Assembly (NCBI GenBank): GCA_016699205.1
Contig: CP064964.1
Coordinates: 780,001 to 812,000 of the forward strand
Origin: Candidatus Saccharimonadota bacterium
GTDB taxonomy: Bacteria; Patescibacteriota; Patescibacteriia; 2-12-FULL-60-25
Length of the DNA: 32,000 nucleotides
Reading direction: 5' to 3'
Shown: in pieces, positions 1 through 32,000 of the stretch
How the letters are laid out: each line of letters begins with the position of its first letter
Numbering within the stretch: the stretch's first letter is position 1
Position numbers and translations under genes: made by a program
The notes under the pieces: model-generated
What the model saw: only the letters and a program-made list of their open reading frames with translations
Databases searched by the model: none
What the model was told of the DNA's origin: nothing

Positions 1-1660
1 AGTTACCTTCACCAATGCCACCGGCACCAATACGACTTCCACCAATCTTTTTGGTTCGAACCTCGGTTTCTCAAACGCTACAGGAACCTCTTTGAACACA
101 AACACGCTTAATGCCGGTTCTGTCACCTTCGGCACGGCAACGGTTTCAGGCCTGACGTCTCTCCAGAACACGACGCTAACAAATGGAACCTCGACGAACT
201 TTGCTTCAACTGGATTGCTTTCGTTCTCGACGGCAACGGGTACCCAGATTCTTGCGAATATTGGTACGTTCTCGACGGCAACCGTCATGGGCGTCGCTGT
301 GTGTTTGCAGAACGGTGTTGGTTGTCCGAGCGGTACGGTTCTTTCCGATACGCTTCAGTCGGTCACGGCTCGCGGATCATTTACAACAACGACGGTTCAG
401 TTCTTTGGCGGCCTCACCACTTCCAACCTCACCGCCACCGGAACGACCTCACTTCAGAACACCACGGCCACCAATCTCGCTTCGACTGGATTGCTCTCGT
501 TTGTTTCAGCGACTGGCTCTACGCTTAACGCCAACTTCGCTTCCTTCGCTTCTGCAACGGTCGCGGGACAGGGGATCTGTCTCCAGAACGGTGTTGGCTG
601 TCCTTCGGCTGCCGCTGAAGCCGATACCCTCGCTTCGGTCACGAACCGTGGAGCCTTTGCGACCACAACCCTCACGCTCTTCGGCGGCCTCACCACTTCC
701 AACCTTACCGCCACCGGAACGCTCTCGGTTACAGGCGTTTCCTCCCTTGCCGGCGTTACCTTCACCAATGCCACCGGCACCAATGCCACGACGACGAATT
801 TCTTTGCGACTAATCTCGGCTTCTCAAATGCTACGGGCACTTCTCTGAACGTGAACGCGTTGTCTGCTGGCTCGGCTGTGCTTGGCACGGTGACCGTTTC
901 CGGCTCTACCTCGCTTCAGAACACAACTCTCACGAACGGAACCTCAACGAACTTTGCTTCGACAGGACTTCTCTCGTTCTCAACCGCGACTGGTACCCAG
1001 ATCCTCGCGAATATCGGTACATTCTCGACTGCCACGGTTTCTGGTATCGCGGTCTGTCTCGCGAATGGCGTTGGTTGTCCGAGTGGAACGGTACTTTCCG
1101 ATACCCTCCAATCCGTCACGGCTCGCGGCAGCTTCACGACGACCACGGTTCAGTTCTTTGGAGGATTGAGTGCGTCGAATATTACCGCGACCGGAACCAC
1201 ATCGCTCCAGAACACCACTGCAACGAATCTTGCTGCTACTGGATTGCTTTCGTTTACTTCAGCCACGGGAACTTCGTTGAATTCAAATAATGCCGCGATT
1301 GGAATTTTGTCTTTTGGTAGCGCGACCGGTTCTACGCTTAATACGAATTTCGCATCCTTCGCTTCTGCAACGGTCGCGGGACAGGGGATCTGTCTCCAGA
1401 ACGGTGTTGGCTGTCCTTCGGCTGCCGCTGAAGCCGATACCCTCGCTTCGGTCACGAACCGTGGAGCCTTTGCGACCACAACCCTCACGCTCTTCGGCGG
1501 CCTCACCACTTCCAACCTTACCGCCACCGGCACGCTCTCGGTTACAGGCGTTTCCTCCCTTGCCGGAGTTACCTTCACCAATGCCACCGGCACCAATACG
1601 ACTTCCACCAATCTTTTGGTTCGAACCTCGGTTTCTCAAACGCTACAGGAACCTCTTTGA
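1..1660 (+). CDS. giant repetitive surface-fibre/adhesin-like protein, fragment 1 of 3 (5' end outside window; closed by a 1-nt frameshift)
   Basis: The frame with codons starting at nt 2 has no stop from the window edge to tga 1658-1660, so the gene starts upstream. The ttg at 92 used by the ORF track is an internal Leu codon in the recurring ...[13 protein letters not shown]... junction. It encodes T/S/N/G-rich ~250-aa modules with CLxNGxxC loops followed by DTLxSVTxRGxF. The stop appears only because the T-run at 1614-1617 is T4, whereas the identical sister copies at 48-52 and 3118-3122 have T5. Confidence 0.85.
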   Translation, partial: VTFTNATGTNTTSTNLFGSNLGFSNATGTSLNTNTLNAGSVTFGTATVSGLTSLQNTTLTNGTSTNFASTGLLSFSTATGTQILANIGTFSTATVMGVAVCLQNGVGCPSGTVLSDTLQSVTARGSFTTTTVQFFGGLTTSNLTATGTTSLQNTTATNLASTGLLSFVSATGSTLNANFASFASATVAGQGICLQNGVGCPSAAAEADTLASVTNRGAFATTTLTLFGGLTTSNLTATGTLSVTGVSSLAGVTFTNATGTNATTTNFFATNLGFSNATGTSLNVNALSAGSAVLGTVTVSGSTSLQNTTLTNGTSTNFASTGLLSFSTATGTQILANIGTFSTATVSGIAVCLANGVGCPSGTVLSDTLQSVTARGSFTTTTVQFFGGLSASNITATGTTSLQNTTATNLAATGLLSFTSATGTSLNSNNAAIGILSFGSATGSTLNTNFASFASATVAGQGICLQNGVGCPSAAAEADTLASVTNRGAFATTTLTLFGGLTTSNLTATGTLSVTGVSSLAGVTFTNATGTNTTSTNLLVRTSVSQTLQEPL

Positions 1661-3165
1661 ACACAAACACGCTTAATGCCGGTTCTGTCACCTTCGGCAC
1701 GGCAACGGTTTCAGGCCTGACGTCTCTCCAGAACACGACGCTAACAAATGGAACCTCGACGAACTTTGCTTCAACTGGATTGCTTTCGTTCTCGACGGCA
1801 ACGGGTACCCAGATCCTCGCGAATATCGGTACGTTCTCGACTGCCACGGTTTCTGGTATCGCGGTCTGTCTCGCGAATGGCGTTGGTTGTCCGAGTGGAA
1901 CGGTACTTTCCGATACCCTCCAATCCGTCACGGCTCGCGGATCATTTACAACAACGACAGTTCAGTTCTTTGGCGGCCTCACCACTTCCAACCTCACCGC
2001 CACCGGAACGACCTCACTTCAGAACACCACGGCCACCAATCTCGCTTCGACTGGATTGCTCTCGTTTGTTTCAGCGACTGGCTCTACGCTTAACGCCAAC
2101 TTCGCTTCCTTCGCTTCTGCAACGGTCGCGGGACAGGGGATCTGTCTCCAGAACGGTGTTGGCTGTCCTTCGGCTGCCGCTGAAGCCGATACCCTCGCTT
2201 CGGTCACGAACCGTGGAGCCTTTGCGACCACAACCCTCACGCTCTTCGGCGGCCTCACCACTTCCAACCTTACCGCCACCGGAACGCTCTCGGTTACAGG
2301 CGTTTCCTCCCTTGCCGGCGTTACCTTCACCAATGCCACCGGCACCAATGCCACGACGACGAATTTCTTTGCGACTAATCTCGGCTTCTCAAATGCTACG
2401 GGCACTTCTCTGAACGTGAACGCGTTGTCTGCTGGCTCGGCTGTGCTTGGCACGGTGACCGTTTCCGGCTCTACCTCGCTTCAGAACACAACTCTCACGA
2501 ACGGAACCTCAACGAACTTTGCTTCGACAGGACTTCTCTCGTTCTCAACCGCGACTGGTACCCAGATCCTCGCGAATATCGGTACGTTCTCGACTGCCAC
2601 GGTTTCTGGTATCGCGGTCTGTCTCGCGAATGGCGTTGGTTGTCCGAGTGGAACGGTACTTTCCGATACCCTCCAATCCGTCACGGCTCGCGGATCATTT
2701 ACAACAACGACAGTTCAGTTCTTTGGCGGCCTCACCACTTCCAACCTCACCGCCACCGGAACGACCTCACTTCAGAACACCACGGCCACCAATCTCGCTT
2801 CGACTGGATTGCTCTCGTTTGTTTCAGCGACTGGCTCTACGCTTAACGCCAACTTCGCTTCCTTCGCTTCTGCAACGGTCGCGGGACAGGGATCTGTCTC
2901 CAGAACGGTGTTGGCTGTCCTTCGGCTGCCGCTGAAGCCGATACCCTCGCTTCGGTCACGAACCGTGGAGCCTTTGCGACCACAACCCTCACGCTCTTCG
3001 GCGGCCTCACCACTTCCAACCTTACCGCCACCGGCACGCTCTCGGTTACAGGCGTTTCCTCCCTTGCCGGAGTTACCTTCACCAATGCCACCGGCACCAA
3101 TACGACTTCCACCAATCTTTTTGGTTCGAACCTCGGTTTCTCAAACGCTACAGGAACCTCTTTGA
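1657..3165 (+). CDS. giant repetitive surface-fibre/adhesin-like protein, fragment 2 of 3 (internal, bounded by two 1-nt frameshifts)
   Basis: It has the same module sequence as fragments 1 and 3. It lies in the -1 frame relative to fragment 1 (start positions 92 mod 3 = 2, 1657 mod 3 = 1). After the G3 run at 2889-2891 (G4 in sister copies at 571-574, 1384-1387 and 3641-3644) the translation turns into P/R/S-rich nonsense ([19 protein letters not shown]...) and stops at 3163-3165. Its ttg start is again the internal SLNTNTL Leu codon. Confidence 0.8.
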
Positions 3166-6100
3166 ACACAAACACGCTTAATGCCGGTTCTGTCACCTTC
3201 GGCACGGCAACGGTTTCAGGCCTGACGTCTCTCCAGAACACGACGCTAACAAATGGAACCTCGACGAACTTTGCTTCAACTGGATTGCTTTCGTTCTCGA
3301 CGGCAACGGGTACCCAGATTCTTGCGAATATTGGTACGTTCTCGACGGCAACCGTCATGGGCGTCGCTGTGTGTTTGCAGAACGGTGTTGGTTGTCCGAG
3401 CGGTACGGTTCTTTCCGATACGCTTCAGTCGGTCACGGCTCGCGGATCATTTACAACAACGACGGTTCAGTTCTTTGGCGGCCTCACCACTTCCAACCTC
3501 ACCGCCACCGGAACGACCTCACTTCAGAACACCACGGCCACCAATCTCGCTTCGACTGGATTGCTCTCGTTTGTTTCAGCGACTGGCTCTACGCTTAACG
3601 CCAACTTCGCTTCCTTCGCTTCTGCAACGGTCGCGGGACAGGGGATCTGTCTCCAGAACGGTGTTGGCTGTCCTTCGGCTGCCGCTGAAGCCGATACCCT
3701 CGCTTCGGTCACGAACCGTGGAGCCTTTGCGACCACAACCCTCACGCTCTTCGGCGGCCTCACCACTTCCAACCTTACCGCCACCGGAACGCTCTCGGTT
3801 ACAGGCGTTTCCTCCCTTGCCGGCGTTACCTTCACCAATGCCACCGGCACCAATGCCACGACGACGAATTTCTTTGCGACTAATCTCGGCTTCTCAAATG
3901 CTACGGGCACTTCTCTGAACGTGAACGCGTTGTCTGCTGGCTCGGCTGTGCTTGGCACGGTGACCGTTTCCGGCTCTACCTCGCTTCAGAACACAACTCT
4001 CACGAACGGAACCTCAACGAACTTTGCTTCGACAGGACTTCTCTCGTTCTCAACCGCGACTGGTACCCAGATCCTCGCGAATATCGGTACGTTCTCGACT
4101 GCCACGGTTTCTGGTATCGCGGTCTGTCTCGCGAATGGCGTTGGTTGTCCGAGTGGAACGGTACTTTCCGATACCCTCCAATCCGTCACGGCTCGCGGAT
4201 CATTTACAACAACGACAGTTCAGTTCTTTGGCGGCCTCACCACTTCCAACCTCACCGCCACCGGAACGACCTCACTTCAGAACACCACGGCCACCAATCT
4301 CGCTTCGACTGGATTGCTCTCGTTTGTTTCAGCGACTGGCTCTACGCTTAACGCCAACTTCGCTTCCTTCGCTTCTGCAACGGTCGCGGGACAGGGGATC
4401 TGTCTCCAGAACGGTGTTGGCTGTCCTTCGGCTGCCGCTGAAGCCGATACCCTCGCTTCGGTCACGAACCGTGGAGCCTTTGCGACCTCAAGTGTCACGT
4501 TGTTTGGAGGGTTAACGGCTTCGAATTTCACTGCCACAGGAACTGCCTCGCTCCAGAGCACGACGGCTACAAATTTGGCAGCAACGGGACTCCTCTCATT
4601 CACTTCAGCGACAGGGACGACTCTTCGTGCGAATACTGCCGTCATCGGACTCCTGACTTACGGCAACGCCACAGGCGCCACACTTAACGCTAATGTGCTT
4701 TCTGCAACGACCGTTACTTCAACGGCGATGTTCGTGAACGGAGTTGCTGTTTGTCTTGCTAACGGCACGAATTGTTCGACGGCAGGTCTTGATACCCTCC
4801 AATCCGTCACGGCTCGCGGCTCCTTCACGACGACGACGGTTCAGTTCTTTGGCGGATTTGTTGCGGCCTCATCTAGTGTTACCGGAACGTTTGTCGTCGT
4901 CGGATCTTCTTCCTTGCGTAATGTCGACTTTACGGTTGCGACGGGTACAAGTGTTACAACCACCAACCTTTTTGGCACGAATCTTTTCTTCACTGGTTCG
5001 ACGGGTACAACGCTCGCAGTCACTCGTGGAACGTTGGGCAGCTCTACAGCGACCAATTTGTTTGTTGTCAATCTTGGCTTTATTGGATCTACGGGAACCA
5101 ATCTTCTGGCTACTGGATCCGTATCTACTACTAATCTTTTTTCAAATGCAGCCACCTTTGCAACGGCGACTGTTGCGGGACAGGGGATTTGTCTTTCCAA
5201 TGGCGTTGGCTGCCAATTTACGAGTACGGTTGGTCTCGATACGCTCCAGTCGGTCGTGGCTCGCGGAGCTTTCACCACCACGACGGCACAGTTCTTTGGC
5301 GGTCTTTCGACGAGCGATCTCACCGTAACATCGACCCTTTTGGTTACAGGCGTTTCCTCCCTTGCCGGCGTTACCTTCACCAATGCCACCGGCACCAATG
5401 CGACGACGACGAATTTCTTTGCGACTAATCTTGGCTTCTCGAGTGCTACCGGTGTTACCTTGATTTCCAACAACCTTACGGCAAACACCGCTTCTTTTAC
5501 GACGGCTACGGTTGCAGGAATCGCGGTATGTCTTGCTAACGGATCATTCTGTCCTCCGTCCGTTACGCCGAATTTACAAGCCGTAACTAATGTCGGAAAT
5601 GTTACGACAAATACGATTCAGTTTGCTGGAGGTACATCGACTGCTAATTTCTTTGTTCAGCGAAACATGGGTGTTGGTACATCAACTGGTTCGTTGACGA
5701 CGCGTCTTGCTCTTCAGTCATCTTCTACAAATTCAGAAGTGTTTCGTGTCTACAATACGTCTTATCGACCGATTCTCGCACTTGCAGAGGATATTTCCGG
5801 AAATGGACAGTTTATTTTGCGAGACTCGTCGGGTAATACGAGGGCAGAAATTTATGGTGCTCCAAATGGCTTCATGAATTTGTATGATTCGACCGGTGGT
5901 ACGGATTTCTCCTTCTTTTCTGGAAATGATAGTTATATCAACACAGGAGCATTCTTTGGTATTGGTACAAGCGTACCGAGCAGTACGCTGCATGTTGTCG
6001 GAGGAACGATTTTGCAGGGGAATACGACGGGTACCAATGTTACGTCAACAAACCTTTTTGCTACAAATATTGGATTTATAACAGCAACGGGTACCCAGAT

Positions 6101-9100
6101 CCTCGCAAACATCGGTACATTCTCTACGGCGACGGTTTCTGGTGTCGCTGTCTGTCTTGCGAACGGTGTTGGTTGTCCGAGCGGAACGGTGCTCTCCGAT
6201 ACCCTCCAGTCCGTTACAGCTCGCGGAAGCTTTACGACGACCACGGTTCAGTTCTTTGGAGGATTGAGTGCATCGAACCTCACCGCCACAGGTACGACCT
6301 CACTTCAGAACACGACGGCAACCAATCTCGCTTCGACTGGATTGCTCTCGTTTGTCTCGGCGACCGGCTCTACGCTTAACGCCAACTTTGCTTCCTTCGC
6401 TTCGGCTACCGTTGCCGGACAGGGGATCTGTCTTCAGAACGGCGTTGGTTGTCCTTCTGCCTCAGCTGAAGCTGATACCCTCGCTTCGGTCACGAACCGT
6501 GGAGCCTTCGCGACTTCATCTGTCACCTTGTTTGGAGGGCTAACGGCTTCGAATCTCACTGCCACAGGAACCACATCGCTTCAGAGTACGACGGCTACAA
6601 ATTTGGCAGCAACGGGACTCCTCTCATTCACTTCAGCGACAGGGACGACTCTTCGTGCGAATACTGCGGTTATCGGACTCCTGACTTACGGCAATGCTAC
6701 AGGTGCAACGCTTAACGCTAATGTACTTTCTGCGACGACCGTTACTTCAACGGCGATGTTTGTGAACGGTGTCGCTGTCTGTCTTGCGAATGGAACGAAT
6801 TGTTCGACGGCAGGTCTCGATACCCTCCAATCCGTCACGGCCCGCGGAAGCTTTACGACGACCACGGTTCAGTTCTTTGGAGGATTGAGCGCGTCGAACA
6901 TCACCGCCACCGGAACGACATCTCTCCAGAACACCACCGCTACGAATTTCGCTTCGACTGGATTGCTCTCGTTTGTTTCAGCGACTGGCTCTACGCTTAA
7001 CGCCAACTTTGCTTCCTTCGCTTCGGCTACCGTTGCCGGACAGGGGATCTGTCTTCAGAACGGCGTTGGTTGTCCTTCTGCCTCAGCTGAAGCTGATACC
7101 CTCGCTTCGGTCACGAACCGTGGAGCCTTCGCGACTTCATCTGTCACCTTGTTTGGAGGGCTAACGGCTTCGAATCTCACTGCCACAGGAACCACATCGC
7201 TTCAGAGTACGACGGCTACAAATTTGGCAGCAACGGGACTCCTCTCATTCACTTCAGCGACAGGGACGACTCTTCGTGCGAATACTGCGGTTATCGGACT
7301 CCTGACTTACGGCAATGCTACAGGTGCAACGCTTAACGCTAATGTACTTTCTGCGACGACCGTTACTTCAACGGCGATGTTTGTGAACGGTGTCGCTGTC
7401 TGTCTTGCGAATGGTATTAATTGTACAAATGTTGGCCTAGACACCCTACAGTCCGTGACGGCCCGAGGATCGTTTACGACAACGACCGCACAATTCTTTG
7501 GCGGTTTTGTTGCCGCTTCTTCATCCGTAACGGGAACATTTTCCATCTTTGGAGGTGACGGTACCACCGCTGCTGCACCAACGGCATTCCAAGCGCACGG
7601 AGGTACCGGAGGTATTTTAGGGACGACGGGATTCGCGGGAGGCGCGCTGACGTTGACAGGTGGCACAGGTGCCAGTACGACCTTACTCACTGCGGGTGGA
7701 CAAGGTGGATCACTCAATTTTATTGCTGGAAACGGTGGAGGAGCAGGGGCTGCACTTGGTATCGGAGCTACAGGAGGCGGAATCAATTTAACGGCTGGCA
7801 ACGGATCTTTAGGTGGTCTTGGAGGAGCAAATGGTAACGGTGGCAATATTACATTAAATCCTGGAGCGGGTTTTGGAACAGGTGCAGTAAATGGAAATAT
7901 TATTCTTGCGAATTTGAGAGGAAGTGTCGGAATTGGAACGACGAATCCGTTAGCAAAACTTGAGGTCCAAGGTGTTGTCTCATCGACCGGATTACTTGTT
8001 GCTTCGGATGCTGCTATTAATATTCCATCTGTTATTAAGGGTTTTGAGGGGCAAACGGCTAATTTGACTGAATGGAGGAATGCATCAGGCACACCATTGC
8101 TTGCCGTTACTGCGAGTGGCAGCTTGTCGTTTCTTACACCTACCGGAACGATTGTGATGGTATCGACAGGTACGCTGAATATTTTAGCCGGTACGAGCAC
8201 GGCGCTCTCGATGAGATATTTGAATGATAAATTCGGAGCGGCGTTGAATGCCGGTGCTTTCATGGACCGCAACTCGGCACTCCAAGAAGAATTTAATAAG
8301 CAGCGAACGGCTATTGCCGCTGATACCACAGGTGCTGCAGGCGCTGCATTTGGTGATGGAGGCGGTTGGGGTGTTTATGAAAATGGAACCTGTAATGTCA
8401 CGGCTTTGGCAGATACGGTGAATGGCATTATGCGCTTGGCGAAGTCTACCTTTGGCGGTGACGGCTGTTTGGTGATGATGGATGAAGCTTTGAATAACCC
8501 AAGAAGCATTTTTGATGCGGACAATTTGCCGGTGCTTCTCATGAAGATTCGGCCGAGTGCTATTGGAACAAATACGGATTATATTTACTCCGGTTTAGGT
8601 GACTCGACGGATGCTTTGCTTGCCGCCCCGACCAACTTTATCGGATTCGGAAACAGCGGTTCTACGACATGGGTCGGTTTGACCCGAAGCGCTGGAGCCC
8701 AGACGCAAGTCACTTGTACGGGCCAAACAATTTCTACGGCGAACTTCGCCCTGCTTATGGTCGAGGTCCGTTCAGCTACGGATGTCCGTTTCTTTGTTGA
8801 TAACGATGTGACGAACGGGGTTGACTTCGTTGAATGTGGAACGGGAAGCCAGACAAATATCCCGACCATTGCTCTTGCGCCGCAAATTCACTGGAATGAT
8901 GGTGCTGGCGATGCGACGACCAACTTGGATGTCGACTTTTTCCGTGCTTGGCAGGACGACGCTCCGGAAGAAGGTGGTAGTACGACAACGACTCCGAATT
9001 TCTACAGCATGTCGACTTTGGCGCAGTATTTCCCTGCGGATGACGTGAATTTGGTGCCAGGAACCGTGGTTTCCATTGACACGACTGCTACAAGTATCAA

Positions 9101-12100
9101 AGCCATCCCGACATTTGCCCCTTATGATCCAAATTTCTTGGGTGTTGTTGTGAACGATCCTGGTTTGATTCTTTCCAACGGAACGTTTGATGGTGTTCGT
9201 GTGGCTTCCCAGGGTCGTGCGCTCGTTATTGCGTCTAATGAGAATGGCGATATCGTGACGGGAGATGTTTTGACTACGGCATCGACAACTGGCGCTCTTA
9301 TGAAGGCTACGGGTCCTGGATTCGTTGTGGGTCGAGCGTTGCAACCACTTACAAGCTCCACGGGAACGATCGTTGTTCAGCTACAGCCGAATCACTACAC
9401 GCCTTCTGCTAATGGTGTTTACAGTATTCTGAGTGCGACGGGTTATTTGGCGGTTGGTGATCATGAGCTTCCGGCGGTTGGGTCTTCTGCTATCGCGCAG
9501 TTTGCTGCAACTACGGATACGTATCTTCAAGTGAATTTGCAGAACTTCTCAACCGGTACGAGTGCGTCATCGGATTATGTGGCGACTGCGGATAATGGAG
9601 ATGACTCGAGCTATTATGTTGACTTTGGTATCAATGGATCTGGCTATGATAATCCGGATTTTTCGATCGTTGGGGCGAATGACGGGTATCTGTATGTTCA
9701 TGGAGGCGACCTCGCTCTTGGTACTGCTAGCTCGGCAGATATTCTCTTTCATACGGGCGGTACGCTCGCAGAGAATGAGCGCATGCGCGTAACAACGGAT
9801 GGTTTGGTTGGTATCGGTACAAGCGTACCTTCATCGACCTTGCATGTGGTTGGTGACACGATTTTGGGGGTACTTACGTTTTCTCATGCGACGGGATTAG
9901 GCTTAATGACAACGAACCTTGTCTTTACCGATGCTACAGGAACAAATCTTGCGTTTACGGGAACGTTTAGCGGTGCGAATGCCGTCTTTACGGCGGTTAC
10001 AAGTACGTCGATCGCGACAACGAATCTCTTGGTTGATGGCAAGCGCGTGTGTTTGGAGGATGGAACCAATTGTTCCGTTGGATCAGCTTACAGCGCCTCG
10101 TCTTCCGCATCGGTTTCTGTTGGTGCGGAAACGGAATTGCTTGTCGTAACAACCACGCCAGCCTTTGCATCCAATGCGGTTTGGATTTCTGCTGATGCGC
10201 GTGCCGTGAACGCGAGTGGAGCTGATGGAACAACGGTGACATTGCGTATCCGCCGTGGCGATACGTGTGCGGCCGGAGTGCAGGTTGGCGTTGATCGTAC
10301 GGTTGATGTTGGTGTATCCGATTCCGATACGATTTCGACCAGCTTTGTCGATATGCCTGGGACGGCCAATGCGACGGCCTATCGTTTGTGCGCGCTTGGT
10401 AGCGGAGGAACACCTTCTGTGACCAATCGTTCAATGACCGTGCAGTTGATTAAGCAAGGCGCTGACTTGGGTGAAGTCTATTATTCTATTGATCGTACGA
10501 TTGATCCGGGTACGGTTGTCTCTATTGATGAGAACGGTGAGGCTTTGGTGAAGAAGTCAGGAGTGCCTTACGACGACCAGATGATCGGTGTTATTTCTAC
10601 GCGTCCAGGTCTTTTGCTTGCCGAGCATCCGCGTACGGATGGTGCGCCGGTTATCGTTGCTCTTTCCGGCCGTATTCCGGTGCGAGTGACAAAAATGAAT
10701 GGCGTGATTCGTGCCGGGGATTACCTTACGAGTTCACCGATTCCTGGTGTGGCCATGAAGGCGACCAAGGCCGGTCATATCTTGGGTCAGGCTTTAACCT
10801 CGTTTGACGGTGACGACGAGGGCGAGGTCATGGCATTTATCAAGAACGGTTTCTGGAATGGCCAGAGTGTTGCTGCGGATCGTGCGCAAACAGGCCGTTC
10901 GGTTCTCATGAACACGCTCGCCTCGATCGACGTATCGACGATTGACGTTTCTTCAACGGTATCCATGCTGAATGCTGATCGTATCGTGGCCTCCGAGGAT
11001 GTGGTTGCTAAATCATTGATCGGCGAGAGTTTAGCTGTCCGCATGATCGATAGCTTGAGCGGCGATTTGCGTTTGCAGATTGGCACAACCGGTACCCTTG
11101 GTCTCTATGTTGAAGGACAAGAGAATCCGGTGTTGAGCGTGGATGGAAGCGGTGTGTTGATCTTGCGTTCATTGGCGGCTGAGTATGTGAGTTCAACGCG
11201 CGTGACAACGGATCAATTGATTGCCGTTGATATCCAGTCGCCGACGATTGATTCCTTGCGCATGACGCTCGGAATGGCGACTACGTCATTAACGGATTTA
11301 ACCAATCGTGCCACTGAGGTCACGGGTGTTTTGGAGGAACTTGAGCGTCGAATGAGCGAACTCGCTTCATCCGTGAGCGCTACAGGCACATCGGATTCCG
11401 GCCTTGATGTTGATCAGCTGCGCGTGCAGGAGGGGATGGAGGTAGTGGGTGAGATTCGTGCTCCTGGTGGATTGCGCGTTGATACGCTTACGAGTATTGG
11501 TGATTTGATGACGATTGCCGGAAACGTTGAGTTTACTGGTCCTATTATGGTTAATCGTGATACGGCTGGATTTGCGGTGATTACGACTGGTATGAAGCGT
11601 GTGCGTATCGCCTTTGATCGACCGTATCTCGTGAAACCGGTTGTGCAGGCGACGGTAACTTTTGAGACGCTTGAAGAAGAGGATCCAGGTCAGGAGGAGC
11701 TTCGCATCCAGAGTTACTTTGATCAGAACATGCGTTATGTTGTGACACGTGTCACAAAGGAGGGCTTTGAGATCTGGTTTGATAAGCCGGTGCAGCAGGA
11801 TGTTCGGTTTAGCTGGCTCGCATTGGCTCCGAAGAATGCCGAGGAGGTTTTGTCTACGGATATGAACGATGCGCCAGTCCCAGAACCTGAACCGATCCCT
11901 GAGCCTGCTCCAGAGGTGACGCCGGAACCAGAGCCGGAAGTTGTAACGGAACCTGCTCCAGAGCCGATCCCTGAGCCGGAACCAGAAACACAGCCAGAAC
12001 CAGAAACAGCGCCTGAGCCCGAACCGATTCCCGAGCCTGTTCCAGAGGTAACGCCGGAACCAGAGCCGGAAGTTGTAACGGAGCCTGCTCCAGAGCCGAC

Positions 12101-12149
12101 TCCTGAGCCGGAACCAGCTCCAGAAGCACCAGTCTCCAATCCTTCTTAA
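3162..12149 (+). CDS. giant repetitive surface-fibre/adhesin-like protein, fragment 3 of 3 (2,995 codons, true C-terminus)
   Basis: This is one uninterrupted ORF. From 3162 to about 7500 it carries further T/S/N-rich modules with 13 CLxNGxxC-type loops. It has three [FV]GIGT[ST]xPxxxL[HE]V motifs (5955-6002, 7926-7973, 9807-9857), which I associate with tail-fibre-like proteins. A Gly-rich GGxGG region spans 7551-7900 and a possible jelly-roll/LamG-like region spans about 8210-8960. Two paralogous beta domains lie at 9009-9397 and 10458-10863. A heptad-like segment at about 11255-11390 is followed by a possible H-type-lectin-like end at 11559-11835 and a PEPEP tail at 11875-12146. The function is inferred only. 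Confidence 0.9.
6198..7439 (+). repeat. 2-copy tandem duplication, period 621 bp (207 codons), inside the giant gene
   Basis: The [10 protein letters not shown] codon string starts at 6198, 6819 and 7440. The core 6371-6790 matches 6992-7411 almost perfectly (for example, aggggatctgtcttcagaac at 6421 and 7042). A diverged third copy lies at about 4490-4800. Confidence 0.9.
11875..12146 (+). repeat. Pro/Glu-rich low-complexity tail with internal 132-bp (44-codon) duplication
   Basis: gaggtgacgccggaaccagagccggaagttgtaacgga at 11913 recurs as gaggtaacgccggaaccagagccggaagttgtaacgga at 12045. The translation is [29 protein letters not shown], twice. Confidence 0.9.
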
Positions 12150-12174
12150 TCACGTGATATACTCTTCCTAACCT

Positions 12175-12993
12175 ATGATCAAGCGTACTTCCGCGGTAAA
12201 AACTCCATCGTCCAGAGCCAAGGCTTCTCAAGCTCCAATCGCTTTGGAAACAGCTCCGATGACACCGGCTCCATCTAATGGATCTGGATACTCTCGCGTT
12301 ATTCCCATTGTTATTGCTCTTGTGCTTGTGATTGGTGGCGGTGCTTATTTTGTGAGTGCAGCCATGAACGGCAAGTCGGGTAGCGACATGTCGAATATCG
12401 AGGTTCGTGATGGAGTTGATCCAAAGGAAGTCGCAAATATTATTGAACGAGTCCGTGAGCTCGTCGTGGCGGATTCTGATGAAATGCCAACCGTTGCGAC
12501 GGTTCAGGATATCTCAGTTCTGCGTCCTCAGAATCCGACACTTTATCGAGACGCCCAGAATGGAGACAAGCTCTTGGTGTGGTCGGATAAAGTCGTTGTT
12601 TACTCGGCTACCAAGGATCGATTGTTGGTCGTTATGCCGATTAACGTGACTCCTGATACGACAACGCAGAATACGCCGCCTGATGCACGAGTTGCCGCAG
12701 CAACAGCAGCAGAGGAGCCAAGCGTTACCATCGAGGTCCGCAATGGATCGGCGACGCCTGGAGCTGCCCGTGTATTGAACGATAAATTGAAAGCGGAAGG
12801 ATTTCAGACGCTTGCTCCCGCCGATGCCAAGAATAAAGCGTATCCTGCCACGATTATCTATAATGCTACCGGCAAGGCGATTCCAAAGACGCTTGAGAAG
12901 CTGATTGCTTCAACTGGTGGAACGGTGGTTACGGCAGCAGAAGGGGAGGGAAGAACGAGCGCGGACCTGTTGATAATTATTGGCGCAAAATAA
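12175..12993 (+). CDS. membrane-anchored LytR_C (LytR/CpsA/Psr C-terminal) domain protein
   Basis: ATG at 12175. There is a basic/Pro-rich N-terminus and then one TM helix (VIPIVIALVLVIGGGAYFVSAAM). The C-terminus VTIEVRNGSATPGAARVLNDKLKAEGFQT...ATIIYNATGK...ADLLIIIG matches the LytR_C pattern (V.V.NG....GLA......L...GF). A strong terminator follows. Confidence 0.7.
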   Translation: MIKRTSAVKTPSSRAKASQAPIALETAPMTPAPSNGSGYSRVIPIVIALVLVIGGGAYFVSAAMNGKSGSDMSNIEVRDGVDPKEVANIIERVRELVVADSDEMPTVATVQDISVLRPQNPTLYRDAQNGDKLLVWSDKVVVYSATKDRLLVVMPINVTPDTTTQNTPPDARVAAATAAEEPSVTIEVRNGSATPGAARVLNDKLKAEGFQTLAPADAKNKAYPATIIYNATGKAIPKTLEKLIASTGGTVVTAAEGEGRTSADLLIIIGAK

Positions 12994-13011
12994 TAGGTAC
13001 AATTCGTGTTC

Positions 13012-13049
13012 AAAACAAAATCTCCCTGAGTAAAGGGAGATTTTGTTTT
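13012..13049 (+). terminator. rho-independent terminator
   Basis: Perfect 16-bp stem aaaacaaaatctccct / agggagattttgtttt with loop gagtaa, 19 nt after the stop codon. The 3' arm is T-rich. Confidence 0.85.
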
Positions 13050-13086
13050 CCTGTATCCGAATCGTGTTCAATCGATAAAAACGCCA

Positions 13087-13115
13087 TTGAAAGAAGCTGC
13101 AAAAAATGATATTAT
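13087..13115 (+). promoter_or_regulatory. sigma70-like promoter for the SpoIID-domain gene
   Basis: TTGAAA (13087-13092), a 17-nt spacer, then TATTAT (13110-13115), with TG at 13107-13108 giving an extended -10. The ttg that the ORF track uses as a start codon is the -35 hexamer. Confidence 0.55.
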
Positions 13116-13155
13116 AGTAAGCATCAAGGAGGAAGCAGACGGAAAAAATACAAAT

Positions 13156-15570
13156 ATGAAACGCGCCTTCCCACTTTTACTTGCCATGATCATTGCCACG
13201 CCGTGGCCGCTTTTGGCGCAGGCTGCTGTTTCTCGTTCCTCTTATAATATTTCTATTGTTTCCATCAATGCGCCCAAGAGTCTTGCGCCTGGTGCGCGCG
13301 GAGAGGTGACGATTGAGGTGAAAAATACCGGTAGCGCCACCTGGACTCGCACGGGGACAAACTTTGTTTCCATCTATTCTTACGATCCTATCAAGAAACA
13401 GGAAGTAGGCAGCGTCTTTTATACGAGCGGATGGGATGCTCCTACGCGTCCAGCTCGCTTGCCCGTTGAACAGGTTAAGCCGGGAGAAACGACGACGTAT
13501 CGTTTTCCTATCGTTGCGCCGTCTAAACTCGGTTCATATACCGCGGAGTTTGTCGTAGTGGTTGAAGGTTTGGTGCGATTGAGCAACGGTCGATTTAACA
13601 TCACGGTTAACTCCACCAATTCTGCGGTGTCCGTGCCTGCGTCGTCCTCCGTAGCTACCTCGGTAACGACATCAGCTCCGGCTCCGGTATCGACTGGCAT
13701 GCAGACGGGTTCGACAAAATATGCGGCGCAGTATGTTTCCGGTGTAGCTTCAAGCTGGCAGATTGAGCTTGATCAAAATGTTATTGCGGAAATCGCCTAC
13801 AAGAATACAGGTACGGAGACTTGGAAGCGCGATGGAGATGCTTTTGTTTCCCTCTATGCCGTTGAAGGGGGAGCAAGCGGTAGTAAAGAACGAACGAGCT
13901 CGTTCCAAGATGCGAGCTGGTCGGGTGCACGTGCTGCTAAGATGGTTGAGCCGGAGGTGAAACCGGGTGCAATCGGGCGTTTTAAGGTCGAGCTGCGCGC
14001 CAAGACGCCGGGGGATTATCGCGAGGAATTTTTACTTGCTGCGGAGAAAGTAGCTTGGATGGCGGATAGCAGAATCTTTTTGAATATTAAAGTGCCGACC
14101 AATGGTTCGTATATCGCACGAAATATCACGGCCCCTCCGAATTCTATTTCTGCTTCGGATGCTGCCAAGAATGCCGGTTACAGCGCTTTGCTGATGCTGC
14201 GTTCAACGCAGAGCGTGTCTGCTTCTGGAAATGGACGCACACAATTAACGGTTGGTTTCAAGAACACGGGTACCAAAGCTTGGGGGAATCGGAGTTTGCA
14301 GGTGCGCGGGGTCACGGCTGCGACAACAGCAACTGCCAAGTACGCGAGTGTTCGTGATGATTCTTGGCGCGAGGGATCGACGCCTGTAAAAGTTGAGGGG
14401 GCAACAAAGCCAGGTGAGCTTGGTTTGCTTACGTTTACGATTAAAGCACCGGCTAAGAAGGGTGAGTATAAGGCGAGTTTTCAGATGTATGCCGATAATC
14501 AGCCGATTGACGGCGGTATTATCGATATTCCGATTACCGTGACGGCAGACGGTTATATCGAGCCTGAGCCGGTTCCTGCCAAACCGATTCCGACCGTAAA
14601 GACGCCGACGCCCGCACCTTCTCAGCCGACGCCGAATGCGATTCCGAGTTTGAATCCGCAGCCTTTGAATGGCGATGTCAATAGTTTGCCAAATGAGCCT
14701 TTGATGCGCGTCGGTATCTTTGCGACGACGGACGACAAGATGACGATTCGTGCCAAGTACGCGCCGCTTGAGGTGCGTAATGGTACGTCGGTTGTCTGTA
14801 CTCTCCCCGTGAACGCCTCTGTTATTGTTTCCTATGATCGTGGCGCTTCTCTTTATCGTATCGCTGGCGATTGTCCGGTTGCTCAGTCATCGACCTACTA
14901 CGTGGTGAAGGCACAGGATGGAATCTCTCCGATGGAAATGAGCGATTTTAGCCGTCCTGTCGCTTGGCTACCCGGTGCTAACGACAATACGTTCCGTGCG
15001 CATTTGGAATTGCGCTGGTCGCCGACCGTGAGCCAGGCTTGGGTGATTAATGAGTTGCCGATCGAATGGTATTTGAAGGGGATCGCGGAAACGTCCAATG
15101 TGAGTCCGATGCAGTATCAGCGCGCTTTGCTTACGGCAGCTCGAACGTATGCGATGTATCACGTTCAGCGTCAGACTAAGCATGCGTCTAAGTTCTTTAT
15201 CGTCGATGCGACGTATGACCAGGTGTATCGTGGATATGGTCAGGAAGCTCGTAGTCCGACGATTGTCGCGGCTGTTGATGCCACGCGTGGTCAGATCGTT
15301 ACGTACCAAGGGAAGTTAGCTCTTACGCCGTATTTCTCACGTTCTGACGGTCGTACACGTTCTTGGGGTGAAGTTTGGTACGGTCAGTCGAATTATCCGT
15401 GGCTCGTGTCGGTGCCCGTGCCGGATGATGTCGGAAAGACATTGTGGGGTCATGGAGTCGGTATGTCGGCTACGGGTGCATTGCAGATGGATGCCAAGTG
15501 GGGGAAGACATACGATCAAATTTTGAGCCACTTCTACACGGGAACTGAGCTTCGTAGAATTTATAAATAA
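13156..15570 (+). CDS. secreted SpoIID/LytB-domain protein with three N-terminal beta-sandwich (NBR1/CARDB-like) repeats
   Basis: ATG 13156 gives a signal peptide (MKRAFPLLLAMIIATPWPLLAQAAV). The ORF-track start at 13087 lies in the promoter. The C-terminal ~300 aa (YLKGIAE...ALLTAARTYA...QVYRGYG...ATRGQIVTY...PYFSRSDGRTRS...GHGVGMSATGA) is the SpoIID signature. Three ~150-aa repeats carry KNTG[ST]xxW: VKNTGSATW, YKNTGTETW and FKNTGTKAW. A Pro-rich linker spans about 14560-14700. Confidence 0.85.
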   Translation: MKRAFPLLLAMIIATPWPLLAQAAVSRSSYNISIVSINAPKSLAPGARGEVTIEVKNTGSATWTRTGTNFVSIYSYDPIKKQEVGSVFYTSGWDAPTRPARLPVEQVKPGETTTYRFPIVAPSKLGSYTAEFVVVVEGLVRLSNGRFNITVNSTNSAVSVPASSSVATSVTTSAPAPVSTGMQTGSTKYAAQYVSGVASSWQIELDQNVIAEIAYKNTGTETWKRDGDAFVSLYAVEGGASGSKERTSSFQDASWSGARAAKMVEPEVKPGAIGRFKVELRAKTPGDYREEFLLAAEKVAWMADSRIFLNIKVPTNGSYIARNITAPPNSISASDAAKNAGYSALLMLRSTQSVSASGNGRTQLTVGFKNTGTKAWGNRSLQVRGVTAATTATAKYASVRDDSWREGSTPVKVEGATKPGELGLLTFTIKAPAKKGEYKASFQMYADNQPIDGGIIDIPITVTADGYIEPEPVPAKPIPTVKTPTPAPSQPTPNAIPSLNPQPLNGDVNSLPNEPLMRVGIFATTDDKMTIRAKYAPLEVRNGTSVVCTLPVNASVIVSYDRGASLYRIAGDCPVAQSSTYYVVKAQDGISPMEMSDFSRPVAWLPGANDNTFRAHLELRWSPTVSQAWVINELPIEWYLKGIAETSNVSPMQYQRALLTAARTYAMYHVQRQTKHASKFFIVDATYDQVYRGYGQEARSPTIVAAVDATRGQIVTYQGKLALTPYFSRSDGRTRSWGEVWYGQSNYPWLVSVPVPDDVGKTLWGHGVGMSATGALQMDAKWGKTYDQILSHFYTGTELRRIYK

Positions 15571-15600
15571 AAACACCTCGCAATACTGCGGGGTGTTTTT
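15571..15600 (+). terminator. rho-independent terminator
   Basis: 11-bp stem aaacacctcgc / gcggggtgttt (one G-U pair) with a 6-nt loop and a T5 tail, directly after the taa stop at 15568-15570. Confidence 0.8.
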
Positions 15601-15659
15601 ATTTACGAGACGCTATTGTCTTGCTCGAGTTATACTGATGAGCGATACTTATTAATAAT

Positions 15660-16541
15660 ATGTCCAAAGAAAATCCATTTTCTGGAAAACCTGAGGCGAG
15701 AGTTGAAAAGCGAGCTTCTAAGCTTACCGAGCAAAAAACAAATCTTTTGAAGCGTTCCAAGTGGGGCGGCTTGTTTGCTGGGATGATGGCTGTTGTAGGC
15801 GCTGCTAATGCAGCAGAAGCGCAGCAGCATCCTCGAGAGGGTGAGTTTCATATGGACTTTGACTGGCGTTCTGTTTCTATGGCGGAGCTTAATCAAGAAT
15901 GGACGCAAGCGATGCAGATGCTTCGTTCGACTGATGATTTGCTTGAAGCGGATGTAAACCGCCGTATGGTGTACGAGGGCTCGGTCGAGGAGCAAATTGA
16001 CACGGTTAACTTTAGACGGCGAGAACCCCAGGAGGAGGTGCATCTTGGTGACACGCAGGCGTTACGCGGTTTGGAAGGACATGTTATTGAGATTTCCTCC
16101 GTGAGAGGTTCAGTTTATCGTACGTTGAGAGAAGGTGACCGAGCCCAGAGTTCCGCGGTTAATCATCTTGGATTCCGCGTCTTTGATGTCTCTCCTGCGG
16201 CTTCTCGGCGTTTAGAGGCTACGGGGCGTCATCTCATCGAGGATTATGAAGCGGAAACCGCTGATCAGGCGCTTGCTTTGGTGATGGAAGAGGTGGGAAG
16301 AGCTGGGGCGGAAGAAGGCCATGTTCGGGAACTGTACCAAGCGAGAGAAGGAGCCCGTGTCGACCAGCTCTCGGTTAACACATATCTCGAGCATAGTTAT
16401 TTGTCTAATGTACACATCGGTGAAATGCAGCAGCTTCCAAATGGGCACTTCCGAGTACATGTAGAGGCTGACTTGCTTCGAGAGGCTCCTCCGGAACCAG
16501 TGTCAGCACCCGCCCCTACGCCTGAGCCGCTTCAATGGTAG
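15660..16541 (+). CDS. hypothetical membrane-anchored acidic protein (no family recognised)
   Basis: ATG start and 293 codons. It has a basic N-terminus, one hydrophobic segment (WGGLFAGMMAVVGAANAA), an E/D/R-rich body and a Pro-rich end (APPEPVSAPAPTPEPLQW). Terminators flank it on both sides. Confidence 0.6.
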   Translation: MSKENPFSGKPEARVEKRASKLTEQKTNLLKRSKWGGLFAGMMAVVGAANAAEAQQHPREGEFHMDFDWRSVSMAELNQEWTQAMQMLRSTDDLLEADVNRRMVYEGSVEEQIDTVNFRRREPQEEVHLGDTQALRGLEGHVIEISSVRGSVYRTLREGDRAQSSAVNHLGFRVFDVSPAASRRLEATGRHLIEDYEAETADQALALVMEEVGRAGAEEGHVRELYQAREGARVDQLSVNTYLEHSYLSNVHIGEMQQLPNGHFRVHVEADLLREAPPEPVSAPAPTPEPLQW

Positions 16542-16580
16542 TAACAAAAAAGATCCCCTCGTGGGGATCTTTTTTGTTAC
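16541..16580. terminator. bidirectional terminator between convergent genes
   Basis: Perfect 18-bp palindrome gtaacaaaaaagatcccc / ggggatcttttttgttac with loop tcgt. The arms carry A6/T6 tracts. It overlaps both stop codons (16539-16541 and 16577-16579). Confidence 0.85.
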
Positions 16581-17158
16581 GAGATGATCTTGTCGACCAG
16601 TCCGTATTTCACGGCAGCTGATGCTTCCATGAAGTTGTCGCGTTCCGTGTCTTCCTCGACCTTCTTTAGATTTTGGCCTGTGTGCTTGGCGAGAATCTTG
16701 TTCAGGTTGGATTTGGTTTGCAAAATGCGTTCTGCGTGGATCTTGATGTCTGTTGCTTGGCCTTGGAATCCGCCGAGCACCTGGTGGATCATGACTTCCG
16801 AGTTTGGAAGAACGAATCGCTTTCCTTTTGCGCCGCCGGCGAGGAGGACGGCGCCCATCGAGGCGGCCATGCCGATACAGATGGTTGAGACATCGGGCTT
16901 GATCAACTGCATCGTGTCGTAGATGGCGAGGCCGGCTGTGACCGAGCCGCCAGGAGAGTTGATGTAGAGCTTAATGTCTTTTTCCTTGTCCTGGCTTTCC
17001 AAAAAGAGAAGCTGGGCGACGATGATGTTTGCAACATCATCGTTAATTTCTGTGCCGAGCATGATGATGCGGTCCTTCAAGAGGCGCGAGTAAATGTCGT
17101 AGGCGCGTTCTCCTTGAGGAGTTTTTTCAATAACCGTTGGGATGAGATAGTTCTTCAT
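16577..17158 (-). CDS. clpP: ATP-dependent Clp protease proteolytic subunit
   Basis: 193 aa with full-length ClpP signatures: [48 protein letters not shown] (catalytic Ser context) and MIHQ (His). Confidence 0.97.
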
Positions 17159-17214
17159 GGCAGTAAGGTTATCAGACAGGATTTAGCAGTCAAGTGGATA
17201 GAGTGCTAGATCGA

Positions 17215-18177
17215 TTAACTGGCGATAATGCGGGGTATTCCGTCGATGACTTTGATTTTTCCTTTGACGGCAAAACCGGAAGCGCGCTTGTGGCCACCGC
17301 CGCCGAGCTGTTGGGCTAGGCGTGAGATATCTCGTTTCATGCTGCGCATGGAGCCTTTGATTAGGCCATCGCTTTTCTCGCGTAGGACGAGCATGGTGTC
17401 GGCGCCGGAGCAGGCGGAGCTGAGAAAATTGGAAACGCCTTCTACGGCTTCATCGCTGCCTGGGACTTCCAAATCATCGGCTTTGAACCAGGTGATTGCC
17501 ATGTCGTATTCCGGAACGTGGCGGAGACGCTCGAGGGCTTTGCCCCAAATTTTGAGTGAAGCGACGCTTTTGTTGCGTACGAGATTTTTTAGAATATCCA
17601 TGTGACGCGCGCCGGATGCAAAACAGGTGCTGGCTGCTTCCATCGCTTTTGAGTTCGTGGCGCTGTTGGAAAAGTGTGAAGTATCCGTACAGAGACCGGT
17701 GAGCAGGGAGGTGGCCATTCGATCGTCGAGGATGACGTTGTTGGCTTCAAAAAAGCGGTAGACCATCTCACAGGTAGAGCTGGCTTTGGTATCGACCAAG
17801 TTAATAGCGCCAAAGAGTTCATTGGTGGCGTGATGGTCGATATCGACGATCAGGGGCTTGGTTGGGATGCGGGGGATGAGTTCGAGAATGCCGCAGTGTT
17901 TTAAGCTGCCCGTATCAAAAGTGATGACGATGTCCCAGGGCTGATCAAAGACACTCGGATCATTGGTTTGATCGTGAATGCCGTCGAGGAAGCGGAAGTT
18001 TTTTGGGATCGGGGCAACGCAAAAGAGGGCCGTTTGTTTACCTTCACGCTGGAGCCAGAGATAGAAAGCCGAGCTTGAGCCGAGGGAATCGCCGTCGGGT
18101 TTTCCATCGCCCACGACTAAAATTCGTTGGCTTTTAGCCACGGCGTCAAAGAGTTCCTTGAAGGGCAGGCCATTCAT
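17215..18177 (-). CDS. nrnA: DHH/DHHA1 phosphoesterase, NrnA-type oligoribonuclease/pAp phosphatase
   Basis: 320 aa with the motifs GDGKPDGDSLGS, DTG, DIDHHATN and a C-terminal GGGGHKRASGF (DHHA1). Confidence 0.85.
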   Translation of the reverse strand: MNGLPFKELFDAVAKSQRILVVGDGKPDGDSLGSSSAFYLWLQREGKQTALFCVAPIPKNFRFLDGIHDQTNDPSVFDQPWDIVITFDTGSLKHCGILELIPRIPTKPLIVDIDHHATNELFGAINLVDTKASSTCEMVYRFFEANNVILDDRMATSLLTGLCTDTSHFSNSATNSKAMEAASTCFASGARHMDILKNLVRNKSVASLKIWGKALERLRHVPEYDMAITWFKADDLEVPGSDEAVEGVSNFLSSACSGADTMLVLREKSDGLIKGSMRSMKRDISRLAQQLGGGGHKRASGFAVKGKIKVIDGIPRIIAS

Positions 18178-18189
18178 AGGTAATAGGCC

Positions 18190-18218
18190 AACCTAAAGGT
18201 TTTTTGACGAATTGTCAA
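18190..18218 (-). promoter_or_regulatory. candidate promoter for nrnA (short leader)
   Basis: On the minus strand: TTGACA (18218-18213), a 17-nt spacer, then TAGGTT (18195-18190). The -10 ends 12 nt from the ATG. The -35 sits inside the palindrome TTGAC-N5-GTCAA (18204-18218). Confidence 0.35.
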
Positions 18219-18222
18219 GCTT

Positions 18223-18570
18223 CTAGACTTCTCCCTTCTTACGCAGTTCAAGTAGTTCGTTTTCGATCACGGCTGCATGTGCCTCGGTTTCATCAAACGC
18301 ATAGTGGATGCGCGGCATGCGGCGGAGGCGAAGACGCTTGGCCAGGCCGTCTTTGATTTCATGGTCGTAGTCCTCAAGGGTGCGGATGGCCTCGTCTTTC
18401 ATGTTTTCCGGAAATACGGACATGACAAATTTGGCGTGGCCGGTGCTGGCGGTGATTTTAGCCGAGAGCACCGTCACCATCATTCCCAATGGAAACTCAA
18501 CATCCTCTGCCAAGACTCGGGCAAAGGCGTCTTTTAGGTGTTCAAATCCAGCTTCTACGCGGAGTGACAT
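18223..18570 (-). CDS. rbfA: ribosome-binding factor A
   Basis: 115 aa. The layout is typical of RbfA (...VTVLSAKITASTGHAKFVMSVFPEN...LAKRLRLRRMPRIHYAFDET), and the context (nrnA downstream) is common for rbfA. Confidence 0.75.
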   Translation of the reverse strand: MSLRVEAGFEHLKDAFARVLAEDVEFPLGMMVTVLSAKITASTGHAKFVMSVFPENMKDEAIRTLEDYDHEIKDGLAKRLRLRRMPRIHYAFDETEAHAAVIENELLELRKKGEV

Positions 18571-18583
18571 ATAATAGCAGGTT

Positions 18584-18661
18584 TCAGTGGTCAGTGGTCA
18601 GGTTAGGGGAGATTTGGGGTTTGGACAAGGGCTACTGACCACTGTAAACTGACCCCTGACA
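18584..18661. promoter_or_regulatory. divergent rbfA/smc control region with inverted GGTCAG / CTGAC(C/A) motif arrays
   Basis: The left side has TCAGTGG tandem repeats (cagtggtcagtggtcagg, 18585-18602). The right side has ctgaccactg (18635-18644), ctgacc (18649-18654) and ctgaca (18656-18661). cagtggtcag and ctgaccactg are exact reverse complements. A candidate smc promoter, TTGGAC (18621-18626), 18 nt, TAAACT (18645-18650), lies between them. Confidence 0.3.
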
Positions 18662-18672
18662 CCTGCTCATCT

Positions 18673-20889
18673 ATGTATTTGAAACGGCTGGAAATCCAAG
18701 GATTCAAGACCTTTGCCCAGAAGACGGTTCTTGAGTTCAAGCCCGTCGCTTCCGGTCGTCGAGGTGTTACGGCGATTGTCGGGCCAAATGGCTCGGGTAA
18801 ATCCAATGCCGCTGATGCTATCCGTTGGGTTATGGGCGAGCAGAGCTTGAAGCTGCTGCGCGGCAAGAAATCGGAAGATGTGATTTTTTCTGGTTCCGAT
18901 AAACGCAGCCGCAGCGGTTTTGCCGAGGCGACCATGGTGCTTGAGAATGAGGGCGAGGACCGCACCGGACTTGATGTGGGAGAAATTGCGGTCACACGCC
19001 GTTTGTATCGCGATGGTCAGTCGGAATATGAAGTGAATCGACAGAGCGCGCGTTTGCAGGACGTGGCACTTTTGCTTGCGCAAGCAGGAATCGGCCAGCG
19101 CACATATTCCGTTATCGGTCAGGGTATGATCGACCATGTACTGGTCGCAAGTCCGACGGAGCGCAAGGAATTTTTTGATGAAGCTTTTGGTTTAAAACCA
19201 TTCCAGCTCAAGCGACAGAGCGCTTTGAATAAGATCGATGAGAGTAAAAAGAATTTAGGGCAGACGGAATCGCTTTTGAATGAGATTGGTCCGCGGCTTG
19301 CGACATTGGAACGTCAGATCAAGCGCCTCGCAGAACGCGATACGCTGCAGGCTGAGTTACAGAGTCTTGAACGAGCTTATTACGGTTCCGAGTGGCATCA
19401 GATCGATGGCGGAATCAAAGCGGCAACATCCAAGCTTGAGCAAGCGCGTGTTGAGCAGGCAAAGCTGGTTGAAGTTGCCAATAAACTTGAAGCGGAATTA
19501 TCCGAGATGGAAAAGGCGACGCCGCGCGGAGATGGTTTTAAAGAGCTGCGCGCCAAGCTGGATGCGGTGGCAGCCGAGAAGGCGGCTTTGCGTGAACGTG
19601 AATTGAAATTGGAGACGCAGAAGGCTGTTGCTGCCGTGCGCGCGGAGAAGCCATGGGCGCCGCTTCCATTATCGAAGATCATTGAGGCGATTGAGAGCTT
19701 GCGAGAAGCGCATGAAGATTTGGTGAATGAGCTTGGTAAAGCGAGTCCTGATATCGCCAAAGCCAAAAAGTTGGCGGAATCGTTGCGTCTTACGAGTGTT
19801 GATTTGGCCGGCAAATTACAGCGTCCAGCACCGGAGCCGGAGCAGAGTAAGTCAGAGATGGATCCTGAGGTTGAGAAGGAATTGAAAGAAATCGCCAAGG
19901 CTTATGCGGATTTGGCCGAGCAGACAATGAAAGCCAATGCCGAGCTTGAGTCTTGGAATCGCGGAGAAGATGAAAAGCGTTCGCATATTTTTAAGACGCA
20001 GCATGAGCTTTCTCAAAAACGTGCAGAAGCCCAGAGTTCGGAGCGGAGAGCTGGCGATGTATCGATTGAACTCGCGCGTTTGGAAACGCGACGCGATGGA
20101 TTGCTCGCGGATCTGCGTTTGCATGCGCCGACGCTTGAACAAGAATTAGCCGCTCTTGCTGTTAAGGCTGATAAGCCGGAGGCTGACGCGGCTGCACGCA
20201 TGCAAAAGCTGCGTTCCCAGCTGGAGTGGATTGGCGGTATTGATCCGGAAACGATCAAGGATCATGGAGAAACCAAAGAGCGTTTTGAGTTTTTATCCAA
20301 ACAGATCGAGGATTTGCGACAGGGAATTCAGGCGCTTGATTTGGTTGTCGCAGAATTGGACTCAACGATTCGTGATCGGAGTGCGACAGCGTTCACAAAG
20401 TTGAATCGCGAGTTTTCGAGTTACTTCAAGAAATTGTTCAATGGCGGTGAAGCATCTCTTGTTGAGATGCAGCCTGAGCCGGAGACAGATGAAGAAGGAA
20501 ATATTATTTCCGAGCCCGCAGAAGGAGAAGTGGCTGGTGTTGATATTCAAGCCACGCCGCCTGGGAAACGTTTCAAGTCGATTGCGCTTCTGTCTGGCGG
20601 TGAACGTGCGCTGACTTCCATCGCCCTTATTTGTGCGATCATGGCGACCAATCCATCGCCGTTTGTGGTGCTTGATGAAGTGGATGCGGCGCTTGATGAA
20701 AGTAACTCACGCAAGTTTGCGGAGATTATTGGAACACTTGCCGATAAGACGCAGTTTGTTGTTGTGACGCATAACCGCGCGACGATGATGCAAGCATCCG
20801 TCCTATACGGCGTAACGATGGGGGATGATGGGGTTTCGCAATTGCTGTCTGTGGACTTTGCGGATGTGGAAAAGCTCCGTAAGAATTAG
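18673..20889 (+). CDS. smc: SMC-family ATPase, unusually short (738 aa) and lacking a recognisable hinge domain
   Basis: The N-terminal head (MYLKRLEIQGFKTFA...IVGPNGSGKSNAADAIRWVMGEQSLKLLRG...DVIFSGS) and C-terminal head (LSGGERALTSIALICAI...VVLDEVDAALDESN...VVVTHN) are canonical SMC. Only about 400 heptad-rich residues lie between them, and there is no Gly-rich hinge or RATFLPL-type motif. Confidence 0.85.
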   Translation: MYLKRLEIQGFKTFAQKTVLEFKPVASGRRGVTAIVGPNGSGKSNAADAIRWVMGEQSLKLLRGKKSEDVIFSGSDKRSRSGFAEATMVLENEGEDRTGLDVGEIAVTRRLYRDGQSEYEVNRQSARLQDVALLLAQAGIGQRTYSVIGQGMIDHVLVASPTERKEFFDEAFGLKPFQLKRQSALNKIDESKKNLGQTESLLNEIGPRLATLERQIKRLAERDTLQAELQSLERAYYGSEWHQIDGGIKAATSKLEQARVEQAKLVEVANKLEAELSEMEKATPRGDGFKELRAKLDAVAAEKAALRERELKLETQKAVAAVRAEKPWAPLPLSKIIEAIESLREAHEDLVNELGKASPDIAKAKKLAESLRLTSVDLAGKLQRPAPEPEQSKSEMDPEVEKELKEIAKAYADLAEQTMKANAELESWNRGEDEKRSHIFKTQHELSQKRAEAQSSERRAGDVSIELARLETRRDGLLADLRLHAPTLEQELAALAVKADKPEADAAARMQKLRSQLEWIGGIDPETIKDHGETKERFEFLSKQIEDLRQGIQALDLVVAELDSTIRDRSATAFTKLNREFSSYFKKLFNGGEASLVEMQPEPETDEEGNIISEPAEGEVAGVDIQATPPGKRFKSIALLSGGERALTSIALICAIMATNPSPFVVLDEVDAALDESNSRKFAEIIGTLADKTQFVVVTHNRATMMQASVLYGVTMGDDGVSQLLSVDFADVEKLRKN

Positions 20890-20892
20890 CTG

Positions 20893-20926
20893 ATAAAAAA
20901 ATCCCCCAATCGGGGGATTTTTTTAT
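20893..20926. terminator. bidirectional terminator between smc and rpsP
   Basis: Stem ataaaaaaatccccc / gggggatttttttat with loop aatc. It overlaps the rpsP stop codon (20923-20925). Confidence 0.85.
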
Positions 20927-21240
20927 TTGGCTGCTGCCTTTTCTTTCTCGAGCTTTGCCTTGCGGCGGATCGAGAGGCCGGCGAGCTTTTTCTTATCGCC
21001 TTTGAGGATACCCTGGTCGATGAAGAGGTTGCGGACCGTGTCCGAAGTCTGTGCACCTTTGCTGATCCAGTACTCCACGCGCTCCTTCTCAATATTGAGA
21101 GTGGCTGGATTGGTAAGCGGGTTGTAGGTGCCGAGAATCTCGAGGGCTTTACCCCACGGGTCGCGGGCTTTTTCAGACACGATAAAGCGGTAGGAAGGTT
21201 GTTTCTTCTTTCCGATACGGGTCAAACGGATGGTTAACAT
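20923..21240 (-). CDS. rpsP: 30S ribosomal protein bS16
   Basis: MLTIRLTRIGKKKQPSYRFIVSEKARDPWGKALEILGTYNP is the canonical S16 N-terminus. A Lys-rich C-terminal extension follows. Confidence 0.97.
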   Translation of the reverse strand: MLTIRLTRIGKKKQPSYRFIVSEKARDPWGKALEILGTYNPLTNPATLNIEKERVEYWISKGAQTSDTVRNLFIDQGILKGDKKKLAGLSIRRKAKLEKEKAAAK

Positions 21241-21413
21241 GAGGAAATTTAACTTGGGATAATAGGGAATCTCTGTCGCCAGACAGGACTCCTGAGCACG
21301 GGCAAAAGCTTATAGGAAAGCCTTAAAATGGTCAAGATTGGCCCTTGTTTGGGGGTTATGATACGCTTTTTCCAGCCCAGTTCACGGGCAAACTCATATT
21401 TTATCTTGCCGAT

Positions 21414-21811
21414 ATGGACGAAATGCAAAAGGACCAGCAGTTTCTCGAATACGTGTTAAGTCCCTGGTGAATCACCCGGAAGACGTTAAAACCACCCGTG
21501 AAATCGACGATCGCGGCGTGAAAATCACGCTGCACGTTAACCCCGAGGATATGGGGTATATCATTGGACGCCAGGGTCAGACGGCCCGTGCGCTCCGCAT
21601 CTTGCTCAAGATCGTTGGCGCCAAGGATGATGCCCGCGTCAGCATGGTGATCTACGAGCCAGAAGAAATGCGCCGTCAGCATCAGGAAAAGAAGGGCGCT
21701 ATGATGGGAGAATCGATGGGAGCTCCGATGGCAGGCGATCGACCTAAGCCGCGCGTTCACGGGGACGCTGGATTGGTTTCGGATGACGACTTGGCAGATC
21801 TCGGAATCTAA
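21414..21811 (+). CDS. KH-domain RNA-binding protein (YlqC/UPF0109 family) with apparent 1-nt frameshift near 21453-21457; intact part 21467-21811
   Basis: The ORF from gtg 21467 encodes (V)NHPEDVKTTREIDDRGVKITLHVNPEDMGYIIGRQGQTARALRILLKI, which is a KH core (GxxG). The expected family N-terminus (...FLEYVVKSLV-) is split. ATG 21414 gives MDEMQKDQQFLEYV in the +1-shifted frame, then VKSLVNHPEDV follows in the main frame. A ~45-aa C-terminal extension is atypical. Confidence 0.7.
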
Positions 21812-21817
21812 TTTCCA

Positions 21818-21849
21818 CAAAACCCCTCTCCATACCGAGAGGGGTTTTG
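21818..21849 (+). terminator. rho-independent terminator/attenuator between the KH gene and trmD
   Basis: 13-bp perfect stem caaaacccctctc / gagaggggttttg with loop catacc, followed by gtttgtgattt. Confidence 0.7.
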
Positions 21850-21886
21850 GTTTGTGATTTCAGGCGAGACGTGGCAATCTTCTTTT

Positions 21887-22579
21887 ATGAAAAAGCCTCT
21901 GCGTATCGATATTGTGACGATTTTCCCGGAGATGGTTGATCCGTATATGCACGGGTCGATTTTAGGGCGCGGGGAAAAGGCTAAGGCTTTGTCGATTCAT
22001 ACGCATCAGCTTCGGAAGTGGACGCATGACAATCATAAGACCGTCGATGATAAGCCGTTTGGCGGAGGGCCTGGAATGTTGATGAAGGTGGCGCCGTTTC
22101 ATGAAGCGCTCGTGTCACTCAAGCTACGAACCAAAGATGGGAAGAAGACGGCGGGTTCAAAAAAGACGCGGGTTATTGTGACGAGTGCAAAGGGGAGGCC
22201 ATTCACACAGAGTGATGCGGTTCGATTATCGAAATATAATCAACTGGTTTTTTTGTGCGGCCGATATGAAGGGATTGATGAGCGCGTCATCGAGCATCTG
22301 TGCGATGAAGAGTTTTCCATTGGTCCGTATGTGCTGACGGGTGGGGAGTTGCCGGCGATGGTGATGGCGGATGCGGTAGCAAGGCTTCGTCCGGGAGTTC
22401 TTGGAAAGGCAGAATCCCTTGCTCGTGAATCGCACACGATTGAAGGAGAGCTGGAACATGCGCAATATACTCGACCAGATAAATATCCTTTGAATAAAAA
22501 GAAAAGTTGGGATGTGCCGGAGGTTCTTCTATCAGGTGATCATAAAAAGATTGAAGAGTGGAGATCAAAACGGAAATGA
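21887..22579 (+). CDS. trmD: tRNA (guanine37-N1)-methyltransferase
   Basis: From ATG 21887: MKKPLRIDIVTIFPEM...VDDKPFGGGPGMLM...LCGRYEGIDERV...SIGPYVLTGGELPAMVMADAV.RL.PGVLG...LLSGDHKKIEEWR, all TrmD signatures. The ORF-track gtg at 21854 lies only 5 nt after the terminator and adds a non-family extension. Confidence 0.93.
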   Translation: MKKPLRIDIVTIFPEMVDPYMHGSILGRGEKAKALSIHTHQLRKWTHDNHKTVDDKPFGGGPGMLMKVAPFHEALVSLKLRTKDGKKTAGSKKTRVIVTSAKGRPFTQSDAVRLSKYNQLVFLCGRYEGIDERVIEHLCDEEFSIGPYVLTGGELPAMVMADAVARLRPGVLGKAESLARESHTIEGELEHAQYTRPDKYPLNKKKSWDVPEVLLSGDHKKIEEWRSKRK

Positions 22580-22615
22580 AAAAACCCCGTCTCGCAGATG
22601 CGAGGCGGGGTTTTT
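22580..22615. terminator. bidirectional terminator between trmD and the ARH gene
   Basis: Stem aaaaaccccgtctcg / cgaggcggggttttt (one G-U pair) with loop cagatg. It has a 5' A-tract and a 3' T-tract. Confidence 0.8.
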
Positions 22616-22618
22616 CTA

Positions 22619-23539
22619 TCAGGCATATTTGTCCATGAGGCGTGTACCGAGATCGATGAGGTATGGCGCGCCGGTGTGCGGGTTGCCGCGCTCGAGATCG
22701 CGCTCCAAGAAGTCGGGGAGCGTCTCGTCCTGGTATCTCGCCGAGGCGATGCCCCAGGAGATGGCCGCCGTCGAGTCGACATCGCCGCCCCAGCGGATCG
22801 CCTTGAGGAGAATCTCTTTTAGCGAGCGCTCCTGCGAGACGAGATGCGCGACCGACCACACGGAGGTGAGGCCGATGGAGCCGTAGGGACCGCTCACGAC
22901 GGGAACGCCGGGCCAGGGCTTGTTGAAGATCTTGAGGAATTCCGCATCTTCTCTGGGGAGATGGCTTGTGCAGTAGACTCCGATCTTGCTGAGCGGTCCG
23001 TCCTCGTAAAGCGCGTAGTGGCTCATGAGGGCGACGGCGCGGGCGCTGAAGCGTCCGACGGGCGTGTCATGCGTGATCGTGGCCTGCAAGGTCGCGATCT
23101 CGAGCAGAGGCCCGATCTCACGAATCACGCCGAATGGTACTGCACGCATGGCCGCGCCGTTCTTGTCGGAATCCGGACGCAGGCGTTCCAAGAGTTCTGC
23201 GCCGGAGTCGATCTCCTCGAGCAGGGCTTGGAAGCCGCGCGAGTAGCCCTTACGCCGGCCGCCGCGAGCGAACTCGGCCACGTAGGCGTCCGCGAACTGG
23301 AGCTTGGTGTAGGGGGCGTCGTGCGCGATGAGGACGCGGGCGTTGGCCGCGGACATCTCGGTGTCGTCGGTGTAGAGACCGGGATGATCCTGATGCGTCG
23401 GATGCTTGATGTAGCGCTGGAATGCGAGACATTGAGCGCGAATGTCGTTGTCGCGCGGAAACTTGATGTACTCGGTAGCCATGCCGTACGCATCGCCCAT
23501 TCCGATGCGGAGGAGAAGGTTGTTGTTTCGGAAGCGCAT
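22619..23539 (-). CDS. ADP-ribosylglycohydrolase (ARH/DraG) family protein
   Basis: 306 aa with GMGDAYGMATEY near the N-terminus, YTDDTEMS, GAAMRAVP and WGGDVDSTAAISWG. These are the Asp-rich metal-binding motifs of the ARH fold. GC content is markedly higher than in the flanks. Confidence 0.8.
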   Translation of the reverse strand: MRFRNNNLLLRIGMGDAYGMATEYIKFPRDNDIRAQCLAFQRYIKHPTHQDHPGLYTDDTEMSAANARVLIAHDAPYTKLQFADAYVAEFARGGRRKGYSRGFQALLEEIDSGAELLERLRPDSDKNGAAMRAVPFGVIREIGPLLEIATLQATITHDTPVGRFSARAVALMSHYALYEDGPLSKIGVYCTSHLPREDAEFLKIFNKPWPGVPVVSGPYGSIGLTSVWSVAHLVSQERSLKEILLKAIRWGGDVDSTAAISWGIASARYQDETLPDFLERDLERGNPHTGAPYLIDLGTRLMDKYA

Positions 23540-23601
23540 GTCGCCGACCTCTCTTTGTCATGAAAGTCCTGGCGCGACCCTAAGAGATTTTTAGTATTTC
23601 G

Positions 23602-26157
23602 TCAATCCTTGGAGGGTAGGAATCGTTTGGCGATTTCAAGTGGACCAACGGTCAAAATACCAGTACCGACAGCTAGTAAGAACCAGACGAGCGGTAACGG
23701 TTGCGTGCTGAGAGCTTCATTACCAATCGGGAGATAAACGCCAAAGATGGTCATGGCGATACCGAGACCTACGCCGATAGCCATCGGAGGATTTTCTAAC
23801 GGATTCATTTTCCAGATCGGCTTATGGAGACTACGAAGAGCGAGAGCCATGAAGAGTGTTGATAGCGAGAGAGCTGCGTAGGTCATGGTGCGGGCGATTT
23901 CCGGATCAGTGATACGCAGGAATATCAGGTGCGTTACAAAAAGGATGATACTGCCGCCGAGTCCGCCGGCGATCACGAGAGAGCGGATTTGTTTGGTCAG
24001 AATTCCGCCGTGATGTTGTTTGCCGTCACCGCCCTTTTTTTCAAAAGCGTAGGCAATCGCGGGGAGCGAGTCGGTAAACACATTGATGAACAAGATTTGA
24101 AGGGCGTTTACCGGAAGCGGTAGACCGATGAGAAATGCTCCTACAACCAAAATGAATTCACCAAAGGCATTGGTGAGCGCGTAAGCGACGGCTTTGCGGA
24201 TGTTTTCAACAATGCGGCGGCCTTCATGAATGGCTGTGACAATGGTCGCATAGTTGTCGTCAAGAACAACAAGATCGGCAGCGTCTTTAGAGACGTCAGT
24301 GCCGGACCCCATCGCGACGCCGATATCTGCTGCCCGAAGAGCTGGTGCGTCGTTGACGCCGTCACCTGTGACCGCCACGATTTCTCCCATGGATTGATAG
24401 CGTTCCACGAGCTGGAGTTTTTGGGCCGGAGTAACGCGCGCAAAGATGCGGGTGGCACGCAGATCCATGTCGCTCATACTATCGATATCTTTTCCGTGGA
24501 CGGCGGTTTCTCCCGGACCAATCAAGCCGATTTCACGTCCAACAGCAGCGGCGGTACCTGGATGATCGCCCGTCAGGATGCGGGTGCGGACACCGGATTG
24601 GCCGATGTCGCGTATGGCATCGATGACGCTTGGACGCAATGGATCGCGGAAGCCGAGGAGACCGGCAAAGGCAAAGCCGCCTTTGATTTTTGTGGGATGG
24701 GGGAGCTGGTCTCCGCCATCGAGATCCATACTTACGACTCCAAGGAGACGTACGCCTTCGTTTGCACGATCAGCTATTTGTTTTTCTAGCGCTTGGCGCT
24801 TTTGATCTGGCCAATCGATCAAAGCAACGAGAATATCCGGTGCGCCAACAAGGACAGCGCGGCGTTTTTTGTCCTGTTCTACGACAACGCCCGAGAATTT
24901 GTAGCTGGAGTCAAAAGGGATACGCTGGATGATTTTGGGTTTGGACAAAACTTCCGGTAGGAGGACGGAAGACTTGGCGGCACCGTTGACGAGTGCGACT
25001 TCCATTGGCCGGCCAACGAGATTCCAGGTGGCGGGTTTGTCTTCTGGGTTTTCTAGAACGACTTGCGATGTGAGGACGGCGTTTGAGAGTAGGGAAGTAT
25101 TATCGTAGCCGGTTTCCGGATACAGCTCTTCGAGCGACATCTTGGCTTGGGTGAGGGTGCCGGTTTTGTCGGTCAGGATGAGAGTGGTTGATCCCAGGGC
25201 TTCAGCGGCGACCATGCGTCGGACAACGCCTTGGCGGGCGGCTAAGCGTTCTACGCCGATAGCCAAGATGACGGTGAGAGCGATCGGCATGCCTTCTGGG
25301 ACCGTTGAAACGCCGACAGCGACGGAAAGGAGGAGCATGTCGAGCCAGCCGCGGCCGGTCCAAATACCGAGAGCGAATAATCCAATAACAGCTACAATGA
25401 CACCGATGCCAATCCAGCGAGAAAGTCGCGAGACTTCCAGTTGAAGCGGTGTTGGAGCTTCTTGTCCACGCGTGGTCATCTCGGCGATGGATCCGAATTC
25501 CGTATGTTGGCCGGTAGCTGTAATGAGGGCTTCTCCCAGTCCTTCTACAGCAACGGTTCCGCCGTGAAGCATGTTATGTCTATCGGCAAGCGAGGTTTCT
25601 GTGGCGACTTTATCGACGTTTTTTTCTGCGGCTTGGGATTCTCCGGTCAGGATGCTTTCATCGACGGATAAGCCTTGGGAGGCGATGAGGCGTGCGTCGG
25701 CCGGGATGCGATCGCCTTGGGAAAGAATGATGATGTCGCCTGGAACAAGGTTGGTAGCGTCGATTTCATGTTCATGCCCATCGCGGCGGACGCGGGCCTG
25801 CGTACGTAAATAGTTTTCCAGTCGATCGAGGACATGCTGGGCTTTCCATTCCTGCCAAAAGCCAAGAGCCGTATTGGCGATGATTGAAATAATGATAACG
25901 GCTGTCTCGATCCATTCCTGCAAGGCAAAGGTGATGACGCCGGAGGCAACAAGAATGAGCAGGAGAGGGTTGTAGAGTTGTCGTAAGAAAAGACGAATCG
26001 CCGTATCAGGGCGACGTCGGGGAAGGACATTTTTACCGGCAGCGAGACGTTGGACGACCTCTTTATCGGAAAGACCTTGCGATGAGCTTCCAAGAGCCTT
26101 CAAAGCGTCTTCTGGTGTCAGGCTCCAAGGTGCTACGACGTGTGAAGGGTGCGACAT
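23602..26157 (-). CDS. cation-transporting P-type ATPase, type II (Ca2+-ATPase-like)
   Basis: 851 aa. It has an N-terminal Cation_ATPase_N-like segment (GLSDKEVVQRLAAGKNVLP), TGES, VPEGMPIALTV in TM4, the phosphorylation site DKTGTLT, TGDHPGTA and the hinge VTGDGVNDAPALRAADIGVAMG. Confidence 0.9.
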   Translation of the reverse strand: MSHPSHVVAPWSLTPEDALKALGSSSQGLSDKEVVQRLAAGKNVLPRRRPDTAIRLFLRQLYNPLLLILVASGVITFALQEWIETAVIIISIIANTALGFWQEWKAQHVLDRLENYLRTQARVRRDGHEHEIDATNLVPGDIIILSQGDRIPADARLIASQGLSVDESILTGESQAAEKNVDKVATETSLADRHNMLHGGTVAVEGLGEALITATGQHTEFGSIAEMTTRGQEAPTPLQLEVSRLSRWIGIGVIVAVIGLFALGIWTGRGWLDMLLLSVAVGVSTVPEGMPIALTVILAIGVERLAARQGVVRRMVAAEALGSTTLILTDKTGTLTQAKMSLEELYPETGYDNTSLLSNAVLTSQVVLENPEDKPATWNLVGRPMEVALVNGAAKSSVLLPEVLSKPKIIQRIPFDSSYKFSGVVVEQDKKRRAVLVGAPDILVALIDWPDQKRQALEKQIADRANEGVRLLGVVSMDLDGGDQLPHPTKIKGGFAFAGLLGFRDPLRPSVIDAIRDIGQSGVRTRILTGDHPGTAAAVGREIGLIGPGETAVHGKDIDSMSDMDLRATRIFARVTPAQKLQLVERYQSMGEIVAVTGDGVNDAPALRAADIGVAMGSGTDVSKDAADLVVLDDNYATIVTAIHEGRRIVENIRKAVAYALTNAFGEFILVVGAFLIGLPLPVNALQILFINVFTDSLPAIAYAFEKKGGDGKQHHGGILTKQIRSLVIAGGLGGSIILFVTHLIFLRITDPEIARTMTYAALSLSTLFMALALRSLHKPIWKMNPLENPPMAIGVGLGIAMTIFGVYLPIGNEALSTQPLPLVWFLLAVGTGILTVGPLEIAKRFLPSKD

Positions 26158-26179
26158 AGCTCCATGATATCGCGAATGC

Positions 26180-26208
26180 TTGACTTTAGCCCAGAAAAGC
26201 CCTAATCT
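26180..26208 (+). promoter_or_regulatory. sigma70-like promoter for tRNA-Glu
   Basis: TTGACT (26180-26185), a 17-nt spacer, then TAATCT (26203-26208). The -10 ends 11 nt before the mature tRNA 5' end. Confidence 0.55.
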
Positions 26209-26219
26209 ACTCCGCGCAA

Positions 26220-26294
26220 GGCTCCATCGTCTATCGGTTAGGACAGCGGCTTTTCAAGCCGTTAAGAGGGGTTCGACTCCCCTTGGGGCTACCA
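26220..26294 (+). tRNA. tRNA-Glu (anticodon UUC), CCA encoded
   Basis: Hand-folded cloverleaf. The acceptor is GGCTCCA/TGGGGCT, with G1-U72 and U4-G69 wobbles. The D arm is GTCT-ATCGGTTA-GGAC. The anticodon arm is GCGGC-TTTTCAA-GCCGT (U33, TTC, A37). The variable loop is TAAG and the T arm is AGGGG-TTCGACT-CCCCT, followed by discriminator A and CCA. Total length is 75 nt. Confidence 0.9.
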
Positions 26295-26341
26295 TCGAGC
26301 TTAGCTCGACTCTGCGGATGGGATCACGAAGCTTAGCTTCG
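26295..26341 (+). repeat. two near-identical mini-hairpins sharing the 9-mer agcttagct
   Basis: tcgagc-tta-gctcga (26295-26309) starts at the base after the tRNA CCA. cgaagc-tta-gcttcg lies at 26327-26341. Confidence 0.6.
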
Positions 26342-26375
26342 CCCAACCGACGGGTTAAGAGGTGAACTCGACAAC

Positions 26376-26403
26376 AAAAACCAGTCTTCAGTGACTGGTT
26401 TTT
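26376..26403 (+). terminator. rho-independent terminator of the tRNA transcription unit
   Basis: Stem aaaaaccagtc / gactggttttt with a 6-nt loop and a T-rich 3' arm. The ORF-track gtg start at 26391 lies inside this hairpin. Confidence 0.75.
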
Positions 26404-26444
26404 GTATTGACAAAATTCTAAAAATAGGGAACGGACTAGAAGGT

Positions 26445-26732
26445 ATGCATTATGTTTACGTACTTTTTAGCGAGATTGATCGAATGCTGTATGTCGGCTC
26501 GACAAAGGACCTGCGAAAACGATGGAAAGATCATTGTGCGGGTCGAGCTGATGCCACGAAGGATCGTCGTCCGTTACGAGTGATTTATTATGAAGCGTAT
26601 TTGACACAATACGAGGCAGAGCGTCGCGAGAAGTATCTAAAGGGTGGAAATGGCCGAGGGCAGTTGAAAAAGCAGCTCTCTGTAACCTTGGAAAAAGTTA
26701 ACTATCGATTTAAGGATTCATGCCAAGCATAA
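26445..26732 (+). CDS. small stand-alone GIY-YIG nuclease-domain protein (COG2827-like)
   Basis: From ATG 26445: MHYVYVLFSEIDRMLYVGSTKDLRKRWKDH...R...EAERREKYLKG. This gives the GIY-YIG variant YVY...YVG, a conserved Arg and the E...K region, in about 95 aa. Confidence 0.8.
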   Translation: MHYVYVLFSEIDRMLYVGSTKDLRKRWKDHCAGRADATKDRRPLRVIYYEAYLTQYEAERREKYLKGGNGRGQLKKQLSVTLEKVNYRFKDSCQA

Positions 26733-26764
26733 CAAAACACCCGCTGTAAGGCGGGTGTTTTGTT
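26731..26764. terminator. bidirectional terminator between GIY-YIG and peroxiredoxin genes
   Basis: 14-bp perfect stem aacaaaacacccgc / gcgggtgttttgtt with loop tgtaag. Confidence 0.85.
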
Positions 26765-26771
26765 TTTCTGT

Positions 26772-27317
26772 TTAGGCGTTCTGTTCTTTGAGGTAGTTCA
26801 GCATTGTCTGCGCATCCGAGACTTCAAATGGATCGGTCGGACAGTCATCCATGAAGCCTGGTTCTACAAAGAGCTGTTTGATGACGCCGTCGTCGACAAA
26901 CATGCTGTAGCGCCAGGAGCGGTCTCCAAAGCCGAGGTTGTTCTTTTTGACGAGCATGCCCATCTTTTCTGTGAAATCGCCGTTGCCGTCCGGGAGCATG
27001 AAGACTTTTTCCAGCTTCAAATCCTTGGCCCACTTGAACATGACAAAGGCATCGTTCACCGAGAGACAAATGACTTCATCGACGCCGAGCTTTTTGAAGT
27101 CGTCGTAGAACGCTTCGTAGCCTGGAGCGTGGACCGAGGAACAGGTTGGTGTGAAGGCGCCTGGCAAGGAAAAGAGGACAATCTTTTTGCCGGCAAAGAT
27201 GTCGGCGGTTGAGCGGTCCTGCCAGCGGTATGGGTTTTCACCTGGGACGGACTCGTCGCGGACACGGGTTTTAAAGACGACGTCTGGGACGCGGTCGCCT
27301 GCTTGCAAATGGGCCAT
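26772..27317 (-). CDS. peroxiredoxin, Prx5-like subfamily
   Basis: 181 aa. The motif KKIVLFSLPGAFTPTCS contains the peroxidatic Cys motif PGAFTPTC typical of Prx5/type-II peroxiredoxins. DEVICLSVND and RYSMFVDDG are also consistent. Confidence 0.9.
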   Translation of the reverse strand: MAHLQAGDRVPDVVFKTRVRDESVPGENPYRWQDRSTADIFAGKKIVLFSLPGAFTPTCSSVHAPGYEAFYDDFKKLGVDEVICLSVNDAFVMFKWAKDLKLEKVFMLPDGNGDFTEKMGMLVKKNNLGFGDRSWRYSMFVDDGVIKQLFVEPGFMDDCPTDPFEVSDAQTMLNYLKEQNA

Positions 27318-27380
27318 AATAGATAAAAGAAAAGATATTAACGAATCAACCGTTCATCGATCGTACTCACTTGTTTTTTT

Positions 27381-27809
27381 CTAGGCAAGGGCTACCAGGA
27401 TTGCGCCGATGGTCACCATGATGCCACCGACGACTAACTGCCAAGAGATTTTCTCGGCCAAGAAAATGACAGAGAAGAGGATGATCATGGGCAGGCTCAA
27501 ACGGTCGAGAGCTGCGAGTTTGGAGGCGCTGGTTGCTTTGAGGCCAAGAAAATAGAAGAGCCAGGATGCCGCTCCAAAGATGCCGGCTAAAGCGATGACA
27601 CCCCAGTCTTTTGTTTGTAATTTAGAAATTGTTTGAAATTTGCCCGATGCAGCCACGGTCGCGACCATAAAGAGGAACATGAACATGCTGCGAATAGCTG
27701 TCGCGAGCGTCGGATCGACCGTTTTTAGGCCGATTTTCCCCGTGATCGTCATGAGGGCGGCGGTGATGGCGGCGAGGAGACCGTAGACAATCCACATAAT
27801 TTGCCCCAT
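27381..27809 (-). CDS. half-size EamA/DMT-family membrane transporter
   Basis: From ATG 27809: MGQIMWIVYGLLAAITAALMTITGKIGL..., about 143 aa with 4-5 hydrophobic helices and the EamA-like end LFSVIFLAEKISWQLVVGGIMVTIGAILV. The longer ORF-track start (27899) would overlap tsaD by 80 nt. Confidence 0.7.
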   Translation of the reverse strand: MGQIMWIVYGLLAAITAALMTITGKIGLKTVDPTLATAIRSMFMFLFMVATVAASGKFQTISKLQTKDWGVIALAGIFGAASWLFYFLGLKATSASKLAALDRLSLPMIILFSVIFLAEKISWQLVVGGIMVTIGAILVALA

Positions 27810-27819
27810 TCTACCGTCT

Positions 27820-28860
27820 ATGAAGCCTTTGCGCATCTTGGGAATCGAGACGAGCTGTGATGAGACGGCTGTGTCGATTTTGTATGCGTCCAAAACCAAG
27901 GTTGAGGTGGAGCAGGATTTTGTTTCTTCGCAGGTACCGATTCATCAAAAGTATGGCGGTGTTGTGCCGGAAGTGGCCGCAAGATCGCATGTGCCGGAGA
28001 CGGTTTCTTTGATAACACAGGCTTTAGGAAAGAAAGGCTTGAAGGCTTTTGATGCGATTGCCGTGACGAGCGGGCCAGGGCTTGCGACGGCTTTGCGCGT
28101 TGGAATCGAGGCGGCGCGTGTTTTGGCTTGGCTGTCTGGTAAGCCGATTGTTGGTGTGAATCATTTGGAGGGACATCTTGCGTCTGCTTGGCTGAATGCC
28201 GAGAATCGCAAGCGTTGGAAATTTTCGTTGCTCGCGCTTATCGTCTCCGGAGGGCATACGGAATTAGTTTTAATGAAAGATTTTGGGAAATATCGGATTG
28301 TCGGGCAGACGCGTGATGATGCGGCGGGGGAGGCTTTTGATAAGACGGCCAAACTTATGGGGCTTCCGTATCCGGGAGGGCCACAGATCGCCAAGCTTGC
28401 CCTTGAAGGCGATGTCACGGCTTTTGATTTGCCGAGACCGATGATGAAAGATCCTTCTTTGGATTTTAGTTTTAGCGGATTGAAGACCGCCGTGCGTATT
28501 GCTTGGGAACCTTGGATGAAGGGACCCGTGGAACGACAAGAACAAGCGAAGAGGGATTTGGCTGCTTCGCTTCAGCAGGCAATTGTGGATGTATTGATTG
28601 AGAAGACATTACGAGCAGCGAAGAAATATAAGGTGAAGGGCGTGTTATTGGTGGGCGGTGTATCAGCTAATCAATTACTGCGCGAATCTTTGGATAAAGG
28701 TTTGGCTGAGCATTTGCTCGGCGTTGCTTTTTTACCTTCTGATCGGAAGTATATTACAGACAATGCAGCGATGATTGCGGCGGCTGGCGCTTGGAATTTG
28801 TGGAGACGCAAGAAGGACGATTGGCGTAAAATGGATGCAAATCCAGAATGGAATGTATGA
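27820..28860 (+). CDS. tsaD: tRNA N6-adenosine threonylcarbamoyltransferase
   Basis: The motifs ILGIETSCDETAVSI, GGVVPEVAARSH, VNHLEGHL, VSGGHTEL and GVSAN are classical TsaD/Kae1 motifs. Confidence 0.95.
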   Translation: MKPLRILGIETSCDETAVSILYASKTKVEVEQDFVSSQVPIHQKYGGVVPEVAARSHVPETVSLITQALGKKGLKAFDAIAVTSGPGLATALRVGIEAARVLAWLSGKPIVGVNHLEGHLASAWLNAENRKRWKFSLLALIVSGGHTELVLMKDFGKYRIVGQTRDDAAGEAFDKTAKLMGLPYPGGPQIAKLALEGDVTAFDLPRPMMKDPSLDFSFSGLKTAVRIAWEPWMKGPVERQEQAKRDLAASLQQAIVDVLIEKTLRAAKKYKVKGVLLVGGVSANQLLRESLDKGLAEHLLGVAFLPSDRKYITDNAAMIAAAGAWNLWRRKKDDWRKMDANPEWNV

Positions 28861-29288
28861 AGTTTATTGTCTCGCGCATTGAAGATTGGGACGTGGTCGC
28901 TCAAGCGATTGCCGAGCAATTGAAGCCTGGGATGGCCATCAGGCTCACAGGACCGCTTGGAGCGGGTAAAACAACGCTGGTGCAGGCTTTGGCAAAGACC
29001 CTGGGCGCTAAGGGGGTACCGCGTAGCCCGACGTTTTCTTTGATGCGTACCTATCAGGCAAGTAAACGTATTGGTATCAAGCGATTGATTCATATTGATG
29101 CGTATCGATTGGAATCGGCGTCGGATGCGCATGCGCTTGGATTGGATGAGGAGATGGCGGAAGGGGATACAGTGCTGGCTGTTGAGTGGGCAGAAAAGCT
29201 GGGAAGTTTGTTGAGCGCGATTCCATCGATTGACGTGAAAATTGAAACGGACCCCAATAATGGGGCCCGTCGCGTGTCGGTTGTTTGA
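28857..29288 (+). CDS. tsaE: tRNA threonylcarbamoyladenosine biosynthesis ATPase TsaE
   Basis: It carries LTGPLGAGKTTLVQALAK (P-loop), SPTFSLM, HIDAYRL and AVEWAEK. ATG 28857 overlaps the tsaD stop as ATGA. An alternative in-frame ATG lies at 28848. Confidence 0.88.
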   Translation: MKFIVSRIEDWDVVAQAIAEQLKPGMAIRLTGPLGAGKTTLVQALAKTLGAKGVPRSPTFSLMRTYQASKRIGIKRLIHIDAYRLESASDAHALGLDEEMAEGDTVLAVEWAEKLGSLLSAIPSIDVKIETDPNNGARRVSVV

Positions 29289-29594
29289 TTATTTTGTCTC
29301 CTCTGCGGTTCCTGGTTCTGCGACCTCTGAATCGCTATTTGCGACGGCGAGGACTTCATCGACGCTGGTGAGGCCATCCAGGGCTTTGAGGAGGCCATCT
29401 TGAGCCATATTGATCATTCCGGCGGCTGTTGCCATCTCTGCGATGCGGGCTTCTGAAACGTCTTTTTTCAGGACTTCTTCTTCAATCTCATTGGTCATCG
29501 TGAAGATTTCATAGATACCGACACGGCCTTTGTAGCCATCATCTGTAGGTGTGATTTTGTCCGGATCCGGCTCCATAAAGTTGAGCTTGTCCAA
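29289..29594 (-). CDS. PilB/GspE-family secretion ATPase, C-terminal fragment (separated by 1-nt frameshift)
   Basis: GYKGRVGIYEIF...EEV...ARIAEMATAAGMINMAQDGLLKALDGLTSVDEVL is the conserved C-terminal end of type II/IV secretion ATPases. The reading frame stays open upstream to the A5 run (plus-strand T5 at 29614-29618). Confidence 0.85.
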   Translation of the reverse strand: MDKLNFMEPDPDKITPTDDGYKGRVGIYEIFTMTNEIEEEVLKKDVSEARIAEMATAAGMINMAQDGLLKALDGLTSVDEVLAVANSDSEVAEPGTAEETK

Positions 29595-31096
29595 ATCGAC
29601 AGAGTAGCCGGAGTTTTTGGAATGGCGCCGAGAATTCTTTTTACTTGATTCAATTTTGCGGAAGAGAGTTTTGCGGGGCGGGACATCTCGGGCTTCAGGC
29701 GTCGGACGAGGCGCTGACCGATAACGGCGTTCAAGGCAGGCGCAAGCAAGAATGGCTTTACGCCCATCGACATAAAGCGCGGAATGGCGCCGGCAGCGGA
29801 GTTAGTGTGGATGGTTGAGACGACGAGGTGACCGGTGAGAGCGGCCTGAATTGCGATTTCTGCCGTTTCCGCATCGCGGATTTCACCGACCATGACAATG
29901 TCAGGGTCTTGGCGCAGAATCGAGCGCAAGCCTTTGGCGAAGTCGTAATTGCGGCTGTGATCGATTTGGCTTTGGTTGATGCCTTGGAGCTTGTATTCAA
30001 TCGGATCTTCAAGCGTGATAATTTTTTCTGTCGGCTGATTGAGTTTTTTGAGGATGGCGTAGAGCGTGGTTGTTTTACCGGAACCGGTCGGACCGGTGGT
30101 GATGATCATGCCGTTTGGCTTCTCGATTTCACGTTCCAAGTCTTCGAGAGCTTTGCCGCGGATACCGAGGTTATCGAATTCAAGAGCGATGGCTTTAGGG
30201 CGCAAGATACGCATGACGACGGACTCGCCAAAAGCCGTCGGCAAAAAGCTGACACGGATATCGATCTTTTCATTGGTGAGATAGATGGTGATGCGGCCAT
30301 CTTGCGGAACATCCTCGACGTTGATTTTAACGCCGGCCAAAAGTTTGAGACGTCCGATGATTTGTTTCCAGGCGACGCGAGGGAGGCTGGCGGCGTCGCG
30401 CAGTTTTCCGTCGATACGGAAACGGATTTTTACGTCTTCTTCCTCGGCTTCTACGTGAACGTCCGAGGTTCCGATCTTGAGCGCTGCACCAAAGATAAGC
30501 GTGATGATGTCGGTCGTGTTTACTTCTCCGATTTTCTTTTGGAGATCGGTAAAGTTGGAAATTTCTTTTTCGTATTTTACCAAGTCGGCTTCCTCAATGC
30601 GGTAGCCGTAGATGACTTCTTTTGGAGTAGGGAGCTTGTCGTAGAGTTTGAGGGCGTATTCAAAACTGTCTTCCGATACAAGATAAATCTGGATGTTGGC
30701 GCTGCGGTCTTTTTTGATGCGTTCCGCAAGCTTATCGATTTCCGGACTTGGTGTTGGTGTTGCGAGACGGACCTCATCGCCGACAAGAAAAAAAGGCAGC
30801 ACGCGCATAGTGGCGGCGATATCTTTTGTGATCAGCGAAAGTGCTTCCGGTGCAATCGGGAAGCCGCGGAGCGTGATGTAGGGGAGACTGAGCTGAGCGG
30901 CCTTTTCTTGAACAAGTTTTTCTTTTTCTCCCTGTTTGATCTCGCCCATGCGTTCCTCGAGTTTGGCGGCAACGCTTGGGGGAGTTTTAGGTGCAGCTCC
31001 AGCTCCAGGTTTGGCTGGAGCTGGAGTGGCGGAAGCGCCTCCTGCGGGCTTAGCCTGCTTCAGGAGGTCTTCAATGGAAGAGGCTTTTGGAGGCAT
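29495..31096 (-). CDS. PilB/GspE-family type IV pilus / type II secretion ATPase, N-terminal and catalytic part
   Basis: It has a T2SSE_N-like region (LSLPYITLRGFPIAPEALSLI...), Walker A TGPTGSGKTTTLYA, an Asp box ITLEDPIEY, Walker B RQDPDIVMVGEIRD and a His box STIHTNSA. The last ~40 codons (TPATLSIWTSSTLW...) are out-of-frame nonsense following the A5 run. Confidence 0.9.
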   Translation of the reverse strand: MPPKASSIEDLLKQAKPAGGASATPAPAKPGAGAAPKTPPSVAAKLEERMGEIKQGEKEKLVQEKAAQLSLPYITLRGFPIAPEALSLITKDIAATMRVLPFFLVGDEVRLATPTPSPEIDKLAERIKKDRSANIQIYLVSEDSFEYALKLYDKLPTPKEVIYGYRIEEADLVKYEKEISNFTDLQKKIGEVNTTDIITLIFGAALKIGTSDVHVEAEEEDVKIRFRIDGKLRDAASLPRVAWKQIIGRLKLLAGVKINVEDVPQDGRITIYLTNEKIDIRVSFLPTAFGESVVMRILRPKAIALEFDNLGIRGKALEDLEREIEKPNGMIITTGPTGSGKTTTLYAILKKLNQPTEKIITLEDPIEYKLQGINQSQIDHSRNYDFAKGLRSILRQDPDIVMVGEIRDAETAEIAIQAALTGHLVVSTIHTNSAAGAIPRFMSMGVKPFLLAPALNAVIGQRLVRRLKPEMSRPAKLSSAKLNQVKRILGAIPKTPATLSIWTSSTLWSRIRTKSHLQMMATKAVSVSMKSSR

Positions 31097-31099
31097 AGC

Positions 31100-32000
31100 T
31101 TATGCGCGGGCAGAGCGGGAAAGCGATAACCACCAGCGATGGATTTTTGGAAGAGCTCCGCCTTCACCGAGGCGAATAAACAATCGATGCCAGGCGGCGT
31201 ATTGGAAGGTGATCGCAAGCATTCCGGCGATGAATGTCGTGATGAAGAATAGCGAGACAAAAAGCACGAAGCCAAGGTAGACGATGACGGTCGAGTTCAT
31301 GAGAGCGGCGGCGGCCATCAAGAGGAAAATCGGCAAGGCCATCAAGACAAAGGCGAGGGCTCCGGCGGCGAGAATGCCTGCGCCGATGAGAAAGAGAATC
31401 GTTCCAATCTCCAAGGCGTTCAACCAGCCCTGACGAAGTAGGTGCCAGGCGCGCTGCAATGACTCGGTGACGTGCGCGTCCTGAAGAACGATGGCATTAA
31501 GTGCAAAAAGATGAATGGCGGCTAAGGCGACGACAGATACGGCATAAAGGAATGCGCCAAGCGCCGCGAGAACACCCAGACCTGTTACAGGATTGGTTTG
31601 CGATAAGCCGTAAGGGACGAGGAAAAAGAATTTTGCGAGCCAGCCCAAGAAGAGTGTAACGATGTTGAGGGCGAGTACGCGCCAAGCATAACGAGCGCCA
31701 ACGGTGACGCTTTCACCAAAGAGCGGAGCGCGTCCGCGGATTAATCCGCCAAGTCCAAAAGCGAGAGCGCCTTGGCTGATCACGGAAAGTCCGATGATCG
31801 TAGCAATAATCACGATCGCGACAGCGATGCTTTGGACGAGACCGAGTGCGGCGACGGCATTTGGTGCGGCGGCAAATCCTTGATAGAGAATCGTTAGAGC
31901 AGGCGGTATGCCACCAGTTGTAATACCGAGGCTGGTACGTCCGGCTTCACGGAACGTCGTTAAAAGAACATCGTAGATACCGCCTGTGTAAAGCAGTCCG
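31100..32000 (-). CDS. polytopic membrane protein of unknown function (5' end outside window)
   Basis: The minus-strand frame is open from stop 31100-31102 to the window edge; I found no tta/cta/tca triplets in frame between 31814 and 31999. There are six or more long hydrophobic segments. It ends 3 nt before the PilB-like ATG. It shows no GspF/PilC-type soluble helical domains. Confidence 0.65.
   Translation of the reverse strand, partial: GLLYTGGIYDVLLTTFREAGRTSLGITTGGIPPALTILYQGFAAAPNAVAALGLVQSIAVAIVIIATIIGLSVISQGALAFGLGGLIRGRAPLFGESVTVGARYAWRVLALNIVTLFLGWLAKFFFLVPYGLSQTNPVTGLGVLAALGAFLYAVSVVALAAIHLFALNAIVLQDAHVTESLQRAWHLLRQGWLNALEIGTILFLIGAGILAAGALAFVLMALPIFLLMAAAALMNSTVIVYLGFVLFVSLFFITTFIAGMLAITFQYAAWHRLFIRLGEGGALPKIHRWWLSLSRSARA

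Follow-up and report, generated by a model that had tools for sequence, protein, structure and literature searches.

Among characterized cellular proteins, the mosaic adhesive trimer (MAT) fibres of Bdellovibrio bacteriovorus (Bd2133, Bd1334, Bd2439, Bd2734, and Bd3182) are the closest relatives of the protein described here. MAT fibres recognize prey, and the capping-loop consensus has been given as V-G-G/N-pi-x-x-P-x-x-x-L (Caulton et al., 2024; PMC10769870). They are encoded by chromosomal rather than phage genes, begin with a signal sequence followed by a β-rich N-domain, and carry exchangeable mosaic adhesive domains near the end; some members also have a self-processing chaperone of the phage type. 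In the pre-neck appendage gp12 of phage phi29 (Peptidase_G2; 3SUC, 3GQH, 6QZ9) the whole chaperone comprises 163 residues and the barrel directly follows the tip domain. The T7-like tail fibre of Legionella phage LME-1 (9EFK ‘orf22’, 658 aa) is attached to the virion (PMC12407071). Very large extracellular proteins with which cell-dependent bacteria capture prey or hosts include the grappling hook GhpA of Aureispira (5,898 aa, PDB 9FLP) and the Omnitrophota giant proteins (bioRxiv 10.1101/2023.11.21.568195). Classical giant adhesins with tandem repeats inside them include LapA and SiiE (type I secretion) and the Gram-positive LPXTG proteins Ebh and Embp.

We analyzed a window of 32,000 nucleotides (contig CP064964.1, positions 780,001 to 812,000) from a member of Candidatus Uhrbacteria (Patescibacteria/CPR). 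An earlier note on this DNA had claimed that bridging two single-base frame breaks yields one frame of about 4,050 codons, and we found 4,049 codons plus a stop (12147-12149) after a one-base repair at each site. The repaired frame has neither a start codon nor an internal stop in the window, whose 5′ edge still lies inside the gene. The open stretches are nt 2-1657 in frame 2, 1432-3162 in frame 1, and 2847-12146 in frame 3; across 12.3 kb, off-frame stretches counted, frames 1 and 2 hold 113 and 136 stops, respectively. The repaired frame is the 3′-terminal 12 kb of one gene; judged from relatives, the whole gene probably has about 4,600 codons or more. Syntenic orthologues are intact in L001 (4,164 aa), in the same-species strain L003 (4,352 aa), and in L006, a different species (4,824 aa). 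Repeat copies with up to 100% identity over 300 nt, and a sister assembly (L002/L067) that shows the region as many short ORFs, might raise the suspicion of several short genes that the assembly had collapsed or joined into a chimeric array. However, this fragmented assembly is near-identical to an intact one, offset by single bases, many family members have 4-7 k aa, and three assemblies, made independently from relatives both close and more distant, each give a single unbroken ORF whose domains come in the same order. We consider such an artefact scarcely credible, and the proposal of one giant gene rather than several holds.

Both breaks were pinned to homopolymers by aligning near-identical paralogous repeat copies. 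The first site reads AATC-TTTT-GG, as against TTTTT in the paralogous copy at about 3119, and the second reads GGACA-GGG-ATC, as against GGGG in four other copies. The database proteins P0032 and P0076 are identical to the two window ORFs of the fibre gene. In the same assembly a conserved KH-domain gene is split by a window-specific one-base deletion. Sister long contigs have scattered one-base indels of their own, which break housekeeping genes, and sister assemblies interrupt other genes elsewhere. In two assemblies a paralogous fibre gene loses its reading frame, at a different place in each. Because of the T5 and G4 copies, the KH-gene deletion, the intact orthologues, and the scattered sister-assembly indels, long-read sequencing or assembly most likely introduced the two breaks as homopolymer errors. 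Genuine shifts, making this strain's copy a pseudogene or switching it off by slippage in short homopolymers, would agree with the presence of the deletions in the deposited sequence and with its separate CDSs in GenBank, and surface-adhesin genes are commonly hit by inactivation and phase variation. Against this, the tracts used in phase variation are typically far longer than these runs of 4-5 bases, and the 3,100 codons downstream show no further stop or decay, in addition to the KH-gene, sister-contig, and orthologue evidence above, so that we regard genuine shifts as improbable.

Table. Features of the fibre locus (nucleotide positions in the window; aa, residues of the repaired in-window frame).
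Feature	Residues (aa)	Position (nt)	Strand	Details and basis
Giant fibre gene		2..12149	+	GenBank: fragments including IPH19_03825 (1657-3165) and IPH19_03830 (3162-12149)
Shaft	1-2510	2..7529	+	20 T/S/A/G/N-rich modules of 90-208 aa; DNA repeats, counts of Cys-loop and DTL motifs, composition, module alignment
Frame break 1		1614..1617	+	T5 to T4, frame 2 to frame 1; repeat-copy alignment
Frame break 2		2889..2891	+	G4 to G3, frame 1 to frame 3; repeat-copy alignment
Insert within shaft	1856-2000	5565..5999	+	capping-loop motif 1 at its end, nt 5955-5996
Gly-rich stretch	2511-2640	7530..7967	+	33% Gly; capping-loop motif 2 at end, nt 7926-7967
Concanavalin-A-like (L-type lectin) jelly-roll	about 2720-2990	8157..8969	+	AF2 pLDDT 80-95
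PGTVVSID barrel 1	3000-3134	8997..9401	+	phi29-gp12-type, chaperone-like; AF2 pLDDT about 96
β-helix unit	3140-3290	9417..9869	+	Bd2133 homology; capping-loop motif 3 at end, nt 9807-9848
21st Cys-loop shaft module	3291-3362	9870..10085	+	Cys loop at aa 3351; aligns with shaft modules
β-sandwich ‘tip’	3364-3488	10089..10463	+	AF2 pLDDT about 80, 8 strands; centre of strain-variable cassette
PGTVVSID barrel 2	3489-3619	10464..10856	+	Peptidase_G2-like intramolecular chaperone barrel; starts with D3489
Linker	3620-3848	10857..11543	+	low confidence; one predicted helix, aa 3764-3792, nt 11289-11375 (AF2)
H-type-lectin-like β domain	3849-3944	11544..11831	+	AF2 pLDDT about 90
Pro/Glu-rich tail	3950-4049	11847..12146	+	imperfect 18- and 72-nt tandem repeats (Tandem Repeats Finder)
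LytR_C-domain gene		12175..12993	+	25 nt after fibre stop; Pfam

The T/S/N/G modules previously assigned to the N-proximal two thirds are present, and their extent could be refined to the shaft region, 62% of the in-window protein. Every shaft module ends in a C-x2-[ND]G-x2-C loop (VCLxNGxxCP form), the modules are partly arranged as 753-nt super-repeats (276 + 477 nt) whose copies reach 99-100% identity, and the composition of the shaft includes zero Lys and zero Trp. The AF2 monomer model has low confidence in the shaft and β-helix parts; by resemblance only, the insert within the shaft reads as a β-helix unit like that at aa 3140-3290. Among 1.84 billion protein clusters, only 83 contain the shaft module. 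It has no significant match in Pfam, NCBIfam, or the PDB, and neither a set of 50,697 phage genomes nor IMG/VR contains it; its matches in PHROGs are all sub-threshold and to families of unknown function. These searches agree with the initial impression that the repeat module lies outside any named family. The N-terminus was taken from the orthologues, the window itself starting inside the gene. They begin with MEPKRVVKIKRTFRKTIATILSLIQLSGMGLF...AYA-ATP, a hydrophobic stretch of signal or anchor type, and continue with a conserved β-rich N-domain, an order of parts also seen in MAT fibres; these signal-type N-termini support the reading of the protein as secreted. Pfam and motif checks found no RTX or type I secretion signal, Ig-like repeat domain, or LPXTG motif in the fibre protein, which, unlike LapA/SiiE and Ebh/Embp, has tail-fibre-type blocks despite its similar size, tandem repeats, and presumed role. 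The likeness to GhpA and the Omnitrophota proteins is one of functional analogy. Homology to GhpA was considered and found unconvincing (E = 9e-4 over short 34-residue stretches, per-stretch E > 9), and the architecture differs.

Beyond the shaft, a motif search recovered the three [FV]GIGT[ST]xPxxxL[HE]V motifs noted earlier, at aa 1986, 2643, and 3270; they fit the capping-loop consensus except for Ile at the third position. The β-helix unit matched the Bdellovibrio fibre Bd2133 (PDB 8ond_A, E = 2e-6; 8oml weaker), with a weak third matched stretch of the Bd2133 alignment lying over capping-loop motif 2, at the end of the glycine-rich (GGxGG) region, which was likewise confirmed. By tblastn the unit also matches a phage ‘tail fiber protein’ (H15), and the fibre matches the PHROG ‘tail fiber protein’ at 1.8e-7. 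AF2 and Foldseek bore out the suspected jelly-roll as a ConA-like lectin fold, with matches to SO2946, ERGIC-53, VIP36, and the N-subdomain of BoNT Hc (E 1e-7 to 1e-5). The ‘coiled coil’, by contrast with the earlier description, reduces to one predicted 29-residue helix in the linker. For the terminal ‘lectin-like’ domain, its own Pfam H_lectin match is weak (E = 0.085, below the cut-off) and a profile search against solved structures did not find an H-type lectin, but the homologues are significant: seven of 43 homologue fragments reach E < 0.01 against H_lectin, and P0005 scores above the cut-off. The PEPEP stalk is a Pro/Glu C-terminal tail (36% P and 26% E over aa 3951-4049), in which motif checks found neither an LPXTG motif nor a membrane anchor.

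The two PGTVVSID...MKAT domains exist as described (PGTVVSID at aa 3020 and 3503, MKAT at aa 3101 and 3586), but are better labeled phi29-type intramolecular-chaperone barrels than adhesin elements. Barrel 2 is 29-30% identical to phage barrel models (BFVD ‘Preneck appendage protein barrel’) and matches Pfam PF11962 (Peptidase_G2) with E = 3e-4 and 20.7 bits, under the 25-bit cut-off, which one homologue passes at 29.6. It keeps the cleavage-site motif GA|DLGE, which the family profile aligns with S691|DFAE at the known self-cleavage point of gp12, D3489 corresponding to gp12 D692, residue 1 of chain 3gqh; as in gp12, the barrel directly follows the tip. Unlike gp12, the Uhrbacteria fibre has two barrels, the first of which has other residues in place of the Asp and Glu of the cleavage site (it reads STLAQ in the family alignment); barrel 1 also has a weak Pfam match to XM1_gp53. 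A further difference is that 430 residues follow barrel 2. By analogy with gp12 it is possible, though somewhat doubtful, that barrel 2 works as an intramolecular chaperone and cuts itself off at Ala3488|Asp3489, exposing the tip at the fibre end. The piece C-terminal of this putative cleavage point comprises 561 residues and is highly conserved; if barrel 2 cleaves, it needs another role.

The tip is homologous to the distal C-terminal domain (residues 525-619) of the LME-1 tail fibre (profile E = 5e-5), the one domain shared with that phage protein. TNF-like lectin matches in Foldseek were given to the tip sandwich by domain size, the output lacking query coordinates. Compared with strain L003, the tip is 39% identical as protein and similarity in DNA is undetectable, whereas DNA identity in the flanking genes is 100% for LytR_C and 99.96% for SpoIID. 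Between strains the H-lectin-like domain is the best conserved part, with 100% identity to both L001 and L003. Read from these alignments, the tip cassette is replaced between strains that are otherwise near-identical. Taken together, the affinities to tail fibres and adhesins that the earlier note suggested are real homologies (Bd2133, phi29 gp12, the LME-1 tip, the ConA-like fold, and H_lectin in homologues), and by profile and structure comparison the distal third combines, as a mosaic, parts that share homology with phage tail fibres and with Bdellovibrio MAT fibres.

For several domains the best named match is a phage tail fibre or appendage, and an N-terminal fragment carries the JGI label ‘phage baseplate assembly protein gpV’, as would be expected if the gene belonged to an integrated prophage, a tailocin, or another phage-derived particle. 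Yet no phage structural, replication, or lysis gene lies within 10 kb upstream or 20 kb downstream, and the fibre is flanked by housekeeping genes with synteny conserved across species. The signal sequence of the orthologues and the lack of the shaft module in phage collections also argue against an integrated phage or phage-derived particle at this site, which we judge very unlikely. A terminator scan found no terminator-like site between the fibre stop and the LytR_C gene; given this and the short gap, the two genes are probably co-transcribed. The two are neighbours in other Uhrbacteria as well (syntenic loci of L005 and L006), and in six to nine loci a dockerin-like protein and a signal-peptide/FN3-like/TM protein are encoded upstream of the fibre gene as conserved partners in its operon.

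The resemblance to MAT fibres covers the chromosomal gene, the β-helix unit with its near-consensus capping loop, the exchangeable domains near the end, and the chaperone, here a predicted one. Unlike MAT fibres, the Uhrbacteria fibre is four to seven times longer, and about 60% of it consists of a lysine-free Cys-loop module absent from MATs, phages, and the PDB. Its barrels are of the phi29 G2 type rather than S74, it has several internal lectin-type domains, its C-terminal end is extended by a long conserved part made up of the H-lectin-like domain and the Pro/Glu tail, and its bearer is an ultrasmall CPR bacterium. CPR bacteria, to our knowledge, lack an outer membrane.

We propose that the chains would assemble into a homotrimeric fibre about 0.2 µm long, a length scaled from that of Bd3182 (922 aa, 550 Å), and that its N-terminal end would keep it attached to the cell, possibly via the conserved upstream membrane protein. 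The variable β-sandwich, helped by the lectin-like domains, would bind glycans or proteins on the surface of a host bacterium, and this binding would then set host range. A structural or self-adhesive role in an envelope layer, cell-cell aggregation, or floc or biofilm attachment, rather than host recognition, could be argued from the envelope genes LytR_C and SpoIID downstream, from three lectin-type folds that could bind any glycan, and from a lineage without a known host. The source is presumably activated sludge, judging by the IPH locus-tag series, which would also suit such a role. However, the sole part swapped between near-identical strains is a homologue of a phage tail-fibre tip, a pattern typical of receptor-binding proteins under host-range selection, and the MAT fibres act in prey recognition (PMC10769870); a structural role therefore seems rather unlikely to us. 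With a probability of roughly 0.65, a secreted, cell-surface, tail-fibre-like host-attachment fibre is the overall best explanation of the locus. We infer the trimer, and also host attachment, the latter from homology and the strain-level replacement of the tip. The fibre is a strong candidate for how Uhrbacteria cells grip their hosts and, if host-binding, would be a very large tail-fibre-like adhesin built on lineage-specific Cys-loop modules outside named families.

The gene lies in the window as three overlapping open frames, frame 2 from nt 2-1657, frame 1 from nt 1432-3162 and frame 3 from nt 2847-12146, and over the same 12.3 kb frames 1 and 2 hold totals of 113 and 136 stops, off-frame stretches included. 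The region is built from a 753-nt super-repeat (276 + 477 nt) whose copies are up to 99-100% identical, and an alignment of five paralogous copies showed that each frame change corresponds to one base missing from a short homopolymer. Restoring the two bases gave a single frame of 4,049 codons with no stop and no start codon, and its translation has the same protein modules on either side of each break. An earlier note, made from the sequence alone, had bridged these breaks into one giant frame without a start in the window, and it was correct in this, as it was in the placing of every motif that it described. The ORFs at nt 1657-3165 and 3162-12149 are identical to QQR60513.1 (IPH19_03825) and QQR60514.1 (IPH19_03830), two separate GenBank proteins of a Candidatus Uhrbacteria bacterium, and the public record therefore treats the fibre gene as fragments.

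The same locus is marked by an identical downstream LytR_C protein in the relatives' contigs L001 (JGI), L003 (same species) and L002/L067 (sister contig). The gene preceding LytR_C is called as one product of 4,164 aa in L001 and of 4,352 aa in L003 (GCA_963851785.1), and translation of the available 3,325 C-terminal codons of both revealed no internal stops; in L002/L067 it is shattered into short ORFs. In another Uhrbacteria species, L006 (JAIOPK010000006.1), we found a syntenic intact ORF of 4,824 codons with a shared N-terminus, which aligns to the window protein at 63.5% identity in a single alignment of 1,245 columns (aa 2732-3955). Since the gene is intact as one product in L001, L003 and L006, it is a single giant gene, as proposed earlier, and not an artefact assembled from short genes. 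Comparison with L067 suggests that at least about 580 further codons lie upstream of the window.

Taken at face value, the open frames in the window would mean that the two frameshifts are genuine, which we consider quite improbable. Relative to both L001 and L003 the window carries another private one-base deletion (GG to G at 21454), which splits a KH-domain (KhpA-like) gene into two frames; tblastn with the L001 KH protein returned two window pieces, in frames 1 and 3, and this deletion serves as an internal control for assembly error. L001 and L003 have their own private one-base indels breaking other genes, and in two assemblies (P0038 and P0039) a paralogous fibre gene loses its frame, each time at another point. 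Given this pattern of private indels, the megabase-scale contigs and the homopolymer context, errors of long-read assembly are the likely source of the frame breaks in the window. The sister assemblies show other signs of indel error: an ADP-ribosylglycohydrolase that is intact in the window (306 aa) appears in L001 as pieces of 135 and 157 aa, owing to a single-base difference at window position 23074, and a P-type ATPase is split in L002. The paralogous gene is a second fibre gene of the same genome, outside the window (IPH19_03350, the protein P0038; P0039 is on the L001 contig), and shares the N-domain and shaft modules. As called, its product closes with a Pro/Arg/Ser-rich out-of-frame translation, and the gene is probably longer than annotated.

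The N-terminus of the fibre protein lies outside the window and was taken from the sister contig L067, through the relative's protein P0033, and from other orthologues. The orthologues P0036/L067, L006, P0077 and P0097 begin with a basic n-region and a 17-residue hydrophobic segment, and the AYA/A cleavage point of the orthologues is unusually far from the hydrophobic core. We read these starts as a putative N-terminal signal peptide, such as is expected of the mosaic adhesive trimer (MAT) fibres of Bdellovibrio. After the signal or anchor sequence, the orthologues and at least 25 related loci share a conserved domain of ~115-140 aa (TLGYQGRLKN...). A PDB search with this N-domain gave no match, and a homology search with it returned only 15 short, mostly unnamed fragments. 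[quoted passage not shown]

Features of the fibre gene, its protein and nearby genes. Amino acid positions are those of the in-window protein after the two one-base repairs; nt positions are those of the window.
Feature	Position	Basis or remark
Frame break 1	nt 1614-1617	TTTTT to TTTT; paralogous-copy alignment
Frame break 2	nt 2889-2891	GGGG to GGG; paralogous-copy alignment
Shaft, 20 modules of 90-208 aa	aa 1-2510	consensus ...ATVAGxxVCLxNGxxCP (preceding 22 letters not shown)
Gly-rich stretch	aa 2511-2640	composition
ConA-like lectin fold	aa ~2720-2990	pLDDT 80-95; Foldseek
Barrel 1	aa 3000-3134	pLDDT ~96
Beta-helix unit homologous to Bd2133	aa 3140-3290	8ond_A, E=2e-6
Extra shaft module	aa 3291-3362	Cys loop and module alignment
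Tip, eight-stranded sandwich	aa 3364-3488	AlphaFold2 and profile match to 9EFK orf22
Barrel 2	aa 3489-3619 (nt 10464-10856)	pLDDT ~94
Low-confidence linker with one 29-residue helix	aa 3620-3848	AlphaFold2
H-lectin-like domain	aa 3849-3944	own E=0.085; homologue matches
Pro/Glu tail	aa 3950-4049	tandem repeats, composition
Segment of ~970 bp between SpoIID and ClpP	nt 15574-16539	
ORF in this segment, 293 aa	nt 15660-16541	no Pfam match
KH-domain (KhpA-like) gene	nt 21390-21811 (+)	split into two frames
ADP-ribosylglycohydrolase	nt 22619-23539 (-)	intact, 306 aa
PilB/GspE-type ATPase	nt 29495-31096 (-)	T2SSE E=9e-106 and MshEN domain

Each module of the shaft ends in a loop with two Cys seven residues apart, and all 48 Cys of the fibre protein can be paired as such loops or lie inside globular domains. 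The first 2,652 residues (window 2-7958) contain no Lys at all, the first being residue 2653, and the 2,510-residue shaft has no Trp and a single His. In the L006 orthologue a single Lys falls between residues 63 and 3566, and stretches of 1,300-1,900 residues without Lys occur in other members of the family; such depletion might confer protease resistance or avoid modification. N-glycosylation sequons are not enriched in the shaft (71 observed versus 68 +/- 7 in shuffles).

The repeat module had earlier been said to belong to no named family, and it indeed has no significant match in Pfam, NCBIfam or the PDB. Searches of the two protein halves against Pfam, NCBIfam and PHROGs returned nothing significant for the shaft, with only sub-threshold PHROGs of unknown function; a match to TIGR02500 SctD, which at E=1.2e-3 falls far short of its cut-off, we regard as chance. 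In the PDB, by sequence and by profile, the shaft matched cholera toxin A and designed repeat proteins at chance level only, and the module had no match in 50,697 phage genomes (tblastn) or in IMG/VR contigs. Among 1.84 billion cluster representatives, a profile of the module recovered no more than 83 proteins, of which many are 4,000-6,800 aa long, and all named sources of relatives carrying it are Patescibacteria or metagenome-assembled genomes that are probably mislabelled. The latter concern GTDB contigs (L007, L012, L019-L022 and L025) titled 'uncultured Gammaproteobacteria bacterium'; these bins are probably mislabelled or contaminated because of their gene content and the otherwise Patescibacteria-only distribution of the module. 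Monomer AlphaFold2 models had low pLDDT in the shaft and beta-helix parts, which is compatible with obligate oligomers without proving them.

The domains of the distal third were mapped on two AlphaFold2 models built with family alignments, together with database searches. Residues 3172-3287 align with Bd2133 (8ond_A, E=2e-6), and a capping-loop motif with Ile at its third position occurs at aa 1986, 2643 and 3270; the published consensus is V-G-G/N-pi-x-x-P-x-x-x-L, with Gly or Asn at this position (PMC10769870). As judged by sequence, the protein has both the beta-helix units and the capping loops that characterise MAT fibres. The domain at aa ~2720-2990 adopts in the model a ConA-like jelly-roll fold with Foldseek matches to L-type lectins. 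These matches (SO2946, ERGIC-53, VIP36, legume lectins and BoNT Hc-N) have E-values of 1.6e-7 to 5e-5 and target TM-scores of 0.5-0.64, and the domain has no Pfam sequence match. The H-lectin-like domain itself matches PF09458 weakly (E=0.085, 13.4 bits; cut-off 24 bits). Of its homologues, P0005 reaches 25.4 bits, and 7 of 43 fragments match at E<0.01; a search of the PDB with the family profile found no solved H-type lectin.

Both barrels are relatives of the auto-chaperone that forms the C-terminal domain of gp12, the pre-neck appendage protein of phi29. The barrel family profile matches the PDB entries 6qz9, 3gqh and 3suc at E-values of 1e-3 to 5e-3, and 'Preneck appendage protein barrel' models in BFVD superpose with an rmsd of 2.8-3.2 A at 29-30% identity. 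Against PF11962 (Peptidase_G2), barrel 2 scores 20.7 bits (E=3e-4), under the 25-bit cut-off, and one family member scores 29.6 bits, above it; we therefore take barrel 2 to be a divergent rather than a clear Peptidase_G2 member, with the cleavage-site residues kept. A profile match of the barrels to Aureispira GhpA was too weak for homology. The phage sequences nearest to barrel 2 by tblastn come from the jumbo phages Sinorhizobium phage Phosso (41%), Agrobacterium phage Atu_ph07 and Pseudomonas phage PA5oct (34%), where the region is labelled hypothetical, virion structural protein or 'baseplate wedge subunit and tail pin'.

Xiang et al. 2009 reportedly placed the self-cleavage site of gp12 at S691/D692-F-A-E695, with Asp at P1' and Glu three residues on. 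In the family profile, A3488/D3489-L-G-E3492 of barrel 2 (GA-DLGE) aligns with gp12 691-695 (S691-DFAE), and PDB chain 3gqh, the released chaperone, begins at the Asp aligned with D3489. Barrel 1 (S-T-L-A-Q) and the barrels that follow ConA-like domains in relatives have S/T...Q in place of D...E. Phage fibres typically end in this order, a tip domain and then a chaperone barrel whose cleavage motif is intact. Self-cleavage of the fibre at A3488/D3489 is plausible, but we remain somewhat doubtful of it; against it, the 561 residues that would be freed include the most conserved part of the protein, which would then need a separate role.

The tip itself is by profile homologous to residues 525-619 of orf22 in PDB 9EFK (E=5e-5). 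The tail fibres of the T7-like Legionella phage LME-1 form a hexamer of trimers, and orf22 is almost certainly the LME-1 tail fibre because its 18 chains match this arrangement (PMC12407071). Other Foldseek matches of the complete model were to TNF-like lectins such as BC2L-C-N, PLTL and Pgp3, which we assigned to the tip sandwich by size only, as the output lacked query coordinates. With a Bd2133-like beta-helix, an LME-1-like tip and gp12-like barrels, the distal elements bear out the affinity to phage tail fibres and bacterial adhesins that the earlier note had seen in them.

The tip also varies between strains. Between the window and L003, DNA identity is 100% for LytR_C and 99.96% for SpoIID, and protein identity is 100% for the H-lectin-like domain but 39% for the tip, 69% for barrel 2 and 57% for the linker; nt 9870-10463 (shaft module and tip) have no detectable DNA similarity to L003. 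With the tip of L006, a more distant species, that of the window shares 84% identity. Fixed flanks and a divergent tip region therefore indicate that, as read from these alignments, a cassette of ~1.6 kb centred on the tip has been replaced within the species with its surroundings unchanged. We rejected a diversity-generating retroelement as its source because the 60% divergence runs across the whole cassette and is not confined to adenine-templated sites, and because a Pfam scan of the window's ORFs of at least 100 aa detected no reverse transcriptase. The shaft differs between strains in the number and order of its modules. Elsewhere in the window, the ~970-bp segment between SpoIID and ClpP is present in L003 and absent from L001 and L002, and is therefore an insertion/deletion polymorphism.

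Downstream, LytR_C starts 25 nt after the fibre stop, with no terminator-like site between the two, and SpoIID, an ORFan, ClpP, a DHH-family protein, RbfA, SMC, S16, the KH protein, TrmD and others follow on both strands. Upstream, L067 encodes a polysaccharide flippase, a hexapeptide-repeat (LbH-type) protein, a dockerin-like protein of 258 aa (dockerin type I domain, Pfam E=8e-7) and a membrane protein of 400 aa that carries a signal peptide and an FN3-like domain and is anchored in the membrane at its C-terminus. The last two (L067 3637-5597) directly precede the fibre N-domain as a pair in L006, L008, L014, L015, L034 and L036, and in L010, L013 and L021 only the membrane protein stands there. 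By gene order, the three genes form a conserved cassette, and the upstream pair may help to anchor or assemble the fibre. The 400-aa protein had by sequence only FN3- or Ig-like matches, and we rejected its identification as a cohesin. A tail fibre of a prophage or tailocin would be expected to share the phage affinities of the distal domains; we discarded this origin, as the neighbours are not phage structural or assembly genes and no phage genes occur nearby, either upstream in L067 or downstream in the window. The PilB/GspE-type ATPase is encoded 17 kb downstream; type IV pili are, to our knowledge, the one machinery for host interaction that has been characterised in Patescibacteria to date.

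A type I-secreted RTX/BIg adhesin or an LPXTG adhesin was likewise rejected, as the protein has neither the motifs, nor a hydrophobic tail, nor the corresponding Pfam matches: in its 4,049 residues we found no LPXTG, RTX repeat, GGxGxD, S74 motif SDxxxK or membrane/hydrophobic segment, and no S74 Pfam match. The evidence best supports a secreted, very long fibre that follows the design of phage tail fibres and Bdellovibrio MATs. MAT fibres sit on the predator surface, where they recognise prey glycans, are homotrimeric along their whole length and end in an S74 chaperone-protease (SDxxxK) or an independently folding adhesive tip (PMC10769870). The Uhrbacteria fibre resembles them in its predicted beta-helix and capping loops and in the signal peptide of its orthologues. 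In contrast to MATs, its tip and lectin-type folds are internal and are followed by G2-type barrels and 430 residues, a layout not described for MATs. The design principle is thus already known; in the literature searched, we found no description of the size class, the Lys-free Cys-loop shaft module, G2-type barrels in a cellular fibre, the three-gene cassette or such fibres in CPR bacteria.

The comparisons establish at the level of sequence the integrity of the gene in relatives, the export signal of orthologues, the homologies of the parts and the replacement of the tip between strains. We infer that the chains would trimerise, into a fibre of perhaps ~0.2 um if scaled from Bd3182 (922 aa, 550 A). 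Its N-terminal end may anchor it on the cell, perhaps via the conserved upstream membrane protein, and the tip and lectin-type domains would bind the host surface. To the full reading we assign a probability of roughly 0.3: the cassette of dockerin-like protein, type I membrane protein and fibre in Uhrbacteria and related Patescibacteria would build a cell-length trimeric appendage derived from tail fibres, with a lineage-specific Lys-free disulfide-looped shaft; phi29-type cleavage at Ala3488/Asp3489 would expose a swappable tip as the primary host determinant, and host range would evolve by tip exchange as in phages.

The locus bears on the question of how ultrasmall CPR bacteria (Patescibacteria) find and hold their hosts. 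The fibre family is hidden in public records, where homopolymer errors in long-read assemblies turn it into 'hypothetical protein' fragments. As a candidate the locus is concrete and testable, since its receptor-binding and assembly modules can be recognised and its tip is naturally swapped between near-identical strains. It would carry the tail-fibre/MAT design beyond predatory Proteobacteria into the CPR, at sizes of 4-7 k aa.

Follow-up and report, generated by a model that had tools for sequence, protein, structure and literature searches.

In the stretch of DNA analysed here (32,000 nucleotides, referred to as the window), a 42-residue segment of a giant surface protein, termed the cassette in this work, is encoded by two copies whose DNA differs in more than half of the codons and whose translations are identical. 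This pair, and other copies of the cassette found in this gene and in related genomes, are best explained, with a probability of about 0.8, as old paralogous copies in an array that is subject to birth and death, in which the synonymous sites have drifted near to saturation and the protein has been maintained by purifying selection.

Synonymous divergence and protein conservation in the cassette

The two copies, both 126 nt in length, are located at positions 161-286 and 914-1039 (+ strand), and an exact recount agrees with the differences that the initial annotation had reported between them. There are 23 differing codons out of 42 (24 nucleotides), all of them synonymous, including swaps such as acg/aca, cta/ctc and ttg/ctt, and by codon position the differences are distributed 1/0/23 (1st/2nd/3rd). 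By the Nei-Gojobori method (S=35.3, N=90.7), pS for this pair is 0.65 (JC dS ~1.5), and the sole source of the nominal pN of 0.011 is the averaging of two paths for TTG/CTT. If synonymous codons are drawn at random according to the usage of this genome, then 26.6-28.2 +/- 3 codons will differ, and based on the closeness of the observed 23 to this expectation, the synonymous divergence is near saturation, as had also been proposed. Single-nucleotide changes in the 42-codon stretch are synonymous in 28% of cases (0.28^24 is ~6e-14), and when random sets of 24 substitutions were simulated, the peptide was kept in none of 200,000. Of the substitutions, 15 are transitions and 9 transversions, and as they follow no common direction, an RIP-like directional mutation process was rejected. 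The identical peptide run extends over 44 aa, beginning two residues before the 42-aa stretch (at TS), and within codons 1-175 the two half-units show 23 aa differences; with the positions of these differences shuffled, a run of this length is only moderately unusual (P=0.018). The 42-44-aa stretch should not be interpreted as a lone anomaly, as it is the best-conserved patch within a generally constrained module.

The suggestion that this seemingly low-complexity sequence is under strong purifying selection is upheld by the comparison of other modules and genomes. In the module matrix, modules of the same type show pN of 0-8% at pS of 0-54% and those of different types pN of 22-37% at pS of 54-78%; the half-units H1 and H2, which carry the above two copies, show overall a pN of 0.07 at pS of 0.46, and dN/dS is well below 1 across module pairs (same-type pN 0-0.08 at pS of 0.3-0.65). 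Nor does the stretch stand alone, as three genomes (viz. that of the window, the same-species assembly L040 and L039) encode the cassette peptide by 5 or more DNA versions, among which pS is 0.25-0.82 and no more than 2 aa changes occur. Parsimony analysis of 6 cassette versions requires a minimum of 76 synonymous and 11 nonsynonymous events, corresponding to an uncorrected omega of ~0.06. Other module types are conserved as well, e.g. with 92-95% aa identity to L017 at pS of 0.45-0.49, and related giant genes (L002, L004, L018, L008, L009, L027 and L006) similarly contain identical runs of 25-60 aa in which 50-80% of the codons are different. In L039_10341, the cassette is 97.6% identical (41/42 residues) while its flanks show pN of 0.37-0.68, and the presence of a conserved cassette between unrelated flanks indicates the shuffling of a discrete sub-module. 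In more distant genomes the identity of the cassette is lower (~75-79% in L018 and ~60% in L002), and a motif beginning with CLxNGVGCP and including a further 22-residue part is better conserved than the cassette across these genomes; due to this weaker conservation, the extreme constraint is to be regarded as lineage-restricted.

Long open reading frames in alternative frames overlap this region, e.g. a + strand frame at 183-848 and a - strand frame at 454-888, and a second function at the DNA level, either an overlapping ORF on one of the strands or a structured RNA, could be considered as the reason for conservation of the peptide. However, such a function would preserve nucleotides, yet the third positions are nearly randomised and only the frame-2 protein is kept, and the alternative ORFs are an expected by-product of the stop-poor composition. 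A constraint of this kind is refuted by the synonymous saturation, and we give it practically no credence.

Structure of the array and age of its copies

The window contains 6 copies of the cassette, all on the + strand, compared to 3 in L040, which is a low-quality assembly with possible collapse, and the window is itself cut at its 5' end. H1 (161-286) carries DNA version A, whereas H2 (914-1039) carries version B, which is 1 nt from positions 9048-9173 of L040. The copy in H3 (1726-1851) is an A/B mosaic, 7 nt from A and 17 nt from B; it follows version A up to and including half-unit codon 78 and version B from codon 82 onwards, and the switch point falls within the 42-codon stretch. H4 (2479-2604) has version B, with a single nucleotide separating it from the H2 copy, and is identical to the above region of L040; H5 (3231-3356) has version A and lies in a 1020-nt stretch that repeats window positions 1-1020 exactly; and H6 (3984-4109) has version B and does not differ from H4 in codons 1-175. 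In a partial seventh copy (6012-6137, + strand), only a C-terminal part of 18 residues is common and the head is different. The array is made up of two haplotypes, A and B, with mosaics in H3, H4 and H6. Exact DNA repeats of 1020, 932, 626 and 428 nt are present in the giant gene, and adjacent half-units (offset 753) carry 335 nt of identical DNA. The repeats of 1020, 932 and 626 nt point to a recent triplication of an A+B super-unit, and the alternation of A and B along the array results from this triplication.

The pS of 0.65 between A and B may be compared with a between-species plateau of 0.72-0.78 and with the genes flanking the giant gene, which relative to L039 show 99.5% aa identity at pS of 0.30 (ClpP), 88% at 0.60 (SpoIID) and 70% at 0.76 (LytR_C), and relative to L002 show pS of 0.41-0.71. 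As the A vs B value of ~0.6 is within the interspecies range of the flanking genes, the two versions are of interspecies age, and the conservation of the cassette is about equal to that of ClpP. Due to the near saturation of pS, the relative ages and the tree topology of the cassette versions are not resolvable, and duplication before or after speciation are both possible.

If the copies are old paralogues, then A and B would have split approximately as long ago as the host species and its nearest sequenced sister species. After this split, the synonymous sites would have drifted almost to saturation, while essentially every amino acid change would have been purged by purifying selection. Birth and death in the array would have led to duplication of A+B super-units (recently triplicated and still DNA-identical) and to the loss of copies, and recombination or gene-conversion tracts would have given rise to mosaics and moved the cassette into new module contexts. 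We infer the source of the constraint to be structural: the sequence rich in Thr, Ser, Asn, Gly and Ala would not be a disordered low-complexity region but would probably fold into a tightly packed beta-helical fibre, likely a trimer, whose structure depends on nearly every residue. The synonymous divergence itself is a passive by-product of age and no adaptation.

The initial annotation had further suggested that divergence of the DNA in adjacent modules may be tolerated or favoured because it suppresses recombination. If synonymous recoding is itself selected in this manner, as a natural 'codon scrambling' by which homologous recombination or slippage becomes rarer and the array more stable, then it will be understandable that every relative examined has near-identical peptide runs with 50-80% different codons, that the closest module pairs in the relatives have pS of at least 0.44, and that versions A and B alternate along the array. 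However, the same gene contains the exact repeats of 1020, 932, 626, 428 and 335 nt, some of them between adjacent half-units, and in the orthologue from L039 three DNA-identical cassette copies are present in tandem with a spacing of 942 nt. The divergence of adjacent modules of the same type also does not exceed that of distant ones (mean pS of 0.26 for the nearest vs 0.28), and the Spearman correlation of distance with pS (+0.34) has a sign opposite to that predicted by the avoidance of recombination. The A/B mosaic in H3 shows continuing exchange, to which a divergence of 19% is therefore no bar. Further, DNA-identical repeats cannot assemble from short reads, due to which the uniformly high pS in relatives known from short-read MAGs is partly an ascertainment bias and is already predicted by it, and the A/B pS, being inside the interspecies range of the flanking genes, leaves no excess that needs explanation. 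Hence, the suggested role in suppressing recombination is not supported, and selection for recoding is unlikely. It is likewise improbable that the cassette is a shuffled functional element (e.g. for trimer registry, or for binding to a partner or host) in which a ClpP-like invariance would be combined with homotypic matching and favoured recoding.

Another possibility is concerted evolution at the protein level, where the copies would be held alike, e.g. by homotypic trimer packing or by a shared binding partner, and would change together while their DNA stays diverged. Over 84 aa, A and B of this genome share 96-100% identity at pS of 0.64, and the best counterparts of these 84 aa in L018, L001 and L002 are only 79%, 64% and 62% identical; in addition, all four L039 copies have an Ala where all of the window and L040 copies have a Ser (FATATV vs FSTATV). 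However, it will be incorrect to interpret this single shared lineage-specific residue as specifically indicating concerted evolution, as a duplication after speciation explains it equally well when pS is saturated and the topology not resolvable. The retention of 41/42 residues across species in L039_10341 represents simple conservation, and the low identity across genomes is explained by differential amplification of old module types. We consider concerted evolution of this kind to be quite unlikely.

The giant gene and its product

The cassette copies are part of a giant gene, the 3' 12.1 kb of which (1-12149, + strand; at least 4049 codons) is present in the window, with the 5' end located outside of it. 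The frame of 4049 codons is continuous once two 1-nt homopolymer gaps are repaired, viz. at 1614-1617 (T4, where the sister repeat at window 47-51 has T5) and at 2889-2891 (G3, where the sister repeats have G4), both on the + strand; the database protein P0008 corresponds to the ORF 3162-12149. This continuity and the full-length orthologues in L002 (4824 aa) and L039 (4272 aa) show the frame to be genuine. The window seems to come from a long-read assembly whose repeats carry indel errors, and mosaic copies could thus in principle be artefacts of the consensus.

If the different versions and mosaics of the cassette had all resulted from mis-assembly, mis-polishing or the merging of strains, then this would be in keeping with the location of the two homopolymer frame breaks inside recently duplicated repeats, with the neighbouring ORFs, 19 of which when searched through Pfam gave either a full-length domain or no match and no sign of truncation, and with the sister assembly L040, in which the gene is shattered and which departs from the window by 12 indels per 8 kb. 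However, sequencing errors are not limited to third positions and cannot be all synonymous. Version B is also present at 99-100% identity in L040, which is an independent assembly, and more versions are found in L040 and L039. An artefactual origin is thus very unlikely.

The gene product is a modular extracellular fibre protein rich in Thr, Ala, Gly, Ser, Leu and Asn. Its body consists of Cys-pair modules of 92-159 aa (CLxNGxxC...DTLQSVTxRG...FGG) with no match in Pfam, PDB or PHROG, and it ends in a Pro/Glu-rich (PEPEP) tail encoded by a tandem repeat (11892-12109, + strand). An N-terminal signal/anchor is found in the orthologues from L002 and L039, the 5' end of the gene being absent from the window, and LytR_C and SpoIID are its cell-envelope neighbours. 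Searches of the modules and the C-terminal region against Pfam, NCBIfam and PHROGs gave no significant family (only a low-complexity PARP match), and a PDB sequence search with H1 gave no match; the AlphaFold2 monomer of H1, based on a 12-row alignment, has a pLDDT of 43.7 and is unusable. Enrichment of N-glycosylation sequons was rejected as a cause of the constraint, with 71 N-x-S/T sites vs a composition-shuffled expectation of 68.2 +/- 6.3. The host is a Ca. Uhrbacteria-like (Patescibacteria/CPR) bacterium, and the fibre family is rare, 1.84 billion proteins yielding 70 representatives at E<=0.001; the best module matches in contig scans show 59% identity in genome contigs and 79% in metagenome contigs. 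In literature searches, neither this Uhrbacteria family nor synonymous recoding in the repeats of CPR giant genes was found described.

The fibre family is thus uncharacterised, whereas its evolutionary pattern is a known one, viz. textbook purifying selection, and by itself this signal raises no new question. Its significance is that, in a giant surface protein from a CPR bacterium, a Thr/Ser/Asn-rich region with the look of low complexity is a module under precise and probably structural constraint, which argues against masking or ignoring such regions. The gene also provides a worked example of the evolution of giant repeat genes, combining old diverged versions, recent identical duplications and mosaic exchange.

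Comparison with known repeat and fibre systems

In polyubiquitin, tandem units that are identical in protein and synonymously different are maintained by very strong purifying selection together with birth and death of units. The cassette is similar in forming protein-identical repeat units with many synonymous differences; however, ubiquitin is globular and universal, whereas the cassette is restricted to one lineage and belongs to a surface fibre that evolves fast. Periscope-type bacterial surface proteins are length-variable and have near-identical DNA repeats, which the A+B triplication, with exact identity of up to 1020 nt, resembles; the difference in cassette copy number, 6 in the window vs 3 in L040, may reflect collapse of the latter assembly. 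The array in the window differs in also having anciently diverged versions, and a rod structure and regulated length are only putative here.

For Giant1-5 of Apilactobacillus kunkeei, it has been reported that dS is several-fold higher than dN, with local dS up to ~1 and mosaic tracts, and that some subtypes have escaped homogenisation yet keep low dN (PMC12863079). These are likewise very large surface proteins showing purifying selection and recombination tracts, but the comparisons there are between strains and genes whereas here they are between modules of one gene, and the fold and lineage are different.

The MAT fibres of Bdellovibrio bacteriovorus, which include Bd2133, Bd3182 and Bd1334, are divided into S74 and NS74 subgroups (PMC10769870). 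In phmmer searches against PDB, the window protein matched 8OND (Bd2133) with E of 2.6e-6 to 9.8e-7 over ~115 residues, and more weakly 8OML, 8OJN and 8OL4; the Bd2133 similarity is local to one trimeric beta-helix-like segment (~9513-9860, + strand) that includes the motif ERMR..G.VGIGT..P...LHV. By this sequence similarity, the fibre family is locally related to the MAT fibres and to phage tail fibres and spikes with S74 chaperones. In the S74 subgroup, the C-terminus is an intramolecular chaperone/autoprotease, in place of which the NS74 subgroup has an alternative tip domain. The orthologue from L039 contains Peptidase_S74 (39.9 bits, cutoff 22; residues 3559-3610), whereas for the window protein this domain gave no match even at E<=1, and the latter would be at best an NS74-like variant. 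The window protein is 4-5 times longer than the MAT fibres (over 4000 aa vs about 1000), its body consists of the Cys-pair modules without database matches, its host is a CPR bacterium, and trimer formation and adhesion are only putative. However, the C-terminal differences between the orthologues are similar to the mosaic-tip principle of the MAT fibres, with which the family likewise shares an N-terminal signal/anchor (seen in L002 and L039) and a long fibre-like body, and the fibre may mediate the attachment of Uhrbacteria to other cells.

Synonymous divergence and purifying selection

The stretches at 161-286 and 914-1039 of the window, of 126 nt each, are two copies of a sub-module (the cassette) lying in the successive half-units H1 and H2 of a repeat array, and we refer to their DNA versions as A and B, respectively. 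Both have one common 42-residue translation (the identity of the peptides extends to 44 amino acids), and codon comparison reproduces the initial annotation in that 23 of the 42 codons are unlike and every change is synonymous. The 24 nucleotide differences, 15 of them transitions and 9 transversions, are distributed over codon positions 1, 2 and 3 as 1, 0 and 23. By the Nei-Gojobori method (S = 35.3, N = 90.7) pS is 0.65 and the JC-corrected dS is ~1.5, while the nominal pN of 0.011 is purely a result of path-averaging for the TTG/CTT pair. A random choice of synonymous codons according to the usage of this genome would leave 26.6-28.2 +/- 3 of the 42 codons different, and in relation to this the observed number is near saturation. 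Synonymous changes form 28% of the single-base changes in the cassette (0.28^24 ~6e-14), and when 24 substitutions were placed at random, 200,000 times over, the peptide was never left intact. The synonymous-only difference between the two stretches is thus confirmed and lies far beyond chance.

Over the full half-unit, pS between H1 and H2 is 0.46 and pN is 0.07. In the diverged part, which comprises the first 175 codons, pS is 0.52-0.74 and pN 0.015-0.21 when read in windows of 30 codons; differences at codon positions 1, 2 and 3 number 26, 12 and 93, and 152 residues are identical, 78 of them specified by unlike codons. In a matrix of 18 modules, pN and pS are 0-8% and 0-54% for pairs of the same type and 22-37% and 54-78% for pairs of different types. 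These values indicate a dN/dS of ~0.05-0.1 per module pair throughout, which is not near 1, and hence the strong purifying selection proposed earlier is borne out and the cassette is no isolated exception, a like pattern being seen in other modules and other genomes. Given 23 differences in these 175 codons, an unchanged run of 44 amino acids has a probability of 0.018, and the cassette is the most constrained patch of the module.

Architecture of the array and exchange between its versions

The repeat region (window 2-7620; residues 1-2540 of the partial protein) is rich in Thr (22%), Ala, Gly and Ser (12% each), Leu (10%) and Asn (8%), with charged residues below 3% and both Lys and Trp absent; N-x-S/T sequons in it show no enrichment over the compositional expectation. 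Its modules are 92, 112-115 and 159 amino acids long and end in a motif conserved across the family, ATVxGxx(I/V)CLxNGxxC...DTL(Q/A)SVTxRGxFxTTxxxxFGG, whose Cys pair (CLxNGxxC), present in every module, possibly forms a disulfide. Six half-units (H1-H6) of 251 amino acids each carry the cassette. When they are compared codon by codon two haplotypes are seen, A in H1 and H5 and B in H2, whereas the others are mosaics: H3 (cassette at 1726-1851) is A through codon 78, B at codons 82-119 and A-like beyond, and H4 and H6 are B through codon 119 and A-like beyond. The mosaics in H3, H4 and H6 (~1567-4577) record gene conversion or unequal crossing-over between versions whose divergence is 19-25%. 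Exact DNA repeats of 1020 nt (1=3071), 932 nt (1960=3465), 626, 428 and 426 nt are also present, and another, of 335 nt, is repeated from one half-unit to the next (1804=2557). Based on the haplotype pattern and these repeats, the array goes back to an old A/B pair, a super-unit of 1.5 kb that has recently been triplicated, and tracts have been exchanged between the versions.

Array differences are also seen at two related loci. In L040, from the same species, three cassette copies are found (5705-11220) versus six in window 1-5164 (the upstream part lies beyond the window), the module order is unlike that of the window and exact version A is absent; either rapid restructuring of the array or assembly collapse can account for this. 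In L039 (7680-9689), a cassette variant with 6 amino acid changes is present in three copies of identical DNA, spaced at 942 nt, and next to them, at 10341, is a fourth copy that diverged anciently; the triplication is recent and independent of that in the window, which it mirrors.

It had further been suggested that DNA divergence between adjacent modules may be tolerated or favoured because it suppresses recombination. By the test proposed with it, neighbours should be more diverged than distant pairs, but mean pS is 0.26 for nearest neighbours of the same type and 0.28 for more distant pairs, pS rises with the distance between modules (Spearman +0.34, P = 0.03), and the adjacent same-type modules 637 and 888 are identical in DNA. 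The kilobase-scale exact repeats within the same gene, the three identical tandem copies in L039 and the switch from A to B within the cassette of H3 also stand against this suggestion, which is unsupported. The alternation of A and B results trivially from duplication of the A+B super-unit, and since the A/B synonymous distance falls inside the between-species range of single-copy flanking genes, there is no excess divergence needing explanation.

The cassette and its gene in related genomes

The modules have no homologues outside Ca. Uhrbacteria and other MAGs of Patescibacteria, and the family is rare: in a set of 1.84 billion proteins it has 70 representatives at E<=0.001. Three relatives are syntenic with the window. 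L002, from a Ca. Uhrbacteria MAG, has a 4824-aa orthologue with an N-terminal signal/anchor, followed by LytR_C, SpoIID, ClpP and DHH genes (flanking pS versus the window 0.41-0.71). L039 (JGI Ga0558118_11911) has an intact 4272-aa orthologue with the same neighbours, of which ClpP is 99.5% identical in amino acids to that of the window (pS 0.30), SpoIID 88% (0.60) and LytR_C 70% (0.76). In L040 (JGI Ga0558117_00022, a 917-kb contig) the giant gene is in frameshifted fragments, and the flanking pS of 0.005-0.06 indicates the same species.

At least five distinct DNA versions of the cassette are found (window A and B, L040_10147, L040_7599 and L039_10341), with pairwise pS of 0.25-0.82 and at most 2 amino acid differences; window B is 1 nt off L040_9048, which equals the H4 copy exactly. 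A sixth version, that of the three identical L039 copies, has 6 replacements. By parsimony on a neighbour-joining tree of the versions, a minimum of 76 synonymous and 11 nonsynonymous events is needed (uncorrected omega ~0.06), and the replacements fall mostly on the L039_7680 branch. The depth of the A/B split (pS ~0.6) equals that of the window-L039 and window-L002 species splits on flanking genes, and over such a span the cassette is conserved at about the level of ClpP; this holds inside the species group, whereas in more distant relatives its conservation is only 60-79%. The C-terminal part of the giant protein is 62% identical to that of L002 (pN 0.26), and the cassette is far better conserved than the remainder of the protein. 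The cassette of L039_10341 is 97.6% identical, whereas the modules flanking it belong to other, unrelated types (pN 0.37 upstream, 0.68 downstream), and L040_7599 is A-like upstream of the cassette (pS 0.15) but diverged in and beyond it (pS 0.45-0.48); based on these contrasts, the cassette behaves as a discrete sub-module moved between contexts by recombination.

Other module types too are conserved in further genomes, for example with 92-95% amino acid identity to L017 at pS 0.45-0.49, and the more distant giant genes of seven loci (L002, L004, L018, L008, L009, L027 and L006) contain identical runs of 25-60 residues with 50-80% of codons unlike. Module pairs within those distant giant genes have pN of 2-9% at pS 0.44-0.67, although most of these relatives are short-read MAGs, in which DNA-identical repeats cannot be assembled, so that low-pS pairs are missing partly through ascertainment bias. 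The saturated paralogues share one lineage-specific Ser/Ala state, which reflects either post-speciation duplication or something more interesting.

The host gene, its product and known systems

The cassette is hosted by a single + strand gene entering at the left edge of the window and ending with a stop at 12149, which appears as three ORFs (92-1660, 1657-3165 and 3162-12149). Two frame breaks, at 1614-1617 (T4, versus T5 in the sister repeat at 47-51) and 2889-2891 (G3, versus G4 in sister repeats), are 1-nt homopolymer shortenings relative to sister repeats that are otherwise identical; both fall within recently duplicated repeats, and one base put back at each yields an uninterrupted frame of 4049 codons. 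The database protein for the last ORF (P0008) begins at 3162, and thus the breaks are present in the deposited assembly. The 19 neighbouring ORFs that were searched against Pfam show either a full-length domain match or none, and none looks truncated (they include LytR_C, SpoIID/CARDB, ClpP, DHH, RbfA, SMC-like, S16, TrmD, P-type ATPase, TsaD, TsaE and T2SSE ATPase, besides tRNA-Glu), and between the window and L040, whose giant gene is shattered by frameshifts, there are 12 indels in 8 kb. Based on this the breaks are probably long-read consensus errors, the alternative being real frameshifts. Among the neighbours, the SpoIID-like gene is separated from clpP by a 293-aa ORF without a Pfam match (15660-16541); its L039 counterpart has 292 residues (79% identity), and the same interval of L002 has no ORF of >=150 aa. 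The SMC_N-family protein at 18673-20889 has 738 residues, and canonical bacterial SMC is much longer; as the Pfam match covers residues 2-722, its coiled coil must be short.

No model in Pfam, NCBIfam or PHROG covers the modules, and AlphaFold2 gave no usable model of the monomer (pLDDT 43.7). Bd2133, a mosaic adhesive trimer (MAT) fibre of Bdellovibrio (8OND, E ~1e-6), has a trimeric beta-helix domain to which the C-terminal part (~9513-9860) is similar; three other MAT structures are matched more weakly. The similarity to Bd2133 takes in an ERMR..G.VGIGT..P..LHV element, and G.VGIGT..P...L.V recurs elsewhere in the protein. A Peptidase_S74 intramolecular-chaperone domain is significant in the L039 orthologue (16119-16274; residues 3559-3610) and was not found in the window protein. 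The C-terminal regions of the orthologues (window 10500-12149 versus L039) align in patches only, which suggests swapping of tip domains. The C-terminal tail is rich in Pro and Glu (PEPEP) and is encoded by an imperfect tandem repeat with periods of 72 and 18 (11892-12109, + strand); L002 and L039 have similar tails. From the Bd2133 match, S74 in L039, the signal/anchor in orthologues, the PEPEP tail and the envelope-related neighbours, our best inference is a surface fibre of great length that is beta-helical and probably trimeric. In such a fibre almost all residues would be buried or in inter-chain contacts, and this would account for the strong constraint despite an apparently low complexity of sequence.

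Overall, the synonymous divergence is confirmed and purifying selection supported, whereas adaptive recoding against recombination is not. The evolutionary pattern of the window array, in which ancient repeat units combine synonymous saturation and a conserved protein with birth-and-death and mosaic exchange, is already known, from polyubiquitin and from the giant extracellular proteins of Apilactobacillus. In the Apilactobacillus proteins dS is several-fold above dN, and subtypes escaping homogenisation retain low dN (PMC12863079). The protein family is uncharacterised, and to MAT and tail-fibre proteins it is related only locally. The presence of S74 in L039 and its absence from the window protein parallel the S74/NS74 mosaic-tip principle of MAT fibres (PMC10769870).
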